64,000 bases of DNA. Origin: Alphaproteobacteria bacterium (GTDB taxonomy: Bacteria; Pseudomonadota; Alphaproteobacteria; Rs-D84). The stretch is taken from positions 15,455-79,454 of the forward strand of contig JAFVSL010000005.1 in assembly GCA_017503725.1 (NCBI GenBank). Direction: 5' to 3'. The notes under the pieces were generated by a model. The model made no database searches and was not told where the DNA came from. It worked only from the letters and a program-made list of their open reading frames with translations. Positions 1 to 64,000 of the stretch are shown piece after piece (position 1 is the first letter of the stretch; the number at the start of each line of letters is the position of its first letter). The translations under genes and the position numbers were made by a program.

Positions 1-1052
1 GCCAATATACATATACCGTTGGCCCAGATGGCGTATCCCTTTATCACGGCAAACAAAAACTGCCCATAACACTTAAAACGCCGGCAACCCCTGGCACATC
101 ACGATCAGTCACGGATTTCGCGATTGCCCCCCGCCCAAGAACGGGTGGCGGATCTGGCGGTGGCTCTGGTGGCGGTTCCGGTGGCGGATCTGGCGGTGGA
201 TCCGGCGGTGGCTCTGGCGGCGGTTCTGGCGGCGGTTCTGGTGGTGGATCCGGTGGCGGTTCTGGCGGTGGCTCTGGTGGCGGTTCTGGTGGTGGATCCG
301 GTGGTGGATCTGGCGGTGGTTCCGGTGGCAGTTCTGGCACAACCACAACACCACCCAAGGGATGGGGCGCGGCATCCACACTGCAAAAGGCTGGCGCGGT
401 CCTGGGGGCGGCAACCGGCGCATATGGAATCTATGAAAACACCGCGGGACAACACGAACATACCGCCGGGAACGTTGCCGGCGGGGCCGTATCAGGCATC
501 ATTGGTGGCGTCAGCGTTGGTGCACTGTGGGGTGCCAAAGCCGGCTGGATTGGGGCCGCGGCCGGTGCCGTTATTGGTGGCGCAATTGCCGGTTCGCAAT
601 TATTCTCTGAAACAGACTGTCTTTATGACCCGGTTATACGAAAAGAAGACGGCAGTCCAACATTCACTTGTTGCAACACTGCATTTAACAAAGGCGAAAG
701 ACAGGTGGAAATTGGTGGATATATGTTCTGTGATACGACCAACGAAAACGGCCAACCACTGGCCGGCGTCAGACAATGCAAGCAGGGTGGTTCTGCAACA
801 AAACTATCCTGGTGGGATGGGTTATGGCAAGACGACACTTGGGACATAGAATGCACACCACGTTGGTGCAACAATACCCCCCCCCCAGATCTTAATGTAA
901 TTCCAATTGCGGATCCTGAAAACTTTTGTTGGAATTGGCAACCGGCCGACGGCAGTGATAACGGCACACCAACCGATTCATATGGTGCACTAATTCAAAA
1001 ATTACAATCTGCGATATCGGCATACGAACGGCAATGTGGCGCATTACAATAA
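1..1052 (+). CDS. 5'-partial ORF in frame 0 running off the window start. It has a (GGGS)n low-complexity repeat of about 64 units at 144-335. A glycine-zipper-like hydrophobic segment follows (AGAVLGAATGAYG...IIGGVSVGALWGAKAGWIGAAAGAVIGGAIAG). The C-terminal domain is Cys/Trp-rich. Hypothetical protein.
   Basis: Manual translation of frame 0 from position 3 to the TAA stop at 1050-1052 found no stop codon. The six-frame ORF 705..1052 is its 3' end. The listed ORFs 124..849(+) and 44..379(-) are other frames of the same repetitive DNA. Confidence 0.55.
   Translation, partial: QYTYTVGPDGVSLYHGKQKLPITLKTPATPGTSRSVTDFAIAPRPRTGGGSGGGSGGGSGGGSGGGSGGGSGGGSGGGSGGGSGGGSGGGSGGGSGGGSGGGSGGGSGGSSGTTTTPPKGWGAASTLQKAGAVLGAATGAYGIYENTAGQHEHTAGNVAGGAVSGIIGGVSVGALWGAKAGWIGAAAGAVIGGAIAGSQLFSETDCLYDPVIRKEDGSPTFTCCNTAFNKGERQVEIGGYMFCDTTNENGQPLAGVRQCKQGGSATKLSWWDGLWQDDTWDIECTPRWCNNTPPPDLNVIPIADPENFCWNWQPADGSDNGTPTDSYGALIQKLQSAISAYERQCGALQ
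144..335 (+). repeat. Coding tandem repeat of 12-nt units (ggt ggc gg[at] tc[tc]) encoding a GGGS linker-like tract
   Basis: Direct reading of about 16 near-identical 12-nt units. Every frame stays open on both strands, which is why overlapping ORFs are called here. Confidence 0.8.
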
Positions 1053-2737
1053 TGAAAGGGATTCTGGTTTTATTTTTTCTGGTATTATTGCCAATTAACG
1101 CACTGGGGGGTGACCCGGTTCTTAAATTCGAAGATATACAAAACCAACCGCGCGATAATACCGAATGCGCAACGGGCGCATTTGCGGATGCGCTGTCCCA
1201 GACCGCCAATACAGTGTCGGAATACGATGACGAACAAACCATTCAACAATGGATTTATGCAACATTTTCTGACAAAGCCGTTTTAGAGCGTGCTTTGGCG
1301 TGTTCAGAAATCGCCAACGCCGACGACAACGACACAATAAAATTTATGCCGATACAATACCTATTTCCTGGTGGCCGTGAAATTGTCGTAAACTATGAAA
1401 CCCAACCCAAGATTTTAAAACAGCGTATCCGATTGGCGGACAAGCGTGGCACACCATCATCTGACCCAAACCCACGCATTGGTACCGACAATGCCGTTTG
1501 GACAAATATCGATCCCGCCTGGTATGCGATTATGGTAACCGAACACGGCGCATTAAATAACTTTGTGGGCCCCGATAAAAACAACACTATCTCACTAGAT
1601 TATATAAAGAGCAATATCGATTCTTTGTTCCCATCGGGGCGGGGTGGCAAATGCACCGACCGCAGTGCAAAATCACGCGACAATACAATGATTAACAAAA
1701 CCGTGCGGGACAAAACCGTCGACATCAAAGACGACACAAACGATTACTATGTCGCGGGTGATGTTAACTTGCAATGGCTTTCATATATGGAAATCGCACT
1801 TGATGTTGCATTAACAGTCGTCACGATGGGCGGTTCCCAGGCAATAACCGGCATCACAAAAGCCGCCCGTGCATCAAGAAGCCTAAAAAATTTAACCACC
1901 ACAATTAAACAACTTGAAAAAATTGATACGGTTACAGACTATGTAAAATTATCTTCTCGATTAGACGTCGCAAAGGCGGCAAACAACGCCGATGAAATTG
2001 CCGACATTACAAAACGAATGGCGGATTTAGAAAATGCTGATGACAATGTAAAACTCTTCAAACAATCAACCGATGCAGTCAAAGATATAAACAAATATCT
2101 GGACGCGCTAAAAGCAATGAAAGGATTGCGCAAGACCAAACAAACCGGCAACATTATCGCCCGCGGGTTCAAGGGCGCCAAAGCCACCGCCCAATCATTA
2201 AAGGCCGTAAATACGGGCACCAAGACCCTGGACAAGGCTGCAAAAATTGCACGCAAGGGGATGAAGACCGGCCGAATAAACGATTGGTTGTTCCAATCAA
2301 CAATGAAAAACATTGGTGCATTAGGCAGGCTAGGGACCGGCACAGGGATTCTGTACGGCGCATTAAAATTTATGGGCGGTATGTACGATTGGACCGAAAC
2401 CAGCACCGGCGATTTTACAAACAATATTGAATTTGCACCACTGTTATTATTATCCGCAGATGATTTACAGGGCCAAGAAAACGTTGTAAATCACGGAATG
2501 TGGCTAATGTGGGCGGGCGATTCCACATCCCCCACCGACGACGATGCCGCATTTTTACAGGCAATGGATTTTGCATCTAAATTCCACGAAGATTTGATGG
2601 AAAATCAAAACGATTCAAATTCGCCCTGTAATATTGACATTTGGGTTGTTAAGCCAATCATCCGTGATCCCGGCACCGAACACCAGGCATTATATTACCT
2701 GGTTATGAATGACGTGCCCTGGACCACGGGTGAATAA
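1052..2737 (+). CDS. Hypothetical secreted protein, 561 aa, with N-terminal signal peptide MKGILVLFFLVLLPINALGG. Its start overlaps the upstream stop (TAATG).
   Basis: Long ORF. Signal-peptide-like N-terminus begins at the second ATG, 1052. No recognisable catalytic motifs. Confidence 0.6.
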   Translation: MKGILVLFFLVLLPINALGGDPVLKFEDIQNQPRDNTECATGAFADALSQTANTVSEYDDEQTIQQWIYATFSDKAVLERALACSEIANADDNDTIKFMPIQYLFPGGREIVVNYETQPKILKQRIRLADKRGTPSSDPNPRIGTDNAVWTNIDPAWYAIMVTEHGALNNFVGPDKNNTISLDYIKSNIDSLFPSGRGGKCTDRSAKSRDNTMINKTVRDKTVDIKDDTNDYYVAGDVNLQWLSYMEIALDVALTVVTMGGSQAITGITKAARASRSLKNLTTTIKQLEKIDTVTDYVKLSSRLDVAKAANNADEIADITKRMADLENADDNVKLFKQSTDAVKDINKYLDALKAMKGLRKTKQTGNIIARGFKGAKATAQSLKAVNTGTKTLDKAAKIARKGMKTGRINDWLFQSTMKNIGALGRLGTGTGILYGALKFMGGMYDWTETSTGDFTNNIEFAPLLLLSADDLQGQENVVNHGMWLMWAGDSTSPTDDDAAFLQAMDFASKFHEDLMENQNDSNSPCNIDIWVVKPIIRDPGTEHQALYYLVMNDVPWTTGE

Positions 2738-2802
2738 TTTTATTCCTGTTGTGTTTTTTATTGCGTTTTAATATAATAAAAATCATAAGAAAGGACGGCA
2801 CA

Positions 2803-3120
2803 ATGAAAAAAATATTATCAGCATTTATAATTTTATGCACAACGGTTGGCCTTGCCTCTGCGTACCAGGTTATGTCTTCGCGCGAACTGGGCAAAAGCGA
2901 TGCAAAAAATCAAAATATTGTTGTAAAATGCACAACCCCCGCTGGCAAGGTTTCAAATCAAACCTGTTCATTGCGCAGGTATGCAAAATGCACCGGCACG
3001 GGCACAAACAAAAAATGTACCGGCTGGCAACCGTGGAAAGATTTACGAAACCCATCCAAACAGTATTCAGATTGGAAGGCGGCCGCATCCGCGTGCTGTC
3101 GTGAAAAGGGCCTAAGATAA
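2803..3120 (+). CDS. Small secreted Cys-rich protein, 105 aa, signal peptide MKKILSAFIILCTTVGLASA
   Basis: ATG at 2803 preceded by AAGGACGG. Eight Cys residues. Followed by a hairpin terminator. Confidence 0.5.
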   Translation: MKKILSAFIILCTTVGLASAYQVMSSRELGKSDAKNQNIVVKCTTPAGKVSNQTCSLRRYAKCTGTGTNKKCTGWQPWKDLRNPSKQYSDWKAAASACCREKGLR

Positions 3121-3148
3121 AAAATCCCGCCGGATGGCGGGATTTTTC
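3121..3148. terminator. Bidirectional rho-independent terminator hairpin (aaaaatcccgccggatggcgggattttt)
   Basis: Perfect GC-rich inverted repeat flanked by A-run and T-run. The same hairpin family recurs at about 4470-4500, 8905-8935, 15186-15215, 19697-19727, 28605-28632, 34608-34633, 35927-35958 and 57652-57685. Confidence 0.8.
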
Positions 3149-3628
3149 TTAGTTGTTCATTGCACACGGTTCGGTAAATTCATATGTGCCGGGTGCGTCT
3201 GTAAATGATACGCCCGCCGGCGCGTACATTATGCAATCCCCCGCGGGATTTGATACCAAACACGATTCTGCCACCCCCACAGATACCATTCCAGACGGGC
3301 ACGTCGTCGCAATTGTGATTTGCGGTTCATCAATCGCAATATACCCCGATGGGCAATCTGTGGCGGGGCCATTATCCAAAACACACACACCGGCATCGCA
3401 TTTTAACCCACTGGCACAGGGTGGCACACCGGTGTAAACCGTCAGTGTGCTACTGGTACAGGTCTGGCCCAGTGTTGCCGCCGCCACACAGGTTGCCATT
3501 GATAGACCACTCGTTCGCAAACATACCCCAGAATCACATTGCGTACTGTATAAACAACTTTGACCATTTGCGAGCCCTGCAATCGCGGGTAACGGCATCA
3601 GTATAAACAAAAACATAATTCGTTTCAT
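3149..3628 (-). CDS. Family-A secreted Cys-rich protein, copy A1. Conserved C-terminal block CPSGYIAIDEPQITIATTCPSG...AESCLVS.PAG.CIMYAPAGVSFTD.PGTYEFTEPCAM.
   Basis: Signal peptide MKRIMFLFILMPLPAIAG. RBS AAGGTG. Paralogous to the ORFs at 24884..25156 and 34633..35118. Confidence 0.65.
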   Translation of the reverse strand: MKRIMFLFILMPLPAIAGLANGQSCLYSTQCDSGVCLRTSGLSMATCVAAATLGQTCTSSTLTVYTGVPPCASGLKCDAGVCVLDNGPATDCPSGYIAIDEPQITIATTCPSGMVSVGVAESCLVSNPAGDCIMYAPAGVSFTDAPGTYEFTEPCAMNN

Positions 3629-3637
3629 AGCAACACC

Positions 3638-4045
3638 TTAGTTGGACACAGTTGTAAACAGTGCGGACCGGAATTCGGCATCATCTCTAACAAGCTCTGC
3701 ACAAGCGAGTGAACAATTAGTAGCGCAAATGTAATCGTCATTGTCTTCAAAATTAGAGCTGAACCAGGATGAGACCGCTGGGCTAATCATACGACACCAG
3801 CAATAGTAACCTCCGCCATAATTTAAAAGTGTGTCTGATGTTTCTTTTACTGCCCCGGACGTACCAGTGCACAGTCCAATTCCTTTTATAGTTATATTGG
3901 AAGATTTTAGCGTCCATTCTGAATACTCGTAATCGTCGATATAAAAGTCGTTGTTATTCTCTGATAGCGCGACGCATCGTTGTACGGCCGTCGCGGGTGC
4001 GGCGAGTATCGCGCCAACCGCGGTTAAAGTTAAAAGTTTTTTCAT
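3638..4045 (-). CDS. Family-B secreted Cys-rich protein, copy B1. Signal peptide MKKLLTLTAVGAILAAPATA. Conserved YYCWCRM..P..SSW motif and C-terminal Cys framework.
   Basis: Start taken at the internal ATG 4045 with RBS AAGGAG 7 nt upstream. The six-frame ORF extends to 4093. Paralogs at 24412, 35566, 16461 and 15967. Confidence 0.65.
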   Translation of the reverse strand: MKKLLTLTAVGAILAAPATAVQRCVALSENNNDFYIDDYEYSEWTLKSSNITIKGIGLCTGTSGAVKETSDTLLNYGGGYYCWCRMISPAVSSWFSSNFEDNDDYICATNCSLACAELVRDDAEFRSALFTTVSN

Positions 4046-4205
4046 TTGTTCAATCTCCTTTCTTTGTTTTATTCGCGAAAAAACAAAAACCACCGAATAA
4101 ATTCAAGTGGTCAGGAGGTTAACGACAATCTAATAGAATTGTGCTGTTTATTCAATATATTCACAGCCCCCCTGACTTTTATATTCAGGAGTTGTCTTAT
4201 TCGAT
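4046..4205 (-). promoter_or_regulatory. Conserved ~150-nt 5' leader of the B/A cassette, copy L1. Mutually exclusive pairings CTCCTGA / GTCAGGRGG / CCTCCTGAC, a downstream hairpin plus T-run, then the RBS.
   Basis: Highly similar sequence sits upstream of B2 (24262-24411), B3 (35567-35722) and B4 (16486-16625), always in the same orientation relative to the gene. Confidence 0.6.
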
Positions 4206-4503
4206 ATTAAATCGAAAACTATTAGCACGGGTCGTTACACCCCATTATGGTAAAAACACCATAACAACTACATTATAACGGATTGTTTCCATTTGCGCAA
4301 TTGCAATGATAAATAAAAATTTAGTGGTGAGCCGTAAGTGGCTAGTGGATAGTGTTTGTGTGCGGCAAATGCCGCACATTATAGTGCCATCACTAACCAC
4401 TAATCACTAAGATAAACTTTTATTTATCTTAGCGTTTTCATATCACATATCTCTTGTCTCATATCTCATAAAAAATCCCGCCGGATGGCGGGATTTTTTA
4501 TCT

Positions 4504-4579
4504 GGTGGATGAAACTGGACTCGAACCAGCGACCTCTTCGATGTGAACGAAGCGCTCTAACCAACTGAGCTATTCATCC
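4504..4579 (-). tRNA. tRNA-Val (anticodon CAC), CCA encoded
   Basis: Reverse complement GGATGAATAGCTCAGTTGGTTAGAGCGCTTCGTTCACATCGAAGAGGTCGCTGGTTCGAGTCCAGTTTCATCCACCA folds as a cloverleaf. Anticodon stem CTTCG/CGAAG, loop TTCACAT. Confidence 0.75.
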
Positions 4580-4655
4580 ATATTCGGTGACGCTTATTAT
4601 ATATTCATTCGCCATATCTTGCAAGACTTTTTGTTTTGTGATACCATTTGCACAT

Positions 4656-5696
4656 ATGATACAAAAACGCATAGTATTTCTTTGGACACTGTTAATATGT
4701 ATGATGGACGCATACGCGGCCTCTTTATTACGGGGGGCACATTTTCCGAAAACAACATCTGATTTAGACTTTTCCGAAAAATTAGATATAAAGGCCGATG
4801 GTTATGAACCGTTCACGGGGCTAAGTCCATACCAGGCAATAAAATTCATAGAAATGGAAGACGCCGCCCACGACGCAATCGAAGCGGAATTAACCCGGGC
4901 CGGAATAAACCAGTGCCCCGAATGCGATAAAAATGGCAATATGCCAACATACTCAGACGGTGGCGCAATCATAATCCCAACACAACCGTCGTACCCACAA
5001 CCGGCCTATACAAAAAACGGAACAAACCGTATGCGCCAGGGGGCGGGGGGATATTGTTCTTTGCGACATCCGCAAATTCCCGCGGGGCAACAGATTCCCC
5101 TTGGACAACCGGTTAATATGCAAGATATGCCCACCCCAGAATCGTTTACCAACGAAAAAACCAAAAACATTATGAAAAACACACTTGATGGCGCTATGTG
5201 TTCCCCGTACGGATGCCGCGAAAAAATTGGAACGCAAAACGTTACACGACCACATACCGGGGTTGATATTGGTTGCACGGCGGACTTTTATCGTATGCCG
5301 ATTTATGCAACCGCGGATGGCGTTGTATCCACCGTTATCAGGGAACAGCGGGGAAAATCTGCCGGGAACTATATCGGTATAAAACACGGTTCTGAATGGA
5401 TGACACAATATATGCACCTGGATGAAATCTTGGTATCCAAGGGGCAAAGGGTTTCCGCCGGCTGTCTTATTGGATATATGGGTTATACCGGTGGCAACGC
5501 GGATCAAAAAAATCCATCAATGGGCCGGGATTTAACCCACCTGCATTATGAAATTTTATATTCTGGACGCGCATCAAGTTTATCTGCACCAGACGGTCGA
5601 CAAATCCCGATTTATCGCGAACGCCCCTGTAATAATGGCAAAGGCTTTAAAACAAAAATCAAGCCAAACGACCTTATGACATATTACGACAAATAA
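4656..5696 (+). CDS. M23/LytM family metallopeptidase, secreted (HTGVDIG ... HLHYEI motifs)
   Basis: Conserved M23 motifs in the C-terminal half. Start at ATG 4656 gives a signal-like N-terminus MIQKRIVFLWTLLICMMDAYAAS. An alternative start lies at 4587. Confidence 0.75.
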   Translation: MIQKRIVFLWTLLICMMDAYAASLLRGAHFPKTTSDLDFSEKLDIKADGYEPFTGLSPYQAIKFIEMEDAAHDAIEAELTRAGINQCPECDKNGNMPTYSDGGAIIIPTQPSYPQPAYTKNGTNRMRQGAGGYCSLRHPQIPAGQQIPLGQPVNMQDMPTPESFTNEKTKNIMKNTLDGAMCSPYGCREKIGTQNVTRPHTGVDIGCTADFYRMPIYATADGVVSTVIREQRGKSAGNYIGIKHGSEWMTQYMHLDEILVSKGQRVSAGCLIGYMGYTGGNADQKNPSMGRDLTHLHYEILYSGRASSLSAPDGRQIPIYRERPCNNGKGFKTKIKPNDLMTYYDK

Positions 5697-5733
5697 AAAA
5701 TCGCCAAATGGCGACTCTGACTGCTAAAAACGG

Positions 5734-5820
5734 TGGTGGGGATAGTGGGACTTGAACCCACACGGTCGCAATGACCAAAGGATTTTAAGTCCTCAGCGTC
5801 TACCATTCCGCCATATCCCC
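5734..5820 (-). tRNA. tRNA-Leu (anticodon TAA), class II with long variable arm, CCA encoded
   Basis: Reverse complement GGGGATATGGCGGAATGGTAGACGCTGAGGACTTAAAATCCTTTGGTCATTGCGACCGTGTGGGTTCAAGTCCCACTATCCCCACCA. Anticodon loop CTTAAAA. Confidence 0.8.
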
Positions 5821-5836
5821 GAAGACCTTAAAAATC

Positions 5837-5912
5837 TGGTGGAGCTGATGGGACTCAAACCCACGACCTCTACGATGCGAACGTAGCGCTCTATCAACTG
5901 AGCTACAACCCC
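5837..5912 (-). tRNA. tRNA-Ala (anticodon CGC), G3:U70 identity pair present, CCA encoded
   Basis: Reverse complement GGGGTTGTAGCTCAGTTGATAGAGCGCTACGTTCGCATCGTAGAGGTCGTGGGTTTGAGTCCCATCAGCTCCACCA. Anticodon loop TTCGCAT. Confidence 0.8.
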
Positions 5913-5919
5913 TAAAAAA

Positions 5920-6006
5920 TGGTGCGGATAAGAAGACTCGAACTTCCAAGGTATTGCTACCACTAGTACCTGAAACTAGCGCGTCTACCAATTCCGCCAT
6001 ATCCGC
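5920..6006 (-). tRNA. tRNA-Leu (anticodon CAG), class II, CCA encoded
   Basis: Reverse complement GCGGATATGGCGGAATTGGTAGACGCGCTAGTTTCAGGTACTAGTGGTAGCAATACCTTGGAAGTTCGAGTCTTCTTATCCGCACCA. Anticodon loop TTCAGGT. Confidence 0.8.
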
Positions 6007-6139
6007 AGGCGAAAACTATATTATATTAAATTTAAATTCTTTGCAACAAGAAAAATAAATCCATATAAACTTTTTAAACCGCAACAACACATATTTCACT
6101 TGCCCTAAAAATTATAAATTTGCTAACATTTCATCAGAG

Positions 6140-8845
6140 ATGAAGAAAGTTCTGATTTTTGTTGCATTGTGCCTGGGACTGACCGGTGGCACATATGGCG
6201 CCGTCCGTGACGGCGGGGTGGCAACACGCGCAAAAAACGGAACCGCAAACACCACACAGCGACTTACCAATTCAACAAAATCTGCACGCACGGCGGCACG
6301 CACATCTACATTAACGCCACGCGGGGTCGCAACCACAACAAAATCCGCCACAACACGTGCAACAACCGCCCGTGCGACAGTGAATAACGCCGCGCGCACC
6401 ACAACCGCCCGCGCCACCACACAAAATCAAAGCCCAATTCCACGTGTCATTTCACGTGCCACCACGGACACAGACACCCAAACACCACAAACCCGCACCG
6501 GGGCCGAATACGAACGTTGTAAAACGGCATATTTTACATGTATGGATCAATTTTGCGGCCAGAAAAATGACGACTATCGTCGTTGTTCGTGCAGTAATCG
6601 CCTCTATGATTTGGTGGACGCGCGCGAAACATTGACCCAGGCGGGCGAACAATTGACCGTATTTACAGAAAATCTGGACGTGGTTGGTATGACCGCCGCC
6701 CAGGCAACGGCTATGAAAACCGCATCCGACGGGGAAAAGGCCTTGGCTGATGACAAATCCGCATCCAAGGCGTTATTACAGGCCATATTAAATTCAATCC
6801 GTGGCAAAGATTCATCCGTTGGCGGTAAATTTTCAGACTTAAATTCTATAAACATTTCATTTGATACGGCAAACGCATTCGGCACAATGGACGCGGGCCA
6901 GGCAATCGCAACCTATAATGGGCAAAATTTATACAGTGCGGTTTATCCGCAATGTCGCGCGGCGGTACGCGCCGACTGTAACGACGCATCGTTACAGCGT
7001 GCAATAACCGCATATCTGATGGCAATAGAGCAAGATTGCAACACCGTCGAAACGGCGGTCGAAAACAAGCGCAAAGAAATGAAGTCCGCCATACGCGAGG
7101 GCAGCGCAATGTTAGATCTGGCACGTGTTGAAAATCGTCAAAAACATAATTCATCGGATATTACCACCTGTATCGCAGAGGTAGAGTCTGCAATCCTTAG
7201 TGAACAGGTTTGTGGGGCCGGATATCACAAGTGCCTGGACAATGGTGAATTTATAGATATATCCACCGGCGCACCAATTGCGGGTGTAACAAACTTCTAT
7301 CAATTGGCAGATATGTTGAAATTTGCCGGTGGTGTTGATGCAGCAAATCAAAAATTATCCAAGAATACCGCCAACCGCACATTTGTTCAAAACTTTGAAT
7401 CACGAACAAAAAAATTTGCGGCCGACGCATTGGACAAATGTGTCGAAGATGCGGACATCGTATGGTCTGAATACCTGGACCGGGCTTTATTAGACATATA
7501 CTATGCCCAAAGGGCCAAAGTTGATATCATCAAACAAGGGTGCTTTGATTTTGTATCAACCTGCTATATGAACGCAGACGGGTCGATGACCGACGCAATG
7601 AAAGAATTAACCGGGGACAGTGGCCTGACCATACAACCCAGCAAGATTACATTAACCGGTGCAATGTGTACGGATTATGTCAACTCTTGTAACAGTCTTT
7701 TCAAAACCGATATTATCAAAGACTATATCACCGAACGCCAGGAAACAGACACCCTGACCGCGTGTCGTGCGGTTGCCAAACAATGCTTTGACAGTTTTGG
7801 TGGTGCAAACTATGAAAACTTTTACTATCCGTACAGTGGTTTATTTACACCAAACACAGGAACCGCCCCAGATTGGTTTACACTTTATGAATATATCTCG
7901 GCCGATACGTATAGCAAAAAAAGCAACATAAACGACAAAACCAATTACGATTCAACATATACGGAATTTGCAGAATACGAGGGCAAATACCGTCGTTATA
8001 AATCAACCTGTGCGAAACAATTAACCGCCATAGACTCGTGCAATTCACCCGAAATGATAGAGGCCGCATTTGGTGGATTCGATAAAATGTACGTAGAATC
8101 CCTAAGCGACGATACCGCCACAACATTCAACACATCGGGTAATGGGACCTGTGATTATATATTCACAGGGGAAAAAACAGATGGTTCCACAGAAAAATAC
8201 GGCATTATGGACGGGGACTGCCTAAGTCATCGTATCGTGCGTCCAACCGGTGTCGCAACCGAGGTTTATAACCAGGTTATTGACATCCTGACAACCCAAT
8301 GCACAAACTTGCAGGGGCGCTTTATGGAACTGCAATACGGTCGCCTGAATCAATATATGTCCGACAATATCTGTATGTCGAATTTCACATTCCCAACTGA
8401 TAACAATGAAGAGAATCCGATCAAAAAACTTCTTGTTTTGGGCGACGGCAAAAAGGATCAACACGAAAATATGTGTCCACGCGATTATACACTGTCCGTA
8501 GACACAAAATCATGGGGGGCGTGCCTGTGCTGGGAAAATGGTGGCCGACGCAGTAAAAACGGCACATCCGCCAAATGTGTTGCTGCAATTCCGGTTGCCG
8601 CAAACGCCAATGACGCGACTTGCTCTAACGAGCTGTTAGATAAACTTGGGTGGCATTTTACAGAAGAAGACGCATTTAAAACACTTGTTTCTGATCCAAC
8701 CGCCTGGTGCGTACGTAACGTATATTCCAGCAAGAAACAAATATGCCCAGTCGCATATGATGATGGCGATGAAATTACGAGCAGTGGAGAATGCGATTAT
8801 GTTGTTGGCGGACAAAGTGATTTGCCAGACGGCCTGTCAATGTAA
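6140..8845 (+). CDS. Family-C large secreted protein, 901 aa. Signal peptide, a Thr/Ala/Arg-rich low-complexity region, then a Cys-rich domain beginning CKTAYFTCMDQFCGQKNDDYRRCSCSNRL.
   Basis: Long ORF with clear signal peptide MKKVLIFVALCLGLTGGTYG. Paralogous N-terminal architecture and Cys motif in the ORF at 62682..63647. Confidence 0.7.
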   Translation: MKKVLIFVALCLGLTGGTYGAVRDGGVATRAKNGTANTTQRLTNSTKSARTAARTSTLTPRGVATTTKSATTRATTARATVNNAARTTTARATTQNQSPIPRVISRATTDTDTQTPQTRTGAEYERCKTAYFTCMDQFCGQKNDDYRRCSCSNRLYDLVDARETLTQAGEQLTVFTENLDVVGMTAAQATAMKTASDGEKALADDKSASKALLQAILNSIRGKDSSVGGKFSDLNSINISFDTANAFGTMDAGQAIATYNGQNLYSAVYPQCRAAVRADCNDASLQRAITAYLMAIEQDCNTVETAVENKRKEMKSAIREGSAMLDLARVENRQKHNSSDITTCIAEVESAILSEQVCGAGYHKCLDNGEFIDISTGAPIAGVTNFYQLADMLKFAGGVDAANQKLSKNTANRTFVQNFESRTKKFAADALDKCVEDADIVWSEYLDRALLDIYYAQRAKVDIIKQGCFDFVSTCYMNADGSMTDAMKELTGDSGLTIQPSKITLTGAMCTDYVNSCNSLFKTDIIKDYITERQETDTLTACRAVAKQCFDSFGGANYENFYYPYSGLFTPNTGTAPDWFTLYEYISADTYSKKSNINDKTNYDSTYTEFAEYEGKYRRYKSTCAKQLTAIDSCNSPEMIEAAFGGFDKMYVESLSDDTATTFNTSGNGTCDYIFTGEKTDGSTEKYGIMDGDCLSHRIVRPTGVATEVYNQVIDILTTQCTNLQGRFMELQYGRLNQYMSDNICMSNFTFPTDNNEENPIKKLLVLGDGKKDQHENMCPRDYTLSVDTKSWGACLCWENGGRRSKNGTSAKCVAAIPVAANANDATCSNELLDKLGWHFTEEDAFKTLVSDPTAWCVRNVYSSKKQICPVAYDDGDEITSSGECDYVVGGQSDLPDGLSM

Positions 8846-8927
8846 AAAATCCTTTGTGCTAAATAAAAGTTTAGTTAAGTATCTTATATCACATATCTCA
8901 TTAAAAATCCCGGCATCGCCGGGATTT

Positions 8928-10079
8928 TTATTTGTTTCTAATACCATCCGCGATTAGTGTCGCGGGGGCGCCATTTGATCGACGCCACAGCGTATCCGCA
9001 GATTTTAATTCGGCAATCATCTTTTCACGAACCGATGGAATTGTTAATTGTCCAAACGCGTCCAATGCACTGTCCGCACGGGCGGCCGGCCCTAATAATT
9101 CTGGATATACACCGCGATTTAATAAAATATTCACCAAAGATACCCATTTTACCCGTATCATTTGGCGAACCAGCCACGTGGTTATCGGGTTCATTTTATA
9201 CAAAACAATTGTCGGCACGTGCATCATTGCCAGTTCGGCAGATACCGTACCACTGGCCACAATGGCAATATATGTTTTTGAATAAACATCGTACCGCTGA
9301 TTGGACGGGACCAATGTTGGTTTAACTGGCCACCGCGACGTCTGGTCACGAACATAGTCCACCGTTGTTTCAACGGTTGGAATAACAAACTTGTATCCCA
9401 AAAATCCATTCCGCGTCAGCATATCCACCATATCACGCATTATCGGCAATAAACGTTTGACCTCTGACATACGACTGCCCGGAACCAGGGTGATAATTTT
9501 TTCATCTGATTTGTTCTTTGTTGCATCATATTTGCCGATTATCCCATCTGCAATTGGATGCCCAACCGCAACCGTATCCAAACCATATTTTGTAAAATAG
9601 GGCACCTCAAAATCAAAAAACGCATACAGTTTATCAAATGTTCGCGCATATTTTTTTGCGCGTCCCGGCCGCCAGGCCCAAACCTGGGGGGCAACAACGT
9701 GATGAAATTTAAGACCGTTTTTAATAAGTTCTTGGCCCGCCGGCAACTTGCGAATTTGTTTTATAACACTTTTGACAAAGCCAGGTGCATCAATACTGAC
9801 CACCACATCAGGTTTTATTTCCAATATTGCATTTACCGTCTCGCGGATACGGCGTGTTAGTGTGCGGGCGTGTGCTAAAACCTCTACCGCGCCCATAACC
9901 GCCAAATCACCCATCGGGAACAACGATTTTAATCCCGCAGCACACATATTTTCACCGCCGATGCCAACGAACCGCACGTCTGGCATTTGTTCCATAATAC
10001 GCGCCCCCAGCACATCCCCAGACACTTCGCCCGCGATGATAAAGACGGTTTGCTTATTCTGCATTCTTTGATGTTCCAA
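8928..10079 (-). CDS. lpxB: Lipid-A-disaccharide synthase
   Basis: N-terminus ...TVFIIAGEVSGDVLGARIMEQM is typical of LpxB. Length is about 380 aa. Lies immediately downstream of lpxA. Confidence 0.9.
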   Translation of the reverse strand: MEHQRMQNKQTVFIIAGEVSGDVLGARIMEQMPDVRFVGIGGENMCAAGLKSLFPMGDLAVMGAVEVLAHARTLTRRIRETVNAILEIKPDVVVSIDAPGFVKSVIKQIRKLPAGQELIKNGLKFHHVVAPQVWAWRPGRAKKYARTFDKLYAFFDFEVPYFTKYGLDTVAVGHPIADGIIGKYDATKNKSDEKIITLVPGSRMSEVKRLLPIMRDMVDMLTRNGFLGYKFVIPTVETTVDYVRDQTSRWPVKPTLVPSNQRYDVYSKTYIAIVASGTVSAELAMMHVPTIVLYKMNPITTWLVRQMIRVKWVSLVNILLNRGVYPELLGPAARADSALDAFGQLTIPSVREKMIAELKSADTLWRRSNGAPATLIADGIRNK

Positions 10080-10851
10080 TGCCGCGTTTTGAACGATTTT
10101 CGATAAAGTCTATGGCGTCCATTGCGTATTTGTTATTTTTGACCTCTTTACGCACCTTGGCCAGGCGGTCTGCGGTTGTCCCTTCGTCATTACGAAATAC
10201 CGCCGAATAAACAGAATGAATTGCGTGCATATCTTCATTTGTAAATCCGTGACGCATCAATCCAACACGATTGATTGTACGATACACGGCACGATTACCA
10301 TCATAAATGGCATATGGCAAAACATCACTGCCAACGCCGGACATACCACCAATAAAGGCATTGCGCCCAATACGTGCGAACTGTAATACCATTGTTCCAC
10401 CAGATAAAATCGCAAAGTCTTCGATTTCGACGTGACCGGCAACCTGGACCAGGTTAGACATAACAACACTGTTGCCAACCTTGCAATCGTGGCCAACGTG
10501 CGCATTAACCATAATCTGACAATCATCGCCAATAACCGTACCATCAGATGCCGGCGTCCCCGAATGAATTGTCGCATATTCACGAATCTTGCAGCGCTTA
10601 CCAATACGCAGACCGGTCATTGTGGATTCATCCTGCCACTTTAAATCCTGGCTCATAACGCCCAGAACTGCGAATGGATAAACAATAGAATCGTCCCCGA
10701 TTGACGTTTTTCCGTCAATAACAACGTGCGACACCAATTCAACGCGATCGCCCAAAACAACGTTCGGCCCAATAATGCAATATGGGCCAATTTTGCAATC
10801 TGCGCCCAGTTTGGCCCCTTCGTGAATAATAGCAGTTGGATGTATAGCCAT
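10054..10851 (-). CDS. lpxA: Acyl-ACP-UDP-N-acetylglucosamine O-acyltransferase
   Basis: Left-handed beta-helix hexapeptide repeats. C-terminal ...RHGF..EDM..I...Y..VF motif region. 265 aa. Overlaps the lpxB start by 26 nt. Confidence 0.9.
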   Translation of the reverse strand: MAIHPTAIIHEGAKLGADCKIGPYCIIGPNVVLGDRVELVSHVVIDGKTSIGDDSIVYPFAVLGVMSQDLKWQDESTMTGLRIGKRCKIREYATIHSGTPASDGTVIGDDCQIMVNAHVGHDCKVGNSVVMSNLVQVAGHVEIEDFAILSGGTMVLQFARIGRNAFIGGMSGVGSDVLPYAIYDGNRAVYRTINRVGLMRHGFTNEDMHAIHSVYSAVFRNDEGTTADRLAKVRKEVKNNKYAMDAIDFIENRSKRGIGTSKNAE

Positions 10852-10934
10852 AATATAACTTCTTTGTTTTATTTATTTTCTGCAGAAATCATACCCTAAC
10901 GGGGCACAAAATGGTATTAAATAAATATAACAAA

Positions 10935-11924
10935 TTATAACAAAGTGCGGAATTCCCGCCAATTTTTAACCTGGGGCAATACGGACAAATACAAAACACC
11001 GATTGCGGCCACCGCCGGCATCGTTGTAATCGTCCCAAACAGTATTACCGTCATCGCCAGCATACGTTCCATTAACCCACGTGGTTGCGCCTTTGCGTGC
11101 CATACCGACAACATAAACAGCACCAATACTGCACCACACATACCAACAAACAACGGCACAGATTCCGTCAGCATAAACAGCGCCATCATCAAAACAGACA
11201 CAACCCGCATCATCCATTTTAATTTCACATAGGCACTTTGACGAATCTTGCCACGCGAATTAACATTGTTAAGCGCAATCACCGCCATTGCGCACACACC
11301 AATCATCAGCACAAAAATCAAATGCACCGGTGTTAAATTACCCAACTGACCAAAGCGGAAAAATTCTGGTTGCATCAGCATTGCCACCGTCACCATCAAG
11401 ATAATTAAAATCATTCCCGCAACCGGTCGCATTGCACCACGTGCCACGCGCCCCATCAGCCAGCCCAACGAACACGCACCAACCTGTAATATTGGCCCCC
11501 ACCAGGCGTGCACGTCAGACATCACCAACGCCAAAAGAATCAAGACCGCAATGGCGAATCGCGCCCGTGCATTTATCTTGAATGCTGGCAAATGACGCAT
11601 ATGCGACGCAACAAACAAAGACGTCAGGAAAACAATAACCGCCACCACAAATGGCAACACCGACACTTCATCGCGCAAAACGGCATAGTTTCCACCAAAA
11701 AGCACAACCCACACAAACGTCAGCAACGCCACCACAACACCACCACGCGCATTGATATTATCCGCCCCCAGTGAAAATTTATCACAAATCATCGGTGCGC
11801 ATTTCCACACCAAAAACATCAAAGGCAACGACAGAACCGCCCACCACAAAAACGCAGGCGCGACCAATGCCGCATTATTAAACGCACTAATTGCACTTTG
11901 CACAATAACAACATCATTAAACAT
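10935..11924 (-). CDS. Polytopic integral membrane protein, about 10 TM segments, function unknown
   Basis: 329-aa ORF that is highly hydrophobic throughout. No diagnostic motif recognised. Confidence 0.55.
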   Translation of the reverse strand: MFNDVVIVQSAISAFNNAALVAPAFLWWAVLSLPLMFLVWKCAPMICDKFSLGADNINARGGVVVALLTFVWVVLFGGNYAVLRDEVSVLPFVVAVIVFLTSLFVASHMRHLPAFKINARARFAIAVLILLALVMSDVHAWWGPILQVGACSLGWLMGRVARGAMRPVAGMILIILMVTVAMLMQPEFFRFGQLGNLTPVHLIFVLMIGVCAMAVIALNNVNSRGKIRQSAYVKLKWMMRVVSVLMMALFMLTESVPLFVGMCGAVLVLFMLSVWHAKAQPRGLMERMLAMTVILFGTITTMPAVAAIGVLYLSVLPQVKNWREFRTLL

Positions 11925-11962
11925 AAACTTGCCTTTTGATTTTGTTGAATTATGATATAGGT

Positions 11963-12646
11963 ATGTCTGAAAAACAAGAAATTTTTACCCTTATGGGGGG
12001 GCGCGTTCGTATGCGCCGTGGTTTTTACAATCCAACATCAGATGCGGTGTGGCTGGCGGCGTTTACGCCAACGGGCGCAAAAACCGTGCTGGATGTCGGA
12101 ATTGGTTCCGGCGGGGTGGGGCTGTGCGTACTGGCGCATAATCCGGACATAAAATTAACGGGGATTGATGTGTCGGATGAAATGCTGAACGCGGCACGCG
12201 AAAACGCCGAATTAAATAACCGGGACATAGAACTAATCAACACCGACATTACCAAATGGCGCACAGACCGCACATTTGATATTGTTGTTACAAACCCACC
12301 ATACTTTCGTGGCACGCCCGCAAAACATAACGCACATCATAATGCAGATTTAACCGCGTGGATAAAGAAATGCGTTGCCCGCACAAAACCAAATGGATAT
12401 TGCTGTGTTATAACTGATGCAACAACCGTGGACAAAATAATTGCAGAAATGTCCGTGAATTGTGGTGATATAAATATCTTTCCGTTATTTGGTGCACGCG
12501 ATACCGCCGAACGCGTATTGTTGCGTGGGCGCGTGGGCGCACGGGGTGGGGCGACGCTGCATCGTGGGTTGCCTATGAATTGGGACCCGGTATTGCGCGA
12601 TGGCTTGACTATCGCCGAATCATTGGGTAAACTGTCCAAGATATGA
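11963..12646 (+). CDS. SAM-dependent methyltransferase with NPPY motif, resembling tRNA1(Val) (adenine37-N6)-methyltransferase of the TrmN6/YfiC type
   Basis: VLDVGIGSGGVGL (motif I) and VTNPPYF (motif IV). Start placed at the ATG 11963 (MSEKQEIF). The six-frame ORF begins at 11936. Confidence 0.65.
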   Translation: MSEKQEIFTLMGGRVRMRRGFYNPTSDAVWLAAFTPTGAKTVLDVGIGSGGVGLCVLAHNPDIKLTGIDVSDEMLNAARENAELNNRDIELINTDITKWRTDRTFDIVVTNPPYFRGTPAKHNAHHNADLTAWIKKCVARTKPNGYCCVITDATTVDKIIAEMSVNCGDINIFPLFGARDTAERVLLRGRVGARGGATLHRGLPMNWDPVLRDGLTIAESLGKLSKI

Positions 12647-13920
12647 TAAACTTTATAACAAGACATTTTACATCCCTGTGGGCGTTTGTAACGTCACCGT
12701 TTCGCGCGATATGGCGCGGAATTGTGCGTTTTTTTCCGCCACGCGAATTTACGGTTATGGATACACCGCGTGGTAATGTGTATACTTTCCAGCAAAGCAG
12801 TTTTTGGCGCTTTACGCGTTTTTGTGGCAAAATAGGGCTGATTATTTGGGCATCTTGGTCGACCTATGTATTTGTATATCATCGTCCGTTATTGCAAAAG
12901 CGCACCCAACAACTAGAGGAAATTCGTGCCGCACACGATCGTCATATGACTGATTTACAGACGTATTTGGCAAAATACAACGAATTGGCGCGCAACTTAA
13001 ATGTCATTGATGATAAAATCCTGAACGACAAGGAATTAAAACAAGATGAAAAAGACAAGTTAATGAACACACGTATCAAGACGTGGGGGGAATTGGACTT
13101 CTTGCGCACACGCATTAACGAAATGTTTAAAAACGAAGACTTCGCCCCTGAATATACCAAGATGTCTGAATTATCACTTGAATACGAATTGACACGCGCC
13201 GAAAACGAAGAATTAAAAAAACGCAACACCCAGATGATGGAATCAATGGCCGAAATCGCATCGGCTGACACCCAGATTGTTGATTTGGTCACATCTATGA
13301 CAACCCAGAACACCGAAGAATTACGCGCCGGAATTAAAAAGATAAAATCCACCGTAAATTCATTGGGACTAAGCGAACGTGCGCTGGTTACACGTGCAAA
13401 CAAATTTTCCAGTCCAATTGTCGGTTCGGCATTCAATCCACTTGAATTTGACAAAGAAATGGATGAAAAATACAAAAAACTGGCCGATGGTTTGGAATTA
13501 TGGCACGGCCTTAGCCGCTTGAACGAAATGCTGCCAATTGGTGCCCCGGTTGAAAAGGTTCGCATTACATCAAACTATGGCAAACGCGCCGATCCATTTA
13601 CCGGCGAAACCAAGCGCCACAAGGGAATCGATTTTGCAGGTAAAATTGGCACAGAATTATTTGCCGTTGCCCCCGGCCGCGTGGTTTCCGCCGGCGACAG
13701 AATAGGGTACGGTACAACGGTTGAAATCGACCACGGACTGGGCTTTACAACGCTTTACGCGCACCTGTCCCAGATAATGGTTTCGCGTGGTGATTGGGTA
13801 CGTCCGGGCACGGTTATCGGTCTGGGGGGCTCGTCGGGCCGTTCAACGGGACCGCACTTGCACTATGAAATCCGTTACAAGGGCGCCCAGTTTGACCCAA
13901 CTAAATTTGTAAAGGAATAA
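12643..13920 (+). CDS. M23 family peptidase with N-terminal TM segment and long coiled-coil, EnvC-like architecture
   Basis: C-terminal KGIDFAG...HLHYEIRYKG M23 motifs. A coiled-coil-rich middle region. ATGA overlap with the upstream gene. Confidence 0.8.
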   Translation: MINFITRHFTSLWAFVTSPFRAIWRGIVRFFPPREFTVMDTPRGNVYTFQQSSFWRFTRFCGKIGLIIWASWSTYVFVYHRPLLQKRTQQLEEIRAAHDRHMTDLQTYLAKYNELARNLNVIDDKILNDKELKQDEKDKLMNTRIKTWGELDFLRTRINEMFKNEDFAPEYTKMSELSLEYELTRAENEELKKRNTQMMESMAEIASADTQIVDLVTSMTTQNTEELRAGIKKIKSTVNSLGLSERALVTRANKFSSPIVGSAFNPLEFDKEMDEKYKKLADGLELWHGLSRLNEMLPIGAPVEKVRITSNYGKRADPFTGETKRHKGIDFAGKIGTELFAVAPGRVVSAGDRIGYGTTVEIDHGLGFTTLYAHLSQIMVSRGDWVRPGTVIGLGGSSGRSTGPHLHYEIRYKGAQFDPTKFVKE

Positions 13921-13925
13921 GAAAA

Positions 13926-14276
13926 ATGTTGGCATTTACAAACGCAAAAGAAAAACAATCACCGACCATTATTGGCGCGGGTTGCAAATTAACCGGTGAC
14001 ATAAAAACAGATCACAGTGTCCAAATTCACGGCGAAATTATCGGCGATGTAACAGCCGATGTGGTCGTTATTGGTCGCGGTGGCAGTGTCCAGGGCAAGG
14101 TGACGGCATCACACCTGTTCTTGCACGGGACATTGGATGGTCCGGCAACCGTAAACACGGCAAATATTTTCAGTGCTGCCCAAATGACCGGCGTGCTGTC
14201 TTATCATACATTGAACATCACCGGCAACACGGGTCTGGAATGCAAATTATCGAAACGAAAGGACAAGGCAAAATGA
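13926..14276 (+). CDS. Bactofilin family cytoskeletal protein (DUF583)
   Basis: Repeated beta-helical pattern I.G...G.I......I.G.V.G.V typical of bactofilins. Lies 5 nt downstream of the M23 gene. Confidence 0.7.
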   Translation: MLAFTNAKEKQSPTIIGAGCKLTGDIKTDHSVQIHGEIIGDVTADVVVIGRGGSVQGKVTASHLFLHGTLDGPATVNTANIFSAAQMTGVLSYHTLNITGNTGLECKLSKRKDKAK

Positions 14277-14719
14277 ACAAAAACGTATCAAAAGTATTTA
14301 TCGCGGCCGATCATCGTGGCGTTGGATTAAAATTATACTTGATTGAAATGTTGGCGGCGGCGGGCTATAACGTTGTAAATTTGGGCGTTGACGATCCAAA
14401 CACATCCGCCGATTATCCAGACGTTGCCGCAACCCTGGCCGATGCAATGGAAAGCGATGAAAAATCACGTGGCATCATTATTTGTGGCACGGGCGCGGGC
14501 ATAATGATTGCGGCAAACCGTTACCGCCATATTCGTGCATCACGTTGTGAACGCCCAGACCAGGCGCGCGACGATCGTTTTCACGACGACACAAATGTTT
14601 TGGCATTGGCGGCCGACGACATTGATATTGAAATGGCGTTCTTGTGTGTTCAGGCATTTTTAGAAAGCCCATTTGATGCCGTTGAACGTCGCATCCGCCG
14701 AATTGAAAAAATTTCGTAA
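14273..14719 (+). CDS. rpiB: Ribose-5-phosphate isomerase B of the RpiB/LacAB family
   Basis: IICGTGAGIMIAANRYRHIRA active-site region. About 148 aa. Start at ATG 14273 with RBS AAGGACAAGG. Confidence 0.75.
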   Translation: MNKNVSKVFIAADHRGVGLKLYLIEMLAAAGYNVVNLGVDDPNTSADYPDVAATLADAMESDEKSRGIIICGTGAGIMIAANRYRHIRASRCERPDQARDDRFHDDTNVLALAADDIDIEMAFLCVQAFLESPFDAVERRIRRIEKIS

Positions 14720-14729
14720 AGGATAAAAA

Positions 14730-15185
14730 GTGGAAAAACCAGTCAAACTATCACTAGAACAAGTGTACAATGCTTGCCATCGCTTTATTTGGCACATGGA
14801 CAGCAAGGTAAAAATTGTCCACACCCCAACAGAACGCAGATATATAATCTCGAACTATGATGTCTGGGAGGGCAGTCGTGGGATTTTATACATCTGCATT
14901 CCGCACTATGTGGCCAAAAGCCCCCAGAATCAAACCGGACACATTTTATTCTGTTACAATGGAGCTACGCCAAGATGGATTGCTGCAACACATCACAATA
15001 TTGCACATGCGATGGATGAATCTGCATCAAAACTAACTAAATTGTTGGGCCGTTACCGCGAACCAGTGTTTTTTGATTTAGTGGACAGTGCCGACAAACG
15101 CCCCCTGTATGATCGAGGCCACCCAGGCCTTGGTCGCGGAAGCCAATACCATTTTGTTCGTGATCTTTATCAAAAACAAAAATAA
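14730..15185 (+). CDS. Hypothetical protein with a GTG start
   Basis: ORF of 151 aa followed by a hairpin terminator at 15186-15215. No recognisable motifs. Confidence 0.45.
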   Translation: MEKPVKLSLEQVYNACHRFIWHMDSKVKIVHTPTERRYIISNYDVWEGSRGILYICIPHYVAKSPQNQTGHILFCYNGATPRWIAATHHNIAHAMDESASKLTKLLGRYREPVFFDLVDSADKRPLYDRGHPGLGRGSQYHFVRDLYQKQK

Positions 15186-15214
15186 AAAAATCCCGCATTA
15201 TGCGGGATTTTTTT

Positions 15215-15967
15215 TCATTCGTTACACGGCGCGCTGTACAGATATGTACCAACGTCATCAGAATATACATTCCCCGCGCGCGAATAAAGCCAACACGTCC
15301 CCAGGCCAGCATCACTTAGATGCGTTACTTCTTCGCACGCTGGCGCCGTCCCCAAACTCGCCTTACACGTTCCGTATGACGACGCGTCATAGTCCCTAAA
15401 AATCAAGCCCTGGCGTTCAATTGCAAGCCCACCAAGTCCAGACGGCGCCTCGTCTGGGAACATCTGGTCTTCTATGTCACTGCCACGATATGTCATCCAT
15501 TTGTTCATTTCTGTAAAAAGATACATACCAAGAGTTTGCTTCTCTAATATGCTAGCTTTGCACGCATATGCGCAATTATACATACATGAATCCAAATCAG
15601 CGCTTGTATCCGCCCCCGTTTTTTCTGGAAACCACTGTGTCGCATATGGGCGTATCATTTTACACCAACAATAATTACCCGTTTGTGTGGGCGCCGCAAG
15701 ATGTTTCGCAAATGTACTCATACTTGTGAATCTCGTCGACGAACACGCTGAAATTATTCTGGCATCTGTAAGATATGTATTTACAGAACCAGCAACCGTG
15801 AAACTATGATGCGACGGCCAAATCGATGCTCCAACTGTATAAGTGTCATTTGCCGTCCAACCAAATGCCGTATTCCCAAGAAAATCGGACCCAATTGACA
15901 CTTGGGTAATCGATGCCGCAAATGCGGGTTCTAATACCAACATATATAATATAAATATTTTCTTCAT
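15215..15967 (-). CDS. Family-B secreted Cys-rich protein, long variant, copy B5 (NYCWCKMIRP...W motif)
   Basis: Signal peptide MKKIFILYMLVLEPAFAAS. Contains the YCWCKM motif. Lies immediately downstream of B4 in a tandem arrangement. Confidence 0.6.
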   Translation of the reverse strand: MKKIFILYMLVLEPAFAASITQVSIGSDFLGNTAFGWTANDTYTVGASIWPSHHSFTVAGSVNTYLTDARIISACSSTRFTSMSTFAKHLAAPTQTGNYCWCKMIRPYATQWFPEKTGADTSADLDSCMYNCAYACKASILEKQTLGMYLFTEMNKWMTYRGSDIEDQMFPDEAPSGLGGLAIERQGLIFRDYDASSYGTCKASLGTAPACEEVTHLSDAGLGTCWLYSRAGNVYSDDVGTYLYSAPCNE

Positions 15968-15987
15968 CTTTTATCCCCCCTATATCC

Positions 15988-16461
15988 TTAAAACGCCTCA
16001 AACGCACCAAAAATCTTGCCACGAAAATCTGATGATGTTACCATATAGCTTGCACAATCACGCGCACAATTTGTCACACACTCCAACGCCGAAGTATAAA
16101 GAGTATTAGCCGGCAATCTAACATAACTAGATAAAACTGGTTCGGTCATCTGGCACCAACAATACTTATGCACACCACCCGTCGCGTTTTTCAATGGTCC
16201 CACCGACGGAGACCCCGAAGCCACCGTTGAACAATGTCCATACATCATAACCGCAACATTTTCGCCCGTATAGGGCAGTGTGCATACCACCCCATGTTTA
16301 TACGCGTATTGGCTAAAATACGAATATGCACTTGAATGCACACACGTTGTTTGCGACGCCAGATCTGCTCTGAACGGTGAACAAATATATGACCGCGTTG
16401 GCGTGGCAGCATTCGCAGACAAAACGCCCCCAATTAAACAAAAACATAAAAATCTTTTCAT
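15988..16461 (-). CDS. Family-B secreted Cys-rich protein, copy B4 (KYCWCQMTEP..SSY motif)
   Basis: Start at the ATG 16461 (MKRFLCFCLIGGVLSANA) with RBS AGGAGAAAGG. Preceded by conserved leader copy L4. Confidence 0.6.
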   Translation of the reverse strand: MKRFLCFCLIGGVLSANAATPTRSYICSPFRADLASQTTCVHSSAYSYFSQYAYKHGVVCTLPYTGENVAVMMYGHCSTVASGSPSVGPLKNATGGVHKYCWCQMTEPVLSSYVRLPANTLYTSALECVTNCARDCASYMVTSSDFRGKIFGAFEAF

Positions 16462-16485
16462 TTTCCTTTCTCCTGTTGTTATCAA

Positions 16486-16625
16486 TCCAACGCACCCGCG
16501 TCAGATAATCAAAAACCACCATTCATCAGGTGGTCAGGAGGTTGGAAACAATCATCGGAATTGTGTCGCTTATTCAATATATTCGCAACCCTCCTGACGA
16601 CAAATATCAGGAGTTTAAATTTACC
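16486..16625 (-). promoter_or_regulatory. Conserved B-cassette leader, copy L4
   Basis: Contains AACTCCTGA...GTCAGGAGGGTTGCGAATATATTGAATAAGC...AACCTCCTGACC in the mRNA sense. Confidence 0.55.
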
Positions 16626-16807
16626 GTCCGCAAGACAGATATCCATTGCGAACGCCGATGCACGGGTTTCCACACCCCATTATGACAAAAACCGCCATAA
16701 CAAGTATATTATAGCGAATTCTTTCAACTTAGGCAAATACTAAGATAAGTAAAAATTATGTCCCGAAAAATAAAAAATTTTGTAAATAATCCACCCGGCG
16801 GGATTTT

Positions 16808-17722
16808 TTATTCGTCGCCTGCGCGCGGATGGGCGTGCGCATATATATTTGAAATATCACTCATATTAACGCGTGTATAAACTTGGGTTGCCGCCAACGA
16901 TGAATGCCCCAGTAATTCCTGTAAACTGCGCAAATCCGCACCGCCGGCCAACAATGCCGTCGCAAACGTGTGGCGCAATGCGTGCGGTGTCACATAGTCC
17001 GGCAACTGTAAATAATTTCGCAGGTTTTCCACAACCTTTTCCGCCATACGCGGCGACATCGGCAGGCCCCGCACACTGCGAAACGCAACCTCGTCCGGGA
17101 CCTTTTCGAACGGGTGGGTTGACATATATTTATCCATCGCATCCCAAACCGCCGGCAAGACCGGAACCAAGCGTTCCTTGTTCCCTTTACCCACGATACG
17201 CAAAACATCGGGGCGCCCCATAACATCCCGATTTCGCAGGTTCAAGGCCTCTGATATTCGCAGGCCACACCCAAACAGCAACACCACCAACGCCCAATCA
17301 CGCGCCGCAACCCACGGATTTTTTACATTTGTCGCACGAATCGCCCCGTGCATATCGGCAACATCCGACACGTTTATCGCCTTGGACAATTTGCGTGGCA
17401 CCTTTGGCGAAGATACAAGGCCAATTGCATCGTTTTTTATATCGTATTTTCGCCCCAAGAACTTGTAAAACCCACGCAACGAAGACAATGCCCGCGCCGT
17501 CGATTTATACGCCAATCCGCGCCGCTGACGATCCGCCAAATATGCGCGAAAACAAATCGTATCTGCGCGCGACAAATCCGCGACATCCGCATCCGCGCCA
17601 TTAAATTTGTTAAAAAATTTCAGGAAATCTAAAACATCCATTTCATACGCATCAATCGTATTCAACGAATACCCCTTGGTATCAGACAAATATTTTAAAA
17701 ATTCCTGAATAACGTCTTGCAT
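16808..17722 (-). CDS. Tyrosine site-specific recombinase of the XerC/XerD family
   Basis: C-terminal catalytic region ...HALRHTFATALLAGGADLRSLQELLGHSSLAATQVYTRV. About 300 aa. Confidence 0.85.
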   Translation of the reverse strand: MQDVIQEFLKYLSDTKGYSLNTIDAYEMDVLDFLKFFNKFNGADADVADLSRADTICFRAYLADRQRRGLAYKSTARALSSLRGFYKFLGRKYDIKNDAIGLVSSPKVPRKLSKAINVSDVADMHGAIRATNVKNPWVAARDWALVVLLFGCGLRISEALNLRNRDVMGRPDVLRIVGKGNKERLVPVLPAVWDAMDKYMSTHPFEKVPDEVAFRSVRGLPMSPRMAEKVVENLRNYLQLPDYVTPHALRHTFATALLAGGADLRSLQELLGHSSLAATQVYTRVNMSDISNIYAHAHPRAGDE

Positions 17723-17725
17723 ATT

Positions 17726-18460
17726 TTACCGTATTTCAAACACCGCAGACACACCGACCGACACGTCTGTATCACGACTGACGATTGTGCCGGCGGCATC
17801 CATTGTGGTGGCGACTTCTAATTTTGCCGCACGCATTAAATTACCAGATGCCGGGCGTACCACATCACCGGTTTGCGTACCATATGACACCGCCAACAGT
17901 TTTCCCGCACGCTTGCCATCGCCCGCCGCCAGGGCATCTGCACGCGTACGCGCGTTTTCAACCGCACGCGCCATACAATCTTCGACGATTGGCTTTAAAG
18001 CCTCTGGACTGGTGTACATACGCAAATCTTCGGAAAAGACATTGGTCTGTCCCGCAAACTGGGTCAGAATTTTTTCGATTGTTTCGATATTGTTTGCAGA
18101 AACCTCGACCGCGATTGTTGTTTCGATACCCAATGTCACAGATTTTTGTTCGTCACGATTCCATTCAGTCTTTTCATAAGAATTAAACTGCGTGGTCTGC
18201 ATTTGCACATCTTGCGTTTTCAGAAATTCTGTTATTTCTGCAACCTTGGCCGTTGCCATTTTCACGGACAGCGCCGCCGACTTGTCCAACGTTGTCACAC
18301 GCAGTGTAATTGCCGTTTTATCACGCGGTGCCGTCGTCAGGCATTCCCCCGTTGTCGCAATCGTGCGCGGTTCGCTTTTACGTTCCAGCGCCCCAAATAT
18401 CAGCGCCAACACCGCCGCCGTTCCGATAACTGTTCCAATCCAGGTCAATGATTTTTTCAT
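17726..18460 (-). CDS. Periplasmic SIMPL/DUF541-like protein
   Basis: N-terminal TM/signal segment. Length and composition resemble SIMPL-domain proteins. Assignment by resemblance only. Confidence 0.5.
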   Translation of the reverse strand: MKKSLTWIGTVIGTAAVLALIFGALERKSEPRTIATTGECLTTAPRDKTAITLRVTTLDKSAALSVKMATAKVAEITEFLKTQDVQMQTTQFNSYEKTEWNRDEQKSVTLGIETTIAVEVSANNIETIEKILTQFAGQTNVFSEDLRMYTSPEALKPIVEDCMARAVENARTRADALAAGDGKRAGKLLAVSYGTQTGDVVRPASGNLMRAAKLEVATTMDAAGTIVSRDTDVSVGVSAVFEIR

Positions 18461-18479
18461 ATTCTCTCTCCTTTACTAA

Positions 18480-19472
18480 TTATCCCAACATAGCCTTTTT
18501 AACACGCGCCATTGTTTCGCGTGCAACCACACGTGCGCGCGCCGCACCCCGTGCCAAGATTTCTTCTATCTCGTCCGGATTTGCCATCAAGCGTTCGTAT
18601 TCGTTGCGTGCCCCAGCAAGCGCAGAATTGATTTTTTCAAACAATATTGTTTTTGCCGTACCATACCCCATACCACCCGCACGGAACATTTCCGCAAATT
18701 CGGCGGTTTCAGCATCCGTCGCAAAATGTTTATAGAGTTGATATATGGTCGATGTATCCGGATCCTTGGATTCTTCGGGGGTCTTGGAATCCGTGATAAT
18801 GCGCATAATTTTCTTTTTTAATTCCTTTTCCGGGGCAAACAATGCGATTGTGTTATCATAAGACTTGCTCATCTTTCGTCCGTCCAGGCCCGGAATCAAT
18901 CCCGTATCCGACCCGATTACTGGTTCTGGCAACTTGAATATTTCGCCATATGTATTATTGAAATATCCCGCAATATCACGTGCAAATTCAACGTGCTGCT
19001 TCTGATCGGCACCAACCGGCACAATATCAGAATTATAAAGCAATATATCCGCCGTCATCAGAATAGGGTACGTATAAAGCCCCATATTAACCCCGGCATC
19101 TGTATCCAGGCCCGCGGCGATATTTTTATCCATTGCCGCCTTGTACGAATGCGCACGGTTCATCAACCCCTTGGGCGTGACATTGGATAACAGCGTGTTT
19201 AATTGATAGATTTCATCAATATCCGATTGACGAAACAGTACCGCGTTATCTAAGTCCAGCCCCAACGCAATCATCATCGCCGCAATTTCATAGGTATGCT
19301 GTTTAATTTGTGCCGCATCGTGAATAGAATTCAGCGCGTGCAAATCCGCAATAAACATAAACGTTTTATATTCGCGCGCCCTTTCAATCAGCGGTTTCAA
19401 CGCACCGATATAGTTGCCCAAATGTGGCATTCCCGTGGGTTTAATACCCGTTAATACAATTTTATCTGACAT
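18480..19472 (-). CDS. trpS: Tryptophanyl-tRNA synthetase
   Basis: Class I motifs: HIGH-type (GMPHLGNY) and KMSKS. About 330 aa. Confidence 0.9.
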   Translation of the reverse strand: MSDKIVLTGIKPTGMPHLGNYIGALKPLIERAREYKTFMFIADLHALNSIHDAAQIKQHTYEIAAMMIALGLDLDNAVLFRQSDIDEIYQLNTLLSNVTPKGLMNRAHSYKAAMDKNIAAGLDTDAGVNMGLYTYPILMTADILLYNSDIVPVGADQKQHVEFARDIAGYFNNTYGEIFKLPEPVIGSDTGLIPGLDGRKMSKSYDNTIALFAPEKELKKKIMRIITDSKTPEESKDPDTSTIYQLYKHFATDAETAEFAEMFRAGGMGYGTAKTILFEKINSALAGARNEYERLMANPDEIEEILARGAARARVVARETMARVKKAMLG

Positions 19473-19722
19473 AATAATTACCTTTTCCTGTATTTGATTT
19501 TAATGAATTTGTTATTGAAATGAAAGCCCAAAAATACGCGGGCAGGGTGTAAAAAATCCTTAGGCGGCGATGCGCCAACAAAAAGCACTTGAAAAGATAA
19601 ATTTATTCGAACTCATACCAATCATTATAGTGCACAATTATAAAATTTGCAAGTTTTACAAAGATAACTATTTATAGTATCCACCACTAGCCACTAAAAA
19701 ATCCCGCCAATGGCGGGATTTT

Positions 19723-22119
19723 TTATTTTTTCACAACAAAGTTTACCAATTTTTTCGGGACAACAATTGTCTTGATAATCGTTGCGCCATCTAACTTGGC
19801 ACCCAATGCACTTTTTGCCATTTCAACCAATGCATCGTCGGCCACGTCCGCCGGCGCAACAAATTCTGCACCACGTTTACCGTTAACGGACGCAACAATT
19901 GTCATTTCGGTCTCAACCAGTTTCGCCGCATCAAATGTTGGCCAATCTGACAACGCCAGCATTTCATCGTGTCCCAATTTTTCCCACATTTCTTCGGTCA
20001 AATGTGGTGCAAATGGATTTAACACCCGAACCAGCGTTTCGTACGCCGCCCGCGGCATACCACCCGAAAATGCATTGATATATTCCATCATCGCAGAAAT
20101 CGCCGTGTTAAATTTCATATTTTCAACGCGCTCTGTCACATCCGCAATCAATTTATGCATCAAACGTTCTTGGGTCGCGGTCATTTCATCGCCCGTCAAA
20201 TTATCAGACATATTTTCTACACGTTTCAAGAAACGCTGAACCCCGGCCAGTGCACCATCGGTCCATACCGCGTTATTTTCCCACGGCCCCAGTGACAACA
20301 CCGAAACACGCCCCGCATCAGCCCCAACAGAATCAACCAAATCCGCCACCATAAAACCATTCCCACGCGACTTGGACATTTTATACCCATCATTACCCAT
20401 CAACAGTCCCTGGGCCGTACGCTTTGCGTATGGTTCCGGTGTATTAACCAATCCCAAATCATACAATGCGTGATGCCAGAAACGCGAATAAATCAAATGA
20501 CGTGTGTTATGCTCGTGTCCACCGTTATAGTGTGTAACCGGCATCCAATTTTCCATCTGCTGGCGCGAACAAAATTCTTTATCATTCTTTGGATCCAGAT
20601 ACCGTAAATAATACCACGATGACCCCGCCCATCCCGGCATAGTATCCGTTTCACGTTTTGCAGGCGCCCCACAATGTGGACACGTTGTATTTACCCAATC
20701 GGTTGCACGGGCCAGGGGCCCTTCGCCATCATCGGTTGGTTTATAGTCCACCATATATGGTTGCATAATCGGCAATTCAGATTCATCAACCGGTACCCAG
20801 CCACATTTTTCACAATAAACCATTGGGATTGGTTCGCCCCAATACATCTGGCGTGAAAAACCCCAGTCTTTTAATTTATATTTTGTTGTGCCACGTGCAA
20901 AGCCGTGTTCCGTACCATATTTAATTGCGGTGGCAATGGCTTCTTCTTTGCCCATACCGTCCAAGAAGGATGAATTTATATGCGCACCGTCGCCTTCCCA
21001 AACTTTATCAGGTTCACCACCGGCCAAAACCGGGATAATTTCCAAACCGAATTTCTTGGCAAAGTCCCAGTCACGACCATCGTGCGCCGGCACCGCCATA
21101 ATTGTCCCATACGCATAATCAACCAATACATAGTCCGATGTGAACACAGGGATTTCTTTGCCGGTATATGGATTCAATGCCATTATACCCTCTAAACGCA
21201 CACCCGTCTTTTCCTTGGTCGCGTCTGTCCGTTCAATCTCAGATTTTGCGGCAGATTCCTTGATATACGCACGTACCGCATCCGCGTTTTTAATTTTACC
21301 TTCGTCCAGCCATTTTGCCAACAACTTGTGTTCCGGGGCAATTACACAGAACGTCACACCAAATATAGTATCTACACGCGTCGTATAAACCGTCATAACA
21401 TCATCCCCAACACGGAAATCAACATCCGCGCCGTGCGATTTACCAATCAGGTTTACCTCATCTTTTTTAATACGTTCATCAAAATCAACATCTTTTAAGC
21501 CGTCTAATAATTTATCGGCATATTTAGACAACGCCAAATTCCACTGAACCTTCATTTTCTTTTCGACCGGCCCGTGACAGCGTTCACAACAACCATCTTC
21601 TAACTCTTCATTTGTCAGGTTTGTTTTGCACGCCGGGCACCAATTCATCGGCAGGGCAGATTTATACGCCAACCCCGCCTTGTAAAACTGAATAAACATC
21701 CATTGTGTCCATTTAACATATTCCGGGTCAGACGTTGCAACACGTGTTTCCGGACTGACCGACCAACCAACACGATCAATCATTTTTGAATATGCTTCTA
21801 TCAATTCCTTTGCAACGTCTGCCGGATGGCGTCCAATCTTGGTGGCATAGTGTTCACCGGCAATCCCCATTGCATCAAAACCCATTGGGAACAAAACATC
21901 ATATCCACGTGCACGACGAAACCGGGCCAAAACATCGATTCCCGAATAATTCATCATATGTCCCGCGTGCATCCCGGCACCGGACAAGAACGGAAATTCC
22001 ACCAACGTGTAAAAACGTGGTTTCGAACCATCATCTTTCGGTACAAACGCGCGTGCATCGCGCCAGCGTTTTTGCCATTTTGCCTCACGTTCGTGAATTT
22101 TTTTCATATCATCTGCCAT
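19723..22119 (-). CDS. leuS: Leucyl-tRNA synthetase
   Basis: Class I HMGH, the zinc-knuckle region NWCPACKTNLTNEE...CERCHGPV and KMSKS motifs. 798 aa. Confidence 0.9.
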   Translation of the reverse strand: MADDMKKIHEREAKWQKRWRDARAFVPKDDGSKPRFYTLVEFPFLSGAGMHAGHMMNYSGIDVLARFRRARGYDVLFPMGFDAMGIAGEHYATKIGRHPADVAKELIEAYSKMIDRVGWSVSPETRVATSDPEYVKWTQWMFIQFYKAGLAYKSALPMNWCPACKTNLTNEELEDGCCERCHGPVEKKMKVQWNLALSKYADKLLDGLKDVDFDERIKKDEVNLIGKSHGADVDFRVGDDVMTVYTTRVDTIFGVTFCVIAPEHKLLAKWLDEGKIKNADAVRAYIKESAAKSEIERTDATKEKTGVRLEGIMALNPYTGKEIPVFTSDYVLVDYAYGTIMAVPAHDGRDWDFAKKFGLEIIPVLAGGEPDKVWEGDGAHINSSFLDGMGKEEAIATAIKYGTEHGFARGTTKYKLKDWGFSRQMYWGEPIPMVYCEKCGWVPVDESELPIMQPYMVDYKPTDDGEGPLARATDWVNTTCPHCGAPAKRETDTMPGWAGSSWYYLRYLDPKNDKEFCSRQQMENWMPVTHYNGGHEHNTRHLIYSRFWHHALYDLGLVNTPEPYAKRTAQGLLMGNDGYKMSKSRGNGFMVADLVDSVGADAGRVSVLSLGPWENNAVWTDGALAGVQRFLKRVENMSDNLTGDEMTATQERLMHKLIADVTERVENMKFNTAISAMMEYINAFSGGMPRAAYETLVRVLNPFAPHLTEEMWEKLGHDEMLALSDWPTFDAAKLVETEMTIVASVNGKRGAEFVAPADVADDALVEMAKSALGAKLDGATIIKTIVVPKKLVNFVVKK

Positions 22120-22269
22120 AATTTCGTCCTATGTGTTATTAAAATTACCTTAACCCCCAGTTTATATTTCGCGCGCACATTATTCAAGTTTTTTTATACA
22201 GACACATAAAAAAATCTAGACTTTTTTTATTTTTCAATAAATACTTGTTACGGGGTGCATATATGCCCC

Positions 22270-22440
22270 GGACATAGTGATGTGGCTTTGGCTTAGAACA
22301 CCAAAACATTGAACGAAATGGCTACCACTTTATGTCCCGACCAAGCGGTCGGGATGTCGTTGCTCGCAAGACAACGAGGTCATCAATGTTTGACTGTTCT
22401 AACTCCCGACCACCACTTGCTATGGTGGTTTTTTTATTAC
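22270..22440 (+). promoter_or_regulatory. Structured leader upstream of the PAP2 phosphatase gene. Several hairpins ending in a strong intrinsic terminator (ACCACCA-CTTGCTA-TGGTGGT plus T7). Alternative pairing of GGTCGGGAT with two TCCCGACC copies.
   Basis: Read directly. GTCCCGACC-aagc-GGTCGGGAT is a perfect hairpin. A second TCCCGACC overlaps the 5' arm of the terminator. The terminator ends about 20 nt before the RBS. Confidence 0.5.
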
Positions 22441-22459
22441 AATCGAAAGGAAAGAAAAT

Positions 22460-23014
22460 ATGTCAAGACTTAGAACTCTTGTCGCGTTTTCTGTTTGCGG
22501 GGCATTGACCGCAAATGGTGCAATTGCGGGTGGACCTTTTTCATTTTCCAACCCGAATAAACTAAGCGATACATTTATGGTGATGACGGTGGCATACGCC
22601 CTGGGGCTAAGCAGTACCGAAGATAACTTTGACGGTGCCATTGAATTAGCCACCAGTATTGCCGGTGCCCAGATAGTTGCCGAAGGTATCAAGGCCCTTG
22701 AACTGGAACGCCGCCCGAATGGTTCCGATTGGAAATCATTCCCCAGTGGTCATTCCGCCGCCGCATTCAGCAGCGCAATGTTCGTCCACCGTCGTTACGG
22801 ATGGAAACCGGCAATTATACCATACGCAATGGCCGCGGTAACTGGTTGGGGCCGGGTACGTGCCGACGCGCACTATTGGCACGACGTCCTGGGCGGGGCG
22901 GCAGTATCTGCACTTTTTACCTGGATTGTTGTGGATAAATATGACGTGGCACAAAATATTACAGTTGCTGCCACCCCCGATAACATCCACGTCGGGTTCA
23001 AGACAGAATTTTAA
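22460..23014 (+). CDS. PAP2 superfamily phosphatase, secreted or membrane-associated
   Basis: Signature motifs KxxxxxxRP (ELERRPNG), PSGH (FPSGHS) and SRxxxxxHxxxD (RVRADAHYWHDV). Signal peptide present. Confidence 0.8.
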   Translation: MSRLRTLVAFSVCGALTANGAIAGGPFSFSNPNKLSDTFMVMTVAYALGLSSTEDNFDGAIELATSIAGAQIVAEGIKALELERRPNGSDWKSFPSGHSAAAFSSAMFVHRRYGWKPAIIPYAMAAVTGWGRVRADAHYWHDVLGGAAVSALFTWIVVDKYDVAQNITVAATPDNIHVGFKTEF

Positions 23015-23739
23015 TATTTAAAACACGCCAAGAATTCGGTATTGCCACTGCCACCCTGAATAGGGGACGTGGTGATACCACACGATTTAAATCCACATTT
23101 TTCAAACGCATCAACAACACGCGCAATTGATTCTTCGTGCAGTTGCGACGACTTGATAACGCCATTATATTTGGCGGCGATTTCGCGCGAAACTTCAAAC
23201 TGGGGCTTAATCAGGGCAATCACATATTTTGGCATCCATCGGGGCAGGGATTCCACAATATTCGTCAGCGATATAAACGACACATCAATCACGATTAAAT
23301 CAACCGTCTCGGTCGGCACAACATCGCGAATATCGGTCTGCTCCATCGATATAACACGCGGATTCATTCGCAGTTCATCCGCCAACTGATTTGTCCCAAC
23401 ATCAACGGCATAGACACGTTTCGCCCCACGTCGCAACAACACGTCTGTAAATCCACCGGTACTGGCCCCGATATCCAGACAAAATAAACAATCCGGACTT
23501 ACACCAAAATAATCCAAGGCGTGTTCCAATTTCAAACTGCCGCGACCAACGGAATAGGGCAAATCACCCCCAACAATAACGTCGCTTTCCTCGACCGATT
23601 GACTGGGCTTCTTGGCGGGTGCACCATTAACCGTCACCAGCCCCGCACGAATGGCCGCCACCGCACGTGCACGCGTTGGGTATAAATTCCGCCGAACTAA
23701 TTCTAAATCCAATCTCATAGACGCACTATAGCGCCACAT
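23011..23739 (-). CDS. tlyA: TlyA-family rRNA 2'-O-methyltransferase (S4 RNA-binding domain plus FtsJ-like MTase)
   Basis: ...VDVGASTGGFTD... and S4 domain (RAR..I..G.V.VNG). The start may be the internal ATG at 23718. Confidence 0.75.
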   Translation of the reverse strand: MWRYSASMRLDLELVRRNLYPTRARAVAAIRAGLVTVNGAPAKKPSQSVEESDVIVGGDLPYSVGRGSLKLEHALDYFGVSPDCLFCLDIGASTGGFTDVLLRRGAKRVYAVDVGTNQLADELRMNPRVISMEQTDIRDVVPTETVDLIVIDVSFISLTNIVESLPRWMPKYVIALIKPQFEVSREIAAKYNGVIKSSQLHEESIARVVDAFEKCGFKSCGITTSPIQGGSGNTEFLACFKY

Positions 23740-23806
23740 ATGTTAAAAATCAACTTGACTCTGTTCTTTTTACACCTATACTAAGAACCCCAAAAGGATA
23801 AAATTT

Positions 23807-24058
23807 ATGAGCAAAACAATCACATGTAACGGATGCAACAAATGCTGCGCACTTGGTGCAACACCTGTAAAAAACAACTATGTACTGGATATAGAAAAGC
23901 AATATTATATCCCAACCATTAACGGCGAAATTATCACCGCCTATATCGAAAACGGCGAACAGAAAAATATCAATCTGTGCGAAACTGTCGAAAAGGCGAT
24001 TGAAGCAGCCCAGCGGGTTTCTTGCTTCTGTTGTTATCATACACAAAATGTGAAATAG
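23807..24058 (+). CDS. Small Cys-rich hypothetical protein, 83 aa (CNGCNKCC ... CFCCYH)
   Basis: RBS AAAAGGATAAA upstream of the ATG. Nine Cys residues. Confidence 0.4.
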   Translation: MSKTITCNGCNKCCALGATPVKNNYVLDIEKQYYIPTINGEIITAYIENGEQKNINLCETVEKAIEAAQRVSCFCCYHTQNVK

Positions 24059-24261
24059 GGGGCCCACCACCAAAATCCACACCGCCCATCCAGGCGGTGT
24101 TATTATTTATTTTTATTATTGTATTTTTTCTCTATACATTTTATAATCACGGTGTCAGCGGGATTTTCCACTGATGGGGTGTCAGAACCCGTACATAACG
24201 CGTTTGGAATCGAAATCCAGCGCGCCATTGGCGTGTTTTTTTCGTATCTGTCCAAACGATA

Positions 24262-24411
24262 AATAAAACTCCTGAACACATAGGTGTCAGGAGGGTTGCG
24301 AATATATTGAATAAGCACACAATTCGTTATGATTGTTCTGAACCTCCTGACCACTCGTTTATGCGCGGTGGTTTTTGTTTTTTCGCGAAAAACAATGAAA
24401 GGAGATTGAAT
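24262..24411 (+). promoter_or_regulatory. Conserved B-cassette leader, copy L2
   Basis: aaaactcctgaacacataggtgtcaggagggttgcgaatatattgaataagcacacaattcgttatgattgttctgaacctcctgaccactcgtttatgcgcggtggtttttgttttttcgcgaaaaacaatgaaaggag, then ATG. Confidence 0.6.
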
Positions 24412-24873
24412 ATGAAAAAACTTTTAATCTTAACCGCGCTTGGTGCGATTTTGACCGCGCCCGCAATGGCGGTACAAAAATGCGTACAGTTGCCCACAAA
24501 AGGCTCAGGTTGTTCTTTTAGCAGCAGCTCTTTCAGCATTGAAATACCCATAAGCTGCAGTGCTGCTGGGATATCTATGAAGGCTATAGCGTTGTGTGCT
24601 TCTGCTTATGCTGACAAAGGAGGCGTCGTATCAGCAGGCTTAGTCGCAAACACAATAGATGGGGAAACTATGTCTTATGGTCCCTACTATTGTTGGTGCA
24701 AACTTGTTCAGCCAGTTGAATCAAAGTGGGTATTGGCTTCTAGTACAAGCAACGACGAATTCAGTTCCTGTTCTTATTCCTGCTCCCAAAAATGCGCCGA
24801 AGCGATGCGGGCCCCTAAAGATGTTGAACTTGATATCTGGCCAATAATGCTGGAAAATTTATTAGTTGATTAA
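24412..24873 (+). CDS. Family-B secreted Cys-rich protein, copy B2 (PYYCWCKLVQP.ESKW)
   Basis: Start at ATG 24412 (MKKLLILTALGAILTAPAMA) with RBS AAAGGAG. Confidence 0.65.
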   Translation: MKKLLILTALGAILTAPAMAVQKCVQLPTKGSGCSFSSSSFSIEIPISCSAAGISMKAIALCASAYADKGGVVSAGLVANTIDGETMSYGPYYCWCKLVQPVESKWVLASSTSNDEFSSCSYSCSQKCAEAMRAPKDVELDIWPIMLENLLVD

Positions 24874-24883
24874 GGTGGCGGAT

Positions 24884-25156
24884 ATGAAACGAATTATATT
24901 TTTATTGTTGTGTATGCCAGGGTTGGCGCACGCCGCCGCCCCCAGTACCACTTGTCCATCTGGATACATCGCCATAAACGAACCTGCCATTACAATTGCA
25001 ACCACGTGCCCCAGTGGCACAATTTCGGTTGGCACGGCGGAATCGTGTTTGGTGGAAAGTCCCGCGGGGGATTGTATAATGTACGCGCCGGCGGGTGTCA
25101 GTTACACCGACAGTCCCGGCACATATGAATTTACCGAACCGTGCGCAATGCAGTAA
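24884..25156 (+). CDS. Family-A secreted Cys-rich protein, copy A2, short form of 90 aa
   Basis: MKRIIFLLLCMPGLAHA signal peptide, then the conserved block CPSGYIAINEPAITIATTCPSG. RBS AAGGTGGCGG. Terminator at 25157-25185. Confidence 0.65.
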   Translation: MKRIIFLLLCMPGLAHAAAPSTTCPSGYIAINEPAITIATTCPSGTISVGTAESCLVESPAGDCIMYAPAGVSYTDSPGTYEFTEPCAMQ

Positions 25157-25185
25157 AAAAACGCCCATTGGGCGTTTTTTTAATC

Positions 25186-25953
25186 AGGCAGGAACAGGGC
25201 CTATCCCCCCCCTGGATACAGTATTCTTGTCACATATCTCATTTCTCACAAAAATCCCCCAACCCGGGGGATTTTTTGCAATTTTTACCGCCCCGCCGAC
25301 CGTTTTTCGCCCGCAAACCCGCAGAAATCCGCCATTTTTCGCATTTTTAGCACCAGAATAGGGGGCAAAACCCCAATTTTCGGCCATTTTTGACATTTTC
25401 ACCATACAAATCCACCCGTTATCCAAACATCAAAAAAAAACATAAATCGGATACAAAAAAGTACTTAAAAAAGTATTTTAATAAAAAACACTTAAATTTA
25501 TTTATAAATCTATAAACAAAATGATATTTTTATTATTTAATAAATAATTTTAATTTTTTCCGCAACAAAACACGCATCGCACCACAGACAAAAAAACAGA
25601 TCGATTTTCATCGCGCCGGGCACAGAATTATACGTCACAAAATTATCATCGCCACCAGAATCAAACAACATCACACCAGGGCCACACAAACACACCAATC
25701 GCGCCACAGGGCGCAGAATTCCGCCAATCACACAATTATACGTTCATCGCGCCGAGAATCGATTAAGGCATATACCACCAACACACACCAAGCGGAATAA
25801 CACCCGCCATAATCGCAATCATCGGCCCCAGGACAGACATAAATCGGCATAATTATCGGATATTATGCATACACACGCACATTTCCGCTATTCTTCTATA
25901 CCAAACTATACATAATATAAATTATGCGCCTTTTATATATCACTGTCAACCTA
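25186..25953. other. About 770 bp of non-coding AT-rich DNA with direct-repeat motifs (ATCGCGCC x3, ACA[GC]AATTATACGT x2, CCATTTTT x several), an AT-rich tract of about 130 bp at 25430-25560, and one near-DnaA-box TTATCCAAA
   Basis: No ORF with RBS spans the region. Repeats read directly from the sequence. Confidence 0.4.
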
Positions 25954-26124
25954 TCATTTTCTAGACTTCTTTACCCTATTATTTTCAACACTCAGCAAAT
26001 CTTTTATCTCTTGCAAATTTCTGTTAACGGCACGCAATTCAAACGGCATCATCAGCCACGCTATGACAAAGCACACCACCAATACCAGAAATAACAGATA
26101 CAATATCCCCCAAATCAAAAACAT
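25954..26124 (-). CDS. Small membrane protein of about 56 aa (MFLIWGILYLLFLVLVVCFVIAWLMMPF...)
   Basis: Internal ATG with RBS AAGGAG 7 nt upstream. A single TM helix. Confidence 0.35.
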   Translation of the reverse strand: MFLIWGILYLLFLVLVVCFVIAWLMMPFELRAVNRNLQEIKDLLSVENNRVKKSRK

Positions 26125-26273
26125 ACCCCACTCCTTTTTATACAATCCTATTATATCATATTTGCCAACGCCAGTCCACCCACCCTGCAAAACTATACAT
26201 AATTCATAACAATCCCACAAAAAAAGCGGGGCCGCAACGCCCCGCCAACAAACCTAAACCAAATTATCACAAA

Positions 26274-26837
26274 TTATTTCTTAGCCTTTGTAATCTTTTT
26301 GATTTTTTTGATTTGGCTGACTGCTAATTTCTTTACATTTTTCAGACTTTTTTCCAAATCACTATCTTCGGCGGCCGCCGTTTCAACCGGTTCCACATCC
26401 GAACAACAGAACGGACATTTTGTTGCCGCGTTGCTAATATTCGATTTACAGTATGGACACGCGTGTGTTGTCACCGGTGCTTTGGCACGTGCCTTATTCA
26501 CCGTACGCACAAACAAGAATATTGCAAACATAGTAATAAGGAAACTAACAATCGAATTCAGGAACAGCCCCAAATTCAACGTTGTTGCGCCCGCCGCCTG
26601 GGCCGCCGCAATCGTTTCATAGTGCGCGCCTGCTTCGCCACCGCCCAAGACAAAGAACCACTGTGAAAAATCAACACCACCAATCAACAACCCAATCGGT
26701 GGCATCAAGACATCTTTTACCAACGAATTTACAACACTGGTCATAACACTACCGACAATGATACCAACCGCCATATCGATTGCATTGCCACGATGAATAA
26801 AAGAACCAAATTCTTTAACAAGTTTCTTTACCGCCAT
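26274..26837 (-). CDS. mscL: Large-conductance mechanosensitive channel with a C-terminal extension containing CPYC...CPFCC
   Basis: N-terminal 130 aa match the MscL hallmark (...FGSFIHRGNAIDMAVGIIVGSVMTSVVNSLVKDVLMPPIG...). The protein has about 50 extra C-terminal residues with four-Cys spacing. Confidence 0.8.
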   Translation of the reverse strand: MAVKKLVKEFGSFIHRGNAIDMAVGIIVGSVMTSVVNSLVKDVLMPPIGLLIGGVDFSQWFFVLGGGEAGAHYETIAAAQAAGATTLNLGLFLNSIVSFLITMFAIFLFVRTVNKARAKAPVTTHACPYCKSNISNAATKCPFCCSDVEPVETAAAEDSDLEKSLKNVKKLAVSQIKKIKKITKAKK

Positions 26838-27393
26838 TTTTCTTTCCTTTTGCTATATGTTGTTTTATTGCACAAATCACCTTGTCCAGGGTTTTGCGCA
26901 AATTCTCGTCACGGGTTTCAACCGTAATATCTGCGCACGCATACGTCTGATACCGCTCATCAATTAACTGCCCCAAAATTTTACGACTGTCTGCGTGTAA
27001 TAATTGCGGACGCGTATTTCGCGAATTTGTTCTTTTTACAAGTAATTCCAGGTCAGCCTTCAACCAAATTGTCAACGCATTTTTAAGTAATATCTCGCGC
27101 ACCGCCGGGGTTATAAAAGCCCCCTCGCCGGTGGACAAAACCTTGACCCGCGGGTCCGTATCCAACAGACGTTCGATAACACGTTGTTCAACACGACGAA
27201 ATTCGGCCTCGCCGTACATAGAGAAGATATCAACCACACTGCACCCGGCGGCGGCCTCTATTTCTTTGTCTGAATCCACGAACACAACCCCCAGACGTCG
27301 TGCCAACGCACGTCCAACACTGGTCTTGCCCGCCCCCATCAGGCCGACCATAACAATCGGCCGATCCAACAATTTTACTAAATCTTTATCCAT
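26815..27393 (-). CDS. aroK: Shikimate kinase
   Basis: Walker A (GLMGAGKTSVGRALA). About 190 aa. Confidence 0.8.
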   Translation of the reverse strand: MDKDLVKLLDRPIVMVGLMGAGKTSVGRALARRLGVVFVDSDKEIEAAAGCSVVDIFSMYGEAEFRRVEQRVIERLLDTDPRVKVLSTGEGAFITPAVREILLKNALTIWLKADLELLVKRTNSRNTRPQLLHADSRKILGQLIDERYQTYACADITVETRDENLRKTLDKVICAIKQHIAKGKKNGGKETC

Positions 27394-27512
27394 AACACGC
27401 TTATTTTAGCAAAAAAAGCCACGCGCACAATAAAAAATCTTTTTATGTTTTTATTCCGACAAAAAATATGGTATAATTCCCACATAAGTACTTATTAAAC
27501 GAGAGAATAAAA

Positions 27513-28595
27513 ATGAAACCATCATATCTTTTAATTGCCGGCTTGTTGGCCACGGTCACATACGGCGCAAACGCATCTCATTTTTATGCAAATGGCATTT
27601 CTATGAACAACATTGCCACAATCCAGGATTCAATTCTGCACACCGCAATGCACACATTTGATCGTGTTCCGGCGGCAAATCTGGGCGACAAAAAAACAAT
27701 GATGCCCCCCGCCCCCGAAAAAAGCATAAATGAGTTATATGGTCAATTTCCGATATACGGCACAATGTCCATATACGGCGAATACGAAGAATATGAATTC
27801 GCCGGGCGCAGTGGTGGTGACGGCAAAAACCCACTGTTAAAGAATTTACAGTTCACGTGGCAACATTACAGCGACGATGTAAAACTGGATAATTTTGGCC
27901 GTGCCGATTCCAGATACGATTTAGCAATGACCGGCATCACCGGCGGACGCACGGAATTTTTCGACGGAATAACCGGTTGGGCGGCATACGCGGGCTTTAT
28001 CGATGGCAAACAATCGACCAGCGCCCTGCAAATCGACCAACGTGGTGGATACGCCGGGATATTTAGTCGTTTTAATTTAAAGCACTTTAACTTATCCGCA
28101 ACAATCAATGGCGGTGTTTTAACAAACGATGCAGATTTCGCACTGGGGTCTGACAATTATACAAATATGTGGGCCGGCGCGGCGGCAAACGCATCCATTA
28201 ACATAATATTGGATGACACATTCTCGCTGCAACCGGGGGTCCAGGTTGGATACACCTGGATTGAATCAGACAGTTATGTTTCCGCCACCGGCGACGACGT
28301 TTCTAATTCCGACCTGGGTGTGTTTGAGGTTGCACCCGCCCTGCACGCGATTAAGCATATCGGCAGTGGTTGGTTCGGAACCGCACACGTACGCTATGTT
28401 GCAATGATGACGGACGGCGGCGATTTATCGGTAAACGCAACTGATTTCGCCACATTGGAATCTGACAATTTTACAGAATATGGCCTGTCACTGGAAAAGA
28501 CGGTGGGACGTCTGAATCTGTCGGGCACATTGGTCCGTCGCGACGGTGGCCGTGACGGCTGGGGCGGCGGTTTGAATGTAAAGTATATATTCTAA
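27513..28595 (+). CDS. Outer-membrane beta-barrel protein of unknown function
   Basis: Signal peptide. Alternating amphipathic strands. C-terminal ...NVKYIF with terminal Phe. Confidence 0.6.
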   Translation: MKPSYLLIAGLLATVTYGANASHFYANGISMNNIATIQDSILHTAMHTFDRVPAANLGDKKTMMPPAPEKSINELYGQFPIYGTMSIYGEYEEYEFAGRSGGDGKNPLLKNLQFTWQHYSDDVKLDNFGRADSRYDLAMTGITGGRTEFFDGITGWAAYAGFIDGKQSTSALQIDQRGGYAGIFSRFNLKHFNLSATINGGVLTNDADFALGSDNYTNMWAGAAANASINIILDDTFSLQPGVQVGYTWIESDSYVSATGDDVSNSDLGVFEVAPALHAIKHIGSGWFGTAHVRYVAMMTDGGDLSVNATDFATLESDNFTEYGLSLEKTVGRLNLSGTLVRRDGGRDGWGGGLNVKYIF

Positions 28596-28632
28596 TAAAA
28601 CACAACAAAAAAAATCCCCCGTTGGGGGATTT

Positions 28633-28968
28633 TTAACGTTGTTTTTGGATTTTAACAGGCAATTTTTTATTCACACCTAACACCCACCGCCAGGTATCCG
28701 CGATAATCTTGTCAAATCCACCTTTTTGCTCAAATTCTACAATCCACGATTGAACGTCTGACTGATATCTTTCAAAACTCTCATACGACTGCCAACAATT
28801 ACGCAAGGTGCTGCGCTGATATCGCAACCGCTTATCATACTCGGTATACTCAGCGGGGGACTTCCCATCCAACACCTTTTCACACAGAGTATAAACCGCC
28901 TTGATTGTTGCCTTGCGACGCACAAGCCTACTCCATATTCGCCAGTTGCTCCAACTGATCCGCCGCAA
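28633..28968 (-). CDS. Hypothetical protein overlapping the prfA 3' end. May start at the GTG at about 28923.
   Basis: ORF only. No motif recognised. Confidence 0.3.
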   Translation of the reverse strand: MRRISWSNWRIWSRLVRRKATIKAVYTLCEKVLDGKSPAEYTEYDKRLRYQRSTLRNCWQSYESFERYQSDVQSWIVEFEQKGGFDKIIADTWRWVLGVNKKLPVKIQKQR

Positions 28969-29992
28969 TCAGCGCATCAATCATTTCATCCAATCCGACG
29001 CCACCCGCCAAGATATCATCCAACTTGTACAGGGTTAATTTGATACGATGATCGGTTACACGTTGTTCTGGGAAATTGTACGTACGAATCTTTTCGCTGC
29101 GGTCGCCCGAACCAACCATTGTTTTACGCGAAGCGTTGCTGGCCGATTCCTGTTCCATACGCTGTTTTTCATACAGTTTTGAACGCAACACAGACATCGC
29201 GGAAATCTTGTTTTGCAATTGACTGCGTTCATTCTGGCACGTGACAACAATCCCCGTCGGAAAGTGCGTAATACGAATCGCACTGTCGGTTTTGTTAACG
29301 TGCTGGCCACCGGCACCGGACGCACGGAAAATATCGATACGAATATCCTTGTCTTCGATAACGACGTCTATGTCTTTGGCCTCGGGCATAACGGCGACGG
29401 ATGCGGCACTGGTATGAATACGGCCGCCGGCCTCGGTCTCGGGCACACGCTGAACACGATGAATCCCCGATTCAAATTTCATACGACCATACGCCCCCGC
29501 CCCGTCGATTTTAAAGACAATCTCTTTGTACCCGCGCAGGGATGTCGCATTTTCTTCGATAACCTCGACTTTCCAGCCCTGGCGCAGGGCATATGATTTA
29601 TACTGATTATATAAATCACCCGCAAACAGCGCAGATTCTTCGCCACCGACGCCCGCACGAATTTCCATAATCACACTGTTGTCATCGGCATCGTCACGTG
29701 GCAACAACGCAATTTGCAGACTTTTTTCAATATCCGGCAATTTGTGATTTAATTCGTGCAGTTGTTCATTTGCAATTTCACGCAATTCTGGGTCGTTCAG
29801 CATTTCTTGGGCATCACTAATCCCCGCCACTGTTTGAAAATATTCCGTAATTAACGGCAAAATTTCATTCAGGCGCGAATATTCCTTGGACAGTTTTGTT
29901 AACTCATCCCCCGAAACCGACCCCGAATTCATTTGCGCTTCGATATCTGCGGCACGCGTTTGAATATCGCGTAATTTTTGTTCAATAATCAT
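28928..29992 (-). CDS. prfA: Peptide chain release factor 1
   Basis: GGQ motif (SGAGGQHVNKTDSAIRITH). RF1-type tripeptide region (RVPETE, PxT-like) rather than the SPF of RF2. No programmed frameshift. Confidence 0.85.
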   Translation of the reverse strand: MIIEQKLRDIQTRAADIEAQMNSGSVSGDELTKLSKEYSRLNEILPLITEYFQTVAGISDAQEMLNDPELREIANEQLHELNHKLPDIEKSLQIALLPRDDADDNSVIMEIRAGVGGEESALFAGDLYNQYKSYALRQGWKVEVIEENATSLRGYKEIVFKIDGAGAYGRMKFESGIHRVQRVPETEAGGRIHTSAASVAVMPEAKDIDVVIEDKDIRIDIFRASGAGGQHVNKTDSAIRITHFPTGIVVTCQNERSQLQNKISAMSVLRSKLYEKQRMEQESASNASRKTMVGSGDRSEKIRTYNFPEQRVTDHRIKLTLYKLDDILAGGVGLDEMIDALIAADQLEQLANME

Positions 29993-29997
29993 TTTTA

Positions 29998-31299
29998 TTA
30001 CGCCCCCAACACCGTCTTTATCGCATCGGCAACCGACAACGACTGCTGTTCACCGGTTGTCATATTTTTCAATGCAACAACTTGATTTTCTTTCTCGGAT
30101 TCGCCAACTATCACACTGAATTTAGTTTTAATTTTATCGGCATACTCAATTTGATTTTTAAACTTTTTTTCCGCATCCAGATATGCCACCGCCGGTATTT
30201 TTGCATCGCGCAACGCGTTTAAAACAGACACCGCGTACGATAAATTTTCATTCCCCATACACAGCACCGCCACATCCACCGGCGATTCAAATTGCGTCAA
30301 ATCAATCGCCCCAGATTCCATCAGCGCAACAAAGATACGCGAAAAACCAATGGCTGCACCGACACCAATAATCTTGGTTTTACTGAATTTTCCGGTCAAA
30401 TCCGCATAACGACCACCACCGGCCGCCGTACCCAGTTCTGGATGATTTAATAACTTAAATTCAAATACCAAACCGGTATAATACGCCAAACCACGTGTAA
30501 TCGACAAATCAATTTCGGCATTTTTTACCCCGAACAATTCCAGCGTTTTCATAAATTCATTCAATTCTGAAACCGCCGCATCCAACTTGTCAGACTTGTT
30601 CAAGAAATCAAAATAACCATTTGTAAATACTGATTTGATTTGATTTTCTTTGCTTTCATTATTTAACGTATCACGCAACCCTTCGGCAAAGTCTGCATCG
30701 CCCATTTTATCTTTTTTATCGATTAAAACGAACACATCTTTCTTTTGATTATCATTCATTTCCAGATAATCAAACAATGCATCCCAGAACGGACGCGAGC
30801 CGACACGAACCGCATTTTCACCGATAAATTCGGACACTGAATTTAACGTACGTTGAATCACAGAAATAATTTCCGCATCATAATTCGTAGACAACGAATT
30901 TACGCCCATTATATCCATATCCATCTGATAAAATTCGCGATACCGACCACGCTGTGCGCGTTCACCACGGTAACGTTTTGAAAACTGACTGGCCCGGAAT
31001 GGGAACGTCAAATCGTTCAGGTGCCCCGCCACATATCGCGACAATCCCACCGTCCCGTCATAGCGCAGGCCCATTTTTGTGTCGCCCTTCTGGAACAAGA
31101 ACATCTGGGTTTCAATTTCATCCCAGTTATCTTTGTCCGTCAACACCTCGGCCCGTTCAATGGCCGGCAAATCCAGCATATTAAACCCAGACGTTTTTAA
31201 TACATCCAACATACGCGCCGCACAAAAATCAAAGCAACGCTGTTGCGCCGGTAATAATTCTATAAAACCTGATAATGGTTTTGTTGGTTTAAGATCCAT
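29998..31299 (-). CDS. hisS: Histidyl-tRNA synthetase
   Basis: Class II motif 2 region (RYRGERAQRGRYREFYQ), motif 3 (GGGRYADL) and a C-terminal anticodon-binding domain. Confidence 0.85.
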   Translation of the reverse strand: MDLKPTKPLSGFIELLPAQQRCFDFCAARMLDVLKTSGFNMLDLPAIERAEVLTDKDNWDEIETQMFLFQKGDTKMGLRYDGTVGLSRYVAGHLNDLTFPFRASQFSKRYRGERAQRGRYREFYQMDMDIMGVNSLSTNYDAEIISVIQRTLNSVSEFIGENAVRVGSRPFWDALFDYLEMNDNQKKDVFVLIDKKDKMGDADFAEGLRDTLNNESKENQIKSVFTNGYFDFLNKSDKLDAAVSELNEFMKTLELFGVKNAEIDLSITRGLAYYTGLVFEFKLLNHPELGTAAGGGRYADLTGKFSKTKIIGVGAAIGFSRIFVALMESGAIDLTQFESPVDVAVLCMGNENLSYAVSVLNALRDAKIPAVAYLDAEKKFKNQIEYADKIKTKFSVIVGESEKENQVVALKNMTTGEQQSLSVADAIKTVLGA

Positions 31300-31650
31300 T
31301 TTTTATTCCCTATTGTTTTTAATGGAAAAACTTAATGCACAATGTGCACACATTATATCATATAAAAATGCAATATGCTAATATTCGCCCGCGCGGGCGT
31401 GATGAAAAACAGAAAAGATAAACTTATTTTCTTTCATATCGCTTTAATTTTAGGACAAATTTTATAATTTTCAAGTAAAAACCGATAAAAAAAGGCGGGA
31501 CACACGCCCCGCAATAAACATCCAAATGACGAAAGAAAAGAATTCCTTGCCTTGAACATCCGAACAATTCATCACAGATTTGTGTGTCCCATCAAGATAT
31601 CCATATTATGACACACCACACCATCCACCGCCACAGGTACGTTTTCACAT

Positions 31651-32358
31651 TCAAAACCACTTGTGCAATTCGCCACCATTCTGGGTCAGCCAACGTTTTG
31701 CACGCTCCACCCCAAATCCATATAATTCACGTACCGTCGCCCAAAATTCCGCCGAATGATCCATATGTTTTGTATGTGCCAATTCGTGCATCACCACATA
31801 TCGCATAACCGCCAAGGGCGCAAACGCCAATCGCCACGAAAAAGACATTGTGCCCGTTGTTGAACAACTGCCCCAGCGGGTTGTTGTATCACGCACCGCA
31901 ATCCGCGCAGGCCAAAATTCACGTGGGGTTGTTCGTATTATTTCCTTTACACGCTTTAAAAATTCAGATTTTATAAAATCGCGTACCCGTCGTTCAAACA
32001 TATCCGCCCCACCCCCAACAATCAACGTATATGTACCATTATTATTTTGAACAAACGCATTTGACCGACGTGATGCATCACGAACCAACGCAACACGCAG
32101 GTCAAAAATCAAAATCTCGTCCCCCGGGCCCAAGGCGCATTTTTGCGGACACGTTGCATAAATATTTTCAACCCATTTTCGTTTAGACTCTAAAAAACGC
32201 AACGCCGCCGAATTTGACGCCAGCCACGGTCGCGACATATGAATTTCACGCACCGGGCGTGTTTTTGGTCGCAGGGTAATATTACGCGCACCACGTCGTG
32301 TTTGAATAATTACTGGGATTTTTTCACCGTTTGATAAAACAAATTCAAATTCGGCCAT
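31651..32358 (-). CDS. Zinc metallohydrolase of the DUF45/YgjP (WLM-like) type
   Basis: HELAH zinc-binding motif (VMHELAHTKHMDHS) near the C-terminus. About 235 aa. Confidence 0.65.
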   Translation of the reverse strand: MAEFEFVLSNGEKIPVIIQTRRGARNITLRPKTRPVREIHMSRPWLASNSAALRFLESKRKWVENIYATCPQKCALGPGDEILIFDLRVALVRDASRRSNAFVQNNNGTYTLIVGGGADMFERRVRDFIKSEFLKRVKEIIRTTPREFWPARIAVRDTTTRWGSCSTTGTMSFSWRLAFAPLAVMRYVVMHELAHTKHMDHSAEFWATVRELYGFGVERAKRWLTQNGGELHKWF

Positions 32359-32360
32359 TT

Positions 32361-34142
32361 TTATTTAATTTTCTTTTTTAAATCACCCGCAATTTTATCC
32401 GCATCAAAACCAAAGTGTTTGTAAACTTCATCCCCGGCCCCAGACATACCGAATTCATCAATTCCAACAACCGCATCGGCAAATTCAAACCACGGCGCGG
32501 TGGCGCCCGCCTCTATCACCACAACAAAGCCACGTAATATTTCATTTTTATATTCATCACTTTGGCGCTTGAAATATTCAACCGATGGCATAGACACAAC
32601 CTGAATCCCGGCGCCTAATTTTTCTGCAACCGCAATGGCCAACGGAACCTCGGCCCCGGTTGCAATAATTGTCGCGCGAACGCGCGCCGTTGTTGCCGGA
32701 CGTATTACATATGCCCCACGACAAATCTGGGCATCGGTTGGCGTCGGAATTTGCTTAAACCGCTGTCGCGACAGGATGATTGACGACGGACTGTTATTAT
32801 CACGCAACGCCATTTGCCAGCATACCGCAACCTCGTCCGCGTTACAGGGTCTAAACACATTCATATTTGGAATCAATCGCAATGATGCCAGTTGTTCAAT
32901 CGGCTGATGCGTGGGACCATCTTCACCAACGGCAATACTGTCGTGTGTCAAAACATAAATCATCGGCAACTTGGACAATGCCGCAATACGCATCGCCGGC
33001 CGCATATAATCACTAAACACCAAGAACGTTGACGCATACGCACGCAGTCCAACCGACACAACACCATTCATAATCGCCGCCATTGCGTGTTCGCGCACAC
33101 CAAAGTTTATATAATTGCCATTAAATTTCCCCGGCAAGATATCACGCGACGCGCCCACACGCACATTCGTACTGGCGCCCAGGTCCGCACTGCCCCCAAA
33201 TATCGGGAATCCCGCGCGGATAATTTCATTCAAATAAAGTCCCGACAATTCACGCGTTGAAATTGTATCTGATACCGCCGGCATTTTCACCGTCGACACA
33301 TTCATAGACGGATTAACCATTAACATATCAACACGACGACGCGCCACATCCGACCACAGCATTTCACCCGTCGACGATATGTTTTCTTCAATTAAACGTG
33401 ACAATTCATCATCCGTCAGTGCATACCCGTGCGCCCGATTAGAACCCGCCAAACTTGTCCCCAGGCCAATCTTGGTCTTGCATTGAATAAAGGTTGGCCT
33501 GTCCGCATTTTGCGCCATAGACAATGCGCGATTTATTTTTACAAAATCATTACCCGGCACCGTTATCACATTCCAACCCGCGGCCGTCATACGCATAGAC
33601 ACATCAGCATCCACCAATGCGGCGCCATCAATCGATACGCCATTATCATCCCACAACAAAACCAGATTATTTAAACCATACCGACCGGCAAAAGAAATCG
33701 ATTCGTTTGCGACCCCTTCCATTAAATCACCATCAGAGCACAAACAATACACCCGCCCATCTGAATTACGCAGCTTTTCCGCCAACGCGATGCCAACCGC
33801 ATTTCCAACACCCTGGCCCAGTGGCCCCGTTGTTGCATCAACACCGTCAATACCAAATTCTGGATGCCCCGGCAGGCCACCCATTTTACGAAAAGAATTT
33901 AACGACCGAATATCATACCCACACAAATTCAAAACCGAATACAATAACGCCGATCCGTGTCCCGCCGACAAAATAAATTTATCCCGACCGAATCGCAAAT
34001 GATTTGCATAAATCGCGGTTATAATATCCGCCGCCCCCATCACAATTCCAATATGTCCATTGCCGGCACATTTTAACGCATGCAGGGCCCACGCGCGAAC
34101 CGCACGTGACATTTCTTTTAAATCTTTGGAATTGTACGCCAT
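32361..34142 (-). CDS. tkt: Transketolase
   Basis: N-terminal TPP-binding region (GHIGIVMGAADI...SAGHGSALLYS...GHPE...GPLGQG). Confidence 0.85.
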   Translation of the reverse strand: MAYNSKDLKEMSRAVRAWALHALKCAGNGHIGIVMGAADIITAIYANHLRFGRDKFILSAGHGSALLYSVLNLCGYDIRSLNSFRKMGGLPGHPEFGIDGVDATTGPLGQGVGNAVGIALAEKLRNSDGRVYCLCSDGDLMEGVANESISFAGRYGLNNLVLLWDDNGVSIDGAALVDADVSMRMTAAGWNVITVPGNDFVKINRALSMAQNADRPTFIQCKTKIGLGTSLAGSNRAHGYALTDDELSRLIEENISSTGEMLWSDVARRRVDMLMVNPSMNVSTVKMPAVSDTISTRELSGLYLNEIIRAGFPIFGGSADLGASTNVRVGASRDILPGKFNGNYINFGVREHAMAAIMNGVVSVGLRAYASTFLVFSDYMRPAMRIAALSKLPMIYVLTHDSIAVGEDGPTHQPIEQLASLRLIPNMNVFRPCNADEVAVCWQMALRDNNSPSSIILSRQRFKQIPTPTDAQICRGAYVIRPATTARVRATIIATGAEVPLAIAVAEKLGAGIQVVSMPSVEYFKRQSDEYKNEILRGFVVVIEAGATAPWFEFADAVVGIDEFGMSGAGDEVYKHFGFDADKIAGDLKKKIK

Positions 34143-34178
34143 ATGTGATATTATATCACAAAAAGGACATATATAAAA

Positions 34179-34607
34179 ATGTTAAAAATTTGGACGGATG
34201 GATCGTGCCTGGGTAATCCGGGCCCCGGCGGATGGGGATTTGTTGCAACCGACGGCAAAAACATTGCCGAACGCAGTGGCGGCGAAAAAAACACTACAAA
34301 CAATCGAATGGAATTGATGGCGGTGATATGCGCCCTGACCGCGGCGCGCCGACACGACGAATTGGAAATCCACACCGACAGCCAGTATGTAAAAAACGGA
34401 ATGTTATCCTGGGTCAAAAATTGGAAGAAAAACAATTGGCGCACCGCTAACAAAAAACCGGTCAAGAACCAAGACCTGTGGATGAAACTGGATGAATTGG
34501 CATCGACAAAAAAAATTCATTGGTTCTGGGTACGTGGCCACAATGGCGACGAAATGAACGAACGCGTAGACTTACTTGCCCGCACCGCCGCCGAAAACCT
34601 GAAATAA
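34179..34607 (+). CDS. rnhA: Ribonuclease HI
   Basis: IWTDGSCLGNPGPGGWG ... NNRMEL ... TDSQYV catalytic residues. 142 aa. Confidence 0.9.
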   Translation: MLKIWTDGSCLGNPGPGGWGFVATDGKNIAERSGGEKNTTNNRMELMAVICALTAARRHDELEIHTDSQYVKNGMLSWVKNWKKNNWRTANKKPVKNQDLWMKLDELASTKKIHWFWVRGHNGDEMNERVDLLARTAAENLK

Positions 34608-34632
34608 AAAGCCCCAGTTTCTGGGGATTTTT

Positions 34633-35118
34633 TTATGACATTGGACACGCACCTGTAAATTCATACGTGCCTAGTGTGTCTGTAAATGATACGCCCGCCG
34701 GCGCATACATTATACACGACCCCGCGGGACTGGATACCAAACACGATTCCGCCGTACCAATGGCGGTTGTGCCACTGGGGCAATTGGTCGCGATGGTGAT
34801 TTGTTCTTCATTTATTGCAATGTAACCTGATGGACAGGTATCTATTGCATTACAAAGACCGTTTTGACATATCAAACCACTGGCACAAGGTTTTTCCGTA
34901 TCAAGATAATAACCTATATCTCCTACTTTTGTTCTACAGGATTCTCCAAGGACGGCGGGCGCTGCACAATACCTCAATAATTCGCCACTTTTTTGTGAAC
35001 ATACCAGCGATGCGCAATCTCTGTTCGCTATGCACTGTTCACCATTGGCCAGTTCGCCTTGTGCAGCCGCATACGCGACAATCGGTACAAGCATCAATAA
35101 AAATATCAATCGTTTCAT
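34633..35118 (-). CDS. Family-A secreted Cys-rich protein, copy A3
   Basis: Start at ATG 35118 (MKRLIFLLMLVPIVAYA) with RBS AAGGGG. Carries the conserved block CPSGYIAINEEQITIATNCPSG. Confidence 0.65.
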   Translation of the reverse strand: MKRLIFLLMLVPIVAYAAAQGELANGEQCIANRDCASLVCSQKSGELLRYCAAPAVLGESCRTKVGDIGYYLDTEKPCASGLICQNGLCNAIDTCPSGYIAINEEQITIATNCPSGTTAIGTAESCLVSSPAGSCIMYAPAGVSFTDTLGTYEFTGACPMS

Positions 35119-35128
35119 TCGCACCCCC

Positions 35129-35566
35129 TTAATTGGCCAATGAACCAAACAGCGCGGACCGGCACTCGGAAACGCTCTGGGCGTAGTACGCACAGCTGTA
35201 CGAACAGGAGTACACGCAAAAACTGGCGGACGAAACCGCGCCGAGATACACCCAAGACGACACGGCCGGCTCGACCATTTTGCACCAGCAATATTTATTG
35301 GTCGTATCCGATGAGTCGCTTACCGTTGTAATTGCATCCGATGTGCCATATGTTGCGTCCGCTTTTTGATTTGAGCACATCGCAATTCCCTTAATCGGGA
35401 CACTGGTACCATTCGTTGTACACGTCGCGGACCAATCCGCATTCCCCGCCGTCGGTGTCGATGTACATGTCGTGCTTGATGCGTCCAGCGCCACGCATTT
35501 CTGGACGGCGGTGGCGGGTGTGGCGAGTATCGCACCAATCGCGGTTATTGTTAAAAGTTTTTTCAT
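35129..35566 (-). CDS. Family-B secreted Cys-rich protein, copy B3 (NKYCWCKMVEPAVSSW)
   Basis: Signal peptide MKKLLTITAIGAILATPATA. RBS AAAGGGAG. Confidence 0.65.
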   Translation of the reverse strand: MKKLLTITAIGAILATPATAVQKCVALDASSTTCTSTPTAGNADWSATCTTNGTSVPIKGIAMCSNQKADATYGTSDAITTVSDSSDTTNKYCWCKMVEPAVSSWVYLGAVSSASFCVYSCSYSCAYYAQSVSECRSALFGSLAN

Positions 35567-35722
35567 CTGTTTACTCCCTTTCTTTTGTTTTATTCGCGAA
35601 AAAAAACAAAAACCACGCGCATAAACGAGTGGTCAGGAGGTTAGTAACAATTATAAGGAATTGTGTGCTTATTCAACATATTCGCAACCCTCCTGACACC
35701 TATATGTTCAGGAGTTTTTATT
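35567..35722 (-). promoter_or_regulatory. Conserved B-cassette leader, copy L3
   Basis: Near-identical to L2 in the mRNA sense, including the U-run hairpin (cactcgtttatgcgcgtggtttttgtttttttt). Confidence 0.6.
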
Positions 35723-35959
35723 TGTCATTTGGATTTCATACGAAAAAACACGCCATATGGCGCGCCCGGTTCAGGATCTTTCGTTGTTTTATCCAGACGC
35801 CTTATATCGGGTTACTACACCCCATTACAACCATCGGTTATAACAAACAAATTATAACCAAATATTTCATCAAACGCAACGACGAAGATAAATAATTATG
35901 TATTCCTCCACTAACCACTTACACTAATCACTAAAAAATCCCGCCGAATGGCGGGATTT

Positions 35960-36619
35960 TTATCCACGGAACCCCAGTGCAACAATAAACATTTCCACAC
36001 TGTCCTTGCGTGACGATGGTGGCTTGATATGATGCACAGATTCAAATTTTTCTTTGATTTGTTTTAATAAATCATTTGTTGTTCCGCCGGTAAAGGACTT
36101 ACACACAAACGTACCACCCGGCTTTAATGCACGTAACGCAAAATCAAACGCATATTCCAATAAAACCATCTGACGAATATGATCTGTCTTTTTATGTCCA
36201 ACCGTATTCGGCGCCATATCAGATACAATCACATCCGCGGTTCCATTACCAATCTGGTCTGGTTGCAAGCCCAACTTTTCTTCCAGCCAGCGCAATGCCG
36301 CATCAGATGTAAAATCGCCCTGATATGTTTCCACACCGACAATTGGCGATATTTCCAGCAAATCCATCGCAAAAACTTTCGATTTCGGATACGTCCGCGC
36401 AATATATTGCGACCACGAACCCGGTGCCGCACCCAAATCAACAACAACCTGACCATTGCGCAAGAATTTAAACTTCTCGTTCATCTCAATCAGTTTATAT
36501 GCCGCACGTGCGCGATAGCCATCCTTTTGTGCGCGTGCGACATACGGATCCGCCGCCTGGCGTTGCAGCCACGCGACCGACGATTTCTTTGCCGCAATTT
36601 TCTTATTTGTTATTTTCAT
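35960..36619 (-). CDS. rlmE: 23S rRNA (uridine2552-2'-O)-methyltransferase
   Basis: FtsJ motifs (VVDLGAAPGSWSQY, DVIVSDMAPN). About 219 aa. Confidence 0.85.
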   Translation of the reverse strand: MKITNKKIAAKKSSVAWLQRQAADPYVARAQKDGYRARAAYKLIEMNEKFKFLRNGQVVVDLGAAPGSWSQYIARTYPKSKVFAMDLLEISPIVGVETYQGDFTSDAALRWLEEKLGLQPDQIGNGTADVIVSDMAPNTVGHKKTDHIRQMVLLEYAFDFALRALKPGGTFVCKSFTGGTTNDLLKQIKEKFESVHHIKPPSSRKDSVEMFIVALGFRG

Positions 36620-37137
36620 TATCGTGTACGATTCTGCTCTTTGATACGACGCTTGTGCGCATTGTATGCCTCCATAGCAGCCGCCTGGGGACTTACATAT
36701 GTTGTATACATACGTTCATCATCGGCGCTATAAAATTCTGTATCCTTGCCGTGATGCTTATAGGTCACAACAACATTATACCCGATAACACGCCCATTTT
36801 CTATGACCTCGCGCGGGGATTCAACAGATGTCACATCCCAATTAAAAATATGCCGCCAATCTGTTTTCAGTCTCTGCGCCTTTATTCTTTCACGTTCTTG
36901 CTGTTTTCCCATTTTACGCAGATGTTCCTTGTACGATGCCTGGGCCGCATCTTTGGGGCCAACCCACACCTTGTACAAACGCGGATCATCTAAACTATAA
37001 AACTCCACATCTTGACCGTGATACTTATATTCCACGACAACCCGATATCCAACGGTCTTGCCATCTCGCACAACTGCCTCTGGGGCTTTAAGTGCGACAA
37101 TATCCCAGTCCAATATATGCTTCCAATCTATTTTCAT
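36619..37137 (-). CDS. Hypothetical protein made of two tandem copies of an ~85-aa module (W.D.....P.EV...G...GY.VVV.YK.HG.D.EFYS.DD.R.Y)
   Basis: Internal repeat seen by eye. Start taken at the ATG 37137 (MKIDWKHIL), 1 nt after the upstream gene's TAG. The six-frame ORF extends to 37260. Confidence 0.5.
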   Translation of the reverse strand: MKIDWKHILDWDIVALKAPEAVVRDGKTVGYRVVVEYKYHGQDVEFYSLDDPRLYKVWVGPKDAAQASYKEHLRKMGKQQERERIKAQRLKTDWRHIFNWDVTSVESPREVIENGRVIGYNVVVTYKHHGKDTEFYSADDERMYTTYVSPQAAAMEAYNAHKRRIKEQNRTR

Positions 37138-37138
37138 A

Positions 37139-37411
37139 CTATCTACCTTTAATTTTTTGTTGTTTTTCACGATAGAAGTCGAACGCCATTTTTCGTGCCT
37201 TGGCACGTGTAACCATACATAACTTCTCTTCATCATCTGCGAACAGGTATTTCCGTTCACCGTGATATTTATAGTTTACCGTAACCTCGTATCCCAAAAG
37301 AACGTGCCCCTTATCACGATAATCACGATAAACCTCGACCGGTGCAGACACCGCAACCGGTGTCCAATCAAACCAAGTTTTTACATCATTTACAATACCA
37401 CGCAAACCCAT
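37139..37411 (-). CDS. Hypothetical single-module protein of 90 aa, with the same ~85-aa module as the downstream gene
   Basis: VKTWFDWTPVAVSAPVEVYRDYRDKGHVLLGYEVTVNYKYHGERKYLFADDEEKLC aligns with both repeats of the 36619..37137 protein. Confidence 0.5.
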   Translation of the reverse strand: MGLRGIVNDVKTWFDWTPVAVSAPVEVYRDYRDKGHVLLGYEVTVNYKYHGERKYLFADDEEKLCMVTRAKARKMAFDFYREKQQKIKGR

Positions 37412-37412
37412 T

Positions 37413-37910
37413 TTAATTTACCCCCTGTGGTTTTGGGCCAGGTTGCTGTTGCATACGTGCCATAACCGCTTCCATACCACCCATACGCTGAATCATTGCC
37501 ATTTGTTGTTTCATTTTTGTGTATTGCTTAATCATATGTTCAACATCACGTACGGTGCAACCTGCTGTCTCGGCAATACGTGCCTTGGCATTGGCGAAAA
37601 CTTTTTCTGGATTTGCGCGTTCTTCGGCGGTCATCGCTTCCAAGATTTTAATTTGCGCATCGACACTGCCGTCTTTGATTTTTTCTTTCATTGCACCAAC
37701 GGCATCTTTCATACCCGGCACCATTTTCAACAGACCGCTAAAATTGCTCATTTTCTTAATCTGCTTTAACTGCGCCAGCATATCATTCATATCAAATTGA
37801 CCCGACATCATACGCTCGGCCGTTTCGCGCATACCAGATGGTATTTTTTCCGCCACCGCTTCGTTTTCTACAACATTTTCTTGTTTTTTCTTTTTACCAA
37901 AGCCAAACAT
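37413..37910 (-). CDS. Standalone SRP54 (Ffh) M-domain-like protein of 165 aa, with no NG/GTPase domain
   Basis: Aligns by eye to the Ffh linker and M-domain (FD.ND.L.QL.Q.KKM..........PGM ... AEERA.PE ... A.ARIAE.AG..V.DV..M.KQY..M). Strong RBS AAGGAG 7 nt upstream of the ATG. The upstream neighbour is uvrA. Confidence 0.65.
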   Translation of the reverse strand: MFGFGKKKKQENVVENEAVAEKIPSGMRETAERMMSGQFDMNDMLAQLKQIKKMSNFSGLLKMVPGMKDAVGAMKEKIKDGSVDAQIKILEAMTAEERANPEKVFANAKARIAETAGCTVRDVEHMIKQYTKMKQQMAMIQRMGGMEAVMARMQQQPGPKPQGVN

Positions 37911-37951
37911 TTCTACTCCTTTTAATGTTTTCTATTTTATTGTCTTTTTAT

Positions 37952-40786
37952 CTATTTGTCCAGATACTTCTTTAAATATTTCCCGGTCTGCGATTCGGAT
38001 ACATTTACAATATCTTCGGGCGTACCGGTTGCGATGACCCGACCGCCATTTGAGCCACCGGTTGGCCCTAAATCTATAATCCAGTCTGCGGTCTTAATCA
38101 CTTCCAGATTATGTTCGATAACGATAACCGTATTCCCTTGTTCGACCAATTCGTGTAACACAGACAACAACATCTTGATATCTTCAAAATGCAATCCCGT
38201 TGTTGGTTCGTCCAAGATATAAATTGTTTGCCCCGTACTGCGTGCGGCTAATTCTTTGGATAATTTTATACGCTGGGCCTCGCCCCCGGACAGGTCCAAC
38301 GAACTTTGCCCCAGTTTGATATAATCCAACCCCACACGCTTTAACAACCCCAATTTGCGGGCAATTTTGGGGACATTGACAAAGAACCGATATGCCTCTT
38401 CGACGGTCATATTCAAGACATCTGCGATTGATTTACCCTTGTACTTTACCGCCAGTGTTTCTTCGTTATAACGCGTCCCGTGACAGCAATCACATTCCAC
38501 ATACACATCGGCCAAGAAATTCATTTCTATCTTAATCTGGCCATCACCCTGACAGGCCTCGCACCGGCCACCTTTGACGTTAAATGAAAAACGCCCCGAC
38601 GTGTATCCACGTGCCTTGGCCTCGGGCAGGCACGCAAAGAAATCACGAATATCGCCAAATACACCGGTATATGTTGCCGGATTACTGCGTGGTGTGCGCC
38701 CAATTGGGGATTGATCGATATCAACCACCTTGTCCACGTTTTCCATACCACGAATAATATCGTGCGCCCCCGTTTCCAGTTTTGAATTGTACAACGCACG
38801 CATCAGCGCCGGATACAACGTATTTAACAGCAATGTCGATTTCCCAGACCCCGACACACCCGTCAGCGCCACAAATTTACCCAACGGAAATTCAACATCT
38901 ATGTTTTTAAGGTTATTCCCACACGCACCCGTCACAACAATTGATTTTCCATTACCCGCGCGACGCTTTTTCGGTACGGCAATTTTACGTTTACCCGATA
39001 AATATTGCCCGGTGATTGAATCTTTGTTTTTTATAACCTGACCGGGGGTCCCGTGCGCAACAACATTTCCACCGTTAATTCCCGCGCCACGTCCAATATC
39101 CACCAAATAATCCGCCGCGCGCATTGCATCTTCGTCGTGTTCGACAACAATGACCGTGTTATCCTTGTCCCGCAGCATTTTCAGCGTTTCCAACAATTTG
39201 TCATTATCCGCCTGGTGCAGACCAATGGATGGTTCATCCAAAACATACAGAACCCCCGACAGACCACTGCCGATTTGTGACGCCAGGCGAATACGCTGGG
39301 CCTCGCCCCCCGACAGGGTGCCCGCCATACGCGACATTGTTAAATACCCCAACCCAACATTTTGCAGGAAATATAATCTGTCTGTAATTTCACGCAAAAC
39401 AATTCGTGCGATTTCATTATCTTTGGTCGACAAATGATTTGGCAAATCACGGAACCATTGCAGGCAATCATCAACCGACATATCACACACATCCATAATG
39501 TCGGCACCATTTATACGCACACATAACGCATGAATATTCAAGCGCTTGCCGTGACACACCGGACACGGTTTTTCAGACTGATATCGCGCCAGATCGCTAC
39601 GTACCGCCTCTGAATCCGATTCGCGCCACCGGCGTTCCAGATTTGGAATAACCCCTTCGAACGGCTTTTCGTACACAAATCCATTCCAGTTAATTTTGAT
39701 TGGTTTATCACCACTGCCGTACAGAATTAAATCTTTTTGTTCCGCCGTCAATGTGTGCCACGGTTTTCCAAGTGGGATTTTGAATGCTTTATGCAAGGCT
39801 TCGAACAAATGCTCATATTGACTAAGCATTCCGCCACGTGACCACGGTGCAATCGCCCCACCCAAAATTGACTTAGATGGATCCGGCACAGCCAAATCCG
39901 GCGACATATTTAATTGCACACCCAACCCGTCACAGTTCTGGCATGCCCCCATCGGCGCATTAAACGAGAACAAGCGTGGCTCAATCTTTGGTACTGTAAA
40001 ACCACTGACCGGACAGGCATAGTTTTGCGAATATAAAATATCTTCATTTGTGTCCAGGCGACGCACCAACACCGACCCCGGCACCAAACGCAAGCCCCCC
40101 TCGAACGATGCATACATACGCGACCGAATTTCTTCTGTTTCGGCATCTGCATCTGGAATTTGTAATCTATCAACAATAACGAAAATATTATGCTTTTTGT
40201 TTTTATCTAATGTCGGCACCGCGGACAAATCAACCAATTCATCATCAATAATCGCGCGCTGATACCCCTGCTTGACCAAGAACGCCAATTCTTTGCGATA
40301 TTCACCCTTACGCTCGCGTACCAGTGGCGCCATAATAAATATTTTTGTACCCGCCGGGATTTTCATTGTCCAATCGACCATTTCCGCAATAGATTGCGAC
40401 TTAATCGGCTTGCCGGTAACGGGTGAATGCGGCACACCAATACGCGCCCACAACAGACGCAGATAATCATAAACCTCGGTCACGGTACCAACGGTAGAGC
40501 GTGGGTTTTTTGACGTTGTTTTCTGTTCAATGGAAATGGCGGGTGACAGCCCCTCAATCAAATCAACGTCTGGCTTTTTCTGCATATCCAGGAACTGACG
40601 TGCATACGACGACAGCGATTCAACATATCTGCGCTGGCCCTCGGCATAAATGGTATTAAATGCCAGCGACGATTTTCCCGACCCAGATACGCCGGTAAAG
40701 ACCACCAATTTATTCTTTGGTATGTCCAGGTCGATATTTTTAAGATTATTTTCGCGTGCACCACGAATTTTTATTACATTTGCCAT
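37952..40786 (-). CDS. uvrA: Excinuclease ABC subunit A
   Basis: Two ABC ATPase modules ([20 protein letters not shown]), zinc fingers. 944 aa. Confidence 0.95.
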
Positions 40787-40862
40787 AGTGATATAAATAT
40801 AGATTAAATATTCAAAAATTCAATAGAAAGGGGCGAAATTTCTTTCGCCCCGGAATACGTTC

Positions 40863-41732
40863 TTATTTCTTGCCCATCAGATTTTCCGGCGACAAAATAA
40901 TCCCAGTTTTGCGAACACCGACATCACCCACACGTGGTGCCAATTTTCCATTAACCCAAACGTCAATTCCGCCCGCGTTACCAAATGTCGCCTTGTACTT
41001 ATCCCCCAATGGCACATAGTAAACATCGCCCGTCACCAACACACGACTAAATTCGGTATTACCACGTGCATCTTCTACCTTGACCCAGGATTCCTGGGTT
41101 GCCTGTAAAATGACATTTGATTTTTTACGATTTTCTGTACCAAAGCGTTCACGCACCGTCAGTTTATATTCAGGCTCGGAACTTTCAACCACCGCAACGG
41201 TTTCTGGTACAACGGGCGCGACCTCTTCTGCGTTACCACCACCCAGTAACGACGCAACAACAATCGCCAAAATAATCGCCGCCAGCGCACCCGCAAACCA
41301 AATCCAGTGTTGATAAACAAACTGATACGCACGCACAAAGAATTCCTTGGTCGGATTTTCAACCTTTAAACTGGGGCGCGCACAGGTCGGTCCTTCTTCG
41401 TCTGCATTATCACCCGACGTTGAACAGGCACCCGGAATAACACCCATTTCCTGTTTAATTTTGGTTACAATTTCATCCGGATTTAACCCCAATTCCATTG
41501 CATAGTTACGCGCAAACCCCAGAATATAAACCGTCTCTGGGATGAACGTATAATTACCCTCTTCCAGTGCTTGCAAAAATTCCTCACGAATGCACAACTG
41601 TTTTGCAATGGTTGAAATTTCACGCTTTCTGCGACCGGTCGTACGCGCATTGCGCAACATTTCACCCGCGGTTAATTCAACCGGCGTTTCGACAACATCA
41701 ACATTTTCGACATTTTCATTCATAATAAACAT
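40863..41732 (-). CDS. rodZ: RodZ-like cytoskeleton protein: N-terminal XRE-type HTH, single TM, C-terminal DUF4115-like domain
   Basis: HTH (GEMLRNARTTGRRKREISTIAKQLCIREEFLQALEEG). TM (WIWFAGALAAIILAIVVASLL). Conserved C-terminal domain. Confidence 0.65.
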   Translation of the reverse strand: MFIMNENVENVDVVETPVELTAGEMLRNARTTGRRKREISTIAKQLCIREEFLQALEEGNYTFIPETVYILGFARNYAMELGLNPDEIVTKIKQEMGVIPGACSTSGDNADEEGPTCARPSLKVENPTKEFFVRAYQFVYQHWIWFAGALAAIILAIVVASLLGGGNAEEVAPVVPETVAVVESSEPEYKLTVRERFGTENRKKSNVILQATQESWVKVEDARGNTEFSRVLVTGDVYYVPLGDKYKATFGNAGGIDVWVNGKLAPRVGDVGVRKTGIILSPENLMGKK

Positions 41733-41756
41733 CCCATCGTTAATAGCATTGTTCGC

Positions 41757-42668
41757 CTAAATCATACCCCAAAATTCGCGAATTGCAACCTTTAAGACAT
41801 CGGCGTCATCAATTTGATTTACACGGATTCTGAATTCAGATGAATTTGGCATTCCCGCACTGTACCACGCGGCGTGCTTACGAAACATCGGCACGGCGGT
41901 CTTTTCACCATAGTATTCAATCGCATATTCCAAATGTCGCAACACAACATCCCCAATATTTTCCGGGTCGCGCCCACCAATCATTTGATTTAAAATCCAC
42001 GGTCGCCCCATCAGACCACGCCCAATCATCGCCCCCGCATAGCCCAATGTATCCAGCCCCTTTAAATCATCCGCCGATTTAATATCGCCATTTGCAATAA
42101 TCGGAATCGGGCACGCCGACACATCTGGATGTACCGCCACCCCCAGGTATAATTGCGCACGTGTTCGCCCGTGCAGCGCCGCGAACCGCACGCCGCAATC
42201 CGCCGCTATATTGATTAAATCGCGCCAATCCATATGCGCATCATCCCACCCCAGGCGCGTTTTTATAGACACTGGAATTTGTACCGCATTTACAACCGCC
42301 GCCATTATTTTACCGGCCTGCCTATGATCACGCATCAAATGCGCCCCGGCATTTGCACGTGTTGCAACCTTTGGCACGGGACACCCCATATTAATATCAA
42401 TCCATTTAGCGCCGGCATCTTGTAAAATACGTGCGGCATCCGCCATCAGGTTTACATCCGCACCAAATATCTGGGCACCAACAGAACCCTCGTCCGCATA
42501 GTTATCAAAATTACGCAGGCAATTCTTATGCGCCCCCACAATAGAATGACACGAAATCATTTCGGTCACCATTGGCGCATTTGGTGAAAACTCACGCACG
42601 ATACGACGAAACGGGCGATCAGTAACCCCGGCAAGTGGCGCAGCAAAAATTTGATTATCACATAACAT
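41757..42668 (-). CDS. dusB: tRNA-dihydrouridine synthase
   Basis: FAAPLAGVTDRPFRR...GADVNLMADAARI...DINMGCPVPKV motifs. Start placed at the ATG 42668 (MLCDNQIF). The six-frame ORF extends to 42905 and would overlap the divergent ftsB-like gene. Confidence 0.75.
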   Translation of the reverse strand: MLCDNQIFAAPLAGVTDRPFRRIVREFSPNAPMVTEMISCHSIVGAHKNCLRNFDNYADEGSVGAQIFGADVNLMADAARILQDAGAKWIDINMGCPVPKVATRANAGAHLMRDHRQAGKIMAAVVNAVQIPVSIKTRLGWDDAHMDWRDLINIAADCGVRFAALHGRTRAQLYLGVAVHPDVSACPIPIIANGDIKSADDLKGLDTLGYAGAMIGRGLMGRPWILNQMIGGRDPENIGDVVLRHLEYAIEYYGEKTAVPMFRKHAAWYSAGMPNSSEFRIRVNQIDDADVLKVAIREFWGMI

Positions 42669-42678
42669 TTGTGATATA

Positions 42679-43014
42679 ATGCCACCGATGAAGGAAAAAA
42701 TCAAAAATTTATTTGCATTTATTGGTCGCGCCTGGTCGGGCGGGATTCGTGGAAAATTTGGCGTTTTGGCGTGTATGTTTGCGCTGTTTATATTCCTGCG
42801 CATATTCTGGGGCGATGTAAACGTCCAGAATTTTGTCATTAACATATGGCGCCTGAACGGGGAACAGGAAACACTGCGCACAGAACGCGCAAAATTGGAC
42901 GCCATTAACCGTCACATCGATTTATTAAAATCATACAGTCCTGATTACGTTTCTGAAATTGGGCTAAAATACCTGAACATTGGTGATGATAAATACAAGA
43001 TTTTAAAGATATAA
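42679..43014 (+). CDS. ftsB: Septum formation initiator of the FtsB/DivIC type: TM segment plus coiled-coil
   Basis: Single TM (FGVLACMFALFIFLRIFW) followed by the coiled-coil LRTERAKLDAINRHIDLLK. Confidence 0.55.
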   Translation: MPPMKEKIKNLFAFIGRAWSGGIRGKFGVLACMFALFIFLRIFWGDVNVQNFVINIWRLNGEQETLRTERAKLDAINRHIDLLKSYSPDYVSEIGLKYLNIGDDKYKILKI

Positions 43015-43076
43015 AAATCCCCCACTTGCCCCCGCGCAAACGGAAGTTTGCGTAGGTGGACATTCAGGGGATTTTT

Positions 43077-43550
43077 TTAATTCAAAAACAAGATTGACGC
43101 ATTTAAATATGTCGCGAACAGCATCCAAATCACATACGGCCATACCAGATATGATGCCAGTTTGCTGATTGGCTTGAACGCAGACGCCATCCATATTGCA
43201 ACTATAATCAACGCAATCAGAACAACCAACGCCGCACCAACCATATGCAGACCAAAATACAAATACGTCCACGCAAAATTCAACACCATTTGCGCCAAAA
43301 ACAGCCAGTACGCACGCGCCTTGCTAAGTCTGGTCTTTTCGTTGCTGATAATCAGATACAACGCCCAACCCAACAGGGCATATAATATTGTCCACGCCAC
43401 ACTGAACACCCAGCCATCTGGTGTCAGCACAGATTTATTCAATGCATTAAACCAGGCATCCGAACCATTATGCGGTGTAAACATCACCCCGAATATTCCC
43501 GGGATAAAAGATATAACCATCGCGATGATAAATTGAAAAAACTTTTTCAT
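43077..43550 (-). CDS. tspO: TspO/MBR family tryptophan-rich sensory protein
   Basis: Five-TM Trp-rich protein of about 157 aa with typical W/Y pattern (WFNAL.K....P..WVFSVAWTILY). Confidence 0.75.
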   Translation of the reverse strand: MKKFFQFIIAMVISFIPGIFGVMFTPHNGSDAWFNALNKSVLTPDGWVFSVAWTILYALLGWALYLIISNEKTRLSKARAYWLFLAQMVLNFAWTYLYFGLHMVGAALVVLIALIIVAIWMASAFKPISKLASYLVWPYVIWMLFATYLNASILFLN

Positions 43551-43686
43551 CTTTTTTCTCTCCTTTATACTCTGGGGAACATTATATCACGTGTTTCCCC
43601 ACCCCGACACAGGAACGATTTCACACACCCCTTGACAAAACAACCCCGGATTTGCTATCCATTCAAGTATTCAAGGAGTAAAAGTA

Positions 43687-44121
43687 ATGAAAAACGAAGA
43701 TATTTTCTTAAAAATCGTTAACCAAAACCCATCTATTTATCAATATGTAGAATTCAAAACCGGCACCCCATACATCAGCGCATTTGACACAAACGGCCGT
43801 CGTACTGCCAAGCATGTAACCTATGACGATAAACATCGTGCCCTAGAACTGGCCATAAGCACCAAGGCACCAACCCTGTCATACGACAACGGTGTTTATT
43901 GTTGGGCAGACGGTACAAATGTTTATCTATTTGTTGAACCAGACCTGGCGCGCGCCCTGTGGCCAAATCGCGAACCATTACAGAACGGATATGTACCAAT
44001 GGCAAATGGCGAAACATTACTGACATTTCCATCATTGATGCACCTGCGCAATACATCATATCATCATCAGAAACAAAAACTGATGAACGCGGCCCAACGC
44101 AACACACAGCACACAATATAA
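43687..44121 (+). CDS. Hypothetical protein
   Basis: RBS AAGGAG upstream of the ATG. Terminator hairpin at 44124-44150. Confidence 0.5.
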   Translation: MKNEDIFLKIVNQNPSIYQYVEFKTGTPYISAFDTNGRRTAKHVTYDDKHRALELAISTKAPTLSYDNGVYCWADGTNVYLFVEPDLARALWPNREPLQNGYVPMANGETLLTFPSLMHLRNTSYHHQKQKLMNAAQRNTQHTI

Positions 44122-44189
44122 AACCATCGCCCCAAAATGGGGCGGTTTGAATTTCTGGTTTACCATACGAAGCATTTTGCGAAGTATGG

Positions 44190-44300
44190 CGCGCCCGGCA
44201 GGATTGTAAATTCCCATATTCGCTTTCGCTCTATGGGCCCCTTTCGCCTACGGCTCGAACCCACAGGTTCTCATCCAAGTTCGTGCAACAAAAATTAAAC
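44190..44300 (-). pseudogene. Tandem decayed tRNA 3'-end fragments. TGGCGCGCCCGGCAGGATT is the last 19 nt of a tRNA-Arg, broken in the T-loop. A second T-arm-like piece is GGGTTCGAGCCGTAGG.
   Basis: The acceptor 3' strand CGGGCGC-G-CCA is complementary to the 5' half at 57571-57618. Confidence 0.45.
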
Positions 44301-44326
44301 CGTCCATCCGGACGGTTGAATTTCTG

Positions 44327-44375
44327 GCACGCCCTACAGGATTCGAACCTGTGACCTGCAGATTAGAAATCGTCT
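44327..44375 (-). pseudogene. tRNA-Arg(TCT)-like 3' half: anticodon loop to CCA with no 5' half. Candidate att remnant.
   Basis: Reverse complement CGATTTCTAATCTGCAGGTCACAGGTTCGAATCCTGTAGGGCGTGCCA has an intact T-arm, acceptor and CCA. The upstream sequence is not tRNA-like. Confidence 0.55.
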
Positions 44376-44479
44376 GAACCGAAACCGATTGTTTGCCCGA
44401 TTCCCGCCCTTTGCCACCATTTTACCCTTATACTAAACTCCATACTATGTAGCAAATATGTAACATTTTTACAAAAACG

Positions 44480-45532
44480 CTACACAATTTCCCAATGACC
44501 GCCACGATCTGGACCGATACGGCGAATTTTCCCGGACTTTTTCAATTTATCCAGATTCCACTTTACACCATCCGGGCTAAGCCCTGTTGCGCTGGCCAAT
44601 TCGGCACGTGTTGCACTTGGATTCTTCGCCAATATATCCAAAATTTTCTGGGCAGTTTTCTGGGTAGTTTTCTGGGTAGTTTTCTGGGTAGTTTTTGCCA
44701 CATTTTCCTTTATCTGCATTTCACGATTATCAAGGCGATTTTTCTCGCCCAATAACAAATTACCAAAGAATTTGTTCAAGTATTCCATCGTGTACGGAAT
44801 ATTCTTTTCCAGATTTTGATAATTCGCACGAACCAGTGCATTTCTGAAATATTTCGCATGCTTTTCAAACATTTCATTGTTTGTATGCAAACCCAACGTA
44901 TCTAAATACTTTATAATAAATACAACTGTCGCGCGAGTATTCCCCTCGCCAAACGGGTGTATTTGCCATATCCCAGACATAAATTTTTCAATATGTTCTA
45001 TGCGTTGGCGTTTGGTTAAACTGCTATAATCAAACTGTTTCTCTTGTGCAAAATCGTATTCCAGCGTTTCAGCAATACTGTCTGCCCGACCATAGACAAC
45101 AGTATCATTGTTCAATATTTCTTCTTTCTTGGTTATATTATATGTGCGGAACTGACCAGCTATTTTTTTATCCAGAACACCATCAAATAAAGCCCCATGA
45201 ATCGATTTATATTCGGCCGGGCTGAATGTAAATGTCTTTTCGCTTAATAATTTCGCAATACGTGCAGATACCTTATCAGCTTCTTGCTCGTCTTGCTCTT
45301 TCTGGGTAGTTGCAGCATTTTCATGATAATAGCGATTTATTTCACGTTCTGCATCATAGACCGATATTTTCCCCTCTATATTATCTTTTGCAATATCAAT
45401 CAGATATTTAGATGGCGTTAAATTATCAACCATCTGCAGACCAATGGCAACACCCCAGTTTTCTGCACGAGTGCGTTTATCCGGTTCGCCTTGCTTTTTA
45501 TATTCACTAAAATACTGCTTTTGTCTTGCCAT
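44480..45532 (-). CDS. Fic/DOC family protein with C-terminal winged-HTH. Contains an in-frame TTQK x4 tandem repeat.
   Basis: Fic motif HPFGEGNTRAT. C-terminal wHTH (ILDILAKNPSATRAELASATGLSPDGVKWNLDKLKKSGKIRRI). Confidence 0.8.
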   Translation of the reverse strand: MARQKQYFSEYKKQGEPDKRTRAENWGVAIGLQMVDNLTPSKYLIDIAKDNIEGKISVYDAEREINRYYHENAATTQKEQDEQEADKVSARIAKLLSEKTFTFSPAEYKSIHGALFDGVLDKKIAGQFRTYNITKKEEILNNDTVVYGRADSIAETLEYDFAQEKQFDYSSLTKRQRIEHIEKFMSGIWQIHPFGEGNTRATVVFIIKYLDTLGLHTNNEMFEKHAKYFRNALVRANYQNLEKNIPYTMEYLNKFFGNLLLGEKNRLDNREMQIKENVAKTTQKTTQKTTQKTAQKILDILAKNPSATRAELASATGLSPDGVKWNLDKLKKSGKIRRIGPDRGGHWEIV

Positions 45533-45623
45533 CTCTGAATTTCATAGTAATCAAACTTCCCCACCTTTTCAACCAAGAAATAAAAACGCGGTCATTCGAC
45601 CACGTTTTTTCGTTCGGTTATAT

Positions 45624-48236
45624 TTATTCCTGTTTGTATCGTTTTTCTCTGTTTAAGAAAGCCTCAAAACCGCCCTCTAGAGCATATAATTTGGCACGTT
45701 GTTCCATATTTTCTATGGTAAAACTTGTTATGTTAGAATCTTTATCAAGATGAATCACTTGATCAGAGTCACCATTTATAACTATATTTGCATTGTGTGT
45801 AGCAAAAATAATTTGCCGTTTAGATTTGATGATTTTTAATATTTTTACTAACTCATTATATATTACAGGTTCTCCTAGGTTGCTTTCTGGTTCATCTATA
45901 ATGATTGGTGTATTTCCAAGTGATAATAATATAATAATAGTTGCGGTTGCTCTTTGTCCAAATGAGCAATCCAATATGTTTTTGTTGTTGTACAGTATAT
46001 TTATTTGTTTGTACTTAACAATATTGTTATATATTTCATCATACTTTGTTTGGAATTCATCCCAATAAATTGTTAAATAATTTGATAAATATTCGACAAT
46101 TTTTAAATCTTGTTTTTCTAACTTCTTGATATAATCTTCTGGTTTATTTATGTTTTTTGGGCATATAAAAGAATTGTTCGAAATTAGTCTCCTTTCCAAT
46201 TCAGATATAAAACTACGTTCTGTTATTTTTAATTCTTGCAATCTATGATCTAGCCAATTGATAAAATCTTTATTCGCTGTTCTATAATCAAAAGTTAATT
46301 CAAAGTTTATCAAGGAACTTTCTTTTCCGCCTATGTTAACCATCTTTTGTGATAAAGAAGTAAATTCTTCTTGTAATGTATTCTGATATGCCTTGATATC
46401 ATTATCAATGTCATTTACAACATTTTTCATAGATACTATATCCGAACGAAGTCCAGAAATTTTAATCATGCATTGTTTAATTTGCTCTTCAAGATTCACT
46501 TTGTTTTGTTCCAAAACAAGTTTGTCTGTTAAATTCTCATCGTTTTCAAAACCACGAAGTTTCAAATATTCTTTCAGTTGGTCTTGTATTTGAACGATGT
46601 CTGAATTGATAGTTTGAAGGCGTTTTTCGGTTGTTTCGAATTGTTTTGGAACAAATGTTTCACCGGCAAATACGGTATGTTCTTCTAATAAGGTTCTTAA
46701 AGATTCAAAAATTGCGTTATATGCTATTCCATATTCGCTTGACGGCTCTGCAGGAATATAATTACCTGTTTTGTGTTCATCGGAATGGTGAACAATGCGA
46801 AGTAATTCTAAAATAACTTTTGTGTATTTATCTTTTTCAATTTGTATATTATTACCTTGTAATATATTTGCTCTTAACCGTTTATTAAAATCAATATAAG
46901 TTTCATCACTAATCCCTGAAATGATTTTTTCAATGTGTTGCTGTTTAATGGTTAAATTGTTCTTTTCTGTTTCGGCATCTAATAATTGCTTGTTTTTGTT
47001 TATAATAGAAATGTAACAGGCAAGTTTATTTTGAATACGTTGTTCTATGTCAGAAAGCGTTGGAGATTGTATTCGATGTCTAACAATATTGGTTATTTCA
47101 TAATTTCTTGCTATACTCTCTATCTCGTTTTGTGTGTAGTATTCTACCTGATCTGTGTTTTTTGTTTCTGCTAAAAATTCTGTCGGTTTATATTGTTTGT
47201 TTAATATTTTGTTAATTATATGATCTCCTTTCTCTCTGATCTTTTTATTGATGGATGAAAGCCCCATTTTATAAGCCAGCAAATCTAGAAAGACCGATTT
47301 TCCTGTTCCTCTATCTCCAATTATACAAATCAGTCCTTTGTTAAGAAATACTTCTTGGTTGATTCCAGAAAAGCAAAATTTGTCCTCTTTCCCGTCCACA
47401 AGTGGTATATATACTTCATCAGGTACAGATAACCGAACATTTTCAATATTGTATAAAGATTCTTCAGGAACCGCCCCAGAAGGTTTTACCTGTATTCTAG
47501 ATTCGCATGAGCAAAGCGCCTGTCTTAGACCTTCTAGTGTTAAATCTGATTTGATCCACAAATCTGCTTTAGGGCTATATGCTCTTGCATCGTGATTGTC
47601 GGAACACAGAATCATAGGGTATACACCTATATTTGGAAATACTTTTTCTTTGTATTCTGCCATATCTCTTTCTTGTCCCATTTCAAAAATATCAATTTTG
47701 TTAACAATATCTGTTTTGATAGCTTGAGATACCTGTAACGAATTTGTTATAACATCATCGATACCATTGCTTTTTCTTCCCGCGTGTATAGATACTAGAC
47801 CATTAAATTCTCGGATTATTTCAATGGCCGCATCTATGTTTACATAGATTTCGTCCTCTGTTCTGCCATTCTGCTTCTGATGATATATACCGCCTTTGTG
47901 TTCAAACGAATTATTGATAGCATCAATGTCAACATGTTCATCAAATATCCCGATTATGTGAATATTCTCTCCAGCACCGCATTCTGTTCGAATTTCAATT
48001 CCTGGAAATACAACCAATTTATCTGCAGCTAATCTTTGTAAATTTTCTATTCTATTTTTATCAATATTGTTATGATCTGTTATTACGACCGCAGAAATAT
48101 TTTTTGAAGTTAAACTATTTATGATGTCTTCGTCGGTTATTGCATTATTTTTATAATCTGAAGAAGATGGTGTATGAAAATGCAAATCCCATTTGTGCCA
48201 TTGGGAACCACAAAAAGATTTTCTTAAATTACCCAT
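45624..48236 (-). CDS. 870-aa protein: N-terminal PHP-type phosphoesterase domain plus ABC/SMC-like ATPase with a long coiled-coil insert between Walker A and Walker B. Defence-type single-protein architecture.
   Basis: PHP motifs (WDLHFHTPSSSDY, VITDHNN, HAGR). Walker A GDRGTGKS. Walker B IIIDEPES. H-loop FATHNANIV. A coiled-coil of about 400 aa in between. The gene is AT-rich. Confidence 0.75.
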   Translation of the reverse strand: MGNLRKSFCGSQWHKWDLHFHTPSSSDYKNNAITDEDIINSLTSKNISAVVITDHNNIDKNRIENLQRLAADKLVVFPGIEIRTECGAGENIHIIGIFDEHVDIDAINNSFEHKGGIYHQKQNGRTEDEIYVNIDAAIEIIREFNGLVSIHAGRKSNGIDDVITNSLQVSQAIKTDIVNKIDIFEMGQERDMAEYKEKVFPNIGVYPMILCSDNHDARAYSPKADLWIKSDLTLEGLRQALCSCESRIQVKPSGAVPEESLYNIENVRLSVPDEVYIPLVDGKEDKFCFSGINQEVFLNKGLICIIGDRGTGKSVFLDLLAYKMGLSSINKKIREKGDHIINKILNKQYKPTEFLAETKNTDQVEYYTQNEIESIARNYEITNIVRHRIQSPTLSDIEQRIQNKLACYISIINKNKQLLDAETEKNNLTIKQQHIEKIISGISDETYIDFNKRLRANILQGNNIQIEKDKYTKVILELLRIVHHSDEHKTGNYIPAEPSSEYGIAYNAIFESLRTLLEEHTVFAGETFVPKQFETTEKRLQTINSDIVQIQDQLKEYLKLRGFENDENLTDKLVLEQNKVNLEEQIKQCMIKISGLRSDIVSMKNVVNDIDNDIKAYQNTLQEEFTSLSQKMVNIGGKESSLINFELTFDYRTANKDFINWLDHRLQELKITERSFISELERRLISNNSFICPKNINKPEDYIKKLEKQDLKIVEYLSNYLTIYWDEFQTKYDEIYNNIVKYKQINILYNNKNILDCSFGQRATATIIILLSLGNTPIIIDEPESNLGEPVIYNELVKILKIIKSKRQIIFATHNANIVINGDSDQVIHLDKDSNITSFTIENMEQRAKLYALEGGFEAFLNREKRYKQE

Positions 48237-48388
48237 ATTATTTGTGCCCTTATGTTAATATTATTATATATCCAATATACCGATACAAGTATAGCTTGGT
48301 TTAATTTTATTTTCAACCTTGCAAATACCTGTTACTTTTGCCAAAATATAAATACACAGTATATCCATATGAAGTCAGCAACCCCATC

Positions 48389-48760
48389 ATGATCACGATA
48401 TTATTATCCATTAAGCCGCAATTTGTAAAAAAGATACTTTCTGGTGAAAAGTGTTTTGAATTCAGAAAGCATATTCCAAATAAAGCGATTGATAAAATTT
48501 TGATATACAGTTCCTATCCGGTGTGTGCTGTTGTAGGAGAGGTAGAAGTTCTAAGTATAATATCTACATCGCCAAAAAAGCTGTGGGAAGAAACTAAAAA
48601 TCAATCGGGAATTGATTCTGAGTTCTTTTTCAAATATTTTGCCGGCAAGGATACAGCATACGCATATAAGCTAGGCAAAATAACAAAATATCCAATTGCA
48701 AAACAGTTAAGTGACTTCGGGGTAAAATATGCCCCTCAGTCATTTGTTTACATAAAGTAA
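48389..48760 (+). CDS. ASCH (PUA-like) domain protein
   Basis: MITILLSIKPQFVKKILSGEKCFEFRK resembles the N-terminal beta-barrel of ASCH domains. ATG at 48389. The six-frame ORF begins at a TTG at 48338. Confidence 0.5.
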   Translation: MITILLSIKPQFVKKILSGEKCFEFRKHIPNKAIDKILIYSSYPVCAVVGEVEVLSIISTSPKKLWEETKNQSGIDSEFFFKYFAGKDTAYAYKLGKITKYPIAKQLSDFGVKYAPQSFVYIK

Positions 48761-48761
48761 A

Positions 48762-49727
48762 TTACCATTCTACATCGATGTAAAACATATCGGCTGGTTG
48801 ACCAAGCAACTGTATATCGAATTTCAAACTTGGTTCTACAATCGTGCTGGCACTGTGTATTCTGAAAGATATCGCCCAACCATTGTCCATTGTTAACACG
48901 ATGGTCGTTTTAGAACCGGGTTTGTATGCTAATTCAATAATTCTTGTAGGTAGTTTGATTTTTGGGATGCTAATCTGCGGTTTAGACACTTTAGATGACT
49001 GGTTTAGGGTGCCGCATACATTAAATGGCATTACTGTGGTTTTATGATCGTTATGGTGGATTAGTTTATAATAATCTTTGCCATTTGACCCCAGTAGATA
49101 TGCGATTATTCCAGATGTAACTTTATCATTATGCAGTTTGAATAGGCTATTAAACTCATCAATAAATGCATCTAAAACTGGCACATAAACGCCATCTTGC
49201 TTATCTGGTAAATCTGACCACGCCACACCGTTATGTTTCAACTCTATAAGCCGGTTAAAAATTGGAGTTATAGCAGAAAAATATTTGTCCGAGCACGGTA
49301 AACCAAACCATTCGTTCCCAAAATCAATATGTTGGGACAATCTGGAGTGTTTAAGAGCAGCATGATTATGTTTCACGGATATCCCTATCTCCCATTTAAT
49401 ATCTCTGCGAATTATGATGACATCACGAATATCACCAGTTCTTGCAATATTATCTGGTTGTAAAAATATTGTCAACGCATCTCTTCCGTCTTCAATGATC
49501 TTTGGTTCCATTTGAATAATGACATCTATACCGGCTGCAGCTGATTTTAGCATATCTTGCTGAACTGTTTCTGTTACACATTCAAAACATTGTTTAGCTA
49601 CCGCAAAGCTGGAGTTTTCTTCAATCGTCACAGGACGGATCTTGGAAACCTTATCATGTATTGTTTGCAAACATGCGTATTCGTATGCCTTGCCCATAAT
49701 CATTGATTGTTCGGTGGATCTGTTCAT
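48762..49727 (-). CDS. Probable Type II restriction endonuclease partnered with the adjacent C5-methyltransferase
   Basis: 321-aa ORF overlapping the MTase stop by 4 nt on the same strand. No sequence motif is conclusive. Assignment is by context and size. Confidence 0.45.
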
Positions 49728-50713
49728 TCGGTTAAATCCTCCATAATCTGTTTTGCAATTTCAAAAGCTAGATTGACAGGAACTGCATTGCCAATCATTT
49801 TGTATCCCACAGCAACATCGGTATATACAAAAATGAAGTCATCCGGGAAGGTTTGGATTCTTGCGCACTCGCGCACGGAAAGTCTGCGATAAGCAGATTC
49901 TTGTCCTTTTACAAATTCGAACTTGTCAGTACTTGCCTTTTGCATAGCTGGTGCGCTGGGGTGTAATGGTGCTTGGCGACCTCCAGCCTGAATAGTGAAA
50001 GAAGGTTCATTCCATCCCCTTACACGATTTCGTGACATAAATATAGAAGACCAGCCACCGATCATGTATTCATGATTAGGAATTTGCAATTCTCCATTGG
50101 TCTTGTTCTTTTCTTTTGCTGGAATTGCGGTCGGCAAATCGCCGATCGCATCTTTCAGGGTTGGCTTATATTCTTTTGGTGCAGGAAACACAAATTTCTT
50201 TTTAAGATCTTTGCGATATCCAATTATGATAACCCTTTTGCGGGTTTCTGGAACGTTATAATCATTAGCATCCACCAATTGCCAGAATATATCATATCCA
50301 CAATCTTCAAATTCTTTTAGAAATCCCTGAAACGCATCAGCGTGTTTTGGATGTAATATGCCAGCCACATTTTCTACCAAGAAGAACTTGGGTTGTTTTA
50401 CTTTCAAAATCCGAATATAGTCATAAAACAGTTGGCCTCGTTTATCTTCTATTCCTCGTCTCGCTCCAGCTTCCGACCAACTTTGACATGGAGGTCCACC
50501 TATAATGCCGATAGAATCTGGGATTTCGCTAGCATCAACATCGGTAATGCTACGTCTGTCCAGCTTAGTGTGTGGAAAATTACGTTCAAAAGTCGCCCAT
50601 ATAGTTTTATCAAACTCATTTGCCCATATAGTATGAAAACCTGCTTTTTCAAAACCTAAATCTAAACCACCAGCACCGCTAAAAAACGACACAACACTAA
50701 AATCTTTCGACAT
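49724..50713 (-). CDS. DNA (cytosine-5)-methyltransferase, from memory closely resembling the GGCC-specific M.HaeIII
   Basis: Motif [12 protein letters not shown], motif [11 protein letters not shown], motif VI ENVAGIL, the C-terminal ...[16 protein letters not shown], and the variable region ...KNKTNGE...[33 protein letters not shown]. Confidence 0.9.
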
Positions 50714-50844
50714 TTTCCTTCCCTTTGGGTTTCTCTCAAAGGGCGGAATAATTAAACCACGAAATTGTTGTTACACAAAAACAATTGCTGAAATCGGTTG
50801 ATTTTCGCGGTTTTTTTATTTACAATTTTGGAACAATTAAAGGG

Positions 50845-51441
50845 TCATTTTCTGCTTTCAAGAAATCGCGAAATTGTGGGCGGGCTGACCCGGATAGTTC
50901 TGGCAATTTTTCGTTTAGAAACTCCTGCTGAATACATATCTAAAATCAAGTTTTCATGACCGTCAATGATATGGTAAGTATTCTTTTGGCCATTTGGACG
51001 GCCCAGTTTTACACCGCGTAATTGCAATGCTGCCAATGCCTCTTTGGTGCGCTGGGCGATAAGATTACGTTCAATCTCAGCTGATAGCCCAAATGCAAAC
51101 GCTAAAACCTTAGATTGAATAGTGTCACCCAACTCATAGCCATCTTTGACGGTATAAAGACGCGCCCCTATTTTCATGCAATGTTCCAATATTCGCATAA
51201 TCATGAACATTTTTCGCCCAAGACGCGAAAGTTCACTACATATTATAACGTCGCCCGGATTTAAATGTTGCAAAACACCGCCTAATGCGCGTTGCTCTGG
51301 CTCTTTGGTGCCGGAAATGCCCGCATCTTCAATGTATTTATCAATACAAAGCCCTAATGCGCTGGCTTTGGATTCAATGCCCAATTTTTGGTTTTCACAG
51401 TCTTGTTTATCGGTCGAAACCCGAATATACCCATATATCAC
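50845..51441 (-). CDS. Serine recombinase (resolvase/invertase family)
   Basis: N-terminal catalytic MIYGYIRVSTDKQ (Ser nucleophile). C-terminal HTH. 198 aa. Confidence 0.85.
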   Translation of the reverse strand: MIYGYIRVSTDKQDCENQKLGIESKASALGLCIDKYIEDAGISGTKEPEQRALGGVLQHLNPGDVIICSELSRLGRKMFMIMRILEHCMKIGARLYTVKDGYELGDTIQSKVLAFAFGLSAEIERNLIAQRTKEALAALQLRGVKLGRPNGQKNTYHIIDGHENLILDMYSAGVSKRKIARTIRVSPPTISRFLESRK

Positions 51442-51597
51442 AATAAACTCCTTTGGTTTGTTGTTCTATATGCCGTAGATTTCATTTTATTCAAGTAAAA
51501 ATAATGTTGATATTACCCTTGCTTTTACTAAATGTCGTATTATTAAACTGGATGTTTGCGCTGGTTGTGCTTTGTTTGTTCTAAAAAAGGAGTAAGC

Positions 51598-52767
51598 ATG
51601 ACATTAAAAGAATCAATCAACAACCTAGAAATACGGATAATCAAGGATAAACAGCAACTTATTCGCCTAGAGCGGGAATTAAATAAAAATCAACAACTAA
51701 CAATAAAAATCTTGCAACAAATTTGTCAGCAAATGCAAATGACACAAAAAACACAGTATACCAAGCGGTTATCAATTGGTGAGGTGCTGGAACGTTACAG
51801 AATAAAAAACGGAATAGACAGCGAGGAGACCAAGCGTAAATGCAAAACTATAGCATATTATTCAAATAAAGTAGGCTTAGAATTGAAATGCGAGTATACA
51901 AAATTTCATAGGGATGTAATTTTGTTGAAAATATTTAATGAAATATCAGATAGAAAAGATATAAAGGGGGATCAGAAAGCAAAGCATGCTAGATGGATTG
52001 TTAGTTTTGTAAAATTTGCAGTATTTGCATATCCTGACCTGTATAAAACAGATGTGCTGGTTGGACTTCCATCTATGAAAAAAACACCCAAAAGCGCCAA
52101 ATGCCCCCATACTCCATATACAGATGAACAATTGAAGTCTATTTTTGACCCGAATAAGAAATTCTTTTATTATAATCCAGAGATTTTTTGGGGGTGTATG
52201 ATAGCATTATTTACTGGTGCAAGAAAAAATGCAGCATTTACATTACAATACAAAGATATAATTCTAAAAGATGGTATTTGGTGTATAAATTTCATAGAAG
52301 ACAGTCCAGGAATTAAACAATTAAAAACAGAAGAGTCTGAGCGAATAGTACCAATTCATTCGGCGCTTTTGAAAATGGGTTTCTTAGAATACATCAATAA
52401 AAAACATAAAAACAATGATCAAGATTTTATCTTTAAAAAGACATGCTTGACCTCCAAAGGCAATCTAAATCCTCACATTACGAGGAACTTTTTTATATAC
52501 CTAAAAGATATCGGTGTAAAAAATCCAGAATATGGAAGGTTTGATTTTCATTCATTCCGTAAAAATGCAAACATTATGATGGAAAAATGCGGGATACTCC
52601 GACCCTATATAGATAAGATTATCGGTTGGATGAGTCGTGGTAGCGAGGGCGAAAGATCATATTCAAATTACTCCATAAAACAAGTGTCGGAACAATTAGA
52701 ATTATTACGCTACGATTGTCTCAAAACGGAATTTAAGAGATGGCAAAAGATAATGTCTAAGATATAA
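51598..52767 (+). CDS. Tyrosine integrase/recombinase (phage integrase family)
   Basis: C-terminal catalytic region with R...H.FRKNA...GW...Y pattern. RBS AAGGAG upstream of ATG 51598. Confidence 0.7.
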   Translation: MTLKESINNLEIRIIKDKQQLIRLERELNKNQQLTIKILQQICQQMQMTQKTQYTKRLSIGEVLERYRIKNGIDSEETKRKCKTIAYYSNKVGLELKCEYTKFHRDVILLKIFNEISDRKDIKGDQKAKHARWIVSFVKFAVFAYPDLYKTDVLVGLPSMKKTPKSAKCPHTPYTDEQLKSIFDPNKKFFYYNPEIFWGCMIALFTGARKNAAFTLQYKDIILKDGIWCINFIEDSPGIKQLKTEESERIVPIHSALLKMGFLEYINKKHKNNDQDFIFKKTCLTSKGNLNPHITRNFFIYLKDIGVKNPEYGRFDFHSFRKNANIMMEKCGILRPYIDKIIGWMSRGSEGERSYSNYSIKQVSEQLELLRYDCLKTEFKRWQKIMSKI

Positions 52768-52839
52768 AAAATTCGATTATTTCACTAGATATTCCATTTT
52801 TTGTTGGCATTGTTGTGTTGAAAAAACAAGAGGCACAAC

Positions 52840-53373
52840 ATGACAACGATAAACAAGCAACACGGGTTCTATGGTGCACTGGCGACACGCTATGACAGTC
52901 CGGTCCACCGACAGGAAATCTGGGACTTAGCGATTAAACGCCTGGGGCAAATTCACTCCGAAAAGTCCGCCGCAGAAATCGTAGACTTTCTGAACAGTCG
53001 TACCGGGCGACACCTGGCCGATGAAATATTTGATGACCCCGGCACCCTAAGCTATGGGGTGGCGATGCTACGCATAGCAATGCTGAACAGGCTTAAAATG
53101 GCGAAATGGTGGGCGCATTACAGTGGCACCACGCTGCACACAGCGCCGGTGGACAAGCGTATGCTGTACCGATCGGCAATCAAGAACGAGATGCGCAATC
53201 GGCAAATACGAAAACTGATAGAAGATGCGCTGGCGTGCACCCATTACGAAGTTTGGCAGACCCCAGAAATGTGGTTGAAATCAGACCTGACAGGTTTGGA
53301 CGAGCTGGAAATGATGTGGACACAGATTCAGCAAGAACTAAAAACCAAAGGCGCCACACATGGAAACGATTGA
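52840..53373 (+). CDS. Hypothetical island protein
   Basis: ORF with ATG. No motifs recognised. Confidence 0.4.
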   Translation: MTTINKQHGFYGALATRYDSPVHRQEIWDLAIKRLGQIHSEKSAAEIVDFLNSRTGRHLADEIFDDPGTLSYGVAMLRIAMLNRLKMAKWWAHYSGTTLHTAPVDKRMLYRSAIKNEMRNRQIRKLIEDALACTHYEVWQTPEMWLKSDLTGLDELEMMWTQIQQELKTKGATHGND

Positions 53374-53629
53374 TGCACTGGAACGGAAACTGCACGCCGC
53401 CCAACAACAGGCATGCAACGCTAAATACCCAACGGGGCTGATAGTTGATCTGAACGGGCCAGCCGGCAATATCTTCTATCTTATGGGCATGTGTAATCGG
53501 CTGGTACGGGAACTGCAATTAAGGCCCGCTGAACGCCAAGAATTTGAAACCGAACTATATGCCACCAGGGACTATCAATCCCGACTGGCTGTCATGGCAA
53601 AATGGTTCGGAATCGTGTTTGTAAAGTAA
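53360..53629 (+). CDS. Hypothetical island protein, 89 aa, start overlapping the upstream stop
   Basis: ORF only. Confidence 0.35.
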   Translation: METIDALERKLHAAQQQACNAKYPTGLIVDLNGPAGNIFYLMGMCNRLVRELQLRPAERQEFETELYATRDYQSRLAVMAKWFGIVFVK

Positions 53630-53702
53630 AACCTGGATTGTTTTTTAAGTCCACAAAAAAAGATCTTCTTACTTTATTGCTTTTTCTTGATTTTTATGGA
53701 TT

Positions 53703-54173
53703 ATGGGGTATGATTTCTGTATGAAAAATAATAATCGACGTGTTATTCTTAACCGTTTTTTTGAAGAATTGGACGATGAGACAAAGTGGACACGGGCACG
53801 CGTTGAGGCACAAATTTATTCTGCGGTCATCCTTGCTATTCAGATGGATAAAAACGACAAAACACGGCAACACATGTTGGCAACATGGCCGGCGGAATGT
53901 TCTGTTCGATATGAATGGTTTGAATCTGTTATTGCAGACGTTAAATTGCCCCCAAATATAGCCCCCTTTGATAACACACACGATAATTTTTATAATGTTT
54001 TGGTGCATTGGTTAGATTCTGTGGACAGTGTCACAGATAGAAAATTATTGATTCTGCATTCAATCGGTTTATCAATGAATAAAATCGGCAAAAAGACTGG
54101 GCTGTTACGTCAGACCGCCAGTCGTCGTTACACCAACGCAATCGATGCGCTGGTTTGGAAATTAAACCACTAA
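53703..54173 (+). CDS. Hypothetical protein with C-terminal HTH resembling sigma-70 region 4 or a LuxR-type helix
   Basis: LILHSIGLSMNKIGKKTGLLRQTASRRYTNAIDALVWKL. Confidence 0.4.
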   Translation: MGYDFCMKNNNRRVILNRFFEELDDETKWTRARVEAQIYSAVILAIQMDKNDKTRQHMLATWPAECSVRYEWFESVIADVKLPPNIAPFDNTHDNFYNVLVHWLDSVDSVTDRKLLILHSIGLSMNKIGKKTGLLRQTASRRYTNAIDALVWKLNH

Positions 54174-54334
54174 ACAAACTAACCTGTATACTTATATCGT
54201 ACCTTTTTATACCGTAAAGTAACCTAAACTAACTTAATTTCCTTTTTGTCGCAAAAACGTGCATTGCGCACGGTTATTTTTTATGCATATATCTTTACAT
54301 AGACTCATCAAAACCCGAAACAAAAGGACAAACC

Positions 54335-54544
54335 ATGACAACAATATTATCCAAGGACGAATATATGACGGAACGCGCGCTGGCTGAAATGTGGGGATTG
54401 AAACGCAATACTTTACAAAAATGGCGCAGTACCGGTGTTGGACCAAAATTTCTAAAACGTGTTGGTCGCATTGTATATCGGAAACAAGATATAGCTGAAT
54501 TTGAACAAAACAACATATTTCAGCGTACAAGCGACAAGCAATAG
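54335..54544 (+). CDS. AlpA-like excisionase / MerR-type HTH DNA-binding protein
   Basis: 69 aa. LAEMWGLKRNTLQKWRSTGVGPKF is typical of AlpA/Xis-family prophage regulators. Lies among the integrases. Confidence 0.55.
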   Translation: MTTILSKDEYMTERALAEMWGLKRNTLQKWRSTGVGPKFLKRVGRIVYRKQDIAEFEQNNIFQRTSDKQ

Positions 54545-54547
54545 GAA

Positions 54548-55135
54548 ATGGTTATGAAACGGCTGGCCAATCCAAAATGGGCACTTTTATTGGAAAATAT
54601 ATCACGCGAAGAACGCGGCGACATATTTATGGCGATTTTGAAATACCCCGACTTGGAATGTTCAAGCGCTGTGTGGCCATTTATAAAAGCCGAACTAGAT
54701 GAAGACGATATTAAATATAAAGCCAAATGTGAACGACTGGCCACGAACAGATTGGCGCGTTGGGGCGAACAGAATTCATCAGATATCAAACAGAACTTAT
54801 CAGATATCAGACAGAAATCAGATGCAATAGCAAATAGCAAGTACAGTACAAACACAATAAAACAAAACAAGGAAATGCATACTCATACGAATGATTTGCT
54901 TCAAAAATTAGCAACTTCTTTTAACCCATCACGAGAGCCAACATATCACATAGACAACGAATTTTCGTTAGCCAAAATCATTAAGAGAACCCCAAACTTG
55001 TTCCCAATATTCGATGAATTTACACCGGAACAAATTGCAAATGGGGAAACCTCATTGAAACGCAAATGCATGGGACAAGATAAAACGATGGCACAAATCA
55101 TAGGATGGATAAGAAATGAAGGAAATTTCACATAA
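54548..55135 (+). CDS. Hypothetical island protein
   Basis: ORF only. Confidence 0.4.
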   Translation: MVMKRLANPKWALLLENISREERGDIFMAILKYPDLECSSAVWPFIKAELDEDDIKYKAKCERLATNRLARWGEQNSSDIKQNLSDIRQKSDAIANSKYSTNTIKQNKEMHTHTNDLLQKLATSFNPSREPTYHIDNEFSLAKIIKRTPNLFPIFDEFTPEQIANGETSLKRKCMGQDKTMAQIIGWIRNEGNFT

Positions 55136-55248
55136 AAACATAATAGGTTCTGTGACGAGTTTTCACATTGAGGGTAACGGCGACCGCGACACTTGCCTAG
55201 CGACAGAAATAAAAAAACGGTGAACGGCGAACACTAAAAGGGGTAACG

Positions 55249-55728
55249 ATGTTATTATCTAGAAGAGAATATGCCGCACATCGCGGTGTTGCGGTATCCG
55301 CAGTCCAAAAAGCCATTGAAACAGGACGAATAACACTAATAGACGGGAAAATAGACCCCGAAAAGGCGGATAAAGAATGGGCAGAGAACACTAACCCAGC
55401 CTATAACACCCCGCGCACAAATGACAGTTCTTCAAATTCTTATCAAAGAAGCAAAGCAATGAAGTCGACATACGATGCAATGCTGAAAAAACTGGAATAC
55501 GAAGAACGTGTAGGAAAGCTAATACCATTAGCACAAGCACAATCTGAGGCTTTTGCGGCAGCCCGATTTTCAAGGGATCAATTACTGATGATTCCGCGAC
55601 GTGTTGCACCGCGACTTATCGGACAAACAAACATTTCCGACATTGAGTATATCTTGACCCAAGAAATTACAGAGGCGTTAAGAAATTTATGCAACATATT
55701 ACAAGGAAACAAAGGAGAACAAAAATGA
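55249..55728 (+). CDS. Hypothetical protein with N-terminal HTH-like segment
   Basis: RBS AAAAGGGG. REYAAHRGVAVSAVQKAIETGRI is HTH-like. Confidence 0.4.
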   Translation: MLLSRREYAAHRGVAVSAVQKAIETGRITLIDGKIDPEKADKEWAENTNPAYNTPRTNDSSSNSYQRSKAMKSTYDAMLKKLEYEERVGKLIPLAQAQSEAFAAARFSRDQLLMIPRRVAPRLIGQTNISDIEYILTQEITEALRNLCNILQGNKGEQK

Positions 55729-55955
55729 CACAAAACACAAAAACTGAAATCAAAACTGCATGGGATAAAACAGTTGCATTTTTAATAGAAAAATCAGACA
55801 CAGTATCTGAAAACATCGCATTGGAAATAATAGGAAAACCCAAAGATGAAATACATGCAATTTTAAGTCGCGCAATGACAGAATTCTGGGACATGGGCGA
55901 GCAATATTTCATACAAGAAATCCGCAAAAGCCAGCAAAAAATACAAGAGTCTTGA
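55725..55955 (+). CDS. Hypothetical small protein, 76 aa
   Basis: ATGA overlap with the upstream gene. RBS AAAGGAGAAC. Confidence 0.4.
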   Translation: MTQNTKTEIKTAWDKTVAFLIEKSDTVSENIALEIIGKPKDEIHAILSRAMTEFWDMGEQYFIQEIRKSQQKIQES

Positions 55956-56018
55956 TAGTCTTATTCACTGGACTTGTGCGCTTTTATTATCAATGTTGTG
56001 TGTAACAAAGGACAACAT

Positions 56019-57230
56019 ATGCGGGCACTTAAATGTCAAAAGTTGGTTTTAACAACAGGATTTCTGAACAAACTGAAATCCGACATTGATTTGCAAATAA
56101 CAGATGCAGCACTGCCAGGGCTACAATGCCGGTATTCGGCCGCATCTGGACGCAAAGTGTTCTATTTGGGATATCGCGTTCGCGGTTCATATCAACAAAA
56201 GCATATGAGATTGGGCACATTGGCGGAATTTAGCTTAAATGAGATTCGCGCACGTGCGATACAAACCAAACAAGATATCGCCAACGGTCTGGACCCGCAA
56301 TCAGAACAACGCATACGCATAAAGCAAAACGAAATGGCCGCAGCACGACGTAAACAAGTCCGTGAACTAACCCCAATATTTATGGAAAAACATTGTCGCG
56401 AAAATAATCGGGAAAACACCTATCGCTCAAACGAAACATTGATGCGCCTATATATAATCCCATATCTTGGCGATAAATACATTGCAGATATTGATCTGCG
56501 CACAATCCAGGATATGTACGATAAAATCAAAAACACAAAAACCGTTGCTGTTGGATTGCATGTTATGCGGTTATTATCGACCTTTCTAAATTGGTGTGAA
56601 AAATACAATTATCGCACAATAAATTCGAATCCGTGCCATTTGGTTCAAAAGGCAAAATCCCCAAAGATGAACCATACGATTCTAGATATTGATGGTTATA
56701 AACGTTTATTTACTGCACTGGACGAGGCATTTTGCGCTGGGAAATATGCACCACAAACCATCCTGGCTATTAAAACACTTGCGCTGACGGGCTGTCGCAG
56801 CAGCGAAATAACAAGCCTGGAACGGGACGAATTAGACCTAGAAAACGGGTATCTACGTTTAAATAAACGCAAAACAGATGCATTTAATGTACCGCTGGGC
56901 GATCCAGCAATCGAAGTTATAAAACAGGCATTGAGAATTTGTAAAAGCAAACAGTATGTTTTTCATTCCCCAATTGACCATACACGCCCATTAACCGATT
57001 TACGTAAAGCGTTCTGGTGGGCATTGGATCGTGCTGGATTACCGCGTATGCGAATACACGACCTGCGCCACTCTTTTGCAACACTGGCCACCAGCATGGG
57101 CGAAGATATACGAATATTAAAAGACGTATTGGGACACACAAAAATCACCACAACTGAAATATACGCACACGCATCAAGTATTGCGGCACGCCGCACTGCA
57201 AACAATGTTGCAAGCATGATAACAGGATAA
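56019..57230 (+). CDS. Phage-type tyrosine integrase (P4-like), convergent on tRNA-Arg
   Basis: Catalytic residues in ...GCRSSEITSLERDELDL... HDLRHSFATLA ... TTEIYAH (R, H-x-x-R, Y). RBS AAAGGA upstream of ATG 56019. Confidence 0.85.
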   Translation: MRALKCQKLVLTTGFLNKLKSDIDLQITDAALPGLQCRYSAASGRKVFYLGYRVRGSYQQKHMRLGTLAEFSLNEIRARAIQTKQDIANGLDPQSEQRIRIKQNEMAAARRKQVRELTPIFMEKHCRENNRENTYRSNETLMRLYIIPYLGDKYIADIDLRTIQDMYDKIKNTKTVAVGLHVMRLLSTFLNWCEKYNYRTINSNPCHLVQKAKSPKMNHTILDIDGYKRLFTALDEAFCAGKYAPQTILAIKTLALTGCRSSEITSLERDELDLENGYLRLNKRKTDAFNVPLGDPAIEVIKQALRICKSKQYVFHSPIDHTRPLTDLRKAFWWALDRAGLPRMRIHDLRHSFATLATSMGEDIRILKDVLGHTKITTTEIYAHASSIAARRTANNVASMITG

Positions 57231-57296
57231 ATTGGTGAATACTGGGTCAACAAATAAAAAGAAAATCGGGGTAAACCCGATTTAATTTTTGGCGTG

Positions 57297-57373
57297 CCCA
57301 GCAGGATTCGAACCTGCAACCTATTGCTTAGAAGGCAATTGCTCTATCCGGTTGAGCCATGGGCACAAAACCA
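57297..57373 (-). tRNA. tRNA-Arg (anticodon TCT), CCA encoded. Its 3' end faces the integrase.
   Basis: Reverse complement GTGCCCATGGCTCAACCGGATAGAGCAATTGCCTTCTAAGCAATAGGTTGCAGGTTCGAATCCTGCTGGGCACGCCA folds as a perfect cloverleaf. Confidence 0.85.
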
Positions 57374-57570
57374 ACTGTATGGAATTCGGCACACCATGCG
57401 ACCAATTCCTGTGTAACATTCTATGTAACAAATATGTAACATTATACATACAATTACATACAATTCAATCAATCTGTGTCAAGTTTTATACAGAACTGAT
57501 TTTCACGCACACCCGCATAAATCCAACCTTTATACATCTTTATCCAAATCTATCCATAAAAATTGCGGAC

Positions 57571-57618
57571 GATTAGAAATCCGATGCTCTATCCAGCTGA
57601 GCTACGGGCGCACGACGC
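57571..57618 (-). pseudogene. tRNA-Arg 5' half (acceptor, D-arm, anticodon stem 5' strand and loop TTTCTAA), broken after the anticodon loop
   Basis: Reverse complement GCGCCCGTAGCTCAGCTGGATAGAGCATCGGATTTCTAATCG, then non-tRNA sequence. Its acceptor matches the fragment at 44195-44213. Confidence 0.55.
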
Positions 57619-57685
57619 ACATTTTATATCAAAATTATTAAGATTTCAAGCACACACAAATAAAAAATGCCCCAACGGGGCATTT

Positions 57686-58318
57686 TTAATCATCAACAGC
57701 TTTCTTTAACTGGCGCAGTTCTATAAACATATAGACGTCTGCCGCCGCATAAAACAGCATTGTTATCGCCAACCAATACACAACTGCGACCGCACCCGCC
57801 ATCGGCCAGAACAGCAACGCAATCGCCAGCGTACATAACGCCAACGCCACAATCAAATCAAAAACCCAATGCCCAAATCGCGCGCGCGCCATATTTATTG
57901 CAAAAATCAATGCACGCAGTGCTTTGAAAAGGAACAAGACCAAAAACACATACAGTAACGCAATCATTGACCCCGCCGGATATACCAGGAACAACACCCC
58001 TAACACAACATTCGCCAATCCAAAAATAACATCAACCCAGCCACCACCATATGGGCGCGCCACAACAAAGCCAGCAATTGCACGATAAAGCCCAAACAAT
58101 ATCAATCCACACCCCAGCACAAACATCAAAGTCGTCAAAACCGCCAACGGTTTAAAAGCCATAAACAGCGCAATTACCCCCAGTAATAAAGCCTCGCCCA
58201 ACAGCAAGGGCGCACTTTTATTATATAATCTTTCAACCGATGCGGCAATCGCATCACGTGCATTGCCACGCGTCATTTTTTTCGTATTTTTTGATGCTGT
58301 ATTTTTACTTTTTACCAT
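57686..58318 (-). CDS. HdeD-family (DUF308) membrane protein
   Basis: Six-TM pattern with repeated G..L..G motifs. Lys-rich N-terminus. Confidence 0.6.
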   Translation of the reverse strand: MVKSKNTASKNTKKMTRGNARDAIAASVERLYNKSAPLLLGEALLLGVIALFMAFKPLAVLTTLMFVLGCGLILFGLYRAIAGFVVARPYGGGWVDVIFGLANVVLGVLFLVYPAGSMIALLYVFLVLFLFKALRALIFAINMARARFGHWVFDLIVALALCTLAIALLFWPMAGAVAVVYWLAITMLFYAAADVYMFIELRQLKKAVDD

Positions 58319-58411
58319 AAAATCCCCCTATTGTTTATATATGGGGGATTATAAAACAAACATCCTAAACATCCAAGGGATTAGTATTCCCAGGCACAAA
58401 AACCGCACCCC

Positions 58412-58771
58412 TTAGGCAAAGAACACAAACAACCACACACACACAACCGCAGTAATGGTTAATAATACAATCGCACTGCCAATATCTTTGGCGCGACCGG
58501 ACAATTCGTGATATTCGGGCCCTATTCTGTCAACGATATTTTCAATGGCACTATTAACCAATTCTGCAACCAGCACACACACCATTGACACCGCCAACAC
58601 AACACGCTCTGTCATTGTTATATTGGCAAACGTCAACACAATCACACCAATTACACACATAAACAATTCTTGGCGAAATGCGGCCTCGTTCTGGGCAACC
58701 GCACGCAACCCATTCCACGAATTTTTAAATGCGGCCATAATTCGATTTAGACCCTTTTTTTTATTCGTCAT
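58412..58771 (-). CDS. dgkA: Diacylglycerol kinase
   Basis: Three-TM protein of about 120 aa with the conserved ...ELVNSAIENIVDRIG... motif. Start at an internal ATG. The six-frame ORF extends to 58810. Confidence 0.75.
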   Translation of the reverse strand: MTNKKKGLNRIMAAFKNSWNGLRAVAQNEAAFRQELFMCVIGVIVLTFANITMTERVVLAVSMVCVLVAELVNSAIENIVDRIGPEYHELSGRAKDIGSAIVLLTITAVVCVWLFVFFA

Positions 58772-60191
58772 TTGATTCGCCCCCAACCGACAGTTTGTAA
58801 TACAAATCATTTTTCTGTTCCATCAATTCCTGTAATGACATATCACCATACTTCTCGCGCAGGGTTTTAACCCCCGCACAACGCGCACTCATCGCCGTCC
58901 CCAGGCCCAACCGGCATCCCGGGACGATGCCACCGGCGGCCTCTATGACCGTTGGAAAGAAATCAAATGCCGCCACCGGACGCGACGTATCAACACCCCG
59001 GAACACATCGTCTGCATTGATGAACACATTATTCAGCGCACGCGACCCCAATGGACTTAATTTTTTCATAATATCCCCAGAATGTTGCATATGATCGTTT
59101 ACCAGGATAACAACCGCGGTCGGATCTTGGCTACGAAACCATTCAACAAAATCTGCGATAATTTTATCCTCGCATTTGGCGATATCTTCCATATTTTCCT
59201 GTTTAAAACCCAAATCGCGACAATACTGGGTATAGTACCCCTTGCAATGCGTATTTATCGTTTCCATAAAGATAAAATAAGGTTGACCAGATTTTATAAT
59301 ATCCGCAATCATTGGACGCGTCATTTCAAACAAAGTTCCATCATCTATGCCCTCGAACGGAATAACGTCCAGTTCATAATCCAACATTGCGCGCAAACGC
59401 ACCCCATCGAATATATTTTCAAATCCCATACGTCGCAAGAAATTTTCTTTCAACGAAAATTTTCCACTGGCTGGAAAAAAGGACCAGGTTTGATATCCAT
59501 TCTTTACAAAGACATTTCCAATACCACTGGCCCCCAGCATTTTTTCAATGCTTTTATAACTGGAAAAGAACAACGGCAACCCAGTCACCATCCCCGTTAT
59601 CGCGGCAATAGTATGCGACAGTCCAGACAACACCCGATAATCTTCGAACGATACATTATCGCGTTCCATTTGCGTGATATGCGGTGTCAAACCACCCGCC
59701 CCGAACAGATTTTCATCCGCATATGGTTTTTCCATACTTTCCAAAGCAATCATCAAGACATTGCGTTTATTTTTAAATGTAATCTTTGTCTTCTCGGGAA
59801 AGACATATTCACGTTCATAAAAATCCGAAACCGTTGTGTTAAAGAAACTGCCGAATTGTATATTTGCATCAACAATCCGCATTCCCAACACAACAACCAA
59901 ACCAACATACACCAAAATTGGTACAATTTTATATTTTCTAAGCAGACCACACACCACCGTCAAAATCACAGACCACAATGCGGAACGTAAAATAACCTTG
60001 CGAATAAAAGACCAAAATATTTCTGCATCAACGCCACCCATACCAACCTGTAACATCAGTGACACTTCATCCATATTGATGCGCCCAAACAGGTCGCCAA
60101 TCCACTTAATCGTGCATTCCAACAACAATATAAACAACACACACGACCACAAAACAAATAACTTTTTATCAAAATTAAATTTAAAAGACAT
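58761..60191 (-). CDS. Sulfatase-superfamily membrane protein, probably a phosphoethanolamine transferase or LTA-synthase-like enzyme
   Basis: N-terminal multi-TM domain plus a periplasmic alkaline-phosphatase/sulfatase-like domain. Lies immediately upstream of dgkA. Confidence 0.55.
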   Translation of the reverse strand: MSFKFNFDKKLFVLWSCVLFILLLECTIKWIGDLFGRINMDEVSLMLQVGMGGVDAEIFWSFIRKVILRSALWSVILTVVCGLLRKYKIVPILVYVGLVVVLGMRIVDANIQFGSFFNTTVSDFYEREYVFPEKTKITFKNKRNVLMIALESMEKPYADENLFGAGGLTPHITQMERDNVSFEDYRVLSGLSHTIAAITGMVTGLPLFFSSYKSIEKMLGASGIGNVFVKNGYQTWSFFPASGKFSLKENFLRRMGFENIFDGVRLRAMLDYELDVIPFEGIDDGTLFEMTRPMIADIIKSGQPYFIFMETINTHCKGYYTQYCRDLGFKQENMEDIAKCEDKIIADFVEWFRSQDPTAVVILVNDHMQHSGDIMKKLSPLGSRALNNVFINADDVFRGVDTSRPVAAFDFFPTVIEAAGGIVPGCRLGLGTAMSARCAGVKTLREKYGDMSLQELMEQKNDLYYKLSVGGESNDE

Positions 60192-60282
60192 AACGCCCCC
60201 GGTGCTATGCTAAGAAATATATCATACGCACGCCTCTATTTCCATTTGAAAAAAGACAATAATTATAACGAATTATAACGGG

Positions 60283-60612
60283 TTATTCCGCCAGATATTT
60301 ATTTGCCAACGAAATCAATTTAATCAAAGATTCAAATTTTTTTATACCCATTTTTTGGGATAAATCCGATAAAAGACGTTGATTTGTCGCCAAATATTCC
60401 AAATACAATTTACGTCCCTTTTTGGTTGGCAAAATTATAACACTGCGCCCATCATCGGGCGACACTACACGCGATACATATCCCAAATCCGCCAACATCA
60501 TCGGCGTATGCGGCCCCGGCATTGTGCACAAAATTTCCAACACCAACATCTGGCTGTGCCGAATCGGCATCCCCGAATTGGCCCGCATATACGCCCGACA
60601 GAACAAATCCAA
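60283..60612 (-). CDS. MarR-family transcriptional regulator
   Basis: Winged-HTH region (HSQMLVLEILCTMPGPHTPMMLADLGYVSRVV...GRSVIILPTKKGRKL). Confidence 0.55.
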   Translation of the reverse strand: MDLFCRAYMRANSGMPIRHSQMLVLEILCTMPGPHTPMMLADLGYVSRVVSPDDGRSVIILPTKKGRKLYLEYLATNQRLLSDLSQKMGIKKFESLIKLISLANKYLAE

Positions 60613-60746
60613 CTCTTAATTTCCAGAACCCATAATAATTCACCCCGGTTAATTAGTATACTTAATCTATATTAACTAAATCGATAAAAAATTACAACAA
60701 AAAAAGACGGTCATACAACCGTCTAAAACGATTATGTTTATACGCA

Positions 60747-62438
60747 TTACATTGATTCTGGGACACGCAATCCCATCAAATCAATTGCACGCAACAATGT
60801 TTCACGCGCAACATTCGCAATATACAAACGCGCTGCCTTTACCCCATCCACTACATCATCACGCAAAATAGGACAATGGTGATAGAATGTATTTATATCC
60901 TGGGCCAAATCGTATGTATAGTTTGCCAACAAATCGGTTGCACGACGCGCAAACGCATTTTCCAGCACGCGTTCAAAATCCATCACACGCAATAACAAAT
61001 TGCGTTCTTCGGCCTGTAATGCGCCGGCATCAGCCATCGCAACAACGCCCATATCGGCCGCCTTTTTTGCAACCGCATTTAAACGCACCGCCGTGTATAA
61101 AATGTATGGTCCGGTGCGCCCCTCGAACTGGGTGACTGAATCAACATCAAAGACATAGTCTGATTTTACATCGTGCATCAAATCATTAAACTTTAACGCG
61201 GCCAACGCAATCATTTCAACCGTTTCATCAGATAATTCTTTGCCCGATTCGGTCGCGCGCGCCCGCACAGAATCCGCAACCATATCCATCATCTGGGCCA
61301 AACTTGGCACATCACCATCACGTGTTTTAAATGGCTTGCCATCGGCACCGGTTATTGTACCGAATCCAATATGTTGCAAATTCGCAGAATCCATACCCGC
61401 CATTTTTGCCGCACGAAATACCTGGGTAAAGTGCAAGTTCTGACGACTGTCGGTGAAATAAACAATATCATTTGGATTGTCGGTCGTCGTACGATAATAA
61501 ATCGCCGCCAAATCCGCCGCCGCATACGTCTGGGCACCCGTACTGGACCGCCACAGAACCGGTGGCATTGGCGCCGTATCTGAATCCAGTTTTACTGGGA
61601 TAATTGTTGCGCCCGCATCCTGGACCAGCATATTTTTTTCTTCTAAAATCTTTTGAACCGCCGGAACATATTCCGCGACCAGGCGTTCACCTTTGTTTTC
61701 ATCAAACGGCAAAATATTCAAGCGCACCAAAACATCCGAAATCTGTGACAAAGACATTGGCGCAAACTTATTATAAATATCCAAATATTCCGCATTACCA
61801 TTTTGCAATTCAACCGTGACACGCTGTGCACGTTCCAACCATTCTTTATCTTCTTTGGCGCGTGCCGCAGATGCCGGATATATCACGTTGATATCATCTG
61901 CATTCTTTGGCATACCGTGTTCCAAAATCCACGCAATAATCAGCCCCATCGGACGCCCCCAGTCGCCCATATGATTATAAGACTTGGTTTTATGTCCCAA
62001 CGCACGCGCAATGCGATTAAACGTATCGCCAACAACCGTCGTACGCAAATGCCCAATATGCAGGGCCTTACCAATATTATAACTGCCGTAATCCATATCT
62101 ATGGTCAAAGGTGCGGCCTTTTCACTTGCGACGTTATATTTTTCTGGGGCCACCAAGAAATCATTCTTCAATGTGATGTTAATGAAGCCCGGCCCCGCAA
62201 TCGTTGCATTTTCTACGAATGGAATTTCGCAAATTTTTGGCAAAATCATTTCTGCGATATCACGTGGCGCCTTTTTTAATGGTCGCGCCAGAATCATTGC
62301 AATATTTGTCGAAAAATCCCCAAAATCACGGATTTTTGGTGTTTCAATCGCAACGTCTGTTGGTAAAGCGTCCGCCAAACCATCAATTTCCATTAACTTG
62401 GATTTTACATTCTCAGAAATAATTTTATAGACATTCAT
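60747..62438 (-). CDS. argS: Arginyl-tRNA synthetase
   Basis: Class I HIGH (ALHIGHLR) and the ArgRS C-terminal DALR domain. Start at the ATG 62438 (MNVYKII) with RBS GAGGT. The longer six-frame ORF would overlap tRNA-Pro. Confidence 0.9.
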   Translation of the reverse strand: MNVYKIISENVKSKLMEIDGLADALPTDVAIETPKIRDFGDFSTNIAMILARPLKKAPRDIAEMILPKICEIPFVENATIAGPGFINITLKNDFLVAPEKYNVASEKAAPLTIDMDYGSYNIGKALHIGHLRTTVVGDTFNRIARALGHKTKSYNHMGDWGRPMGLIIAWILEHGMPKNADDINVIYPASAARAKEDKEWLERAQRVTVELQNGNAEYLDIYNKFAPMSLSQISDVLVRLNILPFDENKGERLVAEYVPAVQKILEEKNMLVQDAGATIIPVKLDSDTAPMPPVLWRSSTGAQTYAAADLAAIYYRTTTDNPNDIVYFTDSRQNLHFTQVFRAAKMAGMDSANLQHIGFGTITGADGKPFKTRDGDVPSLAQMMDMVADSVRARATESGKELSDETVEMIALAALKFNDLMHDVKSDYVFDVDSVTQFEGRTGPYILYTAVRLNAVAKKAADMGVVAMADAGALQAEERNLLLRVMDFERVLENAFARRATDLLANYTYDLAQDINTFYHHCPILRDDVVDGVKAARLYIANVARETLLRAIDLMGLRVPESM

Positions 62439-62507
62439 AACAAACCTCACATTTATTAGCGCATTTAATAAAAATACCGCACTGAATGCGGTGTTTTTAT
62501 TTATCTC

Positions 62508-62584
62508 TGGTCGGGGCGAAAGGATTCGAACCTTCGACATCTTGGTCCCAAACCAAGCACTCTACCAGACTGAGCTACACCCCG
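62508..62584 (-). tRNA. tRNA-Pro (anticodon TGG), CCA encoded
   Basis: Reverse complement CGGGGTGTAGCTCAGTCTGGTAGAGTGCTTGGTTTGGGACCAAGATGTCGAAGGTTCGAATCCTTTCGCCCCGACCA. Anticodon loop TTTGGGA. Confidence 0.8.
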
Positions 62585-62681
62585 AAACGAGTCCCATTAT
62601 AACAGTATTTTTTCAAAATGCAAATTTTATATTTAATTTTGTGCTTGTCTGAAATTGTGAAAATTTCTATGATATAGATAT

Positions 62682-63647
62682 ATGAACAAGTACGTGCATT
62701 TTTTTGGTTTATTACTGGCAATTACAACCACGTCTGCATCGGCGGTGGCGGTATCAACCACGCCACGCGCAACGTCCCAGTATATCAAGCGCGACACATA
62801 TAACTATATGTACCCATATATGAACAATCAAATGCGTACAGACCTGAACCCTGGTGTCACAGTATCGCAATCCACCAATCCAATGGACGTCGTGGTAAAG
62901 ACCAAGCCATTATCAAATTCAACATCCTCACGTCGTGTCGTACCACGCGGCAACGCACAAACAACCGCGCGCGCGGCCACAGCAAATTTAACGCAACCCG
63001 CCACGCAACAAACGAATCGTCGCGTGGTTGCCCGGCGCGCAACAAACACGAACGCAATACCCACAATGGCGCGTGGCAATCGCCGCACCAGTCCGGTTGT
63101 CACAAACGAACGAAACGCATCATCAACAACAATAACCAGCGCAAAAGAGCCCGTATCAACCGCGCGCTGTATGGCGGACTATACCGAATGTATGAACCAA
63201 TATTGTGAACGTGCGGACACTGAATATAACCGCTGTTATTGCAGTGCAAAACTGTCCCAAATCGATGCAAAATACCAACCAGAAATTCAAAATTTAATTA
63301 ACAAGATTTTAACGGCAAAATCGACCAACAAATGGTCTGATGCCGAAATGAACGAATATTGGATGAATACCGTCGGTGGTTATACGGGCGGTGATAATTC
63401 CTGGGCCAATCTGGACGATGCCTTGAACATTGATTGGGCGGGTCTGGAAAGCACCGTACGCGGTCAAAGCGCATTCACGATGGGACACGAATATTGTGTT
63501 CAGCATTTAAACAATTGTTACTATATGTCATCAAATTTGCGTGACGCGTACCGATCGGAAATATCACGTGATTGCGCGATATACGAACAATCATTACAAC
63601 GTATCAAGACCGCCGCCGAAAGTTTATTGGAGTATTATGATGATTGA
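62682..63647 (+). CDS. Family-C secreted protein, short paralog. Signal peptide, Thr/Ala/Arg/Asn-rich low-complexity region, then CMADYTECMNQYCERADTEYNRCYCSAKL.
   Basis: Cys motif and architecture parallel the ORF at 6140..8845. Confidence 0.6.
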   Translation: MNKYVHFFGLLLAITTTSASAVAVSTTPRATSQYIKRDTYNYMYPYMNNQMRTDLNPGVTVSQSTNPMDVVVKTKPLSNSTSSRRVVPRGNAQTTARAATANLTQPATQQTNRRVVARRATNTNAIPTMARGNRRTSPVVTNERNASSTTITSAKEPVSTARCMADYTECMNQYCERADTEYNRCYCSAKLSQIDAKYQPEIQNLINKILTAKSTNKWSDAEMNEYWMNTVGGYTGGDNSWANLDDALNIDWAGLESTVRGQSAFTMGHEYCVQHLNNCYYMSSNLRDAYRSEISRDCAIYEQSLQRIKTAAESLLEYYDD

Positions 63648-64000
63648 ATTTATGGGCATTGAATATGCCCGTGGCGCAACGGCAACAATTCGCAATGACG
63701 GCCCAGCAATGGCACCACGTGCGGTTCAACAAATGTTCCCAGACACAGATTGGATAATGATTGCCGCCGACAATGTTTCACCAACGGTTGCGGCCCAGGA
63801 CCGATTCGGTGACGCGTTTAATATTCACAAGCGTGTCTATGCCGCCACACCACGCGGCCGACATATTATGATTGGCGGCGATCATTCCGTAAACTTTGGA
63901 CATTTTGCGGCCATACGTGACGGATTTCCGGACGAAGATTTGTGCCTGGTCTATATTGATGCGCACCTGGACATTCATACACCCGAATCGTCACGGATTC
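63637..64000 (+). CDS. Arginase/agmatinase/formiminoglutamase-family (ureohydrolase) protein, 3'-truncated by the window end
   Basis: Manual translation from ATG 63637 gives ...IMIGGDHSVNFGH...LCLVYIDAHLDIHTPESS, carrying the GGDHS and DAHxD manganese-binding motifs. Overlaps the upstream stop by 11 nt. Confidence 0.6.
   Translation, partial: MMIEFMGIEYARGATATIRNDGPAMAPRAVQQMFPDTDWIMIAADNVSPTVAAQDRFGDAFNIHKRVYAATPRGRHIMIGGDHSVNFGHFAAIRDGFPDEDLCLVYIDAHLDIHTPESSRI

Follow-up and report, generated by a model that had tools for sequence, protein, structure and literature searches.

The window, as we call the whole 64-kb stretch of alphaproteobacterial DNA analysed here, contains a tRNA-Arg(UCU) gene that is broken into pieces, together with a complete tRNA-Arg(UCU) gene of different sequence, and all tRNA genes around the split site are on the minus strand. 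The pieces of the broken gene were placed in the window by string searches that required an exact match. The 5' half of the host gene, running from the acceptor stem to the anticodon loop, occupies positions 57571-57611 and reads GCGCCCGTAGCTCAGCTGGATAGAGCATCGGATTTCTAATC, after which non-tRNA sequence follows, and the gene adjoining this half encodes a DUF308 protein. A tRNA-Arg 3' half (GATTTCTAATCTGCAGGTCACAGGTTCGAATCCTGTAGGGCGTGCCA), which extends from the anticodon loop to CCA, is found at 44325-44371, and a shorter fragment (AATCCTGCCGGGCGCGCCA) that covers the T-loop to CCA lies at 44187-44205. The first-pass annotation had described the same four tRNA pieces and all of them exist, on the minus strand, but its coordinates were off by a few bases: the 5' half had been extended to 57571-57618, the 3' half had been assigned to 44327-44375 and the T-loop fragment to 44195-44213.

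No tRNA is detected at the attL or the attR junction either by ARAGORN or by the Rfam tRNA model, for which the gathering score is 29 bits. The 5' half reaches a sub-threshold 20.6 bits with this model, and in the 3' half the T arm alone scores, with 15.3 bits. A promoter-like site of the host gene, which is a consensus match (TTGAAA-17-TAAAAT), is present at 57621-57649 on the minus strand, and would now drive the stranded 5' half only.

An empty site is found in L005, a 348-kb contig of an uncultured alphaproteobacterium (GCA_965135105.1) that was reached via a DUF308 homologue with 91% identity. In this contig the DUF308 gene is directly followed by one intact tRNA-Arg(TCT), and downstream of the tRNA there is a 144-aa ORF, TspO, Dus and RodZ, which are also the genes to the left of 44187 in the window. 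Positions 1-41 of the L005 tRNA are identical to the 5' half of the window (41/41), and positions 59-77 to the fragment at 44187-44205 (19/19), which agrees with the earlier remark that the acceptor of the 5' half matches this fragment. The flanks match as well: upstream of the tRNA, 75/80 nt are identical, including the region of the promoter-like site, and the first 48 nt downstream are identical throughout. Thus, the uninterrupted tRNA-Arg of this relative has the same sequence as the pieces in the window and not a different one, which supports the split. Since L005 matches at both ends, the host tRNA-Arg(UCU) gene of the window has been pulled apart and the whole of 44206-57570 is insertion; both the split and the empty site are in this respect demonstrated by sequence comparison. 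An exact-protein look-up of the DUF308 protein, intended to find an empty site in the same strain, returned island-bearing contigs only.

Attachment sites and gene content of the island

The two ends of the inserted element share the common core GATTTCTAATC, an exact 11-mer that corresponds to anticodon-loop positions and is present at 57571-57581 in attL and at 44361-44371 in attR. The 11-mer occurs exactly twice in the 64 kb, compared to 0.04 occurrences expected from shuffles. The island between the two core copies extends from 44372 to 57570 and measures 13,199 bp (13.2 kb). At attL, the core continues as GTCCGCAATTTTTATGG, which is not tRNA sequence, both in the window and in 19 other loci, and a weak hairpin with a T-run spans this junction (57566-57583). 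The P' arm of the island (57367-57570, minus strand) begins with GTCCGCAATTTTTATGGATAGATTTGG and displays a mean identity of 89-93% over 15 loci. The P arm (44372-44470, minus strand) ends with ...AATCGGTTTCGGTTCAGAC, and the same arm joins host-type 3' halves in attR-type junctions of L020 and of five metagenome contigs (L097, L099-L102). A search for arm-type repeats near both ends, as had been proposed, revealed three copies of TG(T/C)TACA(T/C) in the P' arm (57411-57418, 57423-57430 and 57434-57441) and two in the P arm (44447-44454 and 44458-44465, 70-95 nt from the core); the 64-kb window contains 13 copies of this motif when both strands are counted, 5/13 of them within the two arms.

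When attP is rebuilt from the island sides of attR and attL, it reads ...GGTTCAGAC-GATTTCTAATC-GTCCGCAATT..., and the sequence across the attP junction is GGTTCAGACGATTTCTAATCGTCCGCAATT, as opposed to GCATCGGATTTCTAATCTGCAGGTCAC across the restored attB. The attP core (...CAGAC-GATTTCTAATC-GTCCG...) is centred on GACGATT-TCT-AATCGTC, a perfect 7-bp inverted repeat around the anticodon, and the symmetry of attB is that of the natural anticodon stem-loop (CGGATT-TCT-AATCCG). The short inverted repeats noted previously, CGGA...TCCG and CAGA...TCTG, are present at each core copy as described. The suggestion that they resemble core-type sites can be refined, as they are hybrids in which one half is the host anticodon stem and the other half is the palindromic attP core. 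Because attP and attB share 11 bp only and the 3' segment of the tRNA is absent from attP, the host gene is not regenerated but stays split. The empty site in L005, the identical 11-bp cores at both ends and the precisely conserved junctions together show integration within the anticodon loop, where the first annotation had placed it.

The excised attP junction (GGTTCAGACGATTTCTAATCRTCCGYAATT) has no match in viral contigs. A shorter pattern that combines the P arm with the core has seven matches in metagenomes, all of which are of the attR type or come without a tRNA half, and none is an attP. Current mobility of the window copy is unproven, because no attP junction was found in the viral contigs or among these seven metagenome matches.

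The island encodes a tyrosine integrase of 403 aa (56019-57230, plus strand) with an arm-binding N-terminal domain, the gene of which is convergent with the island-borne tRNA gene. The protein matches the Pfam families Phage_integrase (6.5e-24), Arm-DNA-bind_3 (1.1e-10) and Phage_int_SAM_3 (1.2e-8), an architecture that fits the label of P4-like integrase it had been given. The backbone of the island (52840-55955, plus strand) consists of a 177-aa and an 89-aa protein, DUF6362, HTH_17, DUF6291, a small terminase subunit and an 88-aa protein. Among these, the HTH_17 protein is excisionase-like (54335-54544, plus strand; phrog_66, 1.7e-6), the small terminase subunit is encoded at 55249-55728 on the plus strand (phrog_57, 9.7e-29), and two backbone proteins match phage families of unknown function. 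The segment from the 89-aa protein through the integrase is kept beside the integrase in most related loci, and the 177-aa protein is limited to those loci where the integrase is 98-99% identical. The remaining part (44480-52767) is variable cargo that is absent or different in most related loci. It includes a Fic/wHTH protein (PDC-S72), a PDC-M11B-like ORF, a HaeIII-type restriction-modification pair, a TrlF-family/Ppl-like ATPase of 870 aa, a serine resolvase and a second tyrosine recombinase. NCBIfam gives nothing above cut-off on the backbone, and its sole match in the island is the TrlF-family ATPase of the cargo. Capsid, tail and lysis genes are missing from 44372-57570 according to PHROGs and Pfam, and no primase or replicase is recognised among the island proteins in profile searches. 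The element looks like a phage satellite or a mobilisable defence island, and not like a prophage.

The island-borne tRNA-Arg(UCU) and its spread

The complete tRNA-Arg(UCU) gene of the island (DNA anticodon TCT) is located at 57290-57366 on the minus strand, between the P' arm and the integrase gene, and is recognised by ARAGORN as well as by Rfam (73.1 bits, E=5.5e-16). It has the acceptor strands GTGCCCA/TGGGCAC and standard pairs at 21/21 stem positions, and is 204 nt from the core, which confirms the intact tRNA-Arg(TCT) with acceptor GTGCCCA reported about 200 nt away from the 5' half. A promoter-like site (TTGAAT-16-TATAAT; 57441-57468, minus strand) was identified by its consensus match only, and when other loci are aligned they show an equivalent TTGAA(A/T)...TA(A/T)AAT. 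On the other side of the gene, a hairpin with T-runs on both strands (57263-57283) is terminator-like for both the island tRNA and the integrase gene, which converge here.

The island tRNA differs from the host allele at 17/77 positions, 10 of which fall within the first 41 and affect the acceptor and anticodon stems among others, and when compared to the nearest host allele it still displays 13 differences, including four compensatory pair changes. It also travels with the integrase across differing host 5' halves. These differences uphold the earlier view that the island brings its own tRNA instead of rebuilding the host gene. A collection of 18 island-tRNA copies, the one in the window included, was assembled from the related loci, and in the 15 loci with full flanks the tRNA has a mean identity of 98%, as opposed to 77% in the 50 nt upstream and 59% in the 60 nt downstream. 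All substitutions in the tRNA among these 15 loci fall in the D- or the T-loop. Such a pattern shows purifying selection on this gene.

Relatives of the element were located with an alignment of 22 integrase homologues, used for a scan of one genome per species. An integrase 91-99% identical to that of the window is encoded by 22 species-representative genomes, all of which belong to Candidatus Enterousia or to unnamed gut Alphaproteobacteria. In 19/22 of these genomes the junction ...TTCTAATC(G/A)T(C/T)CG(C/T)AATT is found at the same nucleotide, and in 18/19 of these loci it is preceded by a tRNA-Arg 5' half. At least six alleles of the host 5' half are represented (GCGCCCT, GCGCCCA, GCGCCCG-TAGCACAA and others), and the upstream flanks are unrelated. 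The island tRNA lies about 245 nt from the host 5' half in the relatives, and is kept together with the integrase in 18 related genome loci. At sites flanked by a DUF308 homologue, this protein is only 61-66% identical and the integrase 91-98%, which indicates horizontal transfer of the island and independent insertions at one and the same position in different tRNA-Arg alleles. The comparison of these loci thus demonstrates precise junctions and a conserved module, along with horizontal spread.

Three loci illustrate the variation around this theme. In L038, where the integrase is 58% identical, the gene is also split in the anticodon loop and the acceptor strands of the two halves are perfectly complementary (GCGCCCC/GGGGCGC). 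The L038 element, too, has a tRNA-Arg(TCT) of its own, which is oppositely oriented and retains the full core. In L026 (integrase 93% identical), an intact host-type tRNA is located exactly at the position of the island tRNA, and the latter is absent. The possibility that L026 arose by a deletion reaching from the host 5' half to the island tRNA was rejected, as the L026 tRNA is host-type throughout. L031 (integrase 93% identical) is likewise found beside an intact host-type tRNA without an island tRNA, in a non-standard arrangement, and both relatives count against the explanation preferred below. Integrases at 35-42% identity (L041-L095) are not accompanied by a tRNA-Arg, several being beside tRNA-Asn and others beside no tRNA, so that the split-and-replace trait is confined to the clade with at least 58% identity.

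Serial events at the attR end

The 3' half at attR (44325-44371) is not the native one, from which it differs at five positions (41, 49, 65, 66 and 72). Two of these five changes form a compensatory pair in the T-stem, which argues for another allele and not for decay. The 3' half is followed by 119 nt (44206-44324, minus strand) that appear to be a remnant of an earlier insertion and possess a terminator hairpin of their own (CCGTCCGGATGGACGG), and then by the native T-loop-to-CCA end. The foreign 3' half together with the 119-nt remnant suggests that an older event preceded the island. This is in part what had been proposed: at least two events are supported by the five differences and the remnant, but instead of being nested they are better described as serial events at one hot spot.

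Three island-free contigs of the same species (L011, L013 and L014), in which the DUF308 protein is 99% identical, share both the 3' half and the 119 nt with the window without any difference. In L011, the 119 nt are enclosed by 59-nt direct repeats, which begin in the T-loop and reach 40 nt beyond the tRNA gene. A displaced T-loop-to-CCA direct repeat is a feature of classical islands, and at this locus it is present for the older remnant only. This arrangement is the signature of a classical insertion that came earlier, restored the tRNA and was later reduced to a stump by deletion. The mosaic tRNA could alternatively have arisen by recombination between strains. Two other identities of the remnant were rejected: a widespread miniature element, as blastn matches (100% identical) are confined to L011, L013 and L014 of the same species, and a known RNA, as no Rfam family matches.

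Joining the 5' half to the 3' half at attR yields a sequence that ARAGORN still calls as tRNA-Arg, but with G1.U72, G7.A66 and G29.U41. As the older insertion had exchanged the 3' part of the host gene, excision of the island would restore an imperfect tRNA only. The mismatch between the two halves also means that the target was already a hybrid at the time of insertion, or that it recombined later.

Interpretation and comparison with known systems

The arrangement is most likely explained by a 13.2-kb satellite-like defence island of Candidatus Enterousia that split the host tRNA-Arg(UCU) gene at its anticodon loop and that supplies AGA decoding with its own tRNA. The arm-binding tyrosine integrase of the island would have carried out recombination between the attP core and the host anticodon loop, leaving the host gene split between attL (5' half) and attR (3' half). 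Transcription of the island tRNA would start from the TTGAAT-16-TATAAT site and end at the hairpin common to the integrase gene. AGA decoding would then come from an island gene that has its own promoter-like and terminator-like sites inside the att-int module, and the host would thereby be tied to the island. Catalysis of the insertion by this integrase and expression of the island tRNA are both what we infer from the locus. The genomes of Ca. Enterousia are 0.75-1.0 Mb in size (PMC12306168), which makes a single tRNA gene per anticodon probable. Accordingly small genomes would make the host dependent on the island tRNA, supposing that no second tRNA-Arg(UCU) exists in genomes of ~1 Mb, of which the window covers 64 kb only.

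A broader reading can be offered tentatively, as one that we hold to be possible but not the more probable case. Satellite-like defence islands may have spread among reduced-genome gut Alphaproteobacteria by destroying the sole tRNA-Arg(UCU) and substituting a recoded copy, and the host would be addicted, as deletion of the island would mean the loss of AGA decoding. Compensatory changes in the anticodon stem might shield the island tRNA from its own integrase, and repeated rounds might drive the turnover of an essential tRNA gene across species. Even the island-free strain of the same species might rely on a foreign tRNA-Arg, located beside a stranded 3' half. If so, the islands would provide the first example that is not a temperate phage.

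The role of the island tRNA could also be sought in codon supply, such that it chiefly boosts the translation of the mobile element, which uses AGA heavily, as its helper phage presumably does too, and the loss of the host gene is tolerated otherwise, for example by a second copy. Codon usage is consistent with this proposal, since AGA makes up 30% of the Arg codons in the island ORFs as opposed to 3% in the host ORFs of the window (15.4 versus 1.7 per 1000 codons; Fisher p=1e-19). The rarity of AGA in host genes, at 3% of Arg codons, is also a point against the explanation preferred here. On the other hand, the island tRNA has the same anticodon as the destroyed gene and is retained wherever an island copy splits that gene, and codon supply leaves unexplained why L026, which has no island tRNA, adjoins an intact host-type tRNA. 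We consider codon supply unlikely as the chief role, although it is compatible with replacement of the split host gene as an additional one, and the island tRNA probably serves the island's own translation as well.

It is less probable still that the recoding of the island tRNA primarily serves to evade anticodon nucleases or the island's own integrase, with replacement of the host gene being secondary. The island tRNA carries C32 and a changed anticodon stem, and reads GCCTTCTAAGC where the core reads GATTTCTAATC, 3/11 positions being mismatched through compensatory stem changes. Furthermore, phage tRNAs that dodge anticodon nucleases via loop changes are among the reports cited in PMC11476347 and PMC10865867. 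However, no anticodon nuclease was identified in the window, and the tRNA of the L038 element keeps the full core; for the latter reason, self-immunity of island tRNAs to the integrase is weak as a general rule.

Classical reconstitution, in which 57290-57366 would be the regenerated host gene and the 5' half would be debris of a degraded second element in tandem, is very improbable. In its favour, L032 shows that elements can be arrayed in tandem at this hot spot, and L026 and L031 look classical. The intact tRNA of the window, however, differs from the host allele at 10/41 of the first positions, and its acceptor strands pair with each other and not with those of the host. In addition, the tRNA and its 204-nt spacer are near-identical across species with differing host 5' halves, and the P arm at the far end joins the same core directly. 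Finally, a chimeric metagenome assembly or binning across repeated tRNA sequence can practically be dismissed, for although the source is a metagenome-assembled genome and two short contigs end within the island tRNA, the same arrangement was independently assembled in at least four samples of this species and is found in 19 other genomes from different studies.

Splitting of the host gene with provision of a replacement follows a logic that has already been described as tRNA-dependent lysogeny and is not a new mechanism. In these systems, which were shown experimentally in the mycobacteriophage Fionnbharth and inferred for several actinobacteriophage clusters (Guerrero-Bustamante & Hatfull, mBio 2024, PMC10865867), an Int-Y acts on an attB within a tRNA gene through a core of 8-17 bp, the tRNA is not reconstituted, and the cognate phage tRNA is required for viable integration. 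Fionnbharth, LeBron, Cain and Gaia are the systems named, and the authors predicted a wider occurrence, citing Lj965 (PMC10865867). The island has the same components: a tyrosine integrase with an arm-binding domain, an attB in a host tRNA gene that is an intact tRNA-Arg(TCT) at the empty site of L005, a short core of 11 bp with no functional tRNA at either junction, and a cognate tRNA-Arg(TCT) with 73.1 bits. The position of the tRNA differs, as it is inside the att-int module here but overlaps gene 37, apart from attP-int, in Fionnbharth (PMC10865867). Unlike these phages, the island is not a complete phage, and has a small terminase subunit, an excisionase-like gene and defence cargo. Its host is a reduced-genome gut alphaproteobacterium and its target is tRNA-Arg(UCU), and it is known from sequence alone, in contrast to the actinobacteriophage cases.

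In classical islands, the crossover reportedly takes place in the anticodon loop of 7 nt, which has the symmetric strands of the anticodon stem on either side (Williams, NAR 2002). The tRNA 3' segment in the attP of such islands regenerates the target, according to the Islander database article (PMC4383910). The element of the window resembles them in having a tyrosine integrase beside a tRNA and a displaced gene fragment at the far end, but its attP is without a tRNA 3' segment and the target is not regenerated at either junction.

Inactivation of a host tRNA and import of a foreign cognate tRNA have also been reported on bioinformatic grounds for prophage-like sequences of Sinorhizobium meliloti (PMC11476347, PMC12429752), and the Lactobacillus johnsonii prophage Lj965 is mentioned as replacing a disrupted host tRNA in PMC10865867. 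The integrases, hosts and tRNA targets of these elements differ from those of the island. With phage-inducible chromosomal islands the satellite-like element shares a size of ~13 kb, an integrase, an excisionase/AlpA-like HTH protein, a small terminase subunit, defence cargo and the lack of virion genes, but neither a replication module nor a helper phage was identified for it.

A strategy shown experimentally only in actinobacteriophages (2024) is thus extended to another phylum and another class of mobile element, and comparison with 19 other species-level genomes adds evidence for a split-and-replace module that is stable and horizontally successful. Island finders that expect a regenerated tRNA and a displaced fragment will mis-map such islands, and tRNA censuses of metagenome-assembled genomes may score the island gene as that of the host. 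If the dependence is true, a defence island in a minimal genome would be stabilised by its tRNA, which would act as an addiction module. The attP-tRNA-int cassette is compact (~1.7 kb) and may also be of use as an integration tool, as has been suggested for the mycobacterial systems. A last likeness to the actinobacteriophages is that close relatives occur with and without the trait, which there applies to Cain and Ximenita, and here to the window element and L026.

Composition and the tRNA-Arg gene in island-free and related genomes

The island ORFs (window 44372-57570) have a G+C content of 36%, compared with 46% for the host ORFs in the rest of the window, and AGA accounts for 30% of their arginine codons versus 3% in the host ORFs (within the window; Fisher p=1e-19).

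Three contigs of the same species lack the island (L011, positions 10660-12530, and likewise L013 and L014); their DUF308 protein of the host flank is 99% identical, and the native 5' half of the tRNA gene is absent. On these contigs, the DUF308 gene is followed by an insert of 1.4 kb that holds four small ORFs and then by a foreign tRNA-Arg(TCT) of 76 nt with the acceptor GCACCCG, from which a 126-nt spacer leads to the stranded 3' half and the 119-nt remnant, both as they occur in the window. The spacer of L011 is similar to the native flank downstream of the tRNA in L020, a relative that carries attR. An imported tRNA-Arg seems to be what the island-free strain L011 lives on as well.

Two other relatives, L026 and L031, encode an integrase 93% identical to that of the window, and the island tRNA is missing from both. 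In L026, an intact host-type tRNA (12135-12211) occupies exactly the island-tRNA position, and the island sequence begins directly after its CCA. The host tRNA of L031 (11273-11511) is also intact; next come a ~120-nt remnant and a fragment running from T-loop to CCA, and the terminator and integrase of the island follow. These two may represent classical, tRNA-restoring relatives.

Insertions at the tRNA-Arg locus

The tRNA-Arg locus that houses the island is a general insertion hot spot. The CCA end of the tRNA in L010 is directly followed by a phage-like region (1809-3232) that encodes a large serine recombinase. L006 (10610-13245), L007 and L009 carry a 2.6-kb insert upstream of the tRNA, within the DUF308 terminator; besides an ADP-ribosylglycohydrolase gene, this insert contains the 144-aa ORF of the host flank in a second copy. 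In the sister species (L005-L010; L005 ~8930-9916), a gene for a 328-aa reverse transcriptase (RVT_1) takes the place of the sulfatase and diacylglycerol kinase genes found ahead of DUF308 in the window.

Cargo and its boundary with the backbone

Where backbone and cargo meet (window 50845-52767), a gene for a serine resolvase lies with one for a second tyrosine recombinase, which is divergent (Phage_integrase 1.4e-10) and lacks the arm domain. About half of the related loci have a homologue of the resolvase upstream of their backbone, with otherwise varying cargo, and this recurrence beside changing cargo hints at a cargo-exchange site at the boundary. Within the cargo, an 870-aa protein (45624-48236) reaches 381 bits as a TrlF-family AAA-like ATPase, above the NCBIfam cut-off of 350. 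Its N-terminus has a PHP-like domain, and there is a further match to the anti-phage protein Ppl. In addition, the C-terminal region of the Fic/wHTH gene, near the start of the winged-helix domain, contains four tandem copies (44644-44691) of the 12-nt unit TTTTCTGGG(C/T)AG.

Attachment junctions

At position 4570 of L032, non-tRNA sequence stands before the island's attL core (...aacacAACAGATTTCTAATC, then ATCCG), and a tRNA-Arg of host type whose 3' half is intact (6188-6239) lies ~1.6 kb beyond this core, at the contig end; the arrangement resembles a tandem array whose second element has restored the gene. In L096 (459-478) and L098 (773-792), the P arm and core of the island are fused to sequence other than a tRNA 3' half (tcacatttctactttt...), a junction that could reflect either a secondary attachment site or a deletion.

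The attL junction of the window itself (57566-57583, minus strand) folds into a small hairpin (CGGATTTCTAATCGTCCG; weak scan match, 5 pairs), after which comes CAATTTTTAT. The T-run is kept in all attL copies, and the site could terminate the transcript still initiated at the host tRNA promoter.
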